Shown: positions 1 to 64,000, counted from the first letter of the stretch. The stretch: 64,000 nucleotides of DNA from Candidatus Marinacidobacterales bacterium (GCA_965226495.1 OZ245365.1:2656001-2720000), one strand, 5' to 3'. Made by a program: numbers and translations. The notes: generated by a model from the letters alone, not told the origin.

Positions 1-111
1 GTCCCGGCGCTGACCACCCTGCAGCATATAGATGCGTTCTCCGACCTGGAGGTGCATTTCCTGCGCGTCGTGTTTCTTCAACGCATCCAGTAGGGGCGCG
101 ATCTGTGACAC
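1..111 (-). CDS. 5' end of a gene running off the window, possibly a PilT/PilU-like ATPase
   Basis: GGAGG RBS then GTG; reads MSQIAPLLDALKKHDAQEMHLQVGERIYMLQGGQRRD, resembling the PilT N-terminal 'SDLHL' region. Confidence 0.45.
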   Translation of the reverse strand, partial: MSQIAPLLDALKKHDAQEMHLQVGERIYMLQGGQRRD

Positions 112-129
112 ATATCCTCCTGCGGTTCG

Positions 130-618
130 TTACAACCAGACCTTAGCGATGTATCGCTTGTTCACGTACGTCACACCATCCTCAACCTCGAGCGGTATAA
201 ACATTTCCGTCATGTTGAAGAAATCCGAGGTGCGCCTTCTTTCGGGTGGCAAGATGGAAGCCAGGGTGCCCTCTAACACGACGTCGTCCATCATCTCGAT
301 GCGAATGAGGTCCACGCAGGGAGCGGAGTTGGCGTCGGTGCGAGAAAGGATTGGGGCGCCATCGCCCACCTCGACCCTTTGTAGCGAGTCGAGGTTAACG
401 AGCTGGCGCTTGCCGTTGGTCTTGGATTCGACGGGAATGAACCGTCGGGAGCCATTGAGGAACTCGTCGAGGCTTTCCGGCGCTCTCCGCGGCTCTGTAA
501 CCGTCGCCAGGAAAAGGGTCACCTCCTCCTGCTTCCCGTTGGACAGAATCAGCTTGGCATCGACCGGCCGGGTCGGCAGTCGATACACCGCGGCAGAGCT
601 GCTCTCGGTCGAGCTCAT
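130..618 (-). CDS. DUF6812-like hypothetical protein
   Basis: Start at ATG 618 after GAGGT; two internal repeats of (L/S)DEFLN..RFIP / SDFFN..MFIP..VNK. Confidence 0.6.
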   Translation of the reverse strand: MSSTESSSAAVYRLPTRPVDAKLILSNGKQEEVTLFLATVTEPRRAPESLDEFLNGSRRFIPVESKTNGKRQLVNLDSLQRVEVGDGAPILSRTDANSAPCVDLIRIEMMDDVVLEGTLASILPPERRRTSDFFNMTEMFIPLEVEDGVTYVNKRYIAKVWL

Positions 619-1208
619 CACAGACCTCGATCGTCTTCTGCTCGGGGTAGGCTGGCCCCCACTGGGAAGACGGGTGGATTTGTAACTGTTAAAGGGTTGC
701 TGAAATAGAATGCCAGGTCGGTGCCGCTTTTTCAAGTACCAGATGAGCCCGGAACAAGCCCCGCTCACCGCATCTTGAACTCCAGCAGCTCGACGAGCTC
801 TCGCGAGGCCCCGTACCGTCACGGCACGGCGGCGCACGTAGGGCGCCTCGTCATAGGCCCGTGGTTCGGTGAGATACGAGAGATCGTCGCGGTCAAGCGA
901 CTCCACATCGTAGGTGGACATAGCCATTCCCGGAGGGAGCTCGCCTTCCAGCTGCGGACGCTCGGTTGTGCCAGGTGGCGCTGAATCCAGTTCGAGAAGA
1001 CACCCCTATTCGGCAACATCATGACGAGGAGTTTGCCTCTGCCAATGGGAAAGGGCGACATGCTCGGGAAGCGGAACAGATTCTCGTAGAAAATTTGAGA
1101 TTCGCGTGGGTCAGACGAGGGAGCTTACCGAATCCGCGTTCCGGGCGCAAAGCGGCAACCAACCCCACCGCGGTTTTGAACTATAATCTGCGCCATGAAG
1201 GAGGCGAC

Positions 1209-1643
1209 ATGAGTCGGTATACAGTGACCCGGACGATCAACGCACCCGTCGATCGGATCTTCGAAACGATCTCCGATATCAATAACTACTCCCAGGCCGT
1301 CCCCCACATTGTCAAGGCGGAGATACTGTCCGACGTGAAATCGGGTGTGGGAACCCGCTTTCGGGAAACCCGGCTCATGGAGGGCAAGGAGGCGACCACG
1401 GAGCTCGAAGTAATCGAGTACGCCAAAAACGAGCGGATTCGCATGGTAGCCGATAGTCAGGGGACGGTTTGGGACTCGGTGTTCACAGTGAAGCCAGTTG
1501 ATGGCAAAACCGAGCTAACGCTGACGATGGATGCGAAAGCTCATACGGTAGCGGCGAAGCTCATGACGAAAATGATAGGCGGCATGATTCGAAAAGGGCT
1601 TGAAAAGGACATGGACTGTGTTAAGACCCATTGTGAAAAGTAG
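1209..1643 (+). CDS. SRPBCC/polyketide cyclase family protein
   Basis: AAGGAGG RBS; VTRTINAPVDRIFETISD and GVGTRFRETR motifs. Confidence 0.85.
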   Translation: MSRYTVTRTINAPVDRIFETISDINNYSQAVPHIVKAEILSDVKSGVGTRFRETRLMEGKEATTELEVIEYAKNERIRMVADSQGTVWDSVFTVKPVDGKTELTLTMDAKAHTVAAKLMTKMIGGMIRKGLEKDMDCVKTHCEK

Positions 1644-1656
1644 ATTTCCTTAATCC

Positions 1657-3258
1657 TTGGGGGCATCACTGGAGAGTAAAGTCGGCGGCACCTATGCGAA
1701 GTACGTTCTATTCGTTCTCGTTCTGGTATATATCGCCAACTTCGTCGATCGGCTCATCATCTCCATCGTCGCGGAGGAGATCAAAGCGGATCTCGGTATC
1801 AGTGACGCCCAGCTAGGTTTTCTCTCCGGTACCGCCTTCGCCGTTTTCTACGCTGTTTTTGGGCTTCCCCTGGGAAGACTCGCAGATCTTTGGGTGCGAA
1901 AATCACTCATCTCCATCGGGCTCGTTTTCTGGAGCGCCATGACCGCGCTTTCGGGTACGGCGAGGAATTTTCCCCAGCTCGCCGTCTACCGTTTCGGCGT
2001 CGGCGTCGGGGAGGCAAGCGCGTCCCCGGCGGCATTCTCCATTCTTTCAGACTACTTCTCCCCTAAAGTAAGAGCGACTGTCCTCGCGATCTATTCCGCT
2101 GGCGCCTACATTGGCATGGGATTGGGTATCTTCGCAGGTGGCTGGGTTGTCGACGGCTGGAAGGGGGCGTACGGTGTGCCGGGCACCGCGCCGTTCGACC
2201 TCGTAGCATGGCAAGCGGCATTCCTGATCGTCGGACTACCCGGGATCTTGCTGGCCGTTTGGGTGTCTACACTCGCTGAGCCACGGCGCGGCCAAAGTGA
2301 AGGCATCTACACACCGCCACACCCCCACCCGTTCCGGGAAGCGGGGCACGAGCTGATGTCTATCCTGCCTCCATTCACGTTCTACAAGCTGTACCGCTCC
2401 GAGGGGGGCACCCGGGCCCTTGTGACCAATCTCGGATTCTTACTACTGCTATTCGCCGGAGGCGCCGCACTCGCATCTCTGACCGGAAACCCGCAGCAAT
2501 GGATCGTGGTGGGAGCCGGTTTCTACGCGACCTTTTCCTGGGTACAGAACCTCGCTATCCGAGACAATCCAACCTTCACCATGATGTTTCGATCGAAGGC
2601 GTTTTTGTACTCGGTGATCGGTTTCCCATCGATCTCTTTCGTGGGCTACGGGGTCGTGTTCTGGACGCCAGCATTTTTCATTCGGGCCCATGGTGTGGAC
2701 GCTTCCGAGGTGGGAACCATCGCCGGCTTGTCGATGATGGTGGGTGGAGGGCTTGGTGTCGTGTTCGGTGGCCTCTGGGCGGACCGTTGGAAGAAAACCA
2801 ACCCTCGGGCCAGGATACTCATCGGGCTGGTCACTGTCGCACTGACGACTCCGGCGGCGCTCCTTCTCTTCACCACCAGGAACGTTCACTTGGCTTACGT
2901 TGCCAATTTTCTTTTCACGGGCTTTTCTGCGATGTGGGTGGGGGCGGCGACGAGCACCATCAATGATCTCGTCATGCCACGAATGCGGGCCGTCGCCTCG
3001 GCCTTCTACTTCTTGATGAATACGCTGGTAGGACTGGCCCTAGGCCCGTTCATGGTGGGGCAAGTGTCGGATTGGCTCATGGGGCAAGGGTATACGGGAG
3101 TGGAATCTCTGCGAGCAGGGCTGCTCTCGTGTCTGCTGTTCTTGTTGGTGCCGACCATTTGCTTCATCGCCTGTTTGAGGCATATCGAAGCGGACGAGAA
3201 GAGCCGGCTGGCACGGGCACTTAGCGCCGGTGAAGAAGGCCTCCAATTGGCCGAGTAG
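1657..3258 (+). CDS. MFS transporter (spinster-like)
   Basis: NFVDR, GRLADLWVRK motif A, RFGVGVGEA; many TM segments. Confidence 0.9.
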   Translation: MGASLESKVGGTYAKYVLFVLVLVYIANFVDRLIISIVAEEIKADLGISDAQLGFLSGTAFAVFYAVFGLPLGRLADLWVRKSLISIGLVFWSAMTALSGTARNFPQLAVYRFGVGVGEASASPAAFSILSDYFSPKVRATVLAIYSAGAYIGMGLGIFAGGWVVDGWKGAYGVPGTAPFDLVAWQAAFLIVGLPGILLAVWVSTLAEPRRGQSEGIYTPPHPHPFREAGHELMSILPPFTFYKLYRSEGGTRALVTNLGFLLLLFAGGAALASLTGNPQQWIVVGAGFYATFSWVQNLAIRDNPTFTMMFRSKAFLYSVIGFPSISFVGYGVVFWTPAFFIRAHGVDASEVGTIAGLSMMVGGGLGVVFGGLWADRWKKTNPRARILIGLVTVALTTPAALLLFTTRNVHLAYVANFLFTGFSAMWVGAATSTINDLVMPRMRAVASAFYFLMNTLVGLALGPFMVGQVSDWLMGQGYTGVESLRAGLLSCLLFLLVPTICFIACLRHIEADEKSRLARALSAGEEGLQLAE

Positions 3259-3305
3259 ACCACAAAGGAGGTTGAAGTCGCGTTGAAAGAGACCTGCGGG
3301 ATGGG

Positions 3306-5726
3306 CTAGGCGATCAACAACGCTTCTTCCTCAACCCAGTGCGCTAGTAGTTGCCGCACGCGGTAGGAATCTACTGCGAAAGTGGCTTCGCACTCCGCCG
3401 GAGTCGCTCCGGAGATTACTTTTTCCCACAAGGAATTGCTGAATTCCTCGTCTTCACCTTCCAAGGGCGTCGTCGGCTTCTCCGTGGGTTTCAGCGGGGC
3501 CTCGTCAGGGACCAACGCCGCAGCCCGATTCCACTCGTCGTGACGCCGAACTCCTTCGAGGATCAGGTTCACGATCTGCTGGGGCGCGCCGAGCGGTCCG
3601 TGTGAGGATTCGATGTCCTCGCGAGTCGCAAAGGCGAAGGTCCCGGGGAAGGGCTTCACGAAGAGCTGATAGACGGCGTCATGGCCACTCAATTCTCCAA
3701 AGCGCGCGCCTCGGAACAAGCCCTCCTCGAACGCGAACGTTGCCTGGAGCGCACCCTCGGAATTTAAAAGACTCAGGACGCCGGTTTGCGGTATCTGACT
3801 CAACATTTGAAGGACGGTCGGGAGTCCAAATAGATCCAGGTCGCCGCTCAGGCCGGCTGCCGCAGGCTCACTCTCCTTGTCGAAACCGGCCAGCGCCTTG
3901 GCAGCCGCTTCGGCGAATTTTTCCCCGGGATGCTTCTTAACGATTGCCTCCATCAGTTCTCGGACCTCGGGAGCCGGAGTACCAGCCAACGCCTGGACGA
4001 GAGCTAGCCTCTTCTCGTCGTTCTTCTTGATCTTGAATCCCAATACAGACCGCATCTCTGCCTTGAGCGCCCCGACGAGTCTCGCAAGCATGTCCTTCTT
4101 GTCAGACAGGTCGTGATGGCCGGCGGCGATCAGTCGGGAGACGGTGTTCCCAAGGCCCGTCTCCGTCTTCAACCCGTGATCGATGAGAGCTCGCCACGCG
4201 CGCGGAGACCCGTAGCGGGCAAGAGCAGTGCAGGTGCGTTCGATAAGCGCGTCGATCTCTTCGAGTGAATAGACGCGCGCTTCAGGTTGCAGGAGCATGT
4301 TCTCGAAGACTTGCAGGTAGGCTAGCAATGTCCGCTCCGCATGCTCGTGCTCGCTCTGCGCCAGGAACGCGATTGCCTGTTTCACCATGGGAGCCGGACT
4401 ATCTTTGTTGCAAGCCCGCATGACCAGATTCACTTCTGCGCCGACGCTCGCGTCTTCGGGTCGTTCGATGATCCGCAAGAGGTAGATGAGATTCATCTGG
4501 AAGAATGGATCGACGTCCATTCCGGGCGCGATCGATGCGGTGAGTAACTCGAGGGCCTTGGCCCGCGCCGCGGACTGATGTATTTCCAGTATGGTCAGGA
4601 GCTCGTGTCGTCGCTCGCGCGATGCTTCACCGTCGAGGGCGTCGAGCAAGGCGTCAGGCTGTAACTTCTTGAATAGCCCAAGAACCTTCCGCAAGGCCGG
4701 CCGTGAGTCCGGGCGGTCGGAGAGTGACTTGACCCGTTCGAGGTTGAGTTTTTCGTGGCCGGTGTTGCGCAGGGTGTCCACGAACATCGGCTGAATCTTT
4801 CCCTCTGCAACGAGCTGCAAGGCTAGCTCGGCCATCGTCGAGGCTCTCCCGAGGTGGCCTTGATTGAACTGCTCGACCGTGGCCTGCACCAGCTCTCGGT
4901 ACCTCTTCCCGACCTCGGACTCGTCTTCGGCTAAGAGGACGATCTGACGGATCGCGTTCAAATGAGCACCCGCGGCAGGAGGCCCCGTTTCACCGTCTGT
5001 TGGCGGCAGGCTACCCCACCCCGGCAGACCGTCGGAGATGGCTTTGAAAAGATTGCCGCTGGCAGTGTCGATCCCGAGCTGCCGGAGCGGAGCGAGCCGC
5101 TGCTCTAGTTCTCTTACCGAAGAGGAGCGGACCGCTGCCGTCGTCACGAATTGGGACGCGAGCTCGTGCTTTCGCTCGGCCGCGGCATCCGGCTGGAGCT
5201 GCTGTAGCTGAAGTTGTTCCAGGAAAAGCGAAAGACGACGTAGGGCAAGTGTCGCTTCCGGGGTTAGAGGTCCTTCAATCTCCGAACTCACCGCGTGGGC
5301 CGTTCCCGTGGCATCACCTTGTCGATGCATCGTCTCGAGTGGCCCGGTTTGGACCGGCATGGTCTCAGCGACCTGTTCGAGGTTCCGACGAAGGTTGTCG
5401 CGATCTGCTTCCGGACAGAACTCGAGCACCGCCTCGCTCAGGTCTTTCAAGTACCCAGCGAGTTCGGTCTTAGAAACCAGGTCGAGCTCCCCCATGACCG
5501 CGAATTTCTTCACAGCATGGAATAGGAAGTCCGCCGCGGACACGCCGGGCGCCTGCGAGGCCTGTGCCCCTTTCCACCGATTGATCTCCGGTGCGAGGGC
5601 CGAAGCCGGGTATTGGAGAAGAAGCTCTGCGGAATCCGTGAACATGAGGGGAGCGATACGGTCGGAGAGATATTCGTGGAACTCCGAGACCGCGATTCGC
5701 ACTTCCGCGTTATCGACGGTTTCCAT
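3306..5726 (-). CDS. Large helical protein with C-terminal DUF4388 domain
   Basis: 806 aa; C-terminal GLSGDLDLFGLPTVLQML...TGVL...FEEG...LILEGVRRHDE. Confidence 0.75.
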   Translation of the reverse strand: METVDNAEVRIAVSEFHEYLSDRIAPLMFTDSAELLLQYPASALAPEINRWKGAQASQAPGVSAADFLFHAVKKFAVMGELDLVSKTELAGYLKDLSEAVLEFCPEADRDNLRRNLEQVAETMPVQTGPLETMHRQGDATGTAHAVSSEIEGPLTPEATLALRRLSLFLEQLQLQQLQPDAAAERKHELASQFVTTAAVRSSSVRELEQRLAPLRQLGIDTASGNLFKAISDGLPGWGSLPPTDGETGPPAAGAHLNAIRQIVLLAEDESEVGKRYRELVQATVEQFNQGHLGRASTMAELALQLVAEGKIQPMFVDTLRNTGHEKLNLERVKSLSDRPDSRPALRKVLGLFKKLQPDALLDALDGEASRERRHELLTILEIHQSAARAKALELLTASIAPGMDVDPFFQMNLIYLLRIIERPEDASVGAEVNLVMRACNKDSPAPMVKQAIAFLAQSEHEHAERTLLAYLQVFENMLLQPEARVYSLEEIDALIERTCTALARYGSPRAWRALIDHGLKTETGLGNTVSRLIAAGHHDLSDKKDMLARLVGALKAEMRSVLGFKIKKNDEKRLALVQALAGTPAPEVRELMEAIVKKHPGEKFAEAAAKALAGFDKESEPAAAGLSGDLDLFGLPTVLQMLSQIPQTGVLSLLNSEGALQATFAFEEGLFRGARFGELSGHDAVYQLFVKPFPGTFAFATREDIESSHGPLGAPQQIVNLILEGVRRHDEWNRAAALVPDEAPLKPTEKPTTPLEGEDEEFSNSLWEKVISGATPAECEATFAVDSYRVRQLLAHWVEEEALLIA

Positions 5727-5953
5727 GTGTTGTTAGCTCGGGCGGTCGAACATTCGAATAGGGACAGCGTGACTCCAACGTCCGATGGACATCGTCAGCC
5801 CCTCCGGGGAGGTTGGTCATCTCCCGAGGCGAAAATGCGCTTCCAGTTAGTTATATCCAGGAATAACTATAAGTTATCATGCGAGTCTCCTTCTTTCAAT
5901 CCGAGAGAGGGCAGCAACTCGAGACCAGGACAACATTTTCTTGGCAGTTTCTG

Positions 5954-5999
5954 TTGCGTTTCGAACTCATCCCTGCCTATAATTCATACGAACGTTTGA
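5954..5999 (+). promoter_or_regulatory. Sigma70-like promoter with probable TetR operator
   Basis: TTGCGT-18-TATAAT followed by imperfect palindrome TCATACG-AA-CGTTTGA, similar to PsrA-type sites, just upstream of tetR. Confidence 0.6.
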
Positions 6000-6013
6000 T
6001 TGGACGCTAACTT

Positions 6014-6673
6014 ATGCCCATAGAGACAGATACGCGGATTCTTCTCCTGGACGCCGCGGAGCGGCTCTTCGCCGAGGCGGGCTTCGCAGCAACCTCACTG
6101 AGAAACATCACCTCCGCGGCAGGGGCGAATCTCGCGTCCGTGAACTACCACTTCGGCTCCAAGGACGCCCTACTCGAAGCGGTCATCCAGCGGCGGCTCG
6201 CCTTGGTAAACGACGAGCGTCTTCGACGGCTCGACACGCTCGAAAAACAGGCGGACACCGAATCCCTAAATCTCGAAAGCGTTCTCCGATGCTTCCTCGA
6301 ACCTCCCTTCGAAAAGATGCGCGAGTGGGGTGAGAGCGGGCGACTCTTCATGCGAGTGGTCGGTCGGATCCAATCCGATACGAATCCCAAGACCGAGGCG
6401 ATGTTCCTCAAACAGTTCGAGGAGACACTCAAGCGGTTCACGTCAGCCCTGCAGCGGGCACTGCCCCAACTGGCTCCCCAAGAAGTCAGTCGTCGACTGC
6501 ACTTCGTTATCGGCGGCATGGCTCACACGTTGGCCTGGAGCGAGAAGATCGCCATGCTCTGCGGCCAGAATCACACGGAGGCGCTTTCGTCCCAACTTCT
6601 CGAAGACTTGGTTCAATTTTCCGCTGCTGGCATGGCGGCTCCTGTTCCAGCCCTGGACCGCAAGGAGAGATGA
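6014..6673 (+). CDS. TetR/AcrR family regulator (PsrA-like)
   Basis: LLDAAERLFAEAGFAATSLRNITSAAGANLASVNYHFGSK HTH. Confidence 0.92.
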   Translation: MPIETDTRILLLDAAERLFAEAGFAATSLRNITSAAGANLASVNYHFGSKDALLEAVIQRRLALVNDERLRRLDTLEKQADTESLNLESVLRCFLEPPFEKMREWGESGRLFMRVVGRIQSDTNPKTEAMFLKQFEETLKRFTSALQRALPQLAPQEVSRRLHFVIGGMAHTLAWSEKIAMLCGQNHTEALSSQLLEDLVQFSAAGMAAPVPALDRKER

Positions 6674-8178
6674 TGAGCACCCGCTCGTTGGTTGGGTCCC
6701 CCGTCTTACTATTATCGTTATCGCTACTCTTGCTCACGCTCGGTTGTGCTTCGGCACCACCCATTCACGACCTCAAGCTAGATGGCCCCGTTCCCGATCA
6801 ATGGACCGCGGCATCCACTCCTACCGGCGACGTCGGCCAAACATGGTGGCGCGATTTCCGTCAACCGGAGCTGAACGCCGCCCTCGAAACCGCACTCCAG
6901 CGTAACTACGATTTACGAGCCGCGGCGGCGCGGGTGGAACAAGCGCAGGCGCAAGCGAAGATCGCGGGTGCGGACCTGCAGCCGCAAGCGCAGCTCGGGC
7001 TTGGCGCCGCTCGACGCAAACAGAACTTCATCGGCTTTCCGATTCCGGGAGACGGGGTGCCGAGCTCGACCTCCACTAACTTGGGCGTCTCGCTGAACGT
7101 CACGTGGGAAGTCGACCTGTGGGGTCGACTCGGAGCCCGAACCAGTGCGGCGCTTGCCGACTATCAACTGACGGCAGCCGATTTTCATGGCGCCCGGTTG
7201 TCCATCGCCGGACAGACCGCAAAAGCATGGTTCACGACCGCCGGTGCTTACCAGCAGGTCCGACTCGCCGAACAAACCGTAGACAGCTTTCGCTCCTCCA
7301 CCGAACAAGTGCGACAGCGTTTTCTGAGCGGCATCCGCCCCCCGCTCGATCTCCGACTTTCACTAGCAAATTTGGCCGGAGCGGAAGCGCTTCTCGAGTT
7401 GAGACGCGAACAGCTCGACCGAGCCGTTCGACAGCTCGAAGTGTTGTTGGGACGTTATCCTGGACGAGACATCACCACGCCGGAGCAATTTCCCACTGCG
7501 CCCGCCGACGTCCCCGCCGGACTGCCCTCCGAGCTCATCGCACGCCGGCCCGATCTCGCGGCGGCCGAAAGACGCTTAGCCGCTGCGGATCAACGTTGGT
7601 TGGCGGCTCGGAGGGATCTCTATCCACGACTGAGCCTCACGGCTAGCGGAGGTACCGCGACGCGTGCGCTGGTCGACCTCGTGGACGGAAATTTTGGAGT
7701 TTGGAGCCTGGTCGCGAATCTCGTGCAACCCATTTTTGAAGGCGGTCGGCTCCGCGCCAACGTCGATCGCGCCGAGAGCGTTTCCGACGAAGCCGTGGCA
7801 ATGTATGCAGGAACCGCCCTTCGAGCATACGCCGAAGTCGAATCTACACTGGCCGCCGAAGAAACCCTCACCGAACGAGAAAGACATCTTACCGATGCCG
7901 CACAGCAGTCTCGGGCCGCGGAACGACTCGCGGAGGATCGATACCGTCGCGGCCTCTCCGACTACGTGACTGTACTTGAGTCGCAACGCCGGGCGCTCAA
8001 CGCCGAGAGTGGGCTCATCGATGCCCGCCGCCGGCGACTCGACAATCGCGTCGATCTCTACCTCGCGCTGGGGGGTGGTTTCGATCGTTCTGAGATCTCA
8101 CTCGAGGCACTCGTCGCCAACGCCGCAGATCCCGAATCCTCTAAGCCTACTAAGCCGACTAAGGAAAACTCGCAATGA
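6670..8178 (+). CDS. RND efflux outer membrane lipoprotein (NodT/OprM family)
   Basis: Lipobox TLGC; WEVDLWG, PSELIARRPD, LYLALGGG. Confidence 0.93.
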   Translation: MMSTRSLVGSPVLLLSLSLLLLTLGCASAPPIHDLKLDGPVPDQWTAASTPTGDVGQTWWRDFRQPELNAALETALQRNYDLRAAAARVEQAQAQAKIAGADLQPQAQLGLGAARRKQNFIGFPIPGDGVPSSTSTNLGVSLNVTWEVDLWGRLGARTSAALADYQLTAADFHGARLSIAGQTAKAWFTTAGAYQQVRLAEQTVDSFRSSTEQVRQRFLSGIRPPLDLRLSLANLAGAEALLELRREQLDRAVRQLEVLLGRYPGRDITTPEQFPTAPADVPAGLPSELIARRPDLAAAERRLAAADQRWLAARRDLYPRLSLTASGGTATRALVDLVDGNFGVWSLVANLVQPIFEGGRLRANVDRAESVSDEAVAMYAGTALRAYAEVESTLAAEETLTERERHLTDAAQQSRAAERLAEDRYRRGLSDYVTVLESQRRALNAESGLIDARRRRLDNRVDLYLALGGGFDRSEISLEALVANAADPESSKPTKPTKENSQ

Positions 8179-9374
8179 ACCTGAGAGTCGTACTTCCTCT
8201 TGCCGTTCTGGCTGCCGCAGCCGTCGGCGCCTTCACGATGATCCAGCTCAAGCCGGAGGTCGAGACGCGCCGGCCGAACGTTAGACCTCCCATCGTACGG
8301 GTCGTGACGGTCGAGGTCACCGACTTGCCGCTGGTCGTGGAAAGTCAGGGCACCGTGAGCCCGCGTACAGAGAGCCAGTTGGTACCCGAAGTACCCGGTC
8401 GAGTCATTTGGGTCTCCCCTTCTCTCGTCTCAGGTGGTTTCTTCGAAACCGGGGAGACCGTCCTCAAAATCGACCCTCATGATTACCGGCAGTTTGTAGT
8501 AACCGCCGAGGCGAAAGTCGCTCGCGCCGAGCTCGCACTCGAGCTGGAGAAAGCGGAGGCCGTGTTGGCGGCGAAGGAATGGCAAGATCTCGGTGAGGGA
8601 GAAGCCGACCCTCTTACGCTTCGCCAGCCTCAGCTCATCGATGCCCGCGCCGCTGTTGCAGCGGCCGAGGCCAATCTCGAGAACAGACGGCGCGATCTCG
8701 ACCGCACTCAGATTCGAGCTCCATACGCCGGTCGGGTGCGGCAAGAGAACGTCGACATTGGGCAATTTGTTACCACCGGAAGCCCATTGGCCACCATCTA
8801 CGCCATCGACAAGGCCGAAATCCGGCTGCCCCTGCCCGACAGCGAATTGGCTTACCTCGAGCTTCCCCTGGTTTATCGTGGTGAGCGGGGGGACCAGCTC
8901 GGCCCCGAAGTCCTCCTTCGCGCCAACTTCGCCGGCGCCGACCACCAATGGCAAGGCCGTATCGTGCGCACCGAAGGCGAGATCGATCCCACCAGTCGCA
9001 TGGTGCATGCGGTGGCGCAAGTCACGGACCCCTACGGCCGCGTCGAAGATCGCGAGCGTCCACCCCTGGCGGTTGGCATGTTCGTGCAGGCGGAGATTCA
9101 GGGTGTCGTAGCCGAGAACGTCGCCGTTCTCCCCCGGGCCGCGCTGCGAAACGACGGCCGTGTTTTGGTCGTCGACTCTTCCAACCGGCTGCGGTTTCGG
9201 GAGGTCGATGTCTTTCGCCAAACAAACAAGGTCGTCGTGATTCGTTCCGGCCTCGAGAGCGGTGAGAAGGTACTGCTCTCCCCCCTGGGAGCCGTGACCG
9301 ACGGTATGGAGGTGCGCATCGCACCCGAGGATGGAACACTAGGAATGCCACTCAACGGAGAGAGAGCCCCATGA
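8175..9374 (+). CDS. RND efflux periplasmic adaptor (MFP)
   Basis: VPEVPGRV, IRAPYAGRV, VDIGQFV, GMFV; overlapping start/stop codons in operon. Confidence 0.93.
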   Translation: MNLRVVLPLAVLAAAAVGAFTMIQLKPEVETRRPNVRPPIVRVVTVEVTDLPLVVESQGTVSPRTESQLVPEVPGRVIWVSPSLVSGGFFETGETVLKIDPHDYRQFVVTAEAKVARAELALELEKAEAVLAAKEWQDLGEGEADPLTLRQPQLIDARAAVAAAEANLENRRRDLDRTQIRAPYAGRVRQENVDIGQFVTTGSPLATIYAIDKAEIRLPLPDSELAYLELPLVYRGERGDQLGPEVLLRANFAGADHQWQGRIVRTEGEIDPTSRMVHAVAQVTDPYGRVEDRERPPLAVGMFVQAEIQGVVAENVAVLPRAALRNDGRVLVVDSSNRLRFREVDVFRQTNKVVVIRSGLESGEKVLLSPLGAVTDGMEVRIAPEDGTLGMPLNGERAP

Positions 9375-12300
9375 ACCGAGCCGTCGAATGGTTTGCCAAG
9401 AATGGCGTTGCCGCCAACCTGATCATGATCTTGATCGTCTTCGGCGGTTTCCTCACCGTCTTCAACCTCAAGCAGGAAGTCATGCCCGAGTTCTCCCTGG
9501 ACATGATCACCGTCTCGGTCGAGTACCTCGGAGCGGCACCGCAAGAAGTCGAAGAATCAGTGTGCACTCGGATCGAGGAGGCGATTCAGGGACTCGATGG
9601 CATCAAGCGAATCACCTCGACCGCCTCGGAAGGACGAGGCAATGTAGTCGTGGAGCTCGAGTTGGGTGCCGACACGCGCAAAGTGGTCGATGACGTCAAG
9701 TCGCGAGTCGATGCCATCATCACTTTTCCCGAACAGACCGAAAAGCCTGTGATCCAGGAAATCACCAGCCGCCGTCAGGTCATTGACATTGCCCTCTGGG
9801 GAGACGCGGACGAAACCACGCTCAAGTTCCTGGCAGAACAAACTCGCGATGAGCTCACTGCCATTCCAGGAATCAGTCAGGTCGAGCTTGCCAACGCACG
9901 CCCCTACGAAATTTCCATCGAGATCTCCGAGCGCGACCTGCGACGACACGGCCTGACATTCAACCTGGTGGCGGACGCCGTACGGCGGTCCTCGCTCGAC
10001 TTGCCCGGCGGCTCAGTGAAAACCAGCGGCGGAGAAATCCTCCTTCGTGCTAAGGGCCAGGCGTACCGACAGCGGGACTTCGAGGACCTGGTATTGCTCA
10101 CCCATCCTGACGGAACTCATTTGCGACTCGGAGAAGTAGCGCGGGTGAACGATGGGTTCGCAGAAACCGACCAATTCTCTTTCTTCGACGACAAACCCAC
10201 AATGATGATCCGAGTCTATCGCTCTGGCGAGCAGGGCGCCCTCGATATCGCCGACAAAGTCAAATCCTATGTAGCCCAAGCTCAAGACCGCATGCCGGCA
10301 GGGATCACCCTCACCACCTGGGGCGATACGTCTAAGAACCTTCTCGACCGCCTGGATCTCATGGCGAGGAACGGGAGGCTAGGCTTCGTCCTCGTCTTCT
10401 TCACGCTCGCCCTCTTCCTTCGATTTCGTCTCGCGTTCTGGGTGAGCCTGGGCATACCGGTGTCCTTCCTGGGCGCAATCTGGCTGATGCCCACGTTCGA
10501 CGTCTCCATCAACATGATTTCCGCGTTCGCCTTTATCGTCGTGTTGGGAATCGTCGTGGACGATGCGATCGTGGTGGGGGAAAGCATCTACACGCATCAA
10601 CAAGGCTCCCATGACGGCCTCGAGGGCGCCATAGAGGGAACGAAGGCGGTCATGACGCCGGTTGTTTTTGCGGTTCTGACTTCGGTCGCCGCTTTTATGC
10701 CGTTGCTCATGGTGCCCGGAACAATGGGCAAGATCATGGGCACGATCCCGTTGATCGTCATTCCCTGTCTCTTGTTCTCCCTTGTCGAATCGTTATGGAT
10801 CCTTCCCCACCACCTGTCTCGACTGAGCGTTAAGAGTCTCGTGGATCCATCCCGCGCAGGACTCTGGCGCCGATTGCAAGGGCGTTTTTCTGACAGTTTG
10901 GAGCGTTTTATCCAAACCGTGTATAGGCCCGCCCTCGACAACGCCATCAAGTGGCGTTACCTGACGCTCGCCACCGGCGTCGCGACCTTGATAGTGACGG
11001 TGGGATTGGTGGGCGGAGGCTGGATACGGTTCGTCTATTTCCCGGAAGTGGAGGCCGACTTCATTACTGCAAGCCTCACGATGCCGCAGGGGACACCAGT
11101 CCGGAGCACTGCCCTTGGCGTGGAGCGGCTCAAAGAAACGGCAGCAGCCTTACGCCAGCAGCTCGAGGAGGAATTCGGGACCGACCTCTACCGTCACTCC
11201 TACGCCGCGGTCGGCGACCAGCCCTTTCGCACCGCTCAAGACACCATGGGTCCGGGCGCCGGACGACAAGTCAACTACTCTGGCTCTCACCTTGGCGAGC
11301 TCACAATCGAGCTCGTTCCCGCCGAGGATCGCGATATCAGCAGCTCTGACCTCGCCGAGCGCTGGCGAGAGCTGACCGGCTCCATTCCAGATGCGCTCGA
11401 GATGTCTTTCAACGCGACGCTTTTCTCGCCAGGCGAGGACATCAACATCGAGCTGACCGGGCCGGACTTGGAGGAGCTCCGGACTGCCGCGGCGGAGCTC
11501 AAGCTTCACCTTGCCGAGTATGCCGGCGTTTACGAGATCGCGGACTCCTTCCGTGAGGGCAAGCGGGAGATGAAACTCCAGATCAAGCCGGCAGCCGAGG
11601 TGCTCGGCCTCAGCCTCGCCGACCTTGCTCGGCAGGTGCGCCAAGCCTTCTATGGTGAAGAAGCACAGCGAATTCAAAGAGGGCGTGACGACATCCGGGT
11701 GATGGTTCGCTATCCCAGGGAAGAGCGCCGATCCTTGGGAGACTTGGAGAACATGCGCGTTCGCACTCCGGGCGGCCAAGAGGTGCCGTTCGATCAGGTG
11801 GCCATCGTCGACCCGGGACGTGGTTATGCTTCGATCCAGCGTGTGGATCGCCGCCGGTCGGTGAACGTCACCGCCGACGTCGACACCACTCAGGTCGCCC
11901 CGGGCGACGTCATCGCCGACCTAGAAGCCACCGTTCTCCCGGATATCGTCGCCGACCATCCGAGCGTTTTCTATTCCCTGGAGGGAGCACAGGCCGAACA
12001 GCGCGAATCTTTAGCAGGTCTCCAACGAGGTTTTGCGATCGCGTTGATCTTGATTTACGCGTTGTTGGCGGTGCCATTGAAATCGTACTCGCAGCCTCTC
12101 ATCATCATGGCCGCGATTCCCTTCGGAATCGTGGGCGCGGCCTGGGGACATCTCCTCATGGGCCTGAACCTCACGATCATCTCTGTCTTCGGCATCGTTG
12201 CCCTAGCCGGCGTTGTCGTGAACGACAGCCTGGTAATGGTTGATTTCATCAACCGCCATCGGAGATCGAAGGACGATCTACCCAGTGCCATAAGACAGGC

Positions 12301-12577
12301 GGGCGTCGTACGTTTCCGCCCCATCCTCCTGACATCACTTACGACGTTTGTGGGATTACTCCCGCTCATTTTGGAGAAGAGCATGCAAGCCACGTTCCTC
12401 ATACCAATGGCGGTATCGCTCGCCTTCGGGGTCCTCTTCGCAACTTTTATTACTTTGCTTCTAGTACCGGCCGGCTACGCGATCATAGAGGACATCAAAG
12501 CTGGGCTTGCGAATCTGTCCTCGCGCGTGCGCGGACACGACGTCGCGCCCCCGGTGCGGACCAGCGTCGAAGGATAG
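9371..12577 (+). CDS. RND efflux permease (AcrB/D/F family)
   Basis: 1068 aa; GIVVDDAIVVGE, GVVVNDSLV, RFRPILLTSLTT. Confidence 0.95.
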   Translation: MNRAVEWFAKNGVAANLIMILIVFGGFLTVFNLKQEVMPEFSLDMITVSVEYLGAAPQEVEESVCTRIEEAIQGLDGIKRITSTASEGRGNVVVELELGADTRKVVDDVKSRVDAIITFPEQTEKPVIQEITSRRQVIDIALWGDADETTLKFLAEQTRDELTAIPGISQVELANARPYEISIEISERDLRRHGLTFNLVADAVRRSSLDLPGGSVKTSGGEILLRAKGQAYRQRDFEDLVLLTHPDGTHLRLGEVARVNDGFAETDQFSFFDDKPTMMIRVYRSGEQGALDIADKVKSYVAQAQDRMPAGITLTTWGDTSKNLLDRLDLMARNGRLGFVLVFFTLALFLRFRLAFWVSLGIPVSFLGAIWLMPTFDVSINMISAFAFIVVLGIVVDDAIVVGESIYTHQQGSHDGLEGAIEGTKAVMTPVVFAVLTSVAAFMPLLMVPGTMGKIMGTIPLIVIPCLLFSLVESLWILPHHLSRLSVKSLVDPSRAGLWRRLQGRFSDSLERFIQTVYRPALDNAIKWRYLTLATGVATLIVTVGLVGGGWIRFVYFPEVEADFITASLTMPQGTPVRSTALGVERLKETAAALRQQLEEEFGTDLYRHSYAAVGDQPFRTAQDTMGPGAGRQVNYSGSHLGELTIELVPAEDRDISSSDLAERWRELTGSIPDALEMSFNATLFSPGEDINIELTGPDLEELRTAAAELKLHLAEYAGVYEIADSFREGKREMKLQIKPAAEVLGLSLADLARQVRQAFYGEEAQRIQRGRDDIRVMVRYPREERRSLGDLENMRVRTPGGQEVPFDQVAIVDPGRGYASIQRVDRRRSVNVTADVDTTQVAPGDVIADLEATVLPDIVADHPSVFYSLEGAQAEQRESLAGLQRGFAIALILIYALLAVPLKSYSQPLIIMAAIPFGIVGAAWGHLLMGLNLTIISVFGIVALAGVVVNDSLVMVDFINRHRRSKDDLPSAIRQAGVVRFRPILLTSLTTFVGLLPLILEKSMQATFLIPMAVSLAFGVLFATFITLLLVPAGYAIIEDIKAGLANLSSRVRGHDVAPPVRTSVEG

Positions 12578-12909
12578 GAGCGTCGGTCGCCCGAGCTCCT
12601 ATCCCTACCCCAAGCTACTTTAGAGTAATGATGATCGCGCTTTGATCGACGTCTGCCTTGTGATCGTGGGTGACTTTGTTGATCCAGATGACCTGCCCCT
12701 CGGTGTACTCCTTCTCGGACTCCTTACCGTCTTCCTTGTAGGTCATTGTCACCGCGTTCAAGAAGACGGCCAATTGATTGCCCGGATGGGTGTGCTCGCC
12801 AGCCCACTTTCCACCTTCAGCCTTGACGCGCTGCACCACCACTCTCTTGTTGTCCAACACCGTTATCGATGAGAAGTTAGGGTATTCCTGTTGAACCGCT
12901 AGGGCGACC

Positions 12910-14307
12910 GGTCAAGTCTTAATTTTCCTGTCAAATCTCCGTACGGTTCCCCGCGCTCGGTTAAGCTGCTGATTCCTCCGACGTGCCTTGCGGGAGAAGC
13001 TCGTTGCGAAGCTCCTCGACTTTCCTAGCGGCGAAGACATCCATCCTCACGCCGCGCCATTTGTTTGCGACGGCCAAGAGCACAGCGAACGAGAGTTTCA
13101 TCGCGGCCTCCTCGGTGAAGAAGTGAGGAATGACCTTTGTGCGACGTTTGTGCTCTCCGAACGTGCGCTCAAGTAGATTCGACGTGCGAAGCCTTTTGTG
13201 ATGCGCCGCAGGAAGGCGTAGCGCCTGAAGACACGCTTCGAGGGTCTCTTCCATGCACTTCATCGCGCTCGGGAATCGTTGACGGTACCGAGCGATCACC
13301 TCCCGACCCTTCTTCAGCCCTTGCTCGTAGCTGTTCGCATGGAACGACTCAAGGATGGCCGCCTTGAGTTCGTCGCGCACTTCCTTCGGAGCCTTGCCCA
13401 GGATGTTCTCGAGGCGGTGCTTCTGGCAACGTTGCTTGAGGCTTCGAGGGAAGACCTCTGCGATCGCTTTGAGCACTCCAGGATTCCCGTCCGTCACGAT
13501 GAGCAACGGCTCCCTCATTCCTCGGGCCACCATCTCCTGCAAGAACCCCTTCCAGTTCTCGTAGGATTCTCGGTTGCCGACACCGATATGAAGAAGAACT
13601 CGCGTCCCATCAGCGCGATAGCCGGTCGCAACGAGGATGGGCTCTTTCCTCTCCGCTCCTTGGTGGTAGCGCAGGTACGTGCCGTCGGCTCGAGATACAA
13701 CACTTCTCGTTCGAGAGATCCCTTCGAAACGCCTCGAAATCCTCCGACAGACACCGTGTGACCCGGCTCACCACCGACTTCGAGACACCCGCGCCGCATT
13801 CAGCACGTCCGCGAACGTCGCCTCAATGTCACGCGTCGACATCCCGTCGTATCATCCGCGCGACGCATAGAGTTTCTCGGTCCGGCTCACGTACGTCGTG
13901 AATCTTTGAGCTGAAACACCTTCCGTTTCTCGTACCTGCGGCACTTGCACCGTTACCGCTCCCTCGCCCGTGAGGACCAAAGATGCGACTCATACCCGTT
14001 GCGTCCCGTCCCTTCTCCTTCGCTCGTTGCCGGAGCGTTCTCATAGTAGTTTCGACCCGGTACGCCTCCGTCACCTCGCGCTTCAACGCATATTGCGAGC
14101 ATCATCGAGCTCCCGACCGGACGATCTCCGAGAGATTCATCTCCCCAAATACCAGTTGTTCCTCATAAACTGCTTGAGCAGGATCGCTGACCGCTCGGTA
14201 GTACCTTTCCCTTGATGTATGGTTCTCCTTTTCTGTCCCCATGACATCGGGACGGGTTTGAGCTTGGGGAACCATACATCGTTTTTCAACAGGAATCTTA
14301 AGACATC
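12910..14307 (-). mobile_element. IS256-family insertion sequence
   Basis: Imperfect terminal IRs (GGTCAAGTCTTAATTTTCCTGT / ACAGGAATCTTAAGACATC); 9-bp direct repeat AGGGCGACC at 12901-12909 and 14308-14316. Confidence 0.9.
12961..14220 (-). pseudogene. IS256-family transposase; 3' half open, 5' half multiply frameshifted
   Basis: LIVTDGNPGV, QRCQKH, RTSNLLERTFGEHKRRTK in 12961-13542; fragments such as NGYE and GEGAVTVQVPQVRE in shifting frames upstream. Confidence 0.85.
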
Positions 14308-14428
14308 AGGGCGACCCCGCCAATCGCTATAGCGAGAAGCGTAACAATGACCACAATTCGCATCTGACACCTCCCCTGTGACGATCGTTTATAGTGAAAC
14401 CGATCGGGATTTGCTAGGACCCTATCAC

Positions 14429-14980
14429 ATGAGCACGTCTTCCGAGCGCCGTCGTTGGGACACGAAGCATGACGCCAAAGAAGGGCCCGGCGACCCGACT
14501 TCCTTCCTCGTTTCTTCAATCCCGCATCTTCCCCCGGGCAGGTGTCTCGACCTGGCGACCGGTCGCGGGGGAAATGCTCTGTTCATGGCCGCGCAGGGGT
14601 ACCGCGTCGACGCGGTGGATTGGAGCGTTGCGGGGCTAAATCATGCGCAGGAGGGGGCGGTGCGACGAAACCTACCGGTCAATCTCCTCCTCGCAGACTT
14701 GACGAAGTTCCCGATCCCCGAGCGGCGATACGATGTCGTCCTGTGCTTCCGCTATCTGGACCGAAACCTATGGGGTGACATAGTGCAAGCCCTGCGTCCG
14801 GGGGGTGCGCTGCTCATCGAAACGTTCACCGAGGAGCATCTCCAGACTCACCCCGAATTCCCGCGGGAGTTTTGCCTCGCGCCCGGGGAGCTCCTGACGG
14901 CCTTTCCGGAACTGCGTATGGCGATTTACCGCGAGATACCCGACGAGGGAGCGGCATCCTTGTTGGCCTTTCGTCAATAG
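14429..14980 (+). CDS. Class I SAM-dependent methyltransferase (TehB-like)
   Basis: CLDLATGRGGNA, VDAVDWS, YDVVLCFRYLDR, LRPGG. Confidence 0.85.
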   Translation: MSTSSERRRWDTKHDAKEGPGDPTSFLVSSIPHLPPGRCLDLATGRGGNALFMAAQGYRVDAVDWSVAGLNHAQEGAVRRNLPVNLLLADLTKFPIPERRYDVVLCFRYLDRNLWGDIVQALRPGGALLIETFTEEHLQTHPEFPREFCLAPGELLTAFPELRMAIYREIPDEGAASLLAFRQ

Positions 14981-15054
14981 AACGCCAACTAGAGCTGTCA
15001 CACGCGTGCACAAAATCGGATCCGACCCATGTGACAAGGCGGGGTCAAGACCCC

Positions 15055-15090
15055 TGTTACTTTTGGTAACTCGAGTAACCAAAAGTAACA
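15055..15090. repeat. 36-bp near-perfect palindrome
   Basis: TGTTACTTTTGGTAACTC-GAGTAACCAAAAGTAACA, one mismatch; one arm recurs at 48903-48921. Confidence 0.85.
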
Positions 15091-15310
15091 CTTGAGAAGA
15101 CCTACGAGGGTAAAGGCGATGAGGGGAATCCCGATGTAATGGCAGAGCTTGTTGCCCAAGGCAAGGAAGTGCAAATAACCACACTGTTATCTTGAATTTA
15201 CGACAGCGTCCCATATCCTGGCCTGAGCTCTGGCACGAACCGTCATTGCCTAACCGACTGTGCTATCATACGTTTCGATCGGAGGGAGGATCCCGAGGAG
15301 GTCAGTTTCA

Positions 15311-15772
15311 ATGGCAAAAGATTCCGCGGCGGAAAAGAAGGAAACGAACGCAGAAGAGTCGCCTTCCACCGCTTCTACACCTGCTACTAACGAGAATGGC
15401 GTACACATTCCGGGCATCGACTATGACCCACAGAAAAAAGATGGGCCCGCTTCTTACTCCATGATTCAGCCCCGGATGCGGGGTATCTACGCTCAGTTTT
15501 ACAAGGAAACGTATTTCAGCGAGAACAAGGCTCTCGATTCCAAGACCCAGGAGCTCATCGCTCTGGCAGCGTCCTTGGTCGCCCGTTGCGACGGCTGCAT
15601 CGAAGGCCACGTCCAAAAGGCGCTGAAGTACGGAGCCACCAAAGAAGAGATCAGCGAGACCATCGTTATCGCGATCGGGATCAACGCCGCCGCCATCGTG
15701 GATCTGACAGACAATGCCGCACAGAAGCTCGGCATCAATCACTTCCCTGCCAAGCCGAGCCGCCAGAGCTGA
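15311..15772 (+). CDS. Carboxymuconolactone decarboxylase/AhpD family protein
   Basis: LDSKTQELIALAAS..RCDGCIEGH..ALKYGATKEEISE. Confidence 0.88.
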   Translation: MAKDSAAEKKETNAEESPSTASTPATNENGVHIPGIDYDPQKKDGPASYSMIQPRMRGIYAQFYKETYFSENKALDSKTQELIALAASLVARCDGCIEGHVQKALKYGATKEEISETIVIAIGINAAAIVDLTDNAAQKLGINHFPAKPSRQS

Positions 15773-15800
15773 ATTCTCGAACAACACGCGCCTCGTTGGC

Positions 15801-16967
15801 ATGAAGTCAACACCGGCTAGGGTGGTTCTCCCGGCGCTCATTGTTCTTTTGACTCACTGCGGCGGGGACGGCTCACCGACGAGTCCAACCGATCCCGAGC
15901 CTAGCCTCCCCGGCGACGGCCGGTTCGTCGCCGAGCGAGTCGTGTCCCTTCCGAATTTTCCTGTCGCTATGGCATTCACGTCCGCGAACCGTATTCTGGT
16001 AACCGAGAAGGGCGGCTTCGGCGGAGTGCGCAGCACATCGGTCAGGGTCATCGAAGATGGACGCTTGCGGGACCAGCGGCTCATCACGTTCAACGGCGTG
16101 CAGACCGGTGGCGAGCGGGGGCTTCTGGGCATCGCCCTCGACCCCAACTACCCAACCAATAGTCTGGTGTACGTCTTCTACACGAGCGGCAATCGTGTCA
16201 ACATCGTGAAGCGCTTCACGGATGGCGCGTTTCGGCAGAACGGTGACGAAGATGCGGAAACCGTGATCAACGACCTGCCCTCCGACGTCTGTGGCAATCA
16301 TCAGGGAGGAAGCATTGCCTTCGGCCCGGACGGCATGCTCTACATCAGCGTCGGAGACAATGGATGCGATCGGTGTACCAGCCAGCAGGCCAATACTCTA
16401 GCGGGAAAGATTCTGCGCTACACCCGAGACGGTCGGATCCCAGATGACAATCCCTTCGCGGACATGCCGTTTCCCAGCTCCGCATTTTTCGCCACCGGAC
16501 TCCGAAATAGTTTCGACTTCACCTTCCATCCGGCCACCGGCGATATCTTCGCAACGGAGAACGGGCCATCGCAAAACGACGAGATCAATCGAATTCTACC
16601 GGGCGTGAACTATGGATGGCCATTCTTCCAGTGCGGAGAATCGGTAAGCGTGGGTTGCTCGGTGGCCCGTCCTTCGAACCGTGGACCCGTTCAATGCTAC
16701 CCGTCGGTCATCGCACCAACTGGCATAGCGGTCTATCAAGGGAATGCTTATCCCGAGCCCTATCAGGGAAACGTTTTCTTCGGCGACTTCAATAACGGTG
16801 TGCTCCATCGTCTCGTTCTCTCGGAAGACGGAACGACGGTTGTTTCGGCCGACGACCGATTCCTGAGCGGCTTTGGGAGCATCATCGATCTAGCAGTCTC
16901 ACCCGATGGGATACTCTACGTCCTGACCGACCAGGATATCCAGCGGGTGATGTTCGCCGCGAACTAG
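15801..16967 (+). CDS. PQQ-dependent glucose/sorbosone dehydrogenase family lipoprotein
   Basis: Lipobox LTHC; GERGLLGIALDP, HQGGSIAFGPDGMLY, GLRNSF, NYGWP. Confidence 0.88.
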   Translation: MKSTPARVVLPALIVLLTHCGGDGSPTSPTDPEPSLPGDGRFVAERVVSLPNFPVAMAFTSANRILVTEKGGFGGVRSTSVRVIEDGRLRDQRLITFNGVQTGGERGLLGIALDPNYPTNSLVYVFYTSGNRVNIVKRFTDGAFRQNGDEDAETVINDLPSDVCGNHQGGSIAFGPDGMLYISVGDNGCDRCTSQQANTLAGKILRYTRDGRIPDDNPFADMPFPSSAFFATGLRNSFDFTFHPATGDIFATENGPSQNDEINRILPGVNYGWPFFQCGESVSVGCSVARPSNRGPVQCYPSVIAPTGIAVYQGNAYPEPYQGNVFFGDFNNGVLHRLVLSEDGTTVVSADDRFLSGFGSIIDLAVSPDGILYVLTDQDIQRVMFAAN

Positions 16968-16973
16968 TGCCGC

Positions 16974-18104
16974 TCAAGCGAGAACCCCGAGCTGCTGGGT
17001 CTCGGGATTCGGCACGCTGGAGTCTCGGCTCGCGAGCGCTTCCTCTTCGGCTTTTTCGATCTCCGCGCTCACATCCGCCTCCGCGTCCTCGAGCGCTTGG
17101 CGATTCGATTTGTCCGACGACAGGTTGAACCCTGCGTCCGTAAGGTATGCCTCGTACATGCCGATCGGGTCGCGTCTTCCCCACTCCTCGAAGAGCTCGG
17201 GAGGGAGGATGGCCCGGCTCTCTCCTTCATCGTGCGTAGCATGACCGCCCATGCGGAACGTGTGCATCGTGACCATCACTGGTCCTCGCCCCCCCCGACA
17301 CATGTCGGCAGCCAGACGCACCGTCGCGTAGACATCGAGCACGTGGTTTCCATCGCACGTCATCCCGGTCACGTCATAAATGGAGGCTAGCTCGCTCATC
17401 GGTCGGCGGGAGTGCGATGCCAGGCGCGTCCCGAGCGCGATCTGATTATCCTGCACCGCAACGATCACCGGAAGCCGAAGAGCCCGCGCGCACATAACCC
17501 CTTCGTGAAAGGCGGTGGTGCGTGTCGATCCGTCTCCCGCCCAAGTCAACGCGAGGCGCGACTCCTTCCGTTGTTTGAAGGCCAACGCCGCGCCCGCGCA
17601 GACCGGCACCAATGCGCCGACCATGCTAATTGGAGTCAGGACGCCTCGGTCCATGTCGCCGAAGTGAATATCCCGCCCTTTGGTTGGTGAGTCGCCCGTG
17701 GCCAGATAGGCCCGGAACATTTCAGCCACACTCATTCCCATCTCGTGACAGGCACCGGCGTTTCGGATCATAGGACCCAACACGTCGCCGGGCTTCAGTG
17801 CGTGGACGGCACCTACCGTCGCCGCCTCTTCGCCAGTTCCGAGCCAGGCTTTCGAGGTAACACCCTGTCGGACCCACCTCTTGAGCGCGATATCGTGGAG
17901 ACGATTCCGGACGAGCCCTTTGTAGAGTTGCAGGTGTCGCTCGGGAGTCAGCTCGGTAACGATCTCCCGCCGTTCGAGATCGACCTCGATCGTTTCCCGA
18001 AATCGATCCATCACCTCGAGATCGGGCGTCCAGTCGACGTACTCGGGCGGGTCGAATGCAGGAAATCTTTTCAATGTGCTATACCCAAGGTCAGAGAATA
18101 GCAC
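16974..18104 (-). CDS. 2-oxoacid dehydrogenase E1 alpha subunit (TPP-dependent)
   Basis: GDGS...N TPP motif, CDGNHVLDVY, RMGGHATHD. Confidence 0.88.
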   Translation of the reverse strand: MLFSDLGYSTLKRFPAFDPPEYVDWTPDLEVMDRFRETIEVDLERREIVTELTPERHLQLYKGLVRNRLHDIALKRWVRQGVTSKAWLGTGEEAATVGAVHALKPGDVLGPMIRNAGACHEMGMSVAEMFRAYLATGDSPTKGRDIHFGDMDRGVLTPISMVGALVPVCAGAALAFKQRKESRLALTWAGDGSTRTTAFHEGVMCARALRLPVIVAVQDNQIALGTRLASHSRRPMSELASIYDVTGMTCDGNHVLDVYATVRLAADMCRGGRGPVMVTMHTFRMGGHATHDEGESRAILPPELFEEWGRRDPIGMYEAYLTDAGFNLSSDKSNRQALEDAEADVSAEIEKAEEEALASRDSSVPNPETQQLGVLA

Positions 18105-18169
18105 GACACGCCGTCTGCCGGCGGCTCGTCATCACGGGGAGGCGGCGTCCATATGTGCTTCGCCACAGA

Positions 18170-18400
18170 ACAGGAGGCAAAGCCCTGGCAGGGCTGATTC
18201 CGATCGGTGATTCTCCAGTACGGCCCAACTGGCTTCCCTATGTCCGCGTGGCCGACCCCACCGCGCTAGCCCGACGCGCTTCCGAGCTCGGGGGCAAGAT
18301 CCTACTCGAGCCCAGGTCGGACGTGAGAGAAGGTTCGCTCGCGATCGTTGCTGATCCGAACGGCGGGGCTTTGGCGCTTCAAAAGTGGCCCATTAGTTGA
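18170..18400 (+). pseudogene. 3' remnant of a VOC/glyoxalase family gene
   Basis: AGLI...NWLPYVRVADP...ASELGGKILLEP...AIVADPNGGALALQKW; no plausible 5' part. Confidence 0.7.
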
Positions 18401-18410
18401 GGAGACGAAG

Positions 18411-18584
18411 ATGACGCGTCGAATGATTCAGTTTATGTTGCTGCTGCTCTTGCTAACGGGCGTTGCCTTCACGACCACCGGCTGCACGACTTCCGTGGGT
18501 GTTGGCGTGAGTTACGGGTATCCGGGGTCTTGGTATGGTCCCTGGCGCGGACCGGCTTACATGGGCGGCCCGTTCTACTATTGA
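18411..18584 (+). CDS. Small Gly/Tyr/Pro-rich lipoprotein
   Basis: GAGGAG RBS; hydrophobic leader ending TTGC, tail SVGVGVSYGYPGSWYGPWRGPAYMGGPFYY. Confidence 0.65.
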   Translation: MTRRMIQFMLLLLLLTGVAFTTTGCTTSVGVGVSYGYPGSWYGPWRGPAYMGGPFYY

Positions 18585-19420
18585 ACCTTTTGGAGTATCT
18601 CCCTCGCCCCGGGAGATGCTCCTCCTGTATACGCGCCAGCAACTCTAGCCAACGAGGGTTCGTTGCCACGGCGCGTTTGATGTCGGCGAGCGCCTCGGCC
18701 TCTTTGCCGGCCTGCATCAACATCGCACCTCGCCAGAAAATCAATTCGTCGTTTTCCGGCACAATCTCGAGCGCCGCGTCGTAAAACTCGGCGATCGGCG
18801 TCTCATGATCTTCGACTCGCAGATCCACCACGCGATTTTTCCACGGCTCGTCCTCGGAGACGGAGCGAACGACGAGTAGCGCCGCCGATTGTCGGCCACG
18901 AACGTCGCCTCCCGCCTCTTCTCCGGCTCGAAGAGCCGCTAGGATGCGATCGCCGAGGTCGCCGCTCGTTTGTTCGAACGCACTCCCCATGTTTTCCCAA
19001 ACCTCGGAAAACGCTAGCAGATTCCCCTGCGCGGAGTAGTTTTTTCGGTGCGGTCGCCGGCGAACGGAATGCACATCTTCCCGGTGTGGGCGGCCACTCT
19101 TCCTCGAGCATCGATGAATGCGACCTGACGAACATCTTTCGCATCGTCCGTGGAAAGGAGCTCCTCCAAGGCGGCGGACGCCGACTTTCCAGCTTTCATG
19201 AGCGCGAGCCCCCGGGGACCGTATGCGGGCTCGATGAACGATTGCGTAGCCACTGCCCCGACTCCGGCCTCCGCCCACGAAACGCTGCTACCGACCGAAA
19301 ACCAATGCGATTGAACGCCAATGCCGAGCTCCCCGGTAGCGGGATCTCGGGCCACGATGGAGAACGTGGCGGTGGGTCTTCGGGGCGCGAGCTCTTCGGC
19401 AAACTGGATCTCGTTTTCTT
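18577..19420 (-). pseudogene. DUF1028 family protein, frameshifted and internally deleted
   Basis: TFSIVARDPATGELGIGVQSHWFSVG, frame switch near 19040 to SAQGNLL, GGDVRGRQSAALLVV, DLRVEDH; native start missing. Confidence 0.8.
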
Positions 19421-20232
19421 CCATGATGCCGCGAACGGTCTTGGGATCACCGCCGTGAACGAAACTCACGATGGACGAGGCGTTTTGGGGAGGAGTGAGC
19501 ACCCGGAAGCCGCGTTCGACTAGTCCGCTCCGGAGTTGCTGAGCCAGGGCGATCGTATGTTTTCCGATCCGCTCGAGCCCCACTTGAGCCAGGTAGTCGA
19601 GCGCCGGTCCCAGTTGGTACACCGCGTCGAATGCGAGCGTGGCATACTCGAACACCCTAGCTCCCTGATGAAGCCGATACCGGTAGTTCCCGAGCTCCTC
19701 TTCGACCTGGAGCGCTCCCACCCTATCCGGCCGGACCCGGTCCAAAAGCTCTCGGCGACGAAAAACGGTGCCACCCCGTAGCCCGCCAGCAACCACTTGT
19801 AGGTACCGGTGGCAAGAAAGTCGATACCGGTCTCACCGAGATTCATCGGGAACATGCCGACCGCCTGAACCGCATCCGTATAGTCGTGGCATAGAGGAAG
19901 CCAATCTCCTCACTCGAGACGCCTACTAGCCGAGCGAACTTGTCTCTCACTTCGTTGGTACGAGCCAGCATGTGTCCTAGAGAGATCGGTTTTCGAGCCT
20001 TGGATTTCAAAAAGCGAGCGCCCGCCTCGACGACAGACGCTGGTGGGGGAGTTATATAGGCACTGTCGAGATAAACTCCCTCGGCGGTGACGGGAAAATC
20101 CTCGCGCACACCTAAGGGATCCGCCTGACTGGAATGTCTGGGGGCAGCTTCCGTCCTCAGCCCCGTAAGCCCCGCGGTTGCGGACGCGGCCCCGAGGAAC
20201 CGCCTGCGGTCGACCTTCCTTGGAGAGCTCAA
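19421..20232 (-). pseudogene. Tat-exported aminotransferase class V, disrupted
   Basis: DRRRFLG Tat signal, YLDSAYITP, DAVQAVG, TGTYKWLLAGYG spread over three frames with missing segments; fused to the DUF1028 remnant. Confidence 0.8.
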
Positions 20233-20738
20233 AGCGGTCTTGACATGTGGAGCGCTCGCTGACCGGCGGGATAGATCCCTTCGTCGCTCGAAAAGCGGAA
20301 ACCATGGCGAGAGAATAGCCTTTGCCCTCGGGCATTGCCGTCCGCCACGGAGAGGTGGATTTCTCGGATTGGGTACTTCGAATCCAGAAACGGCGCCTCC
20401 CCTATTGCTTTCTCGAGAAGCGCGGTTCCAACGCCTTTCGTCTGAAACTCTGGAACGACGGCGATCGCGAGAAGGTCTACCAATGCCTCGTTACCCTTCA
20501 TGCGGTTGGGATAAGCCATCAGCATCGCCAAACCCACGGGCTGCCCGTCCATCTCGCCGACCAGGGTCACGACGCCTTGGGTCTCAAACCATTCCACTAG
20601 GTAGCGGTCATAGCTGCCGTAGATAGAGAAAACGCTGTGGGCGAGCCGGCGAACGAACGCGCGGTCTTCCCCTCTCCCAACGCGCACCGACAACTTGCCG
20701 CCCGCTCGTGCCGGCGGCCTAGGGGTTATCTCTCTCAT
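20229..20738 (-). CDS. GNAT family N-acetyltransferase
   Basis: LAIAVVPEFQTKGVGTALL, LSVADGNARGQRLFSRHGF. Confidence 0.88.
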   Translation of the reverse strand: MREITPRPPARAGGKLSVRVGRGEDRAFVRRLAHSVFSIYGSYDRYLVEWFETQGVVTLVGEMDGQPVGLAMLMAYPNRMKGNEALVDLLAIAVVPEFQTKGVGTALLEKAIGEAPFLDSKYPIREIHLSVADGNARGQRLFSRHGFRFSSDEGIYPAGQRALHMSRPL

Positions 20739-20874
20739 TGAGTCACACTCGAGGAAGCGATACTACTACGTACCTGGCGAGGTCCTCAATCAGGAGGCTC
20801 TCATCCAATCCTCACAATCCGCTCATTTCTTCTGCCACCTTCGAGGTTAACTTAGACCCTATCAAATCGACGCG

Positions 20875-21336
20875 TTGGTGGACGCCGGTGCCGCCATCGA
20901 TCGTAACGACCAGGGTCGGAATCGATGGACGCCGATGATGCACGCCATTCATATGGACCAGGAGAAGGCGGTGATGAGGCTTCTCACGCGCGGAGCCGAC
21001 CCGAACGCGGCATCCCCCGGTGGCATCACCCCGCTGATCATGGCCGCCGGCTACGGACAAAGCGAGCTCGTCGAGGCGTTACTCCACCATGGAGCCGACC
21101 CCTACGCGGACGCGGGCGACGGGGTCACCGCACTTTGGGCAGCCGCGAGTGGTGGCGCCATCCAAGACTTCACCGACGGCCCGCCGCTCGGGACGTGTTT
21201 TCCGGAGACGATCCGCATCCTGCGCGAAAACGCACCGGATTTGCGCTTGACCACGGGCTCGGCGGCTAAATGGGTGGTTTGGTTTAGCTACTTCCGGGGA
21301 TGCGAAAAAACCGTGCGGGAACTGCAGTCTGAATAA
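20875..21336 (+). CDS. Ankyrin repeat protein, possibly 5'-truncated
   Basis: WTPMMHAI, GITPLIMAAGYG, GVTALWAAA; ORF begins mid-repeat. Confidence 0.75.
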   Translation: MVDAGAAIDRNDQGRNRWTPMMHAIHMDQEKAVMRLLTRGADPNAASPGGITPLIMAAGYGQSELVEALLHHGADPYADAGDGVTALWAAASGGAIQDFTDGPPLGTCFPETIRILRENAPDLRLTTGSAAKWVVWFSYFRGCEKTVRELQSE

Positions 21337-21343
21337 GAAAGGG

Positions 21344-21799
21344 CTAGAAGGGGCCGGGGATGTCGGAGTCGTCCACCACATGAACCGACTGAACGCTAGA
21401 CGTGACGATGCGCCGTCCGTCGCGCATCACTTCGATCCGCATTCCCAACCCGACCCAAGAAACCTTGAGAAGGTTCCCCCCATAGCTCGAACCGCAAAGA
21501 TAAGACTCTGTTGGCTCGGCGAAAAAACGGCCGCCTTGGATGAGCACTTTCGACTCCCCGGGACTCAGCAATATGATCTGATAGACCGTGTTCTCGGTCC
21601 TAACGTGGAGGCGGGTCAAAGTTGGAAGCTCGACCACGTCCACTCCGCCCTGCCGTGTCGCCTCCTCCGCGAACCCGTCGAGGGTGCACCGGCGAGGGAC
21701 GAGCAGCTCTTCAGAATCGAGCCCGAGGGCCGTATCCTGCCTGGAGGCAGCAAGATCCGCCTTGGTGGTCAGCTGGCCCAGACCCTTTTGATCTTCCAT
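21344..21799 (-). CDS. Hypothetical protein
   Basis: Protein-like ORF (VRTENTVY, VLIQGGRFF, GSSYGGNLLK, RIVTSSV). Confidence 0.65.
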   Translation of the reverse strand: MEDQKGLGQLTTKADLAASRQDTALGLDSEELLVPRRCTLDGFAEEATRQGGVDVVELPTLTRLHVRTENTVYQIILLSPGESKVLIQGGRFFAEPTESYLCGSSYGGNLLKVSWVGLGMRIEVMRDGRRIVTSSVQSVHVVDDSDIPGPF

Positions 21800-21871
21800 C
21801 CTTGAGCCCATATTACCCGAAAACCGACCCGGAAGCCACGATATCGAGCCCCCGGGACGACCGGATCACGA

Positions 21872-23329
21872 TCAATAACGCAGAAGGACCTTAGCAATCT
21901 CGTCTTCGACTTGATCGGCTCGCCACTGTCTCCGGATGCCGTTTAGCATCACGGAAAAGGCGACCGGGCCTTCTGTCGGGGAGAACGCGTACCCAGAAAG
22001 CGAGCTGATCCCCGCTAGGCTTCCCGTTTTGGCCATCACTCTGCCCATATACTCTTCAGTACGATATCGACGAGCGAGGGTTCCATCGACTCCACCCAGG
22101 GCGAGTACACAAAGGAACCTGGTACGGACCTCCGGCGTGTCGTAGAGCTCGCGTAGAATGCGAACCATAATGGAGGCGTTCAAGTTGTTCTCGTAGGACA
22201 GTCCAGACCCATCGTCGATTCGAAAATCACGTGAGGATTGGCCCAATCCCATCAAGTACTCGGAGAGGGCTCGAGATCCTGACTCGAAACTACCAGGCGG
22301 CCCCCAGCGATAGGCGCCGAGCGCCTTGAGTATCTGCTCCGCCGCGAAGTTGTTGCTGTTCTTTCCGAGCAGCTCGATGACCTGAATCAAAGGAGGCGAG
22401 CGGTGCACATAAAGGGACCGTAGCTCTGGATCGTTGGCCAAGCCTTTCTCGATCCGCCCATCGAATGAGACGCCATGTTCACGCAACTTGCCGACGAAGG
22501 CCGACGCCAGATACCGAGATGGGTTGGGCGCAACGAAACCGCCGCTTCGCTCTTCGTCACCGGCGATCACTCGTCCGCTCACGATGACGCGATCGCGCCC
22601 TCCCGACTTTCGAACCTGCAGCCAAGGCCGGCCCCGACCTGCGGTGGTGACGCGATTCAGAACCTCGAAGTAACCGTATCCACCATCGAACAAAGTAGCT
22701 CGTGTCCCCGCATTGACCGCCGGAGTCGCCGTCACTTCGACGATGTTGAAGTTGTAGGAAAGAGCGCTTTGGATCGGCAATCCCTTTTTGAGGATGTTGT
22801 CATAGGAGGCCGGCCCTCGAAGTTGGTCGTCGAAGAAACTGTCGTCCAGGATCAGATTGCCATCGATCGCCCTGATCCCCGCCCGCGCCAAAGCCAAAGT
22901 GATCTCATCCAAATCATCGTCGACTAAAGACGGGTCACCCGAACCCTGAAGATAGACATTTCCTCTAACCGCCCCGTCAACGATCGGACCGTCGATCAGC
23001 AAGCGCGTTTCGAATCGATGGCTGGAACCGAGGTAGTGGAGCGCGGCGGCCATGGTGACAAGCTTCATTCCCGAAGCGGGGATGAATTTCTTCGTTGGAT
23101 TGTGCGCGTAAAGCGTCTCGCCCGTCTGCAGGCTTACGACCTGAACACCGATGGCGCGGTTCAATTGAAACCGGCGGCGCACTTGATCGAGACTCTTCGC
23201 CAGATCGCCTCGACTATCCGCCCTGACGGTTGCGACCGGCCGTAACGGGTGCGCCGGTCCCCATTCGATGAGACTGGGGGCAGCAAGCGCGAGGATTACG
23301 AAAAGGAAGGAACCCCTCAGAAAACGCAC
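21872..23329 (-). CDS. dacB: D-alanyl-D-alanine carboxypeptidase/endopeptidase PBP4
   Basis: PASGMK (SxxK), SNN, KTG motifs; DGSGLS. Confidence 0.92.
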   Translation of the reverse strand: MRFLRGSFLFVILALAAPSLIEWGPAHPLRPVATVRADSRGDLAKSLDQVRRRFQLNRAIGVQVVSLQTGETLYAHNPTKKFIPASGMKLVTMAAALHYLGSSHRFETRLLIDGPIVDGAVRGNVYLQGSGDPSLVDDDLDEITLALARAGIRAIDGNLILDDSFFDDQLRGPASYDNILKKGLPIQSALSYNFNIVEVTATPAVNAGTRATLFDGGYGYFEVLNRVTTAGRGRPWLQVRKSGGRDRVIVSGRVIAGDEERSGGFVAPNPSRYLASAFVGKLREHGVSFDGRIEKGLANDPELRSLYVHRSPPLIQVIELLGKNSNNFAAEQILKALGAYRWGPPGSFESGSRALSEYLMGLGQSSRDFRIDDGSGLSYENNLNASIMVRILRELYDTPEVRTRFLCVLALGGVDGTLARRYRTEEYMGRVMAKTGSLAGISSLSGYAFSPTEGPVAFSVMLNGIRRQWRADQVEDEIAKVLLRY

Positions 23330-23476
23330 ATACCCTCTCTCCTAAAGACTTCTCCTGTATCTATTTGTACCATATATACCATGGGTTGGCGACCCGCTCG
23401 TTGCATCGTAGGGCATTGGCTGCCTAGCAGCCTCGTTAGACCTTGTCATTAGGGGTTTTGTGGTAATCTCAAGTTC

Positions 23477-24850
23477 GTGACACAGGATAAGTGGCTGGAG
23501 AGCGAAAGCACCGGTCTGCTCACCGATCTCTATCAGATCACGATGGCTGCCGCCTATTTCGAGCACGGCATGAGCGAGCCCGCGACCTTCAGTCTCTTCA
23601 TGCGCAATCTGCCACAGAATCGATCCTTCTTCTTAGCGGCGGGGCTCGAGGAGGCGCTCGACTACCTCGAAAATCTTCGATTCGGCCCCGAGGCCATCGA
23701 CTACCTTCGCGGGACCGGCAACTTCAAAGAAGCATTTTTGGAACACCTCGCGGACTTCCGCTTCGATGGAAACGTCGTCGCGGTCCGGGAGGGAACGGTG
23801 CTCTTTCCCAACGAACCGATCCTCGAAGTCACGGCTCCGATCCTTCAAGCCCAGCTTGCGGAAACGTACCTTATGAACGCGCTGCAACTCGGCACATTGA
23901 TCGCGAGCAAAGCGGCTCGCATCCGTATCGCCGGTCAGGATCGGAGCGTTGTCGATTTTGCTTCCCGTCGTGCGCATGGGCGGGACGCCGCGCTCAAAGT
24001 GGCGCGTTCGTCCTATATCGGAGGCTGCCACGGCACGAGCAATGTACTCGCCGGCATGAAGTACGGAATACCCATCGAGGGCACCGTTGCTCATAGCTTC
24101 GTGCAATCGTTCGAACACGAACTGGACGCCTACCGTGCCTTCGCACAGGTGTTTCCTTCCAACACCGTTCTTTTGATCGACACCTACGACACGCTGGAGG
24201 GCGCGCGCCACGCCGTTACCGTCGGACGCGAGATGGCCGAACGTGGTGCCCAACTGCGCGGTGTCCGTCTCGATAGTGGCGACATGATTCGACTCGCCAA
24301 AGAAGTGAGACGGATCCTCGACGAGGGAGGCCTCACGGAAACCAAAATCTTCGCCAGCGGCGCACTCAACGAATACCGCATCGAGGAGGCTCTCGCCGCC
24401 GGCGCCCCCATCGACGGCTTCGGCGTCGGAAGTCATTTAGGCGTGTCTTACGACGCGCCCGCGTTGGACATCGTTTACAAGCTCGTCGAGTATGCCGACC
24501 GTCCTGTGGTCAAGCTTTCTCAAGACAAGCAAACCCTCGCCGGCCGGAAACAATTTTTCCGACGTTATGCCGACTCGGGCGAGATGCTGGAAGACCTCAT
24601 TGCGCTTCGAGACGAAGAGCTCGAAGGAGCGGAGCCTCTCCTCTTTCCAGTCATGGCGAGAGGAAAAAGGCTGAGCGCCCCGACGCCTTTGAACGAGATT
24701 CGTGAATACGCGGCCGAAAACCTTGCGAGACTTCCCGCGCGCCTCAAAACCCTTCGCGAGACAGCACCTTATCCGGTCCGGCAGAGCGAGGCGATTCGAG
24801 CGCTACAGAGCAAGCTCGTGGAAGAACATGGCGGAATGGTCAGCCGCTAA
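23477..24850 (+). CDS. pncB: Nicotinate phosphoribosyltransferase
   Basis: LLTDLYQITM, RRAHG, LIDTYD, GVRLDSGD, VYKL. Confidence 0.95.
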   Translation: MTQDKWLESESTGLLTDLYQITMAAAYFEHGMSEPATFSLFMRNLPQNRSFFLAAGLEEALDYLENLRFGPEAIDYLRGTGNFKEAFLEHLADFRFDGNVVAVREGTVLFPNEPILEVTAPILQAQLAETYLMNALQLGTLIASKAARIRIAGQDRSVVDFASRRAHGRDAALKVARSSYIGGCHGTSNVLAGMKYGIPIEGTVAHSFVQSFEHELDAYRAFAQVFPSNTVLLIDTYDTLEGARHAVTVGREMAERGAQLRGVRLDSGDMIRLAKEVRRILDEGGLTETKIFASGALNEYRIEEALAAGAPIDGFGVGSHLGVSYDAPALDIVYKLVEYADRPVVKLSQDKQTLAGRKQFFRRYADSGEMLEDLIALRDEELEGAEPLLFPVMARGKRLSAPTPLNEIREYAAENLARLPARLKTLRETAPYPVRQSEAIRALQSKLVEEHGGMVSR

Positions 24851-24856
24851 CGAAGC

Positions 24857-24894
24857 TGGCTTCCTTCCTTTATTCCCTCTCCCTTTGGGAGAGG
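24857..24894 (+). repeat. REP-like palindromic repeat, left copy
   Basis: 38 bp containing CCTCTCCC-TTT-GGGAGAGG; exact inverted copy at 25427-25464. Confidence 0.85.
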
Positions 24895-24990
24895 TGGCGT
24901 CAAAATCTGCCGTGCCAGTATCGAGCATTCTAGACGCAGGGTGAGGGACAAGACCGATAGGCTGGGAGCTTTCATTTTGGGAGGTCGTTA

Positions 24991-25413
24991 ATGTTCAAAC
25001 GTGCCCTGGAACTCGCCGTCTGGCCCGCTCTGATCGCACTGCTGGTGACGTTCGCGCGTTTTTTCGGTGAGCGGGCTGGCCTCCCGAACGCCGTGACGTT
25101 CGTGCTCGGCATCATCTGGCTGACGTTGATCGTTGCGATCCATTGGGGCGTCAAGCTGGCCGACGACGAGCGGCCCTACCGCCTCCTTTTTTTGAGCCTC
25201 GCGGTCTTCGCCCTGCTTTCCAGGATCCCGGTATTCGCGCTCTGGTGGGTAACCAACACCTGGGGCCTGGGCACGCACTACGATTTCACGGACAGCTTGG
25301 GTCAGGCGGTTCTGGCCCAACTCTTCGGAACTCTCACCCAGATCATTCTCGGCACGATTCTCGGCTGGGCAACGCTCGCGCTGAGAAGACGCAAAACACC
25401 GGAGCCGGCCTAG
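24991..25413 (+). CDS. Hypothetical 4-TM membrane protein
   Basis: GGAGG RBS; four hydrophobic segments. Confidence 0.75.
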   Translation: MFKRALELAVWPALIALLVTFARFFGERAGLPNAVTFVLGIIWLTLIVAIHWGVKLADDERPYRLLFLSLAVFALLSRIPVFALWWVTNTWGLGTHYDFTDSLGQAVLAQLFGTLTQIILGTILGWATLALRRRKTPEPA

Positions 25414-25426
25414 CCAGCTTCGCAAC

Positions 25427-25464
25427 CCTCTCCCAAAGGGAGAGGGAATAAAGGAAGGAAGCCA
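25427..25464 (-). repeat. REP-like palindromic repeat, right copy
   Basis: Exact reverse complement of 24857-24894. Confidence 0.85.
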
Positions 25465-25466
25465 AC

Positions 25467-26141
25467 CTACTCACCACTACCGAGCTTGCAAACTGCATCT
25501 ACGAAGGCCGACTCCGGTTGCGCACCGAGAAGCTCGACTTCATCATTGATCACGATCTTAGGAACTCCGGTCACGCCGTAGCGCCGTGCCATATCCGGAA
25601 ACTCGCTGATCTCCACGACATCCGCCACGATTTGTTCGCTCTCAACCGCCATCTGATGGGCCACACGGGCCACGCCGGGACAGTGCGGTCACGTCGGGGT
25701 AACGAAGACTTGGACATGCACGTCCTCCGACAGCGATTCCAGCGACTTCCTACTCTCGTCGCTCAACGATGTAGCCCCCTTCGAAACATCGACGATGTCG
25801 GCTACGAACGCGGGAAACTCGGATCCTCCAGGAATCCCGAAATAGCGAACCTTGCCGCGCGCCTCCCCTTCCAGCACGATGGCCGGAATCCGATCGATTC
25901 CCGCCGACCTGGCCGCCTCCTGATCGGTATAAACATCGTGAACCGTGAGCTCGAGTTTGTCAGAGAGCGAGGTGACTTCCTCGACCAGCTCACCGGTTTC
26001 CTTGCAGGTCGGACACTCGCGTCCCGGAATCATGATCAAGCCACCCCCCTGAGTGAAGAAGTTGATCTTCACATCGCCCACGAGATCCTGCTCGAAGATC
26101 TCACCTAGCTCCTTCCGATTAGCGTCCGACAGCAAAGCCAT
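25467..26141 (-). CDS. Protein disulfide oxidoreductase (AhpF N-terminal-like), probable selenoprotein
   Basis: CPTC motif, then VFVTPT-TGA(25689-25691)-PHC continuing in frame to YGVTGVPKIVIN; UGA sits at the first Cys position of CxxC. Confidence 0.88.
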
Positions 26142-26144
26142 TTC

Positions 26145-26753
26145 TCACCCCATCTCCTTATCTACCGAGTCCAACGTGGCGGTTCCGGCACCGGCTGCTT
26201 TCATATTACGTAGCTCCCGTTCCGAATCTCCCGCTTCTAGATCGACTCCCCGGACCGCATCTTCGAGCAGTGTCACCTTGAATCCTTGAGCGATGGCATC
26301 ATGCACCGAGGACTGCACACAGTAATCAGTCGCCAGTCCGCCTACCATGAGATGCTCGATACCAAGCTGCTTGAGCGAGTCGGTGAAAGAAACGCCGCCA
26401 TCGTCCTCCGCCTGAAATGCGGAGTAGGCGTCTTCTTCGGCGCGCTTCCCCTTCGAGACCACGATGGTGCCCGCGGGGAGTTTCAAATCAGGATGAAACT
26501 CTGCGCCTCTAGTCCCCGCAACACAATGGGGTGGCCAGACCCCACCGAACTCCTTGAAGTGGCTCGTCCGTTCGGGGTGCCAGTCGCGCGTCGCAAATAT
26601 CGGCAGGTTCGCGCCAACGAACCGTCGGGCGTACTCGTTGAGGATGGGGACGACCTCATCCCCCCCGGGTACCGCTAGAGAGCCTCCCGCACAGAAGTCG
26701 TTTTGTACGTCGACGATAACGAGTGCGCCGCGACTTCGATTGGTGTTGGTCAT
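26145..26753 (-). CDS. pncA: Nicotinamidase/pyrazinamidase
   Basis: VDVQNDF, DWHP, WPPHCV, YSAF, GLATDYCV. Confidence 0.95.
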   Translation of the reverse strand: MTNTNRSRGALVIVDVQNDFCAGGSLAVPGGDEVVPILNEYARRFVGANLPIFATRDWHPERTSHFKEFGGVWPPHCVAGTRGAEFHPDLKLPAGTIVVSKGKRAEEDAYSAFQAEDDGGVSFTDSLKQLGIEHLMVGGLATDYCVQSSVHDAIAQGFKVTLLEDAVRGVDLEAGDSERELRNMKAAGAGTATLDSVDKEMG

Positions 26754-26809
26754 GGCAAAGGCTCGAGGCGTTTACCTCTAGGCGGCGCCGGCGTTTCCTG
26801 CGATATGAA

Positions 26810-27664
26810 TTAGTTGCCCTGAGTGGAACCCTGGCCCGGGTATTTGATTTGTGTGTTGACGATCCCCAGCTCGACCCGACGGTTCTTGGCACGCGCGTCG
26901 TCGCTGGTCCCGGGTACCAATGGCTGGGACTTCCCGAACCCTTCTGTAGTGATGATGCCAGGCTTGATACCGGCTTCCGCTAAGTAGTCGCGCACCGCCT
27001 TTGCCCGCCTAGCGGAGAGATCCATGTTGTACTCTTCGGTGCCGATGTCATCGGTGTGCCCGTACACATAGATCTGATAGTCGCTGGAGGTGAGCAAAAT
27101 GCCGACGATGCGACTCAGAAGCTCCTTGTTTTCCGGTCGCAGGTGGGACTTGTCGAAAGCGAACTTCATGTAGTCGCTCCCCAGGTTCATTACTAACCCG
27201 AGGGCTGTGCGGCGCGTCTCGGCGACCTCGCTCAACGCGTCTTGGAGACGGTTGAGCTCCTCTTCGCGCTCTCGTTTGATCTTCTCCGCTTCCGCGGTCG
27301 CGACCTTCGCGTCTTGGCGTGCGCGCTGAGCAGCCTCTCTCTCGCGCTCCGCCTCGTTACGCGCCATTGCCGTATCGGTCTCCGCTTCCGCGCGACCACG
27401 TGCCGCCTGAAGCGCCGCGTCTTCGGCCTCGAGTGCCCTCTCGAGAGCTTTTTTTGAGTTCTCGCCGATCTCCTCTACGTGCTTATCGACACCGAGCATC
27501 TGACTCTCGAGCTCGGTGAGACGATTGAGTATGAGCGTACCGATCCCGATCAGAACGGCTAGCGCGAGAGCGGCCAGGATCCCGAGTGAGAATAACGGGA
27601 GCTTACTCTTCGTATTCGCCCCCTTATCTGGTGGGGTTTCCGACGTTTCATCCAATAGACTCAT
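26810..27664 (-). CDS. OmpA-family membrane protein with coiled coil
   Basis: TM helix, coiled coil, GHTDDIG..YNMDLSARRA, KNRRVE. Confidence 0.88.
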   Translation of the reverse strand: MSLLDETSETPPDKGANTKSKLPLFSLGILAALALAVLIGIGTLILNRLTELESQMLGVDKHVEEIGENSKKALERALEAEDAALQAARGRAEAETDTAMARNEAEREREAAQRARQDAKVATAEAEKIKREREEELNRLQDALSEVAETRRTALGLVMNLGSDYMKFAFDKSHLRPENKELLSRIVGILLTSSDYQIYVYGHTDDIGTEEYNMDLSARRAKAVRDYLAEAGIKPGIITTEGFGKSQPLVPGTSDDARAKNRRVELGIVNTQIKYPGQGSTQGN

Positions 27665-27840
27665 GGTTGTTCTCTCGCGGCGCGCCTTACGGATGCCTGG
27701 ATGACTGACGAAGAACGCTGTACGGGATCAAACTGTATTATCCGCATAATCGGCGGGGAATTCAATTTCTTCGGCGGGCCCTTGAACACATCTACTACTC
27801 AGGATTGGGGTTCCGGTACCCCATCCCGGTCATCCCGTCT

Positions 27841-27869
27841 AAAAAAAAGGGCCGGCGGGGCCGGCCCTT
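27841..27869 (-). terminator. Rho-independent terminator
   Basis: AAGGGCCGGC-ccc-GCCGGCCC-T8 on the minus strand after the DUF2911 gene. Confidence 0.85.
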
Positions 27870-27893
27870 GGTAGTGCAAATGTGATGACTGAC

Positions 27894-28403
27894 TTACTTC
27901 GCTTTGAACTTCGTCTTCAGTACATTCTTGCCCCACACGAAGTGGATCTCGCCGCCGTCGCCGGCGTTCGCGATCTCAATAGTGAACTGCTCCGTGTTCT
28001 CTCCCACGGTCTCCCAGGCAAGCGGGGTGGCACCGAGATCCATGGCGGCGTCGCGCTGTGTTCCCCATTGCCCACTTTGCTCGTTGATGATCAGCTCCCA
28101 GTTCTTGCCATCGCCGCGCTTCGCGAAGAGGCTGTAGGAGCCCTTGGGAACTACCAACGAATCGAAAACGAGGTCCCCGCTCGTCTCGAGCACCGTTGCC
28201 TTGTCAGCCCCGAGCCGCCAGACCGTCCCCTCCGGCGCTTTCGCGAGCATGTCCCGGCCGCCCAAACCGGGACGTCCGTAGTCGATGACCAGTTTCGCGC
28301 CGCCGACCGTTGCTTCTGCTTTGCCACGCGGTGATTGCGCGAAAGTCACCGCCGAACCGAGCGTCAGCATGATTACCATAGCTAATCCAACACGGGTTCT
28401 CAT
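27894..28403 (-). CDS. DUF2911 family secreted protein
   Basis: Signal peptide; SPRG, IDYGRP, VWRLGADKAT, GSYSLF, QWGT. Confidence 0.85.
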   Translation of the reverse strand: MRTRVGLAMVIMLTLGSAVTFAQSPRGKAEATVGGAKLVIDYGRPGLGGRDMLAKAPEGTVWRLGADKATVLETSGDLVFDSLVVPKGSYSLFAKRGDGKNWELIINEQSGQWGTQRDAAMDLGATPLAWETVGENTEQFTIEIANAGDGGEIHFVWGKNVLKTKFKAK

Positions 28404-28574
28404 TCTTCCTCCTTCTCCTCCCCCCAATTGCATGAATATCGAGTTCGAATATAGCCAAAACGTGCGGCTCTCGCAAATTTGAGCTAGAATCCCCGCGTTC
28501 GTGGGGCGCCTGGCCAAGCGGATGCCACCCACCGCGTGTTTTGGCGCTCGTCACAATCTGAAAGGCGCGCGCCC

Positions 28575-29138
28575 GTGATTCTCTCACCCACCAATCCGAA
28601 GTGGCTACAGGTAGCGTTGGCCGATTTCGACCGGGTGATCGTGGATCACGCGCATTGCGAGAAGAAGGCCGCCGCGTCCGCGATGTCGCTCGTGGCCGCC
28701 TACCCTGACCGGCAACGTCTGGTGCGACGATTGAGCGCGCTCGCCATCGAAGAGCTCAAGCATTTTCGCGCCGTGCACTTGCGCTTGAGACGTCGCGGTC
28801 TCACCCTCGGCCGTGATTTCGGAGACCCCTACGCCCAAGCGCTCATGCGGTTGGTACGCCCCGGCCGCGGCCGGCTCACCGATCGACTTCTGGTTGGCGC
28901 TCTCATCGAGGCCCGTTCGCGGGATCGCATCGAGCTCTTGGCCGACGCCCTCGACGATTCGGAGCTACGGGCGTTCTACAACTCGCTCGCCGAAGCCGAA
29001 GGCCGACACGCGGATCTCTTCGGCGAGCTTGCCCGCCACTACGACGACCAAGAGGATGCCGAGGCGCGGCTCGCAACGTTGGTCGCCGCCGAAGAGGAGA
29101 TCCTGAAACGGCTCCCCATCGAACCGCGAATGCACTAG
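28575..29138 (+). CDS. miaE: tRNA-(ms2io6A37) hydroxylase
   Basis: DHAHCEKKAA, EELKHF, LIEARS, EGRH, RMH di-iron motifs. Confidence 0.88.
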   Translation: MILSPTNPKWLQVALADFDRVIVDHAHCEKKAAASAMSLVAAYPDRQRLVRRLSALAIEELKHFRAVHLRLRRRGLTLGRDFGDPYAQALMRLVRPGRGRLTDRLLVGALIEARSRDRIELLADALDDSELRAFYNSLAEAEGRHADLFGELARHYDDQEDAEARLATLVAAEEEILKRLPIEPRMH

Positions 29139-29141
29139 CCA

Positions 29142-29767
29142 ATGGACAGTTCCATTTGGGTTTGGCTGACTCCCACCCTCATGGCTCTTGTCTTTTGGGG
29201 GTTAGGACAAGGGTTCGTTAAGAAGTATATCTCCGAGGTCCCGCCCGCCCGTTTCTGCCTCTACTTCGTCTCGGAGTTAGTCTAGTCATCCTTTCTTGCC
29301 TAGGACTGGCCTACGGGCCATCGGACTCCGAGTCGAAGAAGGCCCATGGGCGATGGATCCCGCTCGCCGTCTCCGCCGTTCTAGTTTGGGGGGTCGCCTG
29401 GACCATCATGAAGTACGCCTACTCGCTTCCCAATGCCGACGAGGCCAACATGGCGCTCTTCAACACCATGGGAAGTTTTCTCACTCTGGGTATCTATGGA
29501 CTTCTCTACGGACGGAAGGGAGTCCACTCCTTCCGCGAGTGGTCCATATCCTTTTTACCTATGGGACTGATGGCGACTGGGGACCTCTCGGTAATCATTG
29601 CCGCCAAGACCGGGCCCGTCTCCATCGTCGCACCCTTGAGCGGCGCCTATCCGGTGGTGACCCTGGGGTTCGCATGGATGGTTCTCAAGGAACGCATCAC
29701 CCCGTTTCAATGGTTGTGCATTGCCCTTTTGCTCGTCGGAATGTTCTTGAGCCCAGTAGCCGGTTGA
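29142..29767 (+). pseudogene. EamA/DMT transporter with internal deletion and frameshift
   Basis: MDSSIW..ALVFWGLGQGFVKK stops near 29285; resumes in another frame to GPVSIVAPLSGAYPVVT..LKERI. Confidence 0.75.
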
Positions 29768-29863
29768 TCCTTATTCAGAGCGCGTCTTGACCCTTTCACT
29801 TTGGGCAAGTTAAACTACGTTAACTGCTGTTTCCCCTCGTCTCATCATCAGCAAGGAGCGTCG

Positions 29864-30310
29864 ATGTTGTCTGCGCTTTGGTGGTTTTTGATCGGCCTGG
29901 GTGTCATGCTCGTCGAGCTGGCCCTTCCGGGCTTCGTGCTTATCTTCTTCGGCATCGGGGCTTGGATCACAGCCCTTTTCACTTGGCTAGGTGTTCTCGA
30001 CAGCCTCAACGCGCAGCTTCTCGCGTTTGTCGGAGCCTCCATCGCCTCCCTTCTTGCCCTTCGTGGCTGGCTACAGAGGACTCTACAGGGTCGCGTGTCG
30101 GACCAGGAGCTCTCGGAAACGCGCCTCGACGACTTCGTCGGGAACAAGGCCAGAGTCGCCGTCGCCATCTCTCCCGATAGCACCGACGGGCGCGTCGACT
30201 TCCGTGGCACGCAGTGGGCGGCGTCTGCCAAGGTCGCGATCCCTGCCGAGACGACGGTCCGGATCGTCTCGAAGGACAATCTGACCCTTCAAGTCAAACC
30301 CATTAGTTAG
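29864..30310 (+). CDS. NfeD family protein
   Basis: VELALPGFVLIFFGIGA, GRVDFRGTQWAA; upstream of SPFH gene. Confidence 0.88.
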   Translation: MLSALWWFLIGLGVMLVELALPGFVLIFFGIGAWITALFTWLGVLDSLNAQLLAFVGASIASLLALRGWLQRTLQGRVSDQELSETRLDDFVGNKARVAVAISPDSTDGRVDFRGTQWAASAKVAIPAETTVRIVSKDNLTLQVKPIS

Positions 30311-30320
30311 GAGAATAATC

Positions 30321-31265
30321 ATGGATACCTTTGCCCTTTTTGTCCTCGTCCTCGTCGTCCTGATCGTGATCGTGCGCACTGCCCGAATCGTACCCCAACG
30401 CTCGGCGTACATCGTCCAACGGCTCGGACGTTACTCGAAGACTCTGGGTGCCGGGTTTCATCTGCTGATTCCATTCGTCGACAAGGTCGCCTACAAGCAC
30501 ACCTTGAAAGAAAGCGCCCTCGATGTTCCTCCACAAGTATGCATCACCCGAGACAATATCCAAGTCGAAGTGGACGGCGTTCTCTATATGCAAGTAATGG
30601 ATCCGGTCAAGGCCTCCTACGGCATCACCAACTATATTTGGGCGTCGACCCAGCTGGCGCAAACGACCATGCGCTCCGAAATCGGAAAGATGGAGCTCGA
30701 TCGAACCTTCGAGGAGCGAAATCTCATCAACAAGGCTATCGTTGACGCCGTCGACCGCGCCTCCGACCCGTGGGGAATCAAGATCACGCGTTACGAGATC
30801 AAGAACATCGTCCCTCCTCAATCGATCAAAGACGCGATGGAGAAGCAGATGCGGGCCGAGCGTGAAAAGCGCGCCCAAATCGCCGAATCGGAAGGAGACC
30901 GTCAGGCCAAGATCAATCGAGCCGAAGGTGACAAACAAAAAGCCATTGCGCTCTCGGAAGGTGAAATGCAAAAGCGGATCAACGAGGCGGAGGGACAGGG
31001 GCAGGAAATCTTGCGCATCGCGAACGCCACCGCAGAGGGAATCCGACAGATCGCGGCGTCTATTCGTGAGCCGGGGGGGACGGATGCCGTCAGCCTGCGC
31101 ATCGCGCAGCAGTACTTAGAAGAGTTCGGCAAACTCGCCAGCACCAACAACACTTTGATCATTCCATCCGACTTGTCGGACGTGTCAGGGATAGTGGCTG
31201 CGCTAGGTAAGGTGTTCGATCGAGTGAAAGCGGCTCAGGCGCCTCCGCCGCCGGCGTCGAAGTAG
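30321..31265 (+). CDS. SPFH/stomatin-like protein
   Basis: IVPQ..RLGRY, ITRDNIQVEVDG, QMRAEREKRA. Confidence 0.93.
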   Translation: MDTFALFVLVLVVLIVIVRTARIVPQRSAYIVQRLGRYSKTLGAGFHLLIPFVDKVAYKHTLKESALDVPPQVCITRDNIQVEVDGVLYMQVMDPVKASYGITNYIWASTQLAQTTMRSEIGKMELDRTFEERNLINKAIVDAVDRASDPWGIKITRYEIKNIVPPQSIKDAMEKQMRAEREKRAQIAESEGDRQAKINRAEGDKQKAIALSEGEMQKRINEAEGQGQEILRIANATAEGIRQIAASIREPGGTDAVSLRIAQQYLEEFGKLASTNNTLIIPSDLSDVSGIVAALGKVFDRVKAAQAPPPPASK

Positions 31266-31710
31266 GTATGCGTTCCCCGGAAATCCATGGAACCGTCGAC
31301 GAGCTCGCCCTCGACCTGGATGAGTCCACCGCCGGAACCCATCCACACCTGGATCCATTTCCGTTTTCCCGGATCGAAGTAGTTGATGCTTTTGCCGGTA
31401 CCACCCCCAGCGCTGGTCCAGTTTTCGACGAGCATGCAACCTTGACCGCCGTCGCCAACCATTCGAACGCTTTTTCACGGTCGCTCAATGCCGCATAGCT
31501 CGCTGCCACGTTGTATCCAACGATCGCCGTCGGCACTCCGTTCTGCTCGGCGTTCTCGTACGCATCTAGGGCTTGCTGGTACTTCCCAAGACGATGAAGG
31601 GCAACACCCAGCCGAAATTGGGCCCTGGCGTTTTTCGGCTCGCGTTTCGCGATTGTCCCATAGGCTTCCACCGCACCCGGCCAGTTTTCTGCCTGGTAAA
31701 GGTCTGGACT
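31262..31710 (-). pseudogene. Remnant of a TPR + DUF1579-like gene
   Basis: TPR (AQFRLGVALHRLGKYQQAL, YNVAASYA) joined out of frame to GCMLVENW..GKSINYFDP..WIQVW; both ends missing. Confidence 0.65.
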
Positions 31711-31813
31711 TAAAGGGACAACTGCTCCTTATGAGCGGATAGCCAGACGAGTCACCTCGGGAAGCACTTGTTTCCAAGTCCTTCCTAGAGTAAAAACTGG
31801 AAGTCGCGCCCAT

Positions 31814-33721
31814 ATGCCAAACCAGCACCGTGAATCTGCGACCCTTCGTTTCGGGTCCTTCGAGATGGATCTCCGAAGTGAAGAGCTCCGCAAACAAGGC
31901 ACCCTGCTCGAGCTGCCCCCTCAGCCGTTCAAGGTCCTCGCGATTCTGGCTCAGAACCAAGGGCAGATCGTCACCCGCGAGGAACTTCAGCGACGTCTCT
32001 GGGGACATGAGACTCATGTCGACTACGATGTCAGCCTGAATTCTTGCATCAAGCAGATCCGCTCCGTTCTCAACGACACATCGAACGCTTCCCGCTATAT
32101 CGAGACTCTCCCGAAGCGAGGCTACCGGTTCATCGCGCCCGTCGAGTCGAGGTTTTCGGAAGCCGCCGTCGGAGGCGCAAGGCCGAGCGGCATCCACCGA
32201 TTTCCAACGGCTGCGGGTTCGACCCATGACCTGCCCCGGATCCTCCTTTCCATCGTTCTGATCGGCATCGTTGCCGCGCTGGTCGGCCTCGGTTATCTCG
32301 CGCTGGAAGGCTCGCGGTCCCTATGGGACACGACGGGGGCGAACGACAGTCGACTCATGCTGGCCGTCTTGCCCTTCGACAACCTGACGGGCGACCCGGA
32401 CAAAGACTACCTAGCGGAAGGTGTCACCCAGGAGATGATCGCTCATCTGAGCATCCTTCGACCATCGCAGTTGGGCGTCATTGCAAGGACCTCGACGATG
32501 CGTTACCGAGACACCGACAAAACCGTCGAGCAAATTGGCGGCGAGCTCCACGTCGGATTCGTCCTGAAGGGTAGCGTTCGCGTCGACGAAAGTCGTATTC
32601 GTATCAACGGGCAACTCGTTCAGGTCAGCGACCAAAGGACGGTTTGGACCGGCAGCTACGAACGCCAACTCGAAAATACCCTCGCACTCCAACGGGATGT
32701 CGCGCAGCGCATCACTCGGGCTCTCTCCGTTGAGCTCCTCTATCCTGGTCAAGTAGCACAAACGGCAACCGGGCTCACGACGAGCGACGCCTACGATGCG
32801 TACCTGAAGGGCCGTTATCATTTGAATCGCGGTCACCCGAAAAGCGTCGAGAAAGGAGTGCAGTACTTTCAGGTCGCCATCGACGCGGACCCCTTCTTTG
32901 CCTCGGCACAGCTTGGGTTGGCCGAAGCCTATCTCCAGCAAGCGCAAGGCCGCGATGCGCCTGCCGAGGACTTGTACGGGATGGCGAAGGATGCGGCGCG
33001 GAAAGCCGTCGAACTCCAACCGACTTTGGCCGAGGCCCATTTGGTCGACGCGCTGGCGACTTGGTACTTGGATTGGGACTGGGAGCGTGCCGGCGCCGCC
33101 TTCGAGCGGGCCTTAAAATTCAACCCCGGCCTCGCGAAGGCTCACCACTGGTACGCGTATTATTTATCGAGTCTAGGGCAACACGGCCGCGCCACCGCAG
33201 AAGTTCGGCTCGCTCGACAGTTGGATCCACTTTCGCCTCTGGTGAACTCGGACGTGGGTTGGTTTCATTACTTCGCTGGACAATATGAGCCAGCCATCGA
33301 AGAATGCCTTCGCACTCTCGAGCTCGAACCCGGATTCGTTCTCGCTCACACCTGTCTCATGGAAGCCTATGACCGCAACGGAATGCACGAGGAGGCGTTT
33401 GCGGAAGCACAAGAGACCCTTGCGGCCGCCGGCGCCACCGAGGACGAGCTTGCGGACATTCGAAGTCTGGATCCGATCGCACGACAAGAGAGGATCCTCC
33501 GGTGGTGGTTGATCCATGACGATGACCTCGGACCGTACAAACTCGCCCTGGTCCACCTGAGGCTGGGCGAGCAGGGGCAGGCCCTCGACTGGTTGGAGAA
33601 AAGTTTCACCGACAGAGACCTTTGGCTGCCGGTTCTCAGAGAGGATCCGAGGTTCGATTCCCTCCGGTCGGAGCCACGTTTCGAGGCCCTCTCTCACCGC
33701 TTGAACTACCCCAGTATTTAA
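31814..33721 (+). CDS. CadC-like winged helix + TM + TolB-N-like + TPR regulator
   Basis: RFGSFEMDL, YIETLPKRGYRF, LAVLPFDNL, TPRs, DPRFDSLRSEPRF. Confidence 0.9.
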   Translation: MPNQHRESATLRFGSFEMDLRSEELRKQGTLLELPPQPFKVLAILAQNQGQIVTREELQRRLWGHETHVDYDVSLNSCIKQIRSVLNDTSNASRYIETLPKRGYRFIAPVESRFSEAAVGGARPSGIHRFPTAAGSTHDLPRILLSIVLIGIVAALVGLGYLALEGSRSLWDTTGANDSRLMLAVLPFDNLTGDPDKDYLAEGVTQEMIAHLSILRPSQLGVIARTSTMRYRDTDKTVEQIGGELHVGFVLKGSVRVDESRIRINGQLVQVSDQRTVWTGSYERQLENTLALQRDVAQRITRALSVELLYPGQVAQTATGLTTSDAYDAYLKGRYHLNRGHPKSVEKGVQYFQVAIDADPFFASAQLGLAEAYLQQAQGRDAPAEDLYGMAKDAARKAVELQPTLAEAHLVDALATWYLDWDWERAGAAFERALKFNPGLAKAHHWYAYYLSSLGQHGRATAEVRLARQLDPLSPLVNSDVGWFHYFAGQYEPAIEECLRTLELEPGFVLAHTCLMEAYDRNGMHEEAFAEAQETLAAAGATEDELADIRSLDPIARQERILRWWLIHDDDLGPYKLALVHLRLGEQGQALDWLEKSFTDRDLWLPVLREDPRFDSLRSEPRFEALSHRLNYPSI

Positions 33722-33988
33722 CCTAGTTTTGCGCGCGAACGCAGCCATGAGCCCATGCGTAGTCGCGCAGCGCCGAAGCACTGAGGCGTGGCGTGGCAGA
33801 TCGTGGTGGCCGTCAAAATACGTTGTGCCATCGAACAAGTTGGCCAGACGGCGGTGGGGCCCCGCGCCCTTCATCTACTGAGCGCGCATTGAGTCAGGTT
33901 GACCCAACGGAATCCGGCCTGTATCCTGTTTCTTAACATCCTCTTGAAAACTTAAGGACCGTCGGCACATGTGTCGAGGGAGGAAACT

Positions 33989-34588
33989 ATGGGGACGCTC
34001 CGTCTGACAATCCTGCTGAGTTGGGCCGTGCTCGCGAGCGGGTGCATGATCTCGGAGCAGGCTGGACAGATGCCCCAGGATCTGGCCTTTCACTTCGATA
34101 CCGATTTCAATCGAGCTCTCGTATTCGGCCGCCCGATAGCACTTGTTCTACTCGTCATGTGGGTCTTCGCCAACTTCAAGAAGCCGAACTCCATTTTGCT
34201 GAGCGCACCCCTATTGGTTCTAGCGGGATGGACTCTGGCGCAAGACTTTCCATCGCTCGTGGACTACCGAGTCGAAGTACGGGAGGATGCGCTCTATTTG
34301 AAGATCCCTCCCGAACCCGAAAAGGTGATCCCCTGGAACACTGTGGAGGAGATGGAGATAAAAGGTGCCGCATGGGCCGGCGCTGGAGCCAGACCGACGG
34401 TGACTCCAACACCTTTCGGGCCTCGGAACCCGGAGTATGCTTGGTCCGAGCTTCCGGAGTGGCACACGATGGAGATCATGGCCGACGGAGAAACGCATCT
34501 GGTTATTCTCGAGAAGCTCAGCATAGAGCAACGTCAAACGCTCTGGCGGTCGATCGCGAAGCGAGCTCGTTTGGTGAAAGTGGACTAG
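33989..34588 (+). CDS. Hypothetical membrane lipoprotein
   Basis: GGAGG RBS; lipobox ASGC plus two TM segments. Confidence 0.6.
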   Translation: MGTLRLTILLSWAVLASGCMISEQAGQMPQDLAFHFDTDFNRALVFGRPIALVLLVMWVFANFKKPNSILLSAPLLVLAGWTLAQDFPSLVDYRVEVREDALYLKIPPEPEKVIPWNTVEEMEIKGAAWAGAGARPTVTPTPFGPRNPEYAWSELPEWHTMEIMADGETHLVILEKLSIEQRQTLWRSIAKRARLVKVD

Positions 34589-34669
34589 CCTCCGATTCTT
34601 GACTTCCCACCGTCCCTCGGAGTACAAGCAAGAAGATTTCCGATTGCATCGCTCGCGAAGGAGGTTCGA

Positions 34670-35086
34670 ATGGCGTTACGAACGCTGTGCTACTTGGTGG
34701 CCAGTGCGGCTCTACTGTTCTCGCCTCTGAGCTCGTCAGCTTCGTCCGCCACTATCCAACAGGAGCCAGAAAAACCTGAAGAGCCCAAAGGGCCTGAAAA
34801 GCCCAAGGGGCCTGAAGAACCCAAGGGGCCCGATGAGCCGGAGGGATCCGAAGAACCGAAGGGCCCGGACGACCCACGAGGAGAATCCGCGACCGGCGAG
34901 GTTTGCTGTTTTACGAACCCCTACTTCGAAGGCGAATGCCGTGTCTCGCCGGGAGAGGACGAGAGCTGCCAAAGTATTCTCCTGTATCTCAACAGCGCGA
35001 ACACAGAAGGCAAGACCTACTGCGGAACGAGCCTGACTCGCGGAGGCTGGCACAGCGTCTTCTGCAAAGAAGAAGAGCCGGACTAA
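34670..35086 (+). CDS. Secreted protein with EPKGPE repeats and a 6-Cys domain
   Basis: AAGGAGG RBS, signal peptide, about six 18-bp repeats, CCFTNP..C..C..C..GGW..C. Confidence 0.7.
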   Translation: MALRTLCYLVASAALLFSPLSSSASSATIQQEPEKPEEPKGPEKPKGPEEPKGPDEPEGSEEPKGPDDPRGESATGEVCCFTNPYFEGECRVSPGEDESCQSILLYLNSANTEGKTYCGTSLTRGGWHSVFCKEEEPD

Positions 35087-35088
35087 CG

Positions 35089-37611
35089 TTAATGGGCCCC
35101 GATGGGGCTTCCCGGCGGCAGCTCGTGTGGTGCCGTCGGCCCGTCCGTACCCTGCGGGCGATTTTGCCAACGCCGAATGTCCTCGGCCACTAGTTTCTGG
35201 TGAGGGCTCGGCGTCCCCACCGACTCGAGCCAGTCAGAAAGACCTACAAGCTGCTCGGTCAGAATCGCTCGTGCTTGAGAGATGTTCAGACTGTTCGACG
35301 CCTGCCGAAGAAGCTCATCGAGGACCGCGCGCTGCATCGTTTGCTGCACTTCCGCCAAGTAGGCGCTTGCGCCGGTCGGCGCCTTCCATGTTCGCTCCAA
35401 GAGGGACTCTGTCACATCCTCCAGCCCGGGGTACTCGCTACTGCGACTGTGATACTCGACGAGGCGGGCCATGCGCTCGGGGTTGAGAAGTAGCTTCACG
35501 GTGAAGTCGGACGCCGACGCGGCAGCTGCGAGCGGGTCGAACGTGAGTCCCGTCCAGCGTTCGAATTTCTCGCTCTCCGGCTCTCGGAAAGCGCGCGGCG
35601 GAATCATTCTTAATACCCGCTCGGGAACGGCCAAGAACTCCGGATCCAAAGTCGAAAGAACGACGTCGAGAGCATCGCGTTGAGTCTGTCCGGGCACAAT
35701 CGTGATGGTCATCTGCCCGTCTCCCCGCAGAGCGTAGTTGTAATCGGCTCCACCGATGCTGTGCATCGCAGCCTCCAACTGATACCGGTGATGGAGATAG
35801 AGCGGGGCGAGTACTTTCTCCAAAGACGCCATCGGATCGCCGGGGCGGATCGCATCCGGCCCGAACGCCTCGAGACCGAGCCCTCGAACCCGGATTTCGT
35901 GTCGAAGCATTGCGACCGGGTCGGCACCGTTGTCCCACAGGGCGGCGAGAGGATGGGCTGCACCCGGGGGTATGGCATCTCGGCTGCTAATGAATCGGAT
36001 CTTCCGATCCAAACCGTCCTTTACGATCGCATCGAGTGCCGCCTTCTCGTCGGTACCCGGAGCGAAGTCGCTATAAAGCCACTTGATGGCGAACTTGTCG
36101 TATTCTCCGACACCAACTCCATAGGCGTTCGAAAGATCCAGCCTTCCATCCGGCGTGATTTCCACGAGCGGCGCCGGGTAATCCATCACACTGGCACGAC
36201 CCGCATAAGTGCTCGCGATGTAGTTGTGCGCCAGTCCCAATGTGTGTCCTACCTCGTGCGCCGATAGCTGCCGAACTCGAGCCAGGGCCATCTCCACCGG
36301 GTCGTTCTGCGAACCGACTTGCGCGAGATATTCGAAGGTAGGGCCGCCTCCAACACCACAACCGCCGAACCCGGACCCGCTGGTGGGATGCAAACCCTTT
36401 CCGAGCAGGTAGTCCTGTCGCAAGCGGAGACTCCCCAAGTTCACGTTTCCCTTCAGCATCTCTCCGGTCCGCGGATCGGTCACGGAACCGCCGTACGACC
36501 ATCCACGAGTGGATCGATGCGTCCAGTGGATCATGTGGTAGCGCAGATCCATCGGATCGGCGTTCTCTGGAAGTAGCTCCACACGAAACGCATTAACGAA
36601 GCCCGCTTCCTCGAAAGCGGCGCTCCACCAATTCGCCCCATCCAGGAGCGCGCTTCGAATCGGCTCTGGCGCTCCGCGATCAAGGTAATAGACCAAAGGC
36701 TCGACCGCCTCTGATCGTGCCGCGCGGGGATCTTTCTTCTCCAACCGATGCCGAGCCACCCACAAAACGTCGAGATCCTCGTCGATGGGTGTTGCGTAGT
36801 CTTTGAAGGAAATCCCGAATGCCCCCACCCGTGGGTCCGCCGGGCGCGGCTCATAACCTTCGTCCGGTAAACGAACAAGCGAATAGCGAACTCGCAACGT
36901 CACCGCATCCCCGCTCGCCGCGGTCGACTGAACGAGCTCTCCGGGACTGGGACTGGTGAACGTCAGCAGCGTCTCGACCTCAGTGTTCAGTCGAAACGCC
37001 TTGGTTCGAGGCAAGTGAATGACGCTGCGGCTACGATCGAGCTCGAAGTTCCCCTGTCCGGCGTTTTCCAACGTCTTGGCGATGCCGTGCGCATCACGCA
37101 GAAAAAAATCTGTCCCGTCGACCAAGACCCGAGTCCCCGATTCCGCCTCCACTTTGAAGCCCCAATGCGTCGAGGGAGCGAAAGCGTCCCGCACCGCTCT
37201 CACCTCGTCCGGATTATCGCTCCGCGCTCGGTAGCGGTAGTTGGGCTCGACCAGTAGGACCGTCGGGCCGACTCGCCGTGCCTCCAGGATCTGAGTCCGC
37301 CCGAACTGCCCGCGGTCCAGGCCAACCGGATTGCTACCCAACCCGCTGGCCAAAGACACCTGATAGAGAAACTCGGTGTCCCATTGATCGACCTCCCAGA
37401 ATAGCTTTCCGGTGGAACCGTCCCAGTAGAGATCGAAGAACCCCTCTAGGTGAGTCATGTCACGCGTCTTGTCCTCTATGGACGGGATGGACGGAGGCCG
37501 ACTCTCATCCGACGATGTTGCTTGCCCGAATGCTCCTCCCGCGCCAACCGCAAGCAGCGAGCCAAGCATCAACACACACATCACCCCGCACCTCACCCAA
37601 CCGTTCCGCAT
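35089..37611 (-). CDS. Secreted zinc-dependent metalloprotease (DUF5117/EcxA-like)
   Basis: HEVGHTLGLAH, SVMDY Met-turn, DPRTGE. Confidence 0.9.
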   Translation of the reverse strand: MRNGWVRCGVMCVLMLGSLLAVGAGGAFGQATSSDESRPPSIPSIEDKTRDMTHLEGFFDLYWDGSTGKLFWEVDQWDTEFLYQVSLASGLGSNPVGLDRGQFGRTQILEARRVGPTVLLVEPNYRYRARSDNPDEVRAVRDAFAPSTHWGFKVEAESGTRVLVDGTDFFLRDAHGIAKTLENAGQGNFELDRSRSVIHLPRTKAFRLNTEVETLLTFTSPSPGELVQSTAASGDAVTLRVRYSLVRLPDEGYEPRPADPRVGAFGISFKDYATPIDEDLDVLWVARHRLEKKDPRAARSEAVEPLVYYLDRGAPEPIRSALLDGANWWSAAFEEAGFVNAFRVELLPENADPMDLRYHMIHWTHRSTRGWSYGGSVTDPRTGEMLKGNVNLGSLRLRQDYLLGKGLHPTSGSGFGGCGVGGGPTFEYLAQVGSQNDPVEMALARVRQLSAHEVGHTLGLAHNYIASTYAGRASVMDYPAPLVEITPDGRLDLSNAYGVGVGEYDKFAIKWLYSDFAPGTDEKAALDAIVKDGLDRKIRFISSRDAIPPGAAHPLAALWDNGADPVAMLRHEIRVRGLGLEAFGPDAIRPGDPMASLEKVLAPLYLHHRYQLEAAMHSIGGADYNYALRGDGQMTITIVPGQTQRDALDVVLSTLDPEFLAVPERVLRMIPPRAFREPESEKFERWTGLTFDPLAAAASASDFTVKLLLNPERMARLVEYHSRSSEYPGLEDVTESLLERTWKAPTGASAYLAEVQQTMQRAVLDELLRQASNSLNISQARAILTEQLVGLSDWLESVGTPSPHQKLVAEDIRRWQNRPQGTDGPTAPHELPPGSPIGAH

Positions 37612-37653
37612 CGGCCGAACTCCGTTTTCTTTGGTCGCTAGTATCTTGTATAG

Positions 37654-38589
37654 TTATTGACTCTTCTTCAGGAAACTCAAGATCTCCGAATCGGTGGTCA
37701 AGATGAGCGTCACGTCATTATCGAAGCTGCTACGGTAGGTTTCCAACGTCTTCATAAACTGATAGAAGTCTGGATCCTTGCCATAAGCACGAGCGTAGAT
37801 GCTGGTTGCCTCGGCGTCCGCCAGACCCCGAATCTCCTCGGCTTGCTTAAAGGCCTCGGATTCGATCTCCTTGAGCTCTTTTTCCTTCTGCCCACGGATC
37901 TCCGCCGAACGGCCCTGGCCTTCCGAGCGGCTGCGCTCCGCGATCCGCTGACGCTCGGTGATCATTCGCTCGTAGACCTTCGCCCGCACCTCGTCGACGT
38001 AATTGATGTGTTTGATCTTCACGTCCACCAGCTCGATACCCCACTCTGGCGTAACCAGTGAAGACTTCTCGAGGATCCTCCGCGCGATCCCCGTTCGGCC
38101 GGTGATGATCTCAACGGCTGGCCGGTCGCTGGCAAACTCCTGCAGCTCCTCGGTAACGTCGAAGTCGCGTGCCGTGGACCGCACGATCTCGATGAGATCG
38201 AAGGCCGCCACCGCGTTCCGGGTCTCCCCATCGATGATATCGTCGAGTCGACTTTGCGCGCCCCGCTCGTCGCGAACCCTTTTGAAAAACGCCAACGGGT
38301 CTGCGATGCGCCAACGGGCGTAGGTGTCGACCCAGATGAACTTCTTATCCTTGGTTGTAATCTGATTGGCATCGCCGTCCCATGCCAACCATCGCTTGTC
38401 GAAGCGGTGAACGTCCCAAATGAACGGGATCTTCACCTTGAGGCCGGGCTTAGTGATGGGATCGCCGACGGGGTCCCCGAACTGCGTGATGATGACCTGC
38501 TCCGTCTCGTCCACGGTATAGAAAGTGGCGGGCAACACGAAGAGGAGAAGCGCTCCAATAACTAGGAGAACAATCAGATTCCGATTCAT
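37654..38589 (-). CDS. hflC: Protease modulator HflC
   Basis: TQFGDP, DTYARWRIADP, VYERMITER, DPDFYQF. Confidence 0.92.
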   Translation of the reverse strand: MNRNLIVLLVIGALLLFVLPATFYTVDETEQVIITQFGDPVGDPITKPGLKVKIPFIWDVHRFDKRWLAWDGDANQITTKDKKFIWVDTYARWRIADPLAFFKRVRDERGAQSRLDDIIDGETRNAVAAFDLIEIVRSTARDFDVTEELQEFASDRPAVEIITGRTGIARRILEKSSLVTPEWGIELVDVKIKHINYVDEVRAKVYERMITERQRIAERSRSEGQGRSAEIRGQKEKELKEIESEAFKQAEEIRGLADAEATSIYARAYGKDPDFYQFMKTLETYRSSFDNDVTLILTTDSEILSFLKKSQ

Positions 38590-39602
38590 TTCTGCACCTC
38601 CTGGGCTAGGTTCAGCAAGGGTAGGAGCCCTCTTTGCTTTTCATCCAAGATTACCTTCTTACCCATACGGGGCAAGATTTCGTTCATAGTCTCGAGGTAC
38701 ATGCGGTTCCGGGTCACGCGAGGTGCCTTGCGATACTCCGCGTAGATCGCCTCGAATCGGGTCGCTTCTCCCTGCGAGCGATTCACACGCTCGGCGGCGT
38801 AGCCCGCGGCTTCCTGGATCATCTGTTGGGCGACTCCCTTGGCCTTCGGGATCTCCTGGTTGTACTCCGCCCAAGCGCGGTTGATGAGCTGTTCCTTCTC
38901 TTGGATCGCCTCGTTGACTTCATTGAAGGATGGCTTGACGGGATCGGGAGGATTCACGTCTTGAAGAACGAGCTGCTGCACCGAAATGCCGATGCCATAG
39001 GTGTCACTTAGCTCCTGAAGTAGATCCTTCGCTGCGAGCGCAATGGCTTCGCGGCCGATGGTCAGGACCTCGTCCACGCTGTGATCTCCAACCACCTGTC
39101 GCATGGTGGCCTCCGACATATCCCGGAAGGTGGTGTCGACGTCCCTCACGTTGAACAAGAAATCATAGGGGTTATCGATCTGGAACTGTACGATCCACTC
39201 CACGACCCCCACGTTGAAATCGCCGGTCAACATGAGCGACTCCTGCAGAAGCTCGCCCCCATCCCGGTACTGCGTTCGGACGCCAGCTTGAACGGTCCTG
39301 AAGCCAAACTCCTGTTTCAGCTGGCGCTGCACCGGCACCTTGTCCAGCTTCTCGACGAACGGCCATTTGAGGTGTAGGCCGGGCTCGGTAGTTCGCGAAT
39401 AGGCGCCGAATCGCCGGACAACCCCTACCTCGTCGGGGTCGATCTGGTAGAAGCTTCCGAACGATAGAACTAGGCCCCCCACCAGGAGCAAGATCCCTCG
39501 GATCGCCCTGGGCGAGATATTGGGCAGATTGAATTGCGGCATCTGGGGCACGCGCGACGAATCAAAATCGAACGGTCCCTTGCCGCCCTGATTATCAGGC
39601 AT
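38586..39602 (-). CDS. hflK: Protease modulator HflK
   Basis: EPGLHLKWP, MLTGD, VNPPDPV, VTRNRMYLETM. Confidence 0.92.
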   Translation of the reverse strand: MPDNQGGKGPFDFDSSRVPQMPQFNLPNISPRAIRGILLLVGGLVLSFGSFYQIDPDEVGVVRRFGAYSRTTEPGLHLKWPFVEKLDKVPVQRQLKQEFGFRTVQAGVRTQYRDGGELLQESLMLTGDFNVGVVEWIVQFQIDNPYDFLFNVRDVDTTFRDMSEATMRQVVGDHSVDEVLTIGREAIALAAKDLLQELSDTYGIGISVQQLVLQDVNPPDPVKPSFNEVNEAIQEKEQLINRAWAEYNQEIPKAKGVAQQMIQEAAGYAAERVNRSQGEATRFEAIYAEYRKAPRVTRNRMYLETMNEILPRMGKKVILDEKQRGLLPLLNLAQEVQK

Positions 39603-39744
39603 ATTGTCCTCCTAGCCTTCTTGGGAATGTGAAAGGTCAACCAATGGGTAACACTGCCCATGCACGATACCTTCGCGCCTATCCGGGTTGCAAACAGAGG
39701 CTTTTTCCCTTGCGCTGGTTCATCCCTTGTTGCAACATCTCTCT

Positions 39745-42606
39745 ATGGAGTTGCCAACTCGCTTCGATTTCCGGGCCGTAGAGCCTCGCATTTACAAGCT
39801 CTGGCTCGACCGCAATTGTTTCGATAGCGCCTACGATCCGTCAGGCCAGCCGCGCGAAAAAGCGCCAACGGACAAGCCGAAGTTCGTCATGGTCATTCCA
39901 CCGCCTAACGTGACCGGCCGGCTCCATATGGGGCATGCTCTCAACAACACCCTTCAAGACACCTTGATCCGCTACAAACGCATGGACGGCTTTGACGCTT
40001 TATGGGTCCCTGGTACCGACCATGCCGGAATCTCTACCCAAACCGTGGTGCGCAAGCAGCTCGATGCCCAAGGAATAGATTATCGTGAATTGGGTCGTGA
40101 GAAATTCATCGAGAAGGTCTGGGAGTGGAAGGCAAAATACGGAGATTTCATCATCGAGCAGCTCCAGAAGATGGGCTGCTCTTGTGACTGGCGACGCACG
40201 CGCTTCACGATGGACGAGGGGCTCTCCCGAGCGGTGCGCGTGACCTTCAAAACCCTCTTCGACCGAGGCCTCATCTATCGAGGCAAGCGCATTGTGAATT
40301 GGTGCCCGGTGGATCAGACGGCGCTTTCCGATGACGAGGTCTCTGTTTCGGACGAGGGCGAGCCCGGGCATCTTTGGCACATCCGTTATCCACTGGTGGA
40401 ACCAACCAACGGCATGAGTCACCTGGTTATTGCCACGACTCGTCCCGAAACGCTCTTCGGAGACGTCGCGGTCGCGGTGAACCCGAAGGACGAGCGTTAC
40501 AAGAAAGTCGTCGGCAAAGAGGTACGCCTGCCTCTCCAAGGCCGGGTTATTCCCGTGATCGCCGACGAGTACGTCGACATGGAGTTCGGAACGGGGGCCC
40601 TCAAGATCACTCCGGCGCACGATACCAACGACTTCGAGGTCGGGGCCAGGCACGGACTCGAGCCCATCAACGTCATGAACGAGGATGCCACACTCAACGA
40701 GGCGGTCCCGTCCGAGTTTCAGGGTATGGATCGCTTCTTGGCCCGTAAGAAAGCGGTCGCCGCGCTAGAAGAGCAAGAGCTTATCGAAAAGGTCGAAGAT
40801 CGCTTGGTCCCTCTCGGCCGCGCCCAACGCTCGGGCGCTCCCATCGAGTATCGACTCTCGGATCAATGGTTCGTTCGGATGAAACCTCTGGCCGAGAAAG
40901 CTCTCGCTGCAAGCGGTTACCGGAAGAAGGGCGACGAGTGGGTGAAGGCAGAGCCCGGGGAGCTACTTTTCCACCCCGAGCGTTGGGAGAACGTGTACCT
41001 GCAATGGCTCACCCGCATCCATGATTGGACCATCAGTCGACAAATCTGGTGGGGACATCGCATTCCTGCCTGGTACAACCGCAAGACCGACGAAATTCGC
41101 GTTGAGGTCGAAGAGCCCAAAGAAGTCGCGGAGGCCCCCAACGATTGGTATCAGGATCCGGACGTGCTCGATACCTGGTTCAGCTCCTGGCTGTGGCCCA
41201 TGAGCACACTAGGATGGCCCGAAGCGACCGCCGATTTCGCGCGGTACTTTCCCACCGCCGTTCTATCCACCGCAAAGGACATCATCTTTTTCTGGGTGGC
41301 GCGCATGAACTTCGCTGGGCTCGAGCTTGCCGGTAAGCTGCCCTATCGCCATGTGAACATCCATCCCACGGTCCTCGATGACCAGGGTGCGGTAATGAGC
41401 AAGAGCAAGGGCAATGGGATCGACCCCCTTGCCGTGATCGAAGGGGCAACATCCGAGGACCTCAAGGCCCCCATCTTCGAGGCGCGCCCACCGAATATCG
41501 ACAAGCTGGTGGCGAGGGTCGAGAAGAACTTTCCCAACGGTTTCGAAGGCGTTGGGGCGGATGCCCTGCGTTATACGTTCATTTACTCTTGTTCAGACGG
41601 ACAAGAGACTCGTCTTTCGCTCGAGAAGTTCAACGAGCAGGGCCGCCGTTTTGTCACCAAGCTTTGGAACGCCAGCCGCTTCGTCCTAATGTCCCTCGAC
41701 AGTGTGCCGGCGTCGGCGGGCGAGGCCCTGACCGCAGAACCTACTGAAGAGGACCAATGGATCTTCTCCCGTCGTGCCTCGACGGTGCGAGCGGTTCGCG
41801 ACGCTTTGGACAATTTCGAGTTCGGCTCCTTGGGTCAACAGCTCTATCGATTCGTCTGGAACGACTATTGCGATTGGTTTCTGGAGCTCTCCAAGGGCCG
41901 CCTCCAAGGCGAGGACCCGGCGGCGGCCCGAAGAGCGGCCCACGTTTTGGGTCAAACGCTCGCTGACATCCTGAGGCTCCTCCATCCCATCACCCCGTTC
42001 ATCACCGAAGAGCTGTGGTCGAAGTTGCTGTCTGCGATGGACGAAAAGGAATTGTGGTTGGGTGAGCGACCGGCCTCCGAGCTTCTCATTCAAGAGCCGT
42101 TTCCGAAGGGAGGCGCTGCACCGGAAGTAGATCTGGAGGGACGATTCGAGACCCTGCAGCGTCTCGTCACGCGGGTTCGAAACGTTCGGGCCAACGCTCG
42201 TTTGGGCGACGGCGTTCGCTTGGCCATCCAGGTGAAACCGCTGAACGAGGACTTTCGACGAATCGTCGAGGCCACCTCAGGGGCAGTGAAGCGCCTCGCC
42301 AACCTCGAATCGATAGAGCTCGTCGAGGAGAGGCCTCCCGGGGCGGTCACCAATGTGGATCCGGCATTCGAAATGTACGTCGACTTGGGAAAACACGTCG
42401 ATGCAACGAAAGAAGTCGCGCGCATCGACAAGGAGATGGCGACCGTCCAGAAGAAGCTCGATCAAGTCTCACGGAAGCTAGAGAATCCCAAGTTCCTCGC
42501 CGGCGCCCCCTCGAATGTCGTTGAGGGAGAGAAGACCAAGGCTCAAGAGTTGAAGGAGATGTTGGTCAAGCTCGAGAAGCTCCGCGACGAGTATGTTTCG
42601 GAGTGA
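39745..42606 (+). CDS. valS: Valine--tRNA ligase
   Basis: PPPNVTGRLHMGH, TTRPET, SRQIWWGHRIP, DVLDTWFSS, MSKS, C-terminal coiled arm. Confidence 0.97.
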   Translation: MELPTRFDFRAVEPRIYKLWLDRNCFDSAYDPSGQPREKAPTDKPKFVMVIPPPNVTGRLHMGHALNNTLQDTLIRYKRMDGFDALWVPGTDHAGISTQTVVRKQLDAQGIDYRELGREKFIEKVWEWKAKYGDFIIEQLQKMGCSCDWRRTRFTMDEGLSRAVRVTFKTLFDRGLIYRGKRIVNWCPVDQTALSDDEVSVSDEGEPGHLWHIRYPLVEPTNGMSHLVIATTRPETLFGDVAVAVNPKDERYKKVVGKEVRLPLQGRVIPVIADEYVDMEFGTGALKITPAHDTNDFEVGARHGLEPINVMNEDATLNEAVPSEFQGMDRFLARKKAVAALEEQELIEKVEDRLVPLGRAQRSGAPIEYRLSDQWFVRMKPLAEKALAASGYRKKGDEWVKAEPGELLFHPERWENVYLQWLTRIHDWTISRQIWWGHRIPAWYNRKTDEIRVEVEEPKEVAEAPNDWYQDPDVLDTWFSSWLWPMSTLGWPEATADFARYFPTAVLSTAKDIIFFWVARMNFAGLELAGKLPYRHVNIHPTVLDDQGAVMSKSKGNGIDPLAVIEGATSEDLKAPIFEARPPNIDKLVARVEKNFPNGFEGVGADALRYTFIYSCSDGQETRLSLEKFNEQGRRFVTKLWNASRFVLMSLDSVPASAGEALTAEPTEEDQWIFSRRASTVRAVRDALDNFEFGSLGQQLYRFVWNDYCDWFLELSKGRLQGEDPAAARRAAHVLGQTLADILRLLHPITPFITEELWSKLLSAMDEKELWLGERPASELLIQEPFPKGGAAPEVDLEGRFETLQRLVTRVRNVRANARLGDGVRLAIQVKPLNEDFRRIVEATSGAVKRLANLESIELVEERPPGAVTNVDPAFEMYVDLGKHVDATKEVARIDKEMATVQKKLDQVSRKLENPKFLAGAPSNVVEGEKTKAQELKEMLVKLEKLRDEYVSE

Positions 42607-45600
42607 CTAAGCGAGAGAGAGATAAAGCGTCGCTGCCTGCCCCTCCATCTCGACCTCACGCTTGTGCGCCTCATTCAGCCAATCTCCGTCGTTGACGAGC
42701 TCGACACACAGGGTCTCCCCCATCAAGTGCTCTCGGCGTTTCTCGACGATCTCGTTGAGGCGCTCGGAACCCTGAATCCCGAGGCGGATGCGCTGCGTGT
42801 ACTCGAGCTCTAGCTCTTTGCGGAAGTTCTGAATGCGGCTCAAGAGCTCGCGATAGATCCCCTCTTCGATCAACTCGGGCGTGAACTCGGTACTCAGGAC
42901 GACCACCGACGTCAGATCCCCGGCGGCGGCATAGCCTTCCTTGGCCTCGACCACAACTTCTACGTCTTCGAGCTCCAAAGACAGCATGTCGCCAGCGACC
43001 TCGATGTCGGCGCTGCCTTTCTCGAGGAGCGATTTGCGCAAAGCTGCGCCGTCGGCCTTGGCAAGGGCCTTCTTGAGAAGCGGCATGGTCTTCCCGAGCT
43101 TCGGACCCAAGCGGCGAAAGTTGGGCTTGATGCCGTAGCGAACGTGCTCCTCGGCACCGGGAACGAAGTCGACCTCCATGACGTTCAGCTCCTCGGCGAT
43201 GAGCTCGCGGTACTTCCCGATACGCTCTTCTATATCGGGATGGGAGAGAATGATTTCCGCCCGGGCGAGCGGCTGCCGCACCTTGAGCTTGTGGTTGGTG
43301 CGGACCCGAAGGCCGATGGATACGATATCGCGCACCGTCGCCATCTCTTCGCTCAAAGCCCGGTTGATCCGAGTCGTATCCGCCTTGGGGTAGTCCTCTA
43401 GGTGGACACTTGCCCGAACGTCTTCTCCCCCCGGCCCCTTGACCAAGTTCTGATATATCTCCTCGGTCATGAAGGGAACGAATGGAGCCGCTAGCCTGGC
43501 CACCGTGCCTAGGGCCTCGTAAAGTGTCGCATAGGCGTCGACCTTGTCCTCGTCCATTCCGGACTTCCAAAATCGTTGACGACTCCGCCTCAGGTACCAA
43601 TTCGAGAGACCATCGACAAAGTTGGAGAGCTCCCTCGCCGCCTCGTAGGCCCGGTAGCTATCCATGCGCCCGATCACTTCCTCGGTGAGGAGAGCTAACT
43701 CCGAAAGGATCCAGCGATCCAAAAGAGCCCGTTCCGCGATGGGACGCCCCTTCATCGCCAGCGGATCGAACTCGTCGATGGCGGCGTAGATCGTGAAGAA
43801 CGAATAAACGTTCCGGAGCTTCAGCGGGAACTCCTTCTGAAGCGATCTCACGTTGCTAAGCGAGTGCCGGGTGGGGTTCCACGGTGGATTGGCACCTAGA
43901 AAAAACCAACGGAAGGCATCCGCGCCCGGGGCGGGCGTCTTCGCGTCTTCGAGTACGAGCCTCTCGTTCTCGGGAAGGCGGGTGACCTCGGACGGAGGCA
44001 CCTTGGCGCCCCTCTCGGTCGACGTGACACCTAATGCAGCGCGATCCGCCTCCGACAAAAGGACGAGCCTGCGCGGTAGCCCCTTCGCGGCGTCGACGAG
44101 AAGCTCACGCGCATCGCCTTCTTTCCCGACCGGGTAGACCTTGATAGCCGCGCCCGGCGACAGATCGAGGCCCTGCAGGTCCTCTCGCGCGACCAACACC
44201 GTCCCCTCTTTCGGTTTGGCGTCGACTTGGTCCTGACTCACAACGGCGAACTCCATCGCCACGCGGTCCAGGATCACGTCCGGCGGGGTGTAGTTGCCCT
44301 TCGACTTCGACTCTTTCTTTCCAGTGGGGTCGGTCACGTGACCGAGCACGATGCAGACCCGATACGGATGTGGATAGTCGGTCGCCTCTAGCTTCAGACG
44401 CTTCGTCGTCTCTTTGTCGAAGACCAACGTCGAGATCATCAGGAGTGAATAGAACCAACCGCGGGTCTGGTCGATCGCTTCGGTAATGAAATCCGCCGGA
44501 AAGCTGCGCTCGAATTCTTCCCTGCCTTGGTGTGGGAATCCCCATTGCGCGAAGGGCATGCTCCCGGAATCGAACCAGCCGTCGATGACCTCCGGAACTC
44601 TGCGATAAACGCCGGCCTCACCCGGCTCCGTCCAAGTAACGTGATCGATCCACGGCTTGTGGACGATGAGGTGCTCGGAAAGAGTGGGATCTTTCGCCCG
44701 CGCTTTTTCGAAGGCCTCGAACGCCGATGGATTTTTCCCTAGTATTTCCGCAATCGACGATGGCGCCGCCATCTTCCCGGTCTGGTCGTTGATCCAGATA
44801 TTGAGTGGTGTTCCCCAGTAACGCTCCCTCGAAAGGGCCCAGTCGACATTGTTCGCCAAGAAATCCCCGAAGCGACCTTCCTTGATGTGCTCGGGGAGCC
44901 ATTCGACAGTGCGGTTGTTACGGATGGCATCGTCAATCCGGGCGGTGGTTCTGATGAACCACGCCGGCCGGGCGTACTGGATAAGTGGGTCTTCGTCGGC
45001 CCGCCAGCAAAAGGGGTAGTCGTGGCGATAATTCTCGCGATGAAGGAGAGTGCCGCGTTCCTTCAAAAACCGAACTATCTCAGAATCGGCATCCTTGACC
45101 CACTTGCCTTCGAGAATCGGGATTTCCTCGCTGAAGGTTCCGTCGGGGCGAACCGCACAAAATAACGGCACGGCATCTGGATCCTTGTACGTCGCGATAG
45201 TGGCGCGATGAAGCTCATGGTCTACTTCACCAAAGGCTGGTGCCTCGTGCACGAGGCCGGTCCCTTGGTCGAGCTCTACGAAGTCGGCCGCCAAAACTTT
45301 CCAGAACATAGGTGCCCTACCGCCGTCCTTGAGCTCGACCTCTTTGTCGCCGTGATTACGGTAGTAATCATCAAACGGGGGTTTGTAGCGCCGCCCTACC
45401 AGCTCCTTGCCGGTGAGCTCACGCTCGACGGGAAGCTCCTCACCGATCTTGCCCGCGACCGTCTCTCGCAATGCTGCCGCCACGATCAGCTTGCGACCGC
45501 CCTGTCGCACGACGACATAGTCGACCTCCGGTTTCACGGCAGCGTACATGTTGGACGGAAGCGTCCAGGGAGTCGTCGTCCAAACGAGAAGAGACGTATC

Positions 45601-46248
45601 GGGCTCGTCGAGTAACGGGAAGGCCACGTAGACCGAAGGGTCGTCGACCGGCTTGTATCCCAATCCAACTTCCGCCGAGGAGAGTGCGGTGCCTCCTTGC
45701 GCCCACCACCAGACGACCTTGTGCCCTTGATACAGCAGATCTCTCTTGAAAAGCTCCGAGAGCGCCCACCAAACACTTTCAACGTAGGTGCGGTGGTAGG
45801 TGACGTAGGCATCGGGAAGATCGACCCAAAAGCCGATCCTCTCGGTCATCCGCTCCCAATCTTGCGTGTAACGGAACACCGAGTCGATGCAGCGAGATAT
45901 AAACGCTTCGACACCGTATTCTTCGATCGCGGCTTTGCCGTGGATGCCGAGCTCTTTTTCTACTTCCACCTCGACGGGTAGACCGTGGGTGTCCCAACCC
46001 CCCTTGCGCGGCACCAAGAACCCCCGCATGGTGCGATAACGCAGAAAAACGTCCTTCGAAACTCGCGTCAGCACGTGCCCATTGTGCGGTACGCCGTTTG
46101 CGGTGGGCGGTCCCTCGTAAAAGACAAAGGGTTTGGCGTCCCGACGCAGCTCGAGACTCTTCTTGAAGATCTCGTTTTCGCGCCAGAAATCCCCGATCTT
46201 CCCCTCGACTTCGGGGAAATTCACGATGGGATCGGCTTTTTCGAACAT
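42607..46248 (-). CDS. ileS: Isoleucine--tRNA ligase (type 2) with variant motifs and an insertion
   Basis: EGPPTANG, GWDTHGLPVE, WTTTPWTLPSN, SRERYWGTP, DQTRGWFYSL; HNGH and KESKS. Confidence 0.96.
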   Translation of the reverse strand: MFEKADPIVNFPEVEGKIGDFWRENEIFKKSLELRRDAKPFVFYEGPPTANGVPHNGHVLTRVSKDVFLRYRTMRGFLVPRKGGWDTHGLPVEVEVEKELGIHGKAAIEEYGVEAFISRCIDSVFRYTQDWERMTERIGFWVDLPDAYVTYHRTYVESVWWALSELFKRDLLYQGHKVVWWWAQGGTALSSAEVGLGYKPVDDPSVYVAFPLLDEPDTSLLVWTTTPWTLPSNMYAAVKPEVDYVVVRQGGRKLIVAAALRETVAGKIGEELPVERELTGKELVGRRYKPPFDDYYRNHGDKEVELKDGGRAPMFWKVLAADFVELDQGTGLVHEAPAFGEVDHELHRATIATYKDPDAVPLFCAVRPDGTFSEEIPILEGKWVKDADSEIVRFLKERGTLLHRENYRHDYPFCWRADEDPLIQYARPAWFIRTTARIDDAIRNNRTVEWLPEHIKEGRFGDFLANNVDWALSRERYWGTPLNIWINDQTGKMAAPSSIAEILGKNPSAFEAFEKARAKDPTLSEHLIVHKPWIDHVTWTEPGEAGVYRRVPEVIDGWFDSGSMPFAQWGFPHQGREEFERSFPADFITEAIDQTRGWFYSLLMISTLVFDKETTKRLKLEATDYPHPYRVCIVLGHVTDPTGKKESKSKGNYTPPDVILDRVAMEFAVVSQDQVDAKPKEGTVLVAREDLQGLDLSPGAAIKVYPVGKEGDARELLVDAAKGLPRRLVLLSEADRAALGVTSTERGAKVPPSEVTRLPENERLVLEDAKTPAPGADAFRWFFLGANPPWNPTRHSLSNVRSLQKEFPLKLRNVYSFFTIYAAIDEFDPLAMKGRPIAERALLDRWILSELALLTEEVIGRMDSYRAYEAARELSNFVDGLSNWYLRRSRQRFWKSGMDEDKVDAYATLYEALGTVARLAAPFVPFMTEEIYQNLVKGPGGEDVRASVHLEDYPKADTTRINRALSEEMATVRDIVSIGLRVRTNHKLKVRQPLARAEIILSHPDIEERIGKYRELIAEELNVMEVDFVPGAEEHVRYGIKPNFRRLGPKLGKTMPLLKKALAKADGAALRKSLLEKGSADIEVAGDMLSLELEDVEVVVEAKEGYAAAGDLTSVVVLSTEFTPELIEEGIYRELLSRIQNFRKELELEYTQRIRLGIQGSERLNEIVEKRREHLMGETLCVELVNDGDWLNEAHKREVEMEGQAATLYLSLA

Positions 46249-46357
46249 AGTAACGCGTTAGTTTACCCTAACTTGTGGCAGGAGTGCGTGGCGACACTAG
46301 AACTAGAGACAAGGAGCATCGCAACTCAGTCCGGACCTGGCTGCAAAACCTCAGTGT

Positions 46358-46702
46358 CTAGGTGTCCAACAGGCGGCCCGCTTCGCGGTGACCGCAGATC
46401 GGACACGCTGTTTTGAAGCGAGTTGCACCCAGCACAACGCTCAACTCCTCTCCGCATTCAGAGCAGTTGGCGGGAACCCCTCGTCGAACGTGGTCCGGCG
46501 TCACGGCGAGCCAGCGGCTCTCGAATACGCTAATCACGAACATGAGCGCCCAGAACGCCAGCGCCAACAGCGAGTGTCAAGAGGATGATCAGGCCGACCG
46601 CCGCCGCGGCAGACCAGCCAACGAGTGTCAAGAGGATGTGCAACCCCCGACGATTAGATAGCCGAAATGAAGGGTGAATCTTTCTTCGTGTTGGCCGTTC
46701 AA
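46358..46702 (-). pseudogene. Frameshifted membrane/zinc-ribbon protein
   Basis: AAGGAGG RBS; TM segments in changing frames; CSEC...CPICG; internal duplication of CATCCTCTTGACACTCG. Confidence 0.4.
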
Positions 46703-46852
46703 CTCTCGACCTCCTTCATTCCATTATAGGGTCGCGTCAACGCGCCCCAACCACCTATCTGGACAACTTCATTTCTTCAGAGAATCCTCAGAATTCGCCG
46801 CCAACATAGCGGTTAGATTCAGGAGCGGTAGGCCAACGTGGAAAGGACAACA

Positions 46853-47483
46853 ATGGGAACATGCAACCTACTTCAAAGATGGCTCCTCATAATGGGCTTT
46901 CTCTCGCTGTCTTCCGTCTTGCTACCCGCGGCGACTGCCGAGGCGCAAGAAGAAGGGCTCGAACGCGGCAGCCAGCTCATCACTAAGCAACGGGGAGAAC
47001 AAAGACACCAAGGAGTTCGAAAGCGATTGGGCTTTCGGGGGAAGCTACCAGTACTACTTCACCCCCAACTTGAGCGTAGAAGCCAGCGTCACCTTCGCCA
47101 CCGGTGACGCCGAGATCGGCGATGATCTGGAAGACAGCGACGACCAAGGGGATGATGAGAACGGTGAGACCGAGGGTGAAGAAGCTGGAGAAATAAGCGG
47201 TGACGCGCTCTATTTCACCGGCGGCATCGTCTATAACTTCCGTCCTAAAGGCAGGTTCAAGCCGTACGTGACCGGGGGGGCGGGCCTGGTCAGAATCAAC
47301 CTCGACGGAAATAACGAGTCGCGTCCCGCGGGCATATTCGGCGGCGGCTTCATGCTCAACGTGTCACAATCGCTGCTGGTACGTGTCGACGCCCGGGACC
47401 ACCTTTACACCGTGGACCAGGGGGGAGGCTCGACGACACGCAACGATTTGTCTTTGACGGGCGGTGTATCCGTCAAGTTCTAG
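46853..47483 (+). pseudogene. Outer membrane beta-barrel protein, frameshifted
   Basis: Signal peptide in one frame; barrel (FKPYVTGGAG, RVDARD, terminal F) in another. Confidence 0.7.
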
Positions 47484-47812
47484 GCAGCGCTCCCGAGGCT
47501 TCTAAGGGTTTTGGCTCGCCTCGTCGTCATGTGATAGCATTCCCGCCCAGTGCGCTTCGAAAGCAGGGTTTGGGACACTCTCCCCGGCGGTCTGCCGGGG
47601 CCGTGCTGGCATGGCTTCTGCGTCGAAACCACGGTCGCACGAAACTCCTCCTCGCCCTCAACAGTCAACCAGAGGGCAGAATGAGTGTGCTCCTCATGCC
47701 GAACCATTCCCTTGTCGAAAACCGCGCGGTGGGCTGTTAAGATATTACTTTGGGGAGGTCATATGATTTTTTGGACCACACGGGAACGCGAGCCCAGAGT
47801 AAAGGCGAGCTA

Positions 47813-48862
47813 ATGTCGAAGACTGCATCGCTCCAAGAGGCCCAAGCGGTAACCGAAGGTAAGGAGGACACCGTCGGCGACTCGTTTCGGGAGCTCCGAA
47901 ACCTTCTACGCCAACGCAAATGTTTCGAACGCACGCCGGCCGTGTACTTTGTCCTGACTGTCTTGTCGGTCGGCACTTTTGTCGCCGCGTATTACTCGTC
48001 ACTTGCGTCGGCCGGTCTAGTCACACTGATCGCGTCCCTCGCGCTGGCCAGCGCGTGCGGCGTTCAGCTGGCGTATATCGCTCATGACGCCGGCCATGGC
48101 CATATCTCCCGACACGGCTTCGTCAACAAACTCGTGGGGCACATTGCTCTAACGATTACATCCGGTTACGCATTCTCCAGCTGGACTCGCACTCATGACC
48201 AACATCACAGACGCCCGAATGTCGTGGCCCTCGATCCCGATGTCGACACCAAGTGGGTGGTCCTCCATGACTGGGCTCGACCGAAGACGCGGTTGCAGAG
48301 ACTGACGACGCGCCTCCAACATTGGATACTCGTTCCCTACTACACGGTGCATTTGTTCGAGCTCCGACTCCGCGGATTGAAGGACGTTCTGGCATTGCGG
48401 CTTCGTGCAGACGCGCTAGGGCTGGTGCTGCACGTCGTTGGATTTTTGGTTCTGCCGGCGCTCGCGTTTCCTCTTCACAGAGTTCTAGTCTGCTACGTCG
48501 CCCTGTCGGCTGGCAGCGGACTCTACTACGGTCTCATTTTCGCCGTGAACCACATCGGAGCGACGTACCTCCGCTCACACAAGGAAGTTGACTTCGTACG
48601 GCTGCAGGTGCTGAGCAGTCGTAACGTTCTGACGGGTCGATTTGGCGACTTCGTGATGGGAGGCCTCAACTGGCAAATCGAGCACCACTTGTTGCCCCGC
48701 CTTCCGCGCTTTCGGTTACGTAGCGCCAGCGAGTCGATACGGGAATTCTGCGCCCGCCAAGCGCTGCATTACGAGTCAGCCCCCTTCTCCGAGGCGCTGG
48801 GCGCGGTGTTCCGGCATCTCCAGAGACTCTCGCGCGGAGGGGAACAGGCAGGCGACACGTAG
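47813..48862 (+). CDS. Membrane fatty acid desaturase
   Basis: His boxes HDAGH, HDQHH, QIEHH. Confidence 0.9.
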   Translation: MSKTASLQEAQAVTEGKEDTVGDSFRELRNLLRQRKCFERTPAVYFVLTVLSVGTFVAAYYSSLASAGLVTLIASLALASACGVQLAYIAHDAGHGHISRHGFVNKLVGHIALTITSGYAFSSWTRTHDQHHRRPNVVALDPDVDTKWVVLHDWARPKTRLQRLTTRLQHWILVPYYTVHLFELRLRGLKDVLALRLRADALGLVLHVVGFLVLPALAFPLHRVLVCYVALSAGSGLYYGLIFAVNHIGATYLRSHKEVDFVRLQVLSSRNVLTGRFGDFVMGGLNWQIEHHLLPRLPRFRLRSASESIREFCARQALHYESAPFSEALGAVFRHLQRLSRGGEQAGDT

Positions 48863-48979
48863 GCTCGGCCGCACGGCCTGTCCGCGAGTTCTTGACGCAT
48901 ATTGTTACTTTTGGTTACTCGGTCCAGACCCTAGTTGCGCGGCTGGCTCACGTCCAGTCTCGACTGGGGGCGGAAGAAG

Positions 48980-48996
48980 TGGCGTCCCCAAGGGGA
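48980..48996 (-). repeat. att-like copy of the tRNA-Glu 3' end
   Basis: TGGCGTCCCCAAGGGGA, 16/17 identical to 61321-61337. Confidence 0.7.
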
Positions 48997-49033
48997 AATT
49001 CCCAGAAGTACACGCGGATTGGCGGAGGCCAGC

Positions 49034-50119
49034 TTAGTGCCGGGAGTCAATGAGATGGCTAGCCACAGGCCGAAAAGTCAACGAGTAGACCGGCCCGGGC
49101 TCGCGTGCGAGGCTGCCTGATCGCCGGTACCTCTCCATCGTTTCTTTGCCGTAGTCAATCTCAGCTTGGTACCCGTTGTGTGCGGGACACATCATCTGGA
49201 CATTTGTGGGGCTATGGTCACCGTCGCGGGCATAGGGCTGGCGATGGTGAAACTCCAGTCCATGGCGTTCGCGACAGCGTCTACCTCGTGCGTCCACGAA
49301 GGTGCACTGATTTCCGTCCCGCTCGGCAACCGCGCGTCTCACGGGGGCCGGGATATAACGTGACGACGGTGACGTATCGGTCTCTTCGACGCTCTTCCTG
49401 GGGGCTTTCGACTTCCCAAAGCGCCGCGACTCCAGTCGTTCGAGCTTTTCGGTCACCGCCTCTTCTATGATCGCCCCCAGGTCGCCGTCGGGAACCGAGC
49501 CTCGCATGAGCCCGCGCAGTCGCTCGATCTTGTCCTTCAGCTCCGCGCTGGCTGTGAATTGGATTTTGTAGCGAGAAGGCGCTAACGGCTCAACCGGCCT
49601 CAGCCCTTCGGGCTTCGACGACACAACTTGGTCCGGACCTAGTTGAGGTGCCGACGGCCGTTTTGTTTTTGCCCGGGGTACGGGTAGCTTGCGCATCGTC
49701 GTGGGAACGTCCGGCTTGGGTGAGAGCTCGGCCACGAGCTCCTCGATTTCCCGCTTCGACTTGTGTACTGCACGGGCTAGCAAGGTCTCTCGATTGGCCT
49801 CCGTGAGCAGCGGCGCGATCTTCGCGATACTGCTCAAGTGAAGGCGCCCGTCCTCCAGCATCACTAGAAGGACCGGATGCCTTCGCGACGCACGCGCCAC
49901 CGCAATCCGCAGATAGGCTTCCCACTCTGACAGATGCAGGACGTCCGTACAGTACGCGAACATCGACGAGCAAGCTTCACGTGCGTAGAGGCGCCGCTCG
50001 TCTACCTCGGCAATGTGTGCGACCAACTCCGACTCGACGCGTCGCGATTCTTGCACCAGCCCCGATAGGCGGCGAAGTAGATCATCATCCGAAATCGATT
50101 TCAATAACTGCTTAAACAT
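49034..50119 (-). CDS. DUF222-like/HNH endonuclease protein
   Basis: N-terminal LVAHIAEVDERRLY...SSMFAYC; C-terminal RDGNQC..C..LEFHH..G..N..CPAHN. Confidence 0.85.
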   Translation of the reverse strand: MFKQLLKSISDDDLLRRLSGLVQESRRVESELVAHIAEVDERRLYAREACSSMFAYCTDVLHLSEWEAYLRIAVARASRRHPVLLVMLEDGRLHLSSIAKIAPLLTEANRETLLARAVHKSKREIEELVAELSPKPDVPTTMRKLPVPRAKTKRPSAPQLGPDQVVSSKPEGLRPVEPLAPSRYKIQFTASAELKDKIERLRGLMRGSVPDGDLGAIIEEAVTEKLERLESRRFGKSKAPRKSVEETDTSPSSRYIPAPVRRAVAERDGNQCTFVDARGRRCRERHGLEFHHRQPYARDGDHSPTNVQMMCPAHNGYQAEIDYGKETMERYRRSGSLAREPGPVYSLTFRPVASHLIDSRH

Positions 50120-50804
50120 TCCTCGTCCCTCCACAGCACTAATATAGCAACGCACTTTTTTTGGCCTTGAGACGACGTGAGTCGGGAGGAACGCGCTTCG
50201 ACGCCGTTTTTGTCTCGAAGCTTGTACGCGTTGACTAGAGCGTCAACGTCAACTAGAGAGATGGCACCGCGAAAACATCAGAGAAGCTAGCAAAACTTGT
50301 TGTGGGATCTTGTCAAGAGAAAATTATTTTTTTTTCTTGGAGGGACATTGGGGGACATCGTTCAGTCGGTGGGGCAGCTCGCAACCACGAGGAGCCCTCC
50401 CCTATCCGCCCGGGCCGTCGGCGCGCCGGTAGCTATCGAGAGCCTCGAGCCCAACGTGCCACTCTGCGCGATGCGCCGCTTTGGCCTTCCCTGCACCACC
50501 GCGACGTCATGCGTCGCGGGCTACCATTCTTGGTGGATCTCGGGTACCGTAGCGGCGAGGTGGCGCAGGTGGCGCATGCTCGGAAAGAGCTTGTCAGAGT
50601 ATTTGAAATTTCAGAACTGGGTCCTCGTGGTCGAGGTCATACCGCAGCACACGTGAGGAAGTCACGACTAGCGGTCCGACCAGGCCGACCCAGATCCCGC
50701 GTAGTCCGCAACGCCAACGAACAAAAATGCCGGTCACTCGAGTGCTAGTTTCTCCGATCACTACCCGTCCCCACGAGACGCAATAGAGACCATCAGTAGT
50801 CGTC

Positions 50805-50987
50805 ATGGAAGAACAAGTCGTCTTCTGCTGCCCGCACTGCTTGCAGCACTCGTCGGTAACCGTCAATCTGGCCGCCAGGCGCCAGGAGTTCGTTGAAGAC
50901 TGTCAGGTCTGTTGCGCGCCCATTGCGTTCGATATCGAGGTCCGAAACAGCGAAGTCGTTCGCATGGACTACCAGGGGGCAAACTGA
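50805..50987 (+). CDS. CPXCG-motif cysteine-rich protein
   Basis: CPHC...QEFVEDCQVCCAPI. Confidence 0.85.
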   Translation: MEEQVVFCCPHCLQHSSVTVNLAARRQEFVEDCQVCCAPIAFDIEVRNSEVVRMDYQGAN

Positions 50988-51089
50988 TCGCTTGCTGCCG
51001 CTGAATTCGACGATGATTTCATAAGGCTAACGAATCCGAATCCCTCGTTTCCCCACCCAAAGTTGCCTGGTCGTCATGGTTCCCCTCTC

Positions 51090-51164
51090 AAGTCATTGAT
51101 TATGTGGCGTCCCCAGGGGGAGCTATACCCTTTTACGTAAACGGTACGGTGCGGGTGGCGTGAC
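51090..51164. repeat. att-like site: tRNA-Glu 3'-end copy plus element-derived tail
   Basis: 51105-51122 is identical to 61321-61338, both preceded by AAGTCATTGA; the tail is homologous to 57000-57051. Confidence 0.85.
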
Positions 51165-51165
51165 T

Positions 51166-51289
51166 GGTGATGGCGACTTCACGGCCGAGCTTGGTGTCCC
51201 GGGCGCGGTAGACCTCTCCCATTCCCACCCGCGCCAATGGGTTCGAGGATCTCATAGAGACCTAGCTTGGTGCCAGCTTCGAGTGCCAT
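51166..51289 (-). pseudogene. 5' remnant of a Ser/Thr kinase gene
   Basis: MALEAGTKLGLYEILEPIGAG (frameshift) MGEVYRARDTKLGREVAI, then ends at the att-like site. Confidence 0.85.
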
Positions 51290-51292
51290 GAG

Positions 51293-51500
51293 TCAGTTCG
51301 TCGGGACGAGACGCTTCAATTCTTCAAACCAGTTCTGCACGAGGATGAGCTCCGCAGGAGGGGTGTCGTCGCCCGCACCGCCCGCCTTGATCATCAAGAA
51401 ACGCTCACCGTTGGGAGACACGTCGTAGCTACGACCGGCCACTGCAGAAGAGTAATAGGCTCGTAAACCGGGCATGGCTTGCAGCTCCTCAAAGAGACAT
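51293..51500 (-). pseudogene. Collapsed Ser/Thr kinase-TolB gene (possible start plus 3' tail only)
   Basis: RSYDVSPNGERFLMIK...VQNWFEELKRLVPTN paralogous to the end of the 54227 gene; ATG TCT CTT overlaps the previous stop. Confidence 0.8.
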
Positions 51501-54223
51501 CATCTGCGCTCGAGCTCCTGGCTCCAGTTCAAGATCACCTCCAGTTCCGTAATGTCGTCCCGGGCGATCTCCTCGTGGCGCGTCGCGAAGAAGCGCTCCC
51601 CGTCAGAGGTGACGTCGTAGCCTCGCACCGGTGCGCCGCCCATCAGCGGCGCTTGGAACAAGAGCTGCGGCCGCCCGGCTGAGAATTCCGGGCGGGTTTC
51701 GATAGCGACAGCGAAGAAGTCGTTCTCTTTGCGATAGATCAGCTCCGCTCCCTGTTTCGTCCAGGCCGGCGTATCGCCTCCATTCGTGGACACCTGGTGT
51801 CGTCCGCCGGGACCGGGAAAGGGCTCGACCCACACCTCCTCGTTTCCCGTATCATCGGACGTATAGGCAATCCATGCACCATCCGGTGAGATCTCGGGAA
51901 ACTCCTCGTTCCACGACGTCTGCTTGAACGGTCTCGTCGTCTCCCCCTCGCCGAAAGTTTTGATCCAGATGTCGTGCCCGGTGCCATCCCCAGTCGTTAC
52001 GTAAGCGAGGACCTTCCCGTCCGGGGTCCAGGAGGACGGATAATGCGGGGTGTCCCCCAGCGTCAACACCTCCGTGGGCGCGCTGGTATCCGATACGCGC
52101 CAAACGGAACCGCCCCGACCGGAACCAAACGCAATTCGCTCTCCCGTTGGACTCCAGAGCGGGAAAACGCCTTCGGAAACCCGGCGCCACGCCATTCGCG
52201 TAAGGTCGACGATTTCAATAGCGGTCTCCACGCCAAGCGCGAGGAACCGGCCATCTGGAGAGAGGCGTGGTGCCCAGTAGTGGCGCGGTTCCACATCCCA
52301 AACGCTCTCGTTCCCACGACGATCCAGCTCGATGATGGAAGATTTGTGCACCGGGTACGGACCTCCCTTGACGAGGACCAGGCTCCCCGAAGACGACACC
52401 GCGAATTGGCCGGCGTTGGTATGGTTAAAAGGAATGGTGCCTCGAACGGCTTGCATGATGTTCTCGACGACGAGGGTCGGTTCACTGCTCGTTTCTCCTT
52501 TCACCGCGTCGAACGGCGCCGCCCAGAGATTCCCTTCCCGCGCGAAAACCAGGTGACCTGGCTCTACAAAACGAGCATCGGAACCCTCGCCCAGCACACG
52601 GTGTTCGCCGTCATCGTTCAACTGCTGGATCCCGATGCGACCGATGCGATCCGCCGCAGAATCGACCACGGTGAAGAGGACCGCTTCGCCATGCGGCAGG
52701 GCGTGGGGGAGACGATGCGCATATTCTCCGTCGTCACGTCGCACTTCCGTGAGCGGGGAAACCTCGCCGCCTCGCGACGGTACTTTCCACAAGCCTCCGA
52801 GAAACGTCGCGAAAACAATCTCGCCCTCGAGCGTCCAGGTGCCCCCGAAGAAGTTCGCACTCGCATCGAGCCAGCCGGGGATGAGCCTCGTGTAAGAGGC
52901 GTCGTTCTCGAACGCGGCCATCCCTACGATGGTGATGGGCGTTCCGCCGGCGGTACGTACCCTTCTCAGGCTACCGTTCGCGAAGTAGGCGACCCATTCG
53001 CCGTCGGGCGAGAAGAAGGGAGCCACGGCGTCCTCGGTGCCGGCGATGGGAGTCGCCTCCGCTCGATCGAGCTGCCGCCGATAGAGCATCGATTGCTCTC
53101 CGGTGGTCCCACTGAAGACGATCTCGCGCCCATCGGGAGAAAGGGCAAAAGCCGTCAATCGGGGCCGGCCATACGAGGTATCGCTTTGAAGCATCGTTGC
53201 GGGACGGAGTCCCATGCGTAAATGGGTGATTGCCGGTGACGGATCGACGCGAGCGCGAAAAAGCCCCCCGGCCAGAGTACCCAGCAACAATGCGCCGACG
53301 ACCGCAAACAGCCACATCTTCTTCGGAGCTTCCGGCCGGGCTTCTCTAGCGCGCGGCTCCGGGGGCTCCGTCAGAGCCTCTTCCATCTCGATCCGGGCGT
53401 CGGCGATGTCATGAAGTCGCCGATTGGCGTCCTTCTGTAGACATCGGCGCAGCACAACACGTACGCCTGGTGTCGTGGATTCGGGCAGCGCCTTCCAATT
53501 CGGATCGCGTTCTAAGATCCCGGCGATGGTGTCGGAGAGGGTGTCTCCCTGGAAGACCATGCGACCCGTGAGCGCTTCATAGAGACAGCAACCAAAAGCC
53601 CAGATGTCTGTCCGCTTGTCTACGGTTTTTCCACGGGCTTGCTCCGGGCTCATGTAGGCCGCGGTGCCGAGAATGACACCGGTCGCTGTTGCATCTCGGG
53701 TGATGGTCGGCGACTCGGACACCTCACTCTTCACGGGGTCGGCGCTCATCGCCTTGGCCAGACCGAAGTCGAGGACCTTCACTTTGCCTTCGGAGCTGAC
53801 CTTGATGTTCGCCGGTTTCAGATCGCGGTGGATGATTCCTTTCTCGTGAGCCGCCTCCACCGCTTCGGCTATCTGTTTGAAGATGGGAAGAGCGTCCTCG
53901 ACTGGCATAGGGCCGAGCCGGAGCCGCTCTGCGAGAGTTTCTCCGTCGGCGAGTTCCATGACGAGGAACTGGACTCCGTTGGATTGTTCGAAGCCGTAGA
54001 GAGTAGCGATGTTGGGATGATTCAGAGATGCGAGAAGACGCGCTTCGCGCTCGAAGCGGGCTAGGCGTTCTTCGTTCTCGGCGAAGGCTTCGGGCAGGAC
54101 TTTGATCGCAACTTCACGGCCAAGCTTGGTGTCCCGGGCGCGGTAGACCTCTCCCATTCCACCCGCGCCAATGGGATCGAGGATCTCGTACTCGGCGAGC
54201 TTGGTGCCGGGTTCGAGTGCCAT
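51500..54223 (-). CDS. Ser/Thr protein kinase with TM and TolB-like beta-propeller
   Basis: GAGGMGEVY, HRDLKPAN, DFG, SPE; SPDG repeats. Confidence 0.95.
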   Translation of the reverse strand: MALEPGTKLAEYEILDPIGAGGMGEVYRARDTKLGREVAIKVLPEAFAENEERLARFEREARLLASLNHPNIATLYGFEQSNGVQFLVMELADGETLAERLRLGPMPVEDALPIFKQIAEAVEAAHEKGIIHRDLKPANIKVSSEGKVKVLDFGLAKAMSADPVKSEVSESPTITRDATATGVILGTAAYMSPEQARGKTVDKRTDIWAFGCCLYEALTGRMVFQGDTLSDTIAGILERDPNWKALPESTTPGVRVVLRRCLQKDANRRLHDIADARIEMEEALTEPPEPRAREARPEAPKKMWLFAVVGALLLGTLAGGLFRARVDPSPAITHLRMGLRPATMLQSDTSYGRPRLTAFALSPDGREIVFSGTTGEQSMLYRRQLDRAEATPIAGTEDAVAPFFSPDGEWVAYFANGSLRRVRTAGGTPITIVGMAAFENDASYTRLIPGWLDASANFFGGTWTLEGEIVFATFLGGLWKVPSRGGEVSPLTEVRRDDGEYAHRLPHALPHGEAVLFTVVDSAADRIGRIGIQQLNDDGEHRVLGEGSDARFVEPGHLVFAREGNLWAAPFDAVKGETSSEPTLVVENIMQAVRGTIPFNHTNAGQFAVSSSGSLVLVKGGPYPVHKSSIIELDRRGNESVWDVEPRHYWAPRLSPDGRFLALGVETAIEIVDLTRMAWRRVSEGVFPLWSPTGERIAFGSGRGGSVWRVSDTSAPTEVLTLGDTPHYPSSWTPDGKVLAYVTTGDGTGHDIWIKTFGEGETTRPFKQTSWNEEFPEISPDGAWIAYTSDDTGNEEVWVEPFPGPGGRHQVSTNGGDTPAWTKQGAELIYRKENDFFAVAIETRPEFSAGRPQLLFQAPLMGGAPVRGYDVTSDGERFFATRHEEIARDDITELEVILNWSQELERR

Positions 54224-54226
54224 AGG

Positions 54227-56887
54227 TTAGTTGGTGGGAACGAGGCGCTTCAGCTCCTCGAGCCAGTTGAGGACAACGTTGATTTGCGTGAGGCCTGAGC
54301 CCTCTGCGGTCCGAATCATGACGAATCGGCCATCCGGCGCTACGTCGTAATTGGTGGCGGGATTTCCAGCCGACACCCCTGATAGATAACGTCCCTCGAA
54401 CAGCAAAGTCGGTTTCCCCGGAGCTAGCTCCGGCTCCGTCGAGATGGCGACCGCCATCATCTTGTCGCCGTTCCGGTAGAAGAGCTCCCGACCGTCTCGG
54501 GACCACATGGGCTCCGTACCGCCGTCGGTCGATACTTGCCACTTGCCGCCGAGGTCGGGGAAGGGCCTCACGTAGATCTCTTCTCGACCAGACTCGTTGG
54601 AGACATAGGTCAGCCAGCGGTCGTCGGGTGAGAGCATCCCGGTGTGCTCTTCGAAGGGTGTCTGAAGGAGCATCTCCGGCTCGCTCTCACCCTCCAGGCG
54701 GACCATCCCGATGTCGCGACCCGTGATGTCACTATTTTGTCTGAAGACGATCGTCTTCCCATCCGAGGAGATAGATGTGGGTACGCGGTAGGCCCCCGTC
54801 GTCAGTTGCTCGGCGGTGCCGCTTCCGTCCGCGAGCTTGGAGAAAATATTGAAGTCGCCCCCGCCTCGATTCGATCCGAAGATGACCCGTTCACCGTCTC
54901 GCGACCAGATGAACCTTATACTCGTGCCCCCAAAAGTCAGCCGGGTCAAGGTGCCGCGCCCGAGCGCGAACACCCAGACGTCATAGCCGTTTTCGCCCAC
55001 GATAGAGACGGCGAGGCGCTGGCCATCCGGTGAAAGGCGGGGGTCAAAATACCCCCGCAATCCTTCCGCCACAGGTTGCTCCACTCCGTGACGGTCGACC
55101 CAGACCAACTCGCCGGGGATCGCGAGTAAGGTGCCGGACGCGTAGAGCAGCGAACCGTCCTTGGAAAGGCTGAATTGTCCTGCGTCCCCAGCGATGATAT
55201 CCCTGCCGACATCCTCGAGGACGGGAACCGAGGAACCGGCGACCTCGAGCCGCTCGAGATCGAAGGGCATCGCCAGCAGCGAGTTCGCTCGTTGAAAGAC
55301 GATGTGACCGGTGGGGACGTAGTGAGGGTTGCTGCCGCCCTCCGCCAGAATCCGCCGCTCACCCGTTTCCAGCGACTGCACAACAATGCTTGTGTTTCGC
55401 GCGCTGCGCCAGATCGTGTAAAGCAACGCCTTGCCTCCCGGTAGAATCTCGGGCCAGCGCGGGTGCCCTTTTTCTTCGGGGTCGAGGACCGTTACGGGCT
55501 CTGGTGTGCCCCCGGAAGCGGAAACGCGGAAGAGCTCTGACCCAACACTCCGTGAAAAGAAGATCGTGTCATCGGGTCCCCAGCTTGCTCCAAAAAAGGT
55601 GACCACATTGCAGAGGGTCAACGGTGCCCCGCCGGTAATGGAAACCTTCTTGAGCTCGCCTCCAGCATGAAAACCGACCCACTGCCCGTCGGGTGAGAAG
55701 AAGGGGCCACGCGCTCCGTCGGTGCCTGGGAGGGGCGTGGCCTCCAACTGGTCGATGGGGCGCAAATGAAGCCGGGAGGTGCCGCCGCCGCTGCGGGCGA
55801 CGTACACGAGGTTCTGGCCGTCGGGTGAGATGGACAACCCGCCGATGTCGGCTACAAACTCGTCGCCCGGCGGCAGGCGGATGGCAAATCGCTTGAGGGG
55901 AAGCGGGGCGGGGCGGGTCAGGCTCCAAACGACCACGCCCGCCAAGACGGCCCCGAGGAGTACGAGGGCGAGTCCCCCCGGAATGCTTCGGCGGACCATA
56001 GAGGTTTCCGCTTTGCTTGCCGCCCTACCCCCTTCCCCAATCCACTTCACCTCGTCCATGAGGTCATGAGCCGTATGCCAACGGTCTTCCGGGTCTTTCG
56101 CAAGGCATTTCTTGACGACACGGTCGAGCGCCGCCGGAGCCACCGCGCGAAGCTCCGATACGGGGCGGGGCTCGCTCGACATGATCGCGGCGATCAAACT
56201 CGCGGTGCTGTCGCCTTCGAAAGCCTTTTTGCCCGTCACCATCTCGTAGAGCACGGCTCCGAACGCGAAGATATCCGTTCGAGCATCGGCTTCTTTGCCT
56301 TCGAGCTGCTCCGGAGCCATGTACTGGAACGTCCCGAGGATCGAGCCTTCTTTCGTAAGCGGCTGCGCTTCAGTCGGCAACGCCGATAGACCACCGGCAT
56401 TCGTTGCCGCTACCGACATCTTGGCAAGGCCGAAGTCGAGAAGCTTAGCGCCGGATTTCGTCAGCATGATGTTTCCGGGCTTCAAATCACGATGCACGAC
56501 GCCTTGACGATGGGCTTTGTCGAGAGCGTCGGCAATTTCGATTCCGTATTGCAACGCTTGGTCGAGCGGTAGCGCACCTTTCTTCAACCGATCAGCGAGG
56601 GTATCTCCTTCGATGTGCTCCATGACCATGAAGTCGATGCCGTTCTCGCTGCCGATGTCGTGAAGCGTGCATATGTTGGGATGGTTCAGGCTGGAGACGG
56701 CGCGGGCTTCTCGCTCGAATCGCTGGCGAACTTCGGGATGGCTGGCTACATGAGAGGGAAGGACTTTGATGGCAACGGTGCGGTCGAGGCGCGTGTCTTT
56801 GGCCTTGTAAACCTCACCCATGCCACCTGCCCCAAGAGGTGCGAGGATTTCATAGGGACCCAGCTTAGTGCCGGGGGTTAATGACAT
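54227..56887 (-). CDS. Ser/Thr protein kinase with TM and TolB-like beta-propeller
   Basis: GAGGMGEVY, HRDLKPGN, DFG, APE; SPDG repeats. Confidence 0.95.
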   Translation of the reverse strand: MSLTPGTKLGPYEILAPLGAGGMGEVYKAKDTRLDRTVAIKVLPSHVASHPEVRQRFEREARAVSSLNHPNICTLHDIGSENGIDFMVMEHIEGDTLADRLKKGALPLDQALQYGIEIADALDKAHRQGVVHRDLKPGNIMLTKSGAKLLDFGLAKMSVAATNAGGLSALPTEAQPLTKEGSILGTFQYMAPEQLEGKEADARTDIFAFGAVLYEMVTGKKAFEGDSTASLIAAIMSSEPRPVSELRAVAPAALDRVVKKCLAKDPEDRWHTAHDLMDEVKWIGEGGRAASKAETSMVRRSIPGGLALVLLGAVLAGVVVWSLTRPAPLPLKRFAIRLPPGDEFVADIGGLSISPDGQNLVYVARSGGGTSRLHLRPIDQLEATPLPGTDGARGPFFSPDGQWVGFHAGGELKKVSITGGAPLTLCNVVTFFGASWGPDDTIFFSRSVGSELFRVSASGGTPEPVTVLDPEEKGHPRWPEILPGGKALLYTIWRSARNTSIVVQSLETGERRILAEGGSNPHYVPTGHIVFQRANSLLAMPFDLERLEVAGSSVPVLEDVGRDIIAGDAGQFSLSKDGSLLYASGTLLAIPGELVWVDRHGVEQPVAEGLRGYFDPRLSPDGQRLAVSIVGENGYDVWVFALGRGTLTRLTFGGTSIRFIWSRDGERVIFGSNRGGGDFNIFSKLADGSGTAEQLTTGAYRVPTSISSDGKTIVFRQNSDITGRDIGMVRLEGESEPEMLLQTPFEEHTGMLSPDDRWLTYVSNESGREEIYVRPFPDLGGKWQVSTDGGTEPMWSRDGRELFYRNGDKMMAVAISTEPELAPGKPTLLFEGRYLSGVSAGNPATNYDVAPDGRFVMIRTAEGSGLTQINVVLNWLEELKRLVPTN

Positions 56888-56999
56888 GGCTAGCCCGTTG
56901 AAGGAGAAAATAGCCTTGCACAGGCTGAAAAGTCAATAAAGGAGAGATGGCCGACGGAATTGGGTGGGGGATTCGCCTTAGCCGTCAGGGCTTATATCG

Positions 57000-57051
57000 C
57001 CAGGGGAGGTATTCCCTTTTACGTAAGTGGCACGGTGCGGGCGGCGTGACT
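57000..57051. repeat. Second copy of the att-associated tail
   Basis: CCAGGGGAGGTATTCCCTTTTACGTAAGTGGCACGGTGCGGGCGGCGTGACT aligns with 51113-51165. Confidence 0.8.
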
Positions 57052-57190
57052 ATCTGACCTGCTCGCCGTCCACTACGAGCTTCTCAAGCACCCAGTTTCG
57101 CTGTGTATTGGTTCAGCGGGAACGCGACATTGCGGTTAGCAGGATAACGCAGTCGAACACGTGTTGGACTGAGGCTGTTGAAACGGACGA

Positions 57191-58183
57191 TCACGCTGGT
57201 GTCTCCCGGAGTTGAGCGCGGCGTTGACGTCGAAGCTCGCGAGCCGCCTCGAGCTTAGCATCGCGTTGGGTCCAGATGATGTGTTCTCGGCCAGCGAGCT
57301 TGTCGGCGGGTGCGATGTAGCCTGTGGCGCTGTGAAGACGCTTGTCGTTGTAGTAGGTGACGAAGGACGCGACGAGGCGACGGGCGTCGTCGACGGACGC
57401 TGGAGCATTGGGCCGGATGGTCGTGGTTTTGAGCGTCTTGTGCCACGCCTCGATCTTGCCGTTGGACTGCGGGTAGTAGGGTGCGGTTCGAACGTGGGTC
57501 ATGCCTGAGAGTCGAATGAACGCCTTGAAGTCGCGAGCGATGAACTGCGGTCCGTTGTCGCTGATGATGCGAGGGCGAGCATCGGGAAACTTCTCGCGTG
57601 CTCGCTGCAGGATGGTCTCGACTTCGGACTCCTTCATCGACTCGCGGATTTCCCAATGGACAATGAAACGGCTGTAGCCGTCGAGAATCGAGCACAGATA
57701 GTAGAAGGTCCCGGCGAGGTTGAGGTACGAGATGTCGATATGCCAGTGCTTGTGAGCCCCGTCAGGCTGCACGAATCCGCTACCCTTCTTCGATGGCCGA
57801 CCATTGAAGCGATCGAGACGGCCCGCGTCCCGCAGCGTCCGGAACGCCGTCGACGGGCTCACGGCGACGACATCCTCGTCGAGCATCATGAAGCTTAGGC
57901 GACGATAGCCGTCGAGGGGATGGGCATCGAAGTAGTCGAGGATCGCCTCTCGCTCCCGCGCTTCGATCCAGTGATCTCGCGGAATCTTGCCGTTATGCTC
58001 GTGGGCGCGGCCGTAGTGGTCTTTCCACGCGTAGTATTTTCCACGGGCGACACCCAACCACGCTGCGAACCGCGTCGCCGGCAGCTCGGTTGTAGCCGAC
58101 CACTTCGTCACGAAGTCCACGACCTCGTCTCGGGTATCGGGGGGGACCCAGCGACCCGTCAGGGCTCCCCAAGTTCTTTTTTT
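57191..58183 (-). CDS. IS3 transposase OrfB (DDE), reached by -1 frameshift
   Basis: WHIDISY, SDNGPQF, PQSNGKIE, YNDKRLHS; A7G slippery site at 58176-58183. Confidence 0.9.
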   Translation of the reverse strand, partial: KKRTWGALTGRWVPPDTRDEVVDFVTKWSATTELPATRFAAWLGVARGKYYAWKDHYGRAHEHNGKIPRDHWIEAREREAILDYFDAHPLDGYRRLSFMMLDEDVVAVSPSTAFRTLRDAGRLDRFNGRPSKKGSGFVQPDGAHKHWHIDISYLNLAGTFYYLCSILDGYSRFIVHWEIRESMKESEVETILQRAREKFPDARPRIISDNGPQFIARDFKAFIRLSGMTHVRTAPYYPQSNGKIEAWHKTLKTTTIRPNAPASVDDARRLVASFVTYYNDKRLHSATGYIAPADKLAGREHIIWTQRDAKLEAARELRRQRRAQLRETPA

Positions 58184-58485
58184 AGGCGTACAAACTCTTC
58201 CGACACCTCCGCGATCACGTTGTCCTTCTTCGCGAGCTTTGCCCTCAACGATTCGATCTCGCGCGCGAGCCTTTCCTCCTGCCCGTTGCTCTTGCGATGC
58301 CGTGCGCCCCCGTCGAGAGAGGCGGCCATATTCTCCATCAGCTGACGCTGCCAGTTGTAGAACACGCTCGGCTGGATGCCGTGCTCGTCGCACACGTCCG
58401 ACACGGGCTTCTTGTCCACAAGGTGCTGGCGCAGCAACGCGGCCTTTTCCTCGGCGCTGAACTTTCGGCGGGTTTGATGGCTCAT
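58159..58485 (-). CDS. IS3 transposase OrfA
   Basis: RRKFSAEEKA..VSDVCDEHGI..FYNWQRQ HTH and leucine zipper. Confidence 0.88.
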   Translation of the reverse strand: MSHQTRRKFSAEEKAALLRQHLVDKKPVSDVCDEHGIQPSVFYNWQRQLMENMAASLDGGARHRKSNGQEERLAREIESLRAKLAKKDNVIAEVSEEFVRLKKELGEP

Positions 58486-58550
58486 CTGTGACTCCTCTGG
58501 GCTCCTTATCTTGGAGCCGGTTGGTGTCACGTTTCAACTGAACTAGAACA

Positions 58551-59184
58551 GGTCCGGGCCCAGGGCCTTCTCCCATATCGCCAGCGAACGTTGGTAAAGC
58601 GGCTCGGCCTGTGCGTACTGGCCTTGGGTGTCGTAGAGCAAGGCCAGGTTGTTCAGGCTCGTAGCCACATCGGGGTGGTCCGGGCCCAGGGCCTTCTCCC
58701 ATATCGCCAGCGAACGTTGGTAGAGCGGCTCGGCCTGCGCGTACTGGCCTTGGGTTTGGTAGAGCAAGGCCAGGTTGTTCAGGCTCGTAGCCACACCGGG
58801 GTGGTCCGGGCCCAGGGCCTTCTCCCATATCGCCAGCGAACGTTGGTAGAGCGGCTCGGCCTGTGCGTACTGGCCTTGGATTCGGTAGAGCAAGGCCAGG
58901 TTGTTCAGGCTCTCGGCCACATCGGGATGGTCCGGGCCGATGTTTTTCTCGGCTACCTCGAGGGCCTTCTTGGTGACAACAACGGCACGGTCATATTCGC
59001 CCGTACGATAAAGCTCCAGGGACTCCTGATTAAGGAGGTCCCACTCGGCCTCGCGCTGTTGCACTTCGAGCAGACTGGGGCCAGCGCCCTCGTTTGTAGG
59101 CTCAGGTTGATTCGTCCACACGCCGACGGTCAGCACCACACCCACGAGCACAACCCATAACAAGATCGTGCGTCCTGTCGTCAT
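58551..59184 (-). pseudogene. Membrane-anchored TPR protein (42-aa kinesin-light-chain-like repeats) truncated by IS3
   Basis: About three 126-bp repeats GPDHPDVATSLNNLALLY..QGQYAQAEPLYQRSLAIWEKAL, cut at the IS end. Confidence 0.88.
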
Positions 59185-59499
59185 TGTCTCGGGCCACCCT
59201 TATCACAAGTGGGATATTGCCCGCTACAGGTCGCCCGCCCGTGAGATGCGCGTCTGACCGGAAGTCTGACCTACGGATTGTGTGTCCGAGGCACCCTCGC
59301 AAGCTACACTGGCCTTGAGACTTCTGAGAGCTGGTGCCCATTTGGTGCCAAGTATGAAGGCGTCAAAACCCGCAAAGAAAGCCTACAAATCGCAGCAAAA
59401 GCATGGACTTACGCGCCTGGAGATATTGTCACATCCCGTGGACGAAACAGCCGATCCAACCCTCAGACTACTGGCCTCGCAGGGGTATGTGCGCCGTCT

Positions 59500-59730
59500 G
59501 TGTGGGTCCCCTCGACCCCTCCAAAGTGCGGAAGGATTTCCAGCGGTTGCTGAAGAGGGCGGAGATACTGCGCCGCCGGGTGTATGACTCGCAGCACACG
59601 TTTGGCTCGCTGCGACTCGCTGAAGGAACCCCACTCACCTTACGTGAGCCACCAGATGGGCCACAGCTCACCGGAGACGACACTCCGCTACTACGCTCGG
59701 TGGATACCTGACACCAAGTCTCGGTGGTTT
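59500..59730 (+). pseudogene. Tyrosine integrase C-terminal remnant
   Basis: FQRLLKRA..YDSQHTFGSL..G (frameshift) YVSHQMGHSSPETTLRYYARWIP. Confidence 0.8.
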
Positions 59731-59796
59731 GGAACCAAATCTGGAACCAAAGGCGATTTCGACGATGAACGATCCGCGCAAGTTGTTGGATCTACA

Positions 59797-59843
59797 TGGA
59801 GCCGGCGAGAGGATTTGAACCTCCGACCTGCTGATTACGAATC
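59797..59843 (-). other. 3' half of tRNA-Thr(CGT) as att core; not a full tRNA
   Basis: GATTCGTAATCAGCAGGTCGGAGGTTCAAATCCTCTCGCCGGCTCCA; no D-arm or 5' acceptor strand. Confidence 0.85.
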
Positions 59844-60344
59844 CTCTCAGGGGAAAGCTGAGAAGACCGAGCAGAACCAAGAGCGCCAAAAACGGAGAAA
59901 AAGCAAGGACTACGCGTAGTGTTCATGTCTTCCCGGTTCAGCACCTTCAGCCACGTTGGTGACCAATTGGTGACCAAATCCATCGGAGTCGGCGCGAGGG
60001 ATTTCCTGGGGACAGTGACTTCATCAGATACTTGCCCAAAAGAAACGCGGAGGATTTTAAGTCCCCGGCCCGCGCCTATTAATAATGTCACTCCCGATCA
60101 CACTTGTCACAAAATCAGGTACTTAGGGCGGTTACACGAGAACAGCCGGACTGACTCTTCACACCCATCCCCCCGGCGGGAGACACTCCGTAACCGCCTT
60201 GCCCGGTTTGCTCGAGTTCTGCTATCCTCACCAGGACTCACTCGGACTGCACAGCCCCATTCTGGTGGGGAAAATTCGCGGGCCGGCGCTCGGGAGCGTA
60301 TGAATTTTCCTATCCTTAGGTCTTCGCCTGGAATCGCTGGCAGG

Positions 60345-60854
60345 CTAGTGCCTGTTGAAGATGATTCGGGCATGCTTCCACGATCCGTCCGACTGCCGCC
60401 GGAGAATGTCGATGGCCTTCACATGCCATGGAACCGATTCTCCGTTCGCTTTCAAGGTCCGGGTTCCCTTGATCGTACTCCGATGGATCGCCCAATCCCC
60501 AGCCACGATCACCTCCTCGTGTGTCAATTTCAGCTCGAAGTCGGCCCCAGCAAAACGGCGGGCCAGATACTCCCGGAAAAGCTCACGTCCCACCATCGTC
60601 GGCTCGTCGGCGGGTATATAGACAATGTCCTCGACCGCTAGCGCGGCGAGCGCGTCGGCATCACCATCAACCTGCGCCTGGACTGCCGCCTCTCGCACAC
60701 TCTTGATCGCTTCGGTATCTGCATCGAGGGTATTGGGGGCAACTTGCAAAGTGGAGCATCCAAACACGCCGCCACAAGCGAGGACGCGAATGACGCTGAC
60801 TATGGCTCGCTGAACAAAAATCGTCATGACGACTCTCCTAAATAGGCGCCACAC
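60345..60854 (-). CDS. DUF4440/SnoaL-like (NTF2 fold) protein
   Basis: GDADALAAL, VIVAGDWA, ILRRQSDGSWK; start uncertain. Confidence 0.8.
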   Translation of the reverse strand: MWRLFRRVVMTIFVQRAIVSVIRVLACGGVFGCSTLQVAPNTLDADTEAIKSVREAAVQAQVDGDADALAALAVEDIVYIPADEPTMVGRELFREYLARRFAGADFELKLTHEEVIVAGDWAIHRSTIKGTRTLKANGESVPWHVKAIDILRRQSDGSWKHARIIFNRH

Positions 60855-60889
60855 ATGTGAACCTGGAGCTTCCTACTACGCTCCGGCTT

Positions 60890-61276
60890 CTATCCGTTGT
60901 ACAGGTCGAAGCACGTCACGGTTATCGGATGCCTATTGCCCGGCTTTATATTCACACGTCCCGGTGATACAAGCGCGCGCTGGATGGCACGCGCAATCGC
61001 CTTCTTGATCTCTTCTTCCGTCGGGAAGTCGTTTCGCCCTATGGGCTGGGTGTTTGGCGGCGTTGAGTTTCGCTGAGTATCGCTCAGCGACACTCGAAAG
61101 GAATAGCCGCCATCGCGCTTCTCTTCTACGAACCAACTTTCTCCGTCCTGACCTGGGTTGGTTACCTTGGCCCACTGTACTTCTTTCAGCTGTCCGACCT
61201 TCTTGCCAAAAGGCTCATATTGAATTGTCACGGCGTCCTCCCCTCCCGGCCTGGGTTCGACATCCGTTCGACTCAC
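60890..61276 (-). CDS. Hypothetical protein
   Basis: 128-aa ORF with GGAG upstream; no recognised motif. Confidence 0.5.
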   Translation of the reverse strand: MSRTDVEPRPGGEDAVTIQYEPFGKKVGQLKEVQWAKVTNPGQDGESWFVEEKRDGGYSFRVSLSDTQRNSTPPNTQPIGRNDFPTEEEIKKAIARAIQRALVSPGRVNIKPGNRHPITVTCFDLYNG

Positions 61277-61320
61277 GCTCCGTTTTCCCTGTGTAATTCC
61301 TTTTAAGTCATTGAATTAAA

Positions 61321-61396
61321 TGGCGTCCCCAGGGGGAGTCGAACCCCCGTTTTCGCCGTGAAAGGGCGACGTCCTGGGCCACTAGACGATGGGGAC
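61321..61396 (-). tRNA. tRNA-Glu(TTC)
   Basis: GTCCCCATCGTCTAGTGG...CTTTCAC...GGTTCGACTCCCCCTGGGGACGCCA cloverleaf with CCA. Confidence 0.97.
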
Positions 61397-61409
61397 AAAA
61401 GGGGCCAAA

Positions 61410-61485
61410 TGGTGAGCCGTGCCGGGCTCGAACCGGCGACCCTCTGCTTAAAAGGCAGACGCTCTGCCAACTGAGCTAACGGCCC
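61410..61485 (-). tRNA. tRNA-Lys(TTT)
   Basis: GGGCCGTTAGCTCAGTTGG...CTTTTAA...GGTTCGAGCCCGGCACGGCTCACCA. Confidence 0.97.
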
Positions 61486-61531
61486 GGGTCATTCTAGGCC
61501 GTTTGCGGCAGCCGGTCAACGTTTCGTGCCG

Positions 61532-62233
61532 TTACGGGTCCCACTGCTCCTCGAGCCATTTAGCGGCCCGTCGAAGATGTCGCCCGTACTCTGGAACTTG
61601 AAAATGGGTGATTCCCTGGACGACGAGTAGCTTGGCCGGGGCTCCATGCGATTCGAGGGTTTTCACTGCTTCATTCGCGGGGCCGATGGGCACAACTTCG
61701 TCATCCCGGCTGTGGATGACGTACAGAGGCATCTTGTCGAGCATTTCAACGGTCCCCGCAGGCGGTGAGCCGGCGACGACGATAGCGGCAGAGAACACTT
61801 CTGGATGGTGCGCCGCCATATACCAGGCTCCTGCGCCGCCCATACTGAATCCGGTGACCACGATGCGATCCCGATCGATGGCGTAGTTCTGGAGGATGTG
61901 ATCGAGAAGCACCATGACCTCGGTCTCGCTCTTAGGGTTCGCCCAACCCCGATACGGGCAGTCTGGGGCCACGAGGACGGCTCCCAATTTCTCGAGGCCC
62001 GGCTCGACGAGCCGTATTAGGAAATCCTTCCCGTAGAAGGGGGTGACCCGGCCGCCGTAATGAAGGGCCAGAACCAACGGCCGCGGTTGGTCGGGTTCGT
62101 AACCGTCGGGAACCGATACCGTGAATCGTAGGACTCGCGCGTCAGGCCGTTCGAGGGTCCCCTCGTGCAGTCCTGAGCTCTGCGGGAGCTGTGCGCCAAG
62201 CCCCAGGAACAGAGGAAGCACGAGAGAAAGCAA
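61532..62233 (-). CDS. Secreted alpha/beta hydrolase (predicted peptidase/esterase)
   Basis: PLVLALHYGG, GFSMG nucleophile elbow, HSRDDEVV; start uncertain. Confidence 0.8.
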   Translation of the reverse strand: MLSLVLPLFLGLGAQLPQSSGLHEGTLERPDARVLRFTVSVPDGYEPDQPRPLVLALHYGGRVTPFYGKDFLIRLVEPGLEKLGAVLVAPDCPYRGWANPKSETEVMVLLDHILQNYAIDRDRIVVTGFSMGGAGAWYMAAHHPEVFSAAIVVAGSPPAGTVEMLDKMPLYVIHSRDDEVVPIGPANEAVKTLESHGAPAKLLVVQGITHFQVPEYGRHLRRAAKWLEEQWDP

Positions 62234-62253
62234 AGCGAGCGTCTTACGCCGTT

Positions 62254-63597
62254 TTACGCGGTGCCATCCGAAACCGGACTCCCGGCACCGAACCACCGGT
62301 CCACGAGCGGCTCCCCCTTTTCCATGTCGAGAATCGTCGCGTTGCGGTCTGGACCGGTCGAGATCGCACCGATAGGGACTCTGCTTAGCTCCTCGAGGCT
62401 CTCGAGGTACCGGCGGGCGTTGGCTGGAAGATCTCGGAGTCGCGTAGCACCCGCGGTCGGTTCCGCCCATCCCGGCATCGTCCGGTATTCGGGCTCGCAC
62501 TCCTCGAGCATCGAAAGCTCACCCGGAAACTCCTCGACCGGTTCACCGCGGTAGCGATATCGGGTGCAGATCTTTATCTCCTCGAGTCCGTCCAGAACAT
62601 CGAGCTTCGTGATCGCCAGGGCATCGAGGCCGTTCACGCGGTTCGCGTATCGCACCACCACGCTGTCGAACCAACCGCAGCGGCGCGGCCTTCCCGTCGA
62701 GGCACCGAACTCTTCGCCCTTCTGCCGAATGTCCTCTCCGAGCTGGCCCAACATCTCGGTAGGTAACGGTCCCGCGCCGACGCGAGTGATGTAGGCCTTG
62801 GTGATGCCCAGAACGTGATCGATCGCGGTCGGGCCGATACCACTTCCCGTACAAGCCCCGCCCGCCGTCGCATTCGAAGACGTCACGAAAGGATAGGTCC
62901 CATGATCGATGTCGAGCAAAGTGGCCTGCGCACCTTCGAACATAACCGACTGCCCTGCTTGAACCGCTTGGTGGATCAAGCGAGAGGTGTCGGTCACGTG
63001 CGGGAGCGCCGTTTCTGCGAAACGTGTCAACACCGGGAGAATCGATTCCGCGTCGAGGTCCGGCTCGTCACCTTGTGCGGCAATCCAAGCGTTGGTCTCA
63101 CTAATTCGATGTTCCAGCTTTTCGCGGAACGCCTCCGGGTGTCGTAGGTCCCCCACTCGCAAGCCGCGGCGCGCGACCTTGTCCTCGTAGGCGGGTCCGA
63201 TGCCCCGGCAGGTCGTGCCGATGCGCTTATCTCCGAGTTTCTTCTCCGACACCGCTTCCAATCTGCGGTGATAGGGCAATATCAAATGGGCTCGATCAGA
63301 AACAAAGAGATTGTCCCCGACTTCGATACCCAAACCTCGCAACGTCTTTACTTCTTCCAAGAACGCTTCCGGGTCAACCACGCAGCCATTTCCGATCACG
63401 CACTTCACGCCCGGGCGGAGGACGCCGGAAGGCAGCAGGTGCAAAACGAACTGCGTCTTCCCGACGACGACGGTATGGCCGGCGTTATGCCCTCCCCCGA
63501 AGCGGACCACCATCTCGACCCGCTCGGAAAGAAGATCGACGTATTTTCCCTTGCCCTCGTCGCCCCACTGGGTGCCGACGACCACGATATTCGGCAT
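62254..63597 (-). CDS. purA: Adenylosuccinate synthetase
   Basis: QWGDEGKGK, GGHNAGHT, GIGPAYEDK, TGRPRRCGWFD. Confidence 0.97.
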   Translation of the reverse strand: MPNIVVVGTQWGDEGKGKYVDLLSERVEMVVRFGGGHNAGHTVVVGKTQFVLHLLPSGVLRPGVKCVIGNGCVVDPEAFLEEVKTLRGLGIEVGDNLFVSDRAHLILPYHRRLEAVSEKKLGDKRIGTTCRGIGPAYEDKVARRGLRVGDLRHPEAFREKLEHRISETNAWIAAQGDEPDLDAESILPVLTRFAETALPHVTDTSRLIHQAVQAGQSVMFEGAQATLLDIDHGTYPFVTSSNATAGGACTGSGIGPTAIDHVLGITKAYITRVGAGPLPTEMLGQLGEDIRQKGEEFGASTGRPRRCGWFDSVVVRYANRVNGLDALAITKLDVLDGLEEIKICTRYRYRGEPVEEFPGELSMLEECEPEYRTMPGWAEPTAGATRLRDLPANARRYLESLEELSRVPIGAISTGPDRNATILDMEKGEPLVDRWFGAGSPVSDGTA

Positions 63598-63655
63598 CTA
63601 CCCGTTACCTCTATCCAACAGCCTTCAAGTCTAGCAAAACCGGAAATCAAATGCC

Positions 63656-64000
63656 TCAGTCGGCGAGCCCCATCCCCTTCTCCACTTCCTCCGATACCTC
63701 GTTGACCACTTGCCACAGGTGCTCGACGTGCTCCTTCTTCGTCCGCAGATGGGTAATACAAACCCGAAGCGAAAAACGTCCTCCCAAACGGCAGTGTGAC
63801 ATCGCAAGCCCGTCTCGAGTGTTGAGTCGAACCATGATCTCCTCGTTCAATTCGTCGAGGACGGCCCCGGTCGCGGATCGTTCCGGCACGCGTCGGAAAC
63901 AGACGACGCTGGTCATGACCGGTGCAAGGAGCTCGTACCGCGGAGCGGACTCTACCCAGATCGCAAGCTCCTTCGCCAACTGCAGGTGTTCTTCGATCCG
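63656..64000 (-). CDS. PLP-dependent decarboxylase (group II), 3' part
   Basis: ELLAPVMTSVVCFR..LDELNEEIM..SLRVCITHLRT. Confidence 0.75.
   Translation of the reverse strand, partial: RIEEHLQLAKELAIWVESAPRYELLAPVMTSVVCFRRVPERSATGAVLDELNEEIMVRLNTRDGLAMSHCRLGGRFSLRVCITHLRTKKEHVEHLWQVVNEVSEEVEKGMGLAD

Follow-up and report, generated by a model that had tools for sequence, protein, structure and literature searches.

The window, that is the whole 64,000-nt stretch of DNA that was analysed, contains a tRNA-Glu gene and, downstream of it, 12.3 kb of sequence reaching to position 48980, with the following features:

48980-49028, minus strand: site A, composed of the tRNA 3' end (48980-48997, 2 mismatches) and a strongly decayed arm
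49029-49064, minus strand: kinase promoter/5'UTR and first ~10 codons (ATG changed to ATC), truncated at site A
49034-50155, minus strand: HNH endonuclease, DUF222-like (Pfam HNH, E 0.001)
50805-50987, plus strand: Cys-rich CPXCG protein of 60 aa (Pfam PF14255, E 1.5e-15)
51090-51165, minus strand: site B, composed of class-1 flank (51090-51104), exact 18-nt tRNA 3' end (51105-51122) and arm P* (51123-51165)
51166-51290, minus strand: kinase N-terminal fragment of ~40 codons, frameshifted and fused directly to the arm P* of site B
51293-51475, minus strand: kinase C-terminal fragment, ending in NWFEELKRLVPTN before the stop
51500-56887, minus strand: two tandem genes for Ser/Thr kinases with PD40 beta-propeller, 51500-54223 and 54227-56887 (Pfam)
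56994-57051, minus strand: site C, composed of arm P* (57013-57051, 88% to site B) and a degenerate core (about 57000-57012, CCAGGGGAGG)
57050-59184, minus strand: TPR-repeat gene split by an insertion sequence into 58551-59184 and 57050-57103 (Pfam)
57104-58550, minus strand: IS3-family insertion sequence with orfA/orfB, inserted into the TPR gene (Pfam)
59508-59919, plus strand: tyrosine-integrase C-terminal pseudogene (comparison with the tRNA-Asn integrase)
59730-59751, plus strand: direct repeat, two copies of TGGAACCAAA, arm-site-like, inside the integrase read-through
59791-59843, minus strand: 53-nt 3' fragment of tRNA-Thr(CGU)
60134-60317, no strand assigned: 184-nt dispersed repeat, MITE-like (13 other genome matches, 80-92% identity)
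60345-60854, minus strand: SnoaL-like protein, by tRNA-Glu (Pfam)
60890-61276, minus strand: 128-aa ORF by tRNA-Glu, without convincing Pfam match
61300-61320, minus strand: class-1 flank directly 3' of tRNA-Glu, sense strand beginning TTTAATTCAATGACTT (sequence comparison)
61321-61396, minus strand: tRNA-Glu(UUC), the intact target gene (ARAGORN; Rfam tRNA, 62.4 bits)
61410-61485, minus strand: tRNA-Lys(UUU), upstream neighbour of tRNA-Glu (ARAGORN)

The gene at 61321-61396 is the sole tRNA-Glu(ttc) of the whole genome, and its pairing with tRNA-Lys is kept in relatives. Its 3' 18 nt (61321-61338, TGGCGTCCCCAGGGGGAG) constitute a repeated core, O, which recurred without mismatch at 51105-51122 and with 2 mismatches (16/18) at 48980-48997. 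Three matches at no more than 2 mismatches compare with 0.02 expected, and three were reached in 0 of 100 shuffles. Identity was not limited to the core: 51090-51122 and 61305-61338 are 91% identical over 33-34 nt, AAGTCATTGA included. A previous sequence-only reading of this DNA had reported an 18/18 copy with upstream flank at 51105-51122 and a 16/17 copy at 48980-48996. Our data confirmed both, the former being exact with ~15 nt of flank that also matches, the latter being the same match as the 16/18 one over 48980-48997.

Site B is a P-O-P'-type junction. Its arm was found again at site C (88% identity over 49 nt between 51117-51165 and 57003-57051), as had already been observed for 57000-57051, and the stop codon of the TPR gene (57050-57052) abuts the end of this site. 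Sites A, B and C share one orientation, on the tRNA-antisense strand, downstream of tRNA-Glu. The class-1 flank, which also follows tRNA-Glu in genomes G001, G004, G008, G012, G014, G022 and G034, is clear at the tRNA and at site B, degenerate at site C and absent at site A, the outermost site, whose outer flank is of another kind. Only three copies of the arm exist in the genome. The third one, at 206378-206432 (the 206k copy), is identical to site B in its core-proximal part (31/31), has a core of only 13 nt, adjoins an HNH-kinase pair and lies far from any tRNA-Glu. The arm gave no match in Rfam.

GC content was flat along the region (0.58-0.61). The kinases belong to a family with ~91 kinase-domain matches in the genome and the HNH gene is one of 31 paralogues (both by tblastn); the truncated kinase start at 49029-49064 is 92% identical to 56860-56895. 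The element at 57104-58550 belongs to the IS3 family, with overlapping ORFs, an A7G slippery run near 58180, rve (DDE) and rve_3 domains and three further genome copies of 99.8-99.9% identity. In the integrase pseudogene, the segment 59508-59709 shares 48-49% identity, with one frameshift, with residues 190-256 of the tRNA-Asn integrase of the same genome, and its frame stays open across the tRNA-Thr core as far as the stop codon 59917-59919 (…KDYA). The tRNA-Thr fragment itself is an attP-type core of a different element. A search of the whole genome for PF00589 placed no match in the window, and no tRNA-Glu-specific integrase there. The earlier statement that no integrase gene remains beside these sites needs to be amended for the pseudogene at 59508-59709 and the IS3 transposase; it stands insofar as neither is an integrase of the tRNA-Glu site.

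All three sites fall in 15 kb that are missing from two congeners, G001 and G002, both of which lack the 51.1-61.3 kb interval. G001 has nothing of the region between ileS and tRNA-Glu, which are 581 nt apart, and in G002 the order is desaturase, a remnant of the HNH-upstream sequence, a kinase C-terminal fragment and tRNA-Glu. The HNH-kinase-arm block of the 206k locus is missing there in both. Homologous junctions of arm and tRNA end were detected in four other genomes of two families, G003, G022, G036 and G008, each with an exact 18-22 nt of its own tRNA-Glu end and a related arm. They lie 6.5 kb (G003), 28.5 kb (G022) and 5.6 kb (G036) downstream of tRNA-Glu; for the G008 junction, the distance of 4.9 kb is to a non-adjacent second copy of the tRNA-Glu end. 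The G003 junction bears the tRNA-end variant of that genome (TGGTATC). In G022, three sites form a clear tandem series: the tRNA is followed by a 45-nt block at 22.8 kb and by the junction at 28.5 kb, and a PF00589 tyrosine integrase (E 1e-24) lies beside the middle one. The class-1 flank is present there on the tRNA and the middle site, not on the outermost. The G008 array has a PF00589 tyrosine integrase as well (E 2e-24), and the G003 and G036 junctions are without one. Of 110 ORFs with at least part of their length inside 1.8 kb of tRNA-Glu in 45 further genomes, none had a PF00589 domain. In assembled contigs from four public runs, the 51105/61338 junction that excision would produce was absent among the 15 joints listed, with 253 more existing. 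In inverted form, the arm copies the sequence that stands directly after tRNA-Glu in G002 (0/2000 shuffles) and G005 (6/2000), a relation that was unexpected and that a simple integration model does not predict.

We consider it probable that the 12.3 kb from 48980 to tRNA-Glu are a decayed, mosaic array of elements integrated at the 3' end of tRNA-Glu(UUC). The repeats, their orientation, the absence of the region from congeners and the homologous junctions with integrases in other genera point in this direction, and we infer from them serial, integrase-mediated integration rather than duplication of one unit, with a crossover presumably near the T-loop boundary of 18-20-nt identity. With each integration, a tyrosine integrase would duplicate ~18 nt from the very end of the tRNA, to which later events would add ~15 nt of flank, leaving behind junctions of element arm P*, tRNA 3' end and flank. 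Three junctions of this form survive, all oriented alike: site C (57000), site B (51105) and site A (48980). The integrases that would have made them are gone. The interior has been overwritten, as is shown in part, by paralogous kinase/HNH modules, the IS3 element, the dispersed repeat and part of a different element, represented by the integrase pseudogene with its tRNA-Thr core. A class-1 flank on the inner sites and not on the outermost, as seen here and in G022, is expected of a tandem array, and the debris inside the region (the IS3 element with its four genome copies, the integrase pseudogene, the dispersed repeat) is supportive. The same genome has an analogous series at tRNA-Asn, with two direct repeats of 58-59 nt behind an intact integrase. 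As to the earlier proposal of at least three related elements integrated serially, the three co-oriented att remnants are real and have homologous junctions elsewhere, and the seriality is the inferred part. Several observations count against the array: no tRNA-Glu-specific integrase in the window or within 1.8 kb of tRNA-Glu in the 45 other genomes, the flat GC content, an arm copy at 206k, away from tRNA-Glu, the kinase sequence that precedes sites A, B and the 206k copy, and the relation of the arm to inverted post-tRNA sequence in G002 and G005.

Genomic islands and prophages can integrate at tRNA 3' ends via tyrosine integrases, and tandem arrays with integrase-less remnants arise by accretion ('CIME'-type). 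Like such islands, the present region is bounded on one side by an intact tRNA, whose 3' end recurs in co-oriented direct repeats; its content varies between close relatives, it contains mobile-element debris, and there are relatives with an integrase in the array. It differs from them in that no cognate integrase is left, its composition is not deviant, its cargo consists mostly of host-like expanded families (PD40 kinases, HNH) and its arm is, in some relatives, an inverted copy of post-tRNA sequence. Arrangements of integrases and tRNAs are surveyed in PMC2951348.

The integrase ORFs at tRNA-Asn and tRNA-Asp of this genome, like the tRNA-Thr-type pseudogene at 59508-59919, run across their att cores, and integration therefore rewrites the ends of these ORFs. 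The sequence-only reading had put forward such a swap of C-termini by integration; this is true for the Asn and Asp integrases, but their tails are not of the AA type. For the Asn and Asp elements the tails of the excised form were computed, and for the Thr-type remnant the tail was read directly; all are K-rich and none ends in VA or AA. In the integrase family, the post-catalytic linker holds an arm-like DNA repeat that is read as GTK, WNQ or EPK, and in different frames, in different homologues (checked at the DNA level in only 2 cases), so that it is not conserved as protein. When 112 homologues were scored with a crude motif list, 59 had tRNA-antisense-like ends.

On the gene strand, a kinase gene or a piece of one precedes each of site A, site B and the 206k copy, so that a duplicated HNH-kinase-arm unit could yield the series without repeated integration. 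This alternative, which we regard as unlikely, supposes duplication and unequal recombination of one ancestral HNH - kinase - arm - tRNA-end unit; that crossovers took place at the 13-18-nt core and at kinase/HNH paralogues, with only one original att scar ever, seems equally unlikely to us. It would account for the HNH gene that precedes site A and the 206k copy, for the 31 HNH and ~91 kinase-domain copies, for the 31/31 identity of site B and 206k across core and arm, for a 206k block that G001 and G002 lack at that locus, for the flat GC content and for the HNH gene beside the G036 junction. However, the flank pattern agrees with the one in G022, which has an integrase, the junctions of G022, G008 and G036 have no adjacent kinase, and the G003 junction has the tRNA variant of G003 itself, which recombination with the resident tRNA would lead one to expect. 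In another explanation, the arm serves the kinase family as a regulatory element or terminator and has an incidental likeness to the tRNA end. In G003 and at 206k, a kinase stop codon precedes the arm by 28-58 nt, and at site C the arm lies about 115 nt ahead of the start of kinase 2. Yet three arm copies face ~91 kinases, Rfam gave no match, junctions without kinases exist in G022, G008 and G036, and the 18/18 core plus flank of site B cannot be incidental; we find this explanation scarcely credible.

A further alternative takes the arm as the C-terminal tail (VA/AA) of an attP-spanning gene, probably an integrase, degradable when excised and tRNA-antisense when integrated. The plus-strand translations on which it was built were correctly quoted, and frame and stop are kept in three of the four copies of arm family f1 (site B …VRVA, site C …VRAA, G003 …VLVA, each given up to its stop). 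In family f2 (…RGFIWRNEAVA in G022 and G008, …RGFIWRHEAA in G036) the 36-nt and 3-nt indels are in frame and all tails end in Ala. The Asn and Asp integrases and the pseudogene that read across their cores, and the 59 of 112 homologues mentioned above, speak for it as well. Against this, the 206k copy is broken by an early stop (PFYVS), and the differences between B, C and G003 show no excess at third codon positions. The stop-to-stop frames with tails comprise 48 codons (51017-51163) and 51 codons (56894-57049) here and 48, 51, 73, 81 and 86 codons across the copies, none of them long. At tRNA-Glu itself the plus-strand frame 61320-61361 has 13 codons, with TAA immediately preceding ATG, and in 8 genomes with the class-1 flank type the frame is open for just 1-43 codons upstream of CCA. 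Among longer proteins (75-2000 aa) in 5.8 billion protein clusters none carried the tail at E<=10, pattern scans of viral and metagenome contigs gave 0 matches, of 120 integrase homologues none ran into tRNA-Glu, and PF00589 was absent near tRNA-Glu in the 45 other genomes, where no recombinase extends into this tRNA. The K-rich tails of the Asn, Asp and Thr-type integrases and their unconserved linker also argue against it. The claim that the post-core sequence is an integrase C-terminus with an AA-type degron is not supported, as there is no long ORF, no protein carrier and a stop in 206k, and we rate it as very improbable. Most likely, the tails are the plus-strand reading of arm P*, that is of non-coding att-arm DNA, and similarity of the DNA accounts for the similarity of the peptides.

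Two known systems are close to the idea of a swapped C-terminus. In the mycobacteriophage BPs and its relatives, as described in PMC3694055, immunity depends on integration, attP is located within the repressor gene, and both Rep and Int have degradation tags at their C-termini. The crossing integrases of this genome share with that system an att core inside an ORF and a C-terminus changed by integration. The present case differs from it in that the core at the tRNA-Glu sites is not spanned by any ORF, repressor or integrase, the crossing ORFs are integrases and not repressors, their ends after the catalytic tyrosine are variable and the degron is putative. SSV-type 'suicidal' integrases have the att site inside the integrase gene and are described as archaea-exclusive in PMC8371274. 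The tRNA-Asn and tRNA-Asp integrases and the 59508-59919 pseudogene likewise have the core within their ORF. With SSV-type enzymes, the gene is broken up by integration into Int(N) and Int(C), whereas here the enzyme stays whole and exchanges no more than the roughly 30-85 non-conserved residues that extend beyond the catalytic tyrosine.

The tails read from the tRNA-Glu scars end in …VRVA, …VRAA, …EAVA and …EAA, each before a stop. We give little credence to the possibility that an acidobacterial integrase family has no stop between catalytic domain and att core, and that the arm tails at tRNA-Glu preserve in fossil form the C-terminus which a lost tRNA-Glu integrase had in the excised state and which would act as a state-dependent stability tag. 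Since no stop would precede the att core, each integration or excision would rewrite the C-terminus, tRNA-antisense-coded when integrated and arm-coded when excised. If true, this would be a bacterial, milder counterpart of the archaeal 'suicidal' integrases and of integration-dependent immunity.

The only tRNA-Glu(UUC) gene of the 6.34-Mb source genome (anticodon ttc; 61321-61396) has further copies of its 3' end on the ileS side. The 18-mer TGGCGTCCCCAGGGGGAG, on the plus strand the antisense of this 3' end, was found without mismatch at 61321-61338 and at 51105-51122 (site B), and with two mismatches at 48980-48997 (site A). At up to two mismatches there were three matches where 0.02 were expected, and none of 100 shuffles reached three. 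At site B the match extended into the flank (51090-51122 against 61305-61338, 91% identity) and included AAGTCATTGA. The sequence beside the site-B core, here called the arm, recurred at site C (51117-51165, 49 nt, 88% against 57003-57051), and a third genomic copy was present at 206378-206432 (the 206k copy), identical over all 31 core-proximal nucleotides. The repeats and coordinates of the sequence-only reading, and its plus-strand translations of the arms, could be reproduced. Seventeen nucleotides of the site-B flank (AAGTCATTGATTATGTG) also recurred exactly in an AT-rich spacer at 3991912-3991928, with no tRNA-like sequence adjoining; a further tyrosine integrase (3993028-3994047) lies 1.1 kb away. 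From the tRNA pair towards ileS, the region was organized as follows.

61410-61485, minus strand: tRNA-Lys (ARAGORN and Rfam)
61321-61396, minus strand: tRNA-Glu(UUC) (ARAGORN and Rfam)
60345-61276: 128-aa ORF for which Pfam gave nothing convincing, then a SnoaL-like gene
60134-60317: dispersed repeat of 184 nt with 13 other matches in the genome
59730-59751: direct repeat, TGGAACCAAA twice, between an integrase catalytic tyrosine and an att core
59508-59709: tyrosine-integrase C-terminal pseudogene, its frame open to a stop at 59917-59919
57104-58550: IS3-family element, interrupting a TPR gene
57000: site C, between the TPR gene with its IS and the kinase pair
54227-56887 and 51500-54223: two tandem Ser/Thr kinase-PD40 genes
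Next: a kinase C-terminal fragment, then 40 codons of a kinase N terminus joined to the site-B arm
Between site B and the HNH gene: CPXCG gene
49034-50155: HNH (DUF222-like) gene, then a kinase promoter with ten codons, then site A
Beyond site A: fatty-acid desaturase, outer-membrane-protein fragment and ileS

GC content was flat across the region (0.58-0.61), and the Rfam scan returned matches to tRNA-Glu and tRNA-Lys only. Elsewhere in the genome ARAGORN placed two tRNA-SeC genes 2.4 kb apart (173953-174050 and 176351-176447). The interrupted TPR-repeat gene consisted of 126-nt tandem units, and the IS3-family element had four genomic copies, 99.8-99.9% identical, one with an internal deletion. 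The earlier statement that no integrase gene is left beside the sites has to be qualified: the pseudogene at 59508-59709 lies there, although it belongs to a tRNA-Thr-type element. It carries one frameshift, shares 48-49% identity with residues 190-256 of the tRNA-Asn integrase of the same genome, and its frame passes through a 53-nt tRNA-Thr(CGU) fragment (59791-59843). The 352-nt segment holding this fragment (59781-60132) was 94% identical to 1349096-1349447 in the tRNA-Asp island, so that different islands have att-region pieces in common.

The locus differed among relatives. In G001, a congener, the distance from ileS to tRNA-Glu is 581 nt, and a copper amine oxidase fragment is all that lies in between; in G002, also congeneric, the order is desaturase, HNH-module remnant, the last ~17 kinase codons and tRNA-Glu. 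Within the genus, the 15 kb that separate ileS from the tRNA thus vary. Contigs of runs X19, X1, X2 and X3 placed on 46300-62300 were fragmented and mostly paralogues. In G003, from another genus, a 6.5-kb kinase array separates tRNA-Glu from a junction copy that has G003's own tRNA-end variant. When all 55 genomes belonging to the order were scanned for the pattern and loci were inspected directly, further junctions came to light in G022, G008 and G036; in each, a mismatch-free stretch of 20-22 nt from that genome's tRNA-Glu end is joined to a related arm (CCTTTTCCGTAA...). None of the conclusions depends on G007, a genome flagged as unpublished. The G022 junction lies 28.5 kb from the tRNA, with a 45-nt tRNA block at 22.8 kb that adjoins a PF00589 integrase (E 1e-24); the G008 junction lies away from the tRNA-Glu gene itself, and the distinct tRNA-Glu-end copy found 4.9 kb from it likewise adjoins an integrase (E 2e-24); the G036 junction lies 5.6 kb from the tRNA. 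An alignment of the junctions (A1) showed a common architecture. In G005 a tRNA-Glu fragment adjoins recA, with no integrase there. G002 further holds a 46-nt tRNA-Glu 3' fragment (98% identical; contig G002:C1, locus L017, 11452-11497) 415 nt downstream of tRNA-Asn, where an HNH module with kinase fragments on its sides adjoins it; att material from tRNA-Glu thus also occurs at another tRNA.

The main rival to serial integration would be that an HNH-kinase-arm unit was duplicated and recombined to give the series. The 206k copy speaks for it, having only 13 nt of core and adjoining an HNH-kinase pair that is absent at that locus from G001 and G002; it shows that movement or copying of the unit does not always need tRNA-Glu as a target. 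The abundance of paralogues points the same way: 31 DUF222-like HNH genes (49034-50155 in the window, 209439-210539 and 29 others), in many cases with a PD40 Ser/Thr kinase gene immediately downstream, and about 91 kinase-domain matches, so that the HNH-kinase pairs look like a copied module. The distribution of flanks bears on integration. The class-1 flank (AATCAATGA(C/G)TTA), the type directly 3' of tRNA-Glu in the source genome, was present there at the tRNA and at site B, degenerate at C and absent at the outermost site A; in G022 it was present at the tRNA and the middle site and absent at the outermost one. Such a pattern is what would be expected of a tandem element array whose last junction abuts native DNA. 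Neither site A nor the outermost G022 site had an outer flank significantly like class 2, the other recurrent flank type. We regard the tRNA-Glu series as a real, decayed tandem att-site series, of a kind already well known.

Two side observations concern the HNH genes. One also adjoins the G036 tRNA-Glu junction, and three tRNA-Asp anticodon-arm matches of 17-22 nt (2411648-2411664, 2779457-2779478 and 6138799-6138815) sit exactly between HNH and kinase genes.

As to the origin of the arm, its plus strand was clearly homologous to the sequence directly 3' of tRNA-Glu in G002, on the tRNA sense strand (score 31 against 12.6 ± 2.8; 0 of 2000 shuffles). For the G005 flank 6 of 2000 shuffles did as well; G003 and G016 showed a weaker likeness, and the other family none. 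Of the two flank types that recur at tRNA-Glu, the arm is thus a copy of one in inverted orientation. G003 would be explained if a symmetric attP had entered a site that carried the other type, but this would leave unexplained why the source genome has only arm-core-flank-1 junctions. An IS end was rejected as its identity, since the IS3 element stops at 57104 and 52 nt separate it from the arm. A decayed tRNA-Glu copy was not supported either: local-alignment scores against the rest of the tRNA antisense were matched by 334, 70, 935 and 574 of 2000 shuffles, and the resemblance by eye of CCCTTTTACGTAA in the arm to the antisense of the T-stem to anticodon-loop region (ACCCCCGTTTTCGCCGTGAAAGG) is not statistically supported. 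Wide scans found the arm pattern at one locus among genome contigs (L018, in a MAG labelled Candidatus Marinacidobacterales); both patterns gave no match in metagenome contigs and none in viral contigs, and no active tRNA-Glu element was found in any of the three sets.

The sequence-only reading had proposed that the arm encodes a degradable integrase C-terminal tail ending in VA or AA, exchanged for a tRNA-antisense tail upon integration. We consider this coding-tail and degron reading unsupported and very improbable. No recombinase reading into tRNA-Glu was found in the 45 relatives examined or among the best 120 integrase homologues. About 3.5 kb downstream of tRNA-Glu was taken from 40 further genomes (two loci were below 1 kb), which with G001-G005 made up the 45; the ORFs of the source genome were scanned separately. 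Of 142 ORFs that passed a 140-aa cut, the 32 longer ones were set aside, and the remaining 110 (140-700 aa, overlapping at least in part the 1.8 kb next to the tRNA end) gave no match to PF00589 at E <= 1e-5. In G028, pieces of a serine recombinase read towards tRNA-Glu. Upstream of the CCA, the proposed frame was open for 1, 1, 43, 38, 22, 3, 3 and 3 codons in the eight genomes with the class-1 flank. Measured from stop to stop, the frames holding the tails comprised 48 and 51 codons in the window; those of G008, G036 and G022 comprised 73-86. Frame and stop were kept in three of the four close copies; the 206k copy, however, is broken, its frame stopping after PFYVS. Differences between the B, C and G003 arms, judged by reading the alignment, were not concentrated at third codon positions. 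In the other arm family, in-frame indels (36 and 3 nt) distinguish the G022/G008 tails from that of G036, and each tail has alanine as its last residue. No longer protein sharing words with the G036 or site-B frame was found at E up to 10 in a collection of 5.8 billion protein clusters, which is weak evidence.

Part of the proposal holds for integrases at other tRNAs. The frame of the tRNA-Asn integrase (5757520-5758548; locus L111, 9548-10549) spans the entire tRNA in antisense, and that of the tRNA-Asp integrase (1345624-1346943) ends 57 nt inside its tRNA, also antisense. These intact frames cross the core into the tRNA, and integration therefore sets their last 20-50 residues. The window pseudogene has the attP configuration, its frame running through the tRNA-Thr core. 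Following the Asn and Asp frames into the distal repeat copies gave the excised-form ends PIRTKLTAPKKT and GKASNQNKGRKKEPKKSAS, and the Thr-type remnant, read directly, ends in QGKAEKTEQNQERQKRRKSKDYA, each followed by a stop; all are lysine-rich and none of the three ends in VA or AA. The tRNA-Asn gene has two co-oriented 58-59-nt repeats of its 3' part and flank (5749632-5749689 and 5752196-5752253), 8.8 and 6.2 kb away behind the intact integrase, which we take as a second tandem att series in this genome, comparable to that of tRNA-Glu.

A search with the Asn integrase yielded 627 proteins at E <= 1e-20. Among the best 120 of these, 112 carried the catalytic motif (by regular expression), followed by a median of 69 residues; 59 of the 112 had tRNA-antisense-like ends according to a crude set of motifs drawn up once the ends had been read, and none of the 120 read into tRNA-Glu. 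Depending on the homologue, the repeat in the linker after the catalytic motif reads GTK..GTK, WNQ..WNQ or EPK..EPK. In both cases for which DNA was available it is a direct repeat, at 59730-59751 in the window and, for tRNA-Asn, as GTTGGCACCAAA twice at about 5758330-5758360, likewise between catalytic tyrosine and att core. Back-translation suggests one DNA repeat read in three frames, a candidate arm-type binding site. If this is right, the linker would be att-arm DNA that happens to be open, without protein conservation. The frame-variable linker and the lack of AA-type ends speak against a conserved protein function of the read-through. A non-exhaustive literature search found no account of integration at tRNA genes exchanging the ends of bacterial integrase ORFs. 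Older papers on actinomycete elements may mention int-attP overlap.

In conclusion, the locus appears to be an ordinary decayed integration hotspot that alone changes little. Within this order of marine acidobacteria it marks tRNA-Glu(UUC) as a target used repeatedly, with a recognizable junction signature, an exact 18-22 nt tRNA end joined to a CCTTTT(A/C)CGTAA-type arm. The read-through of the integrases could matter more than the locus itself: if it is more than annotation read-through, it would offer a simple route to integrase properties that depend on the integration state.
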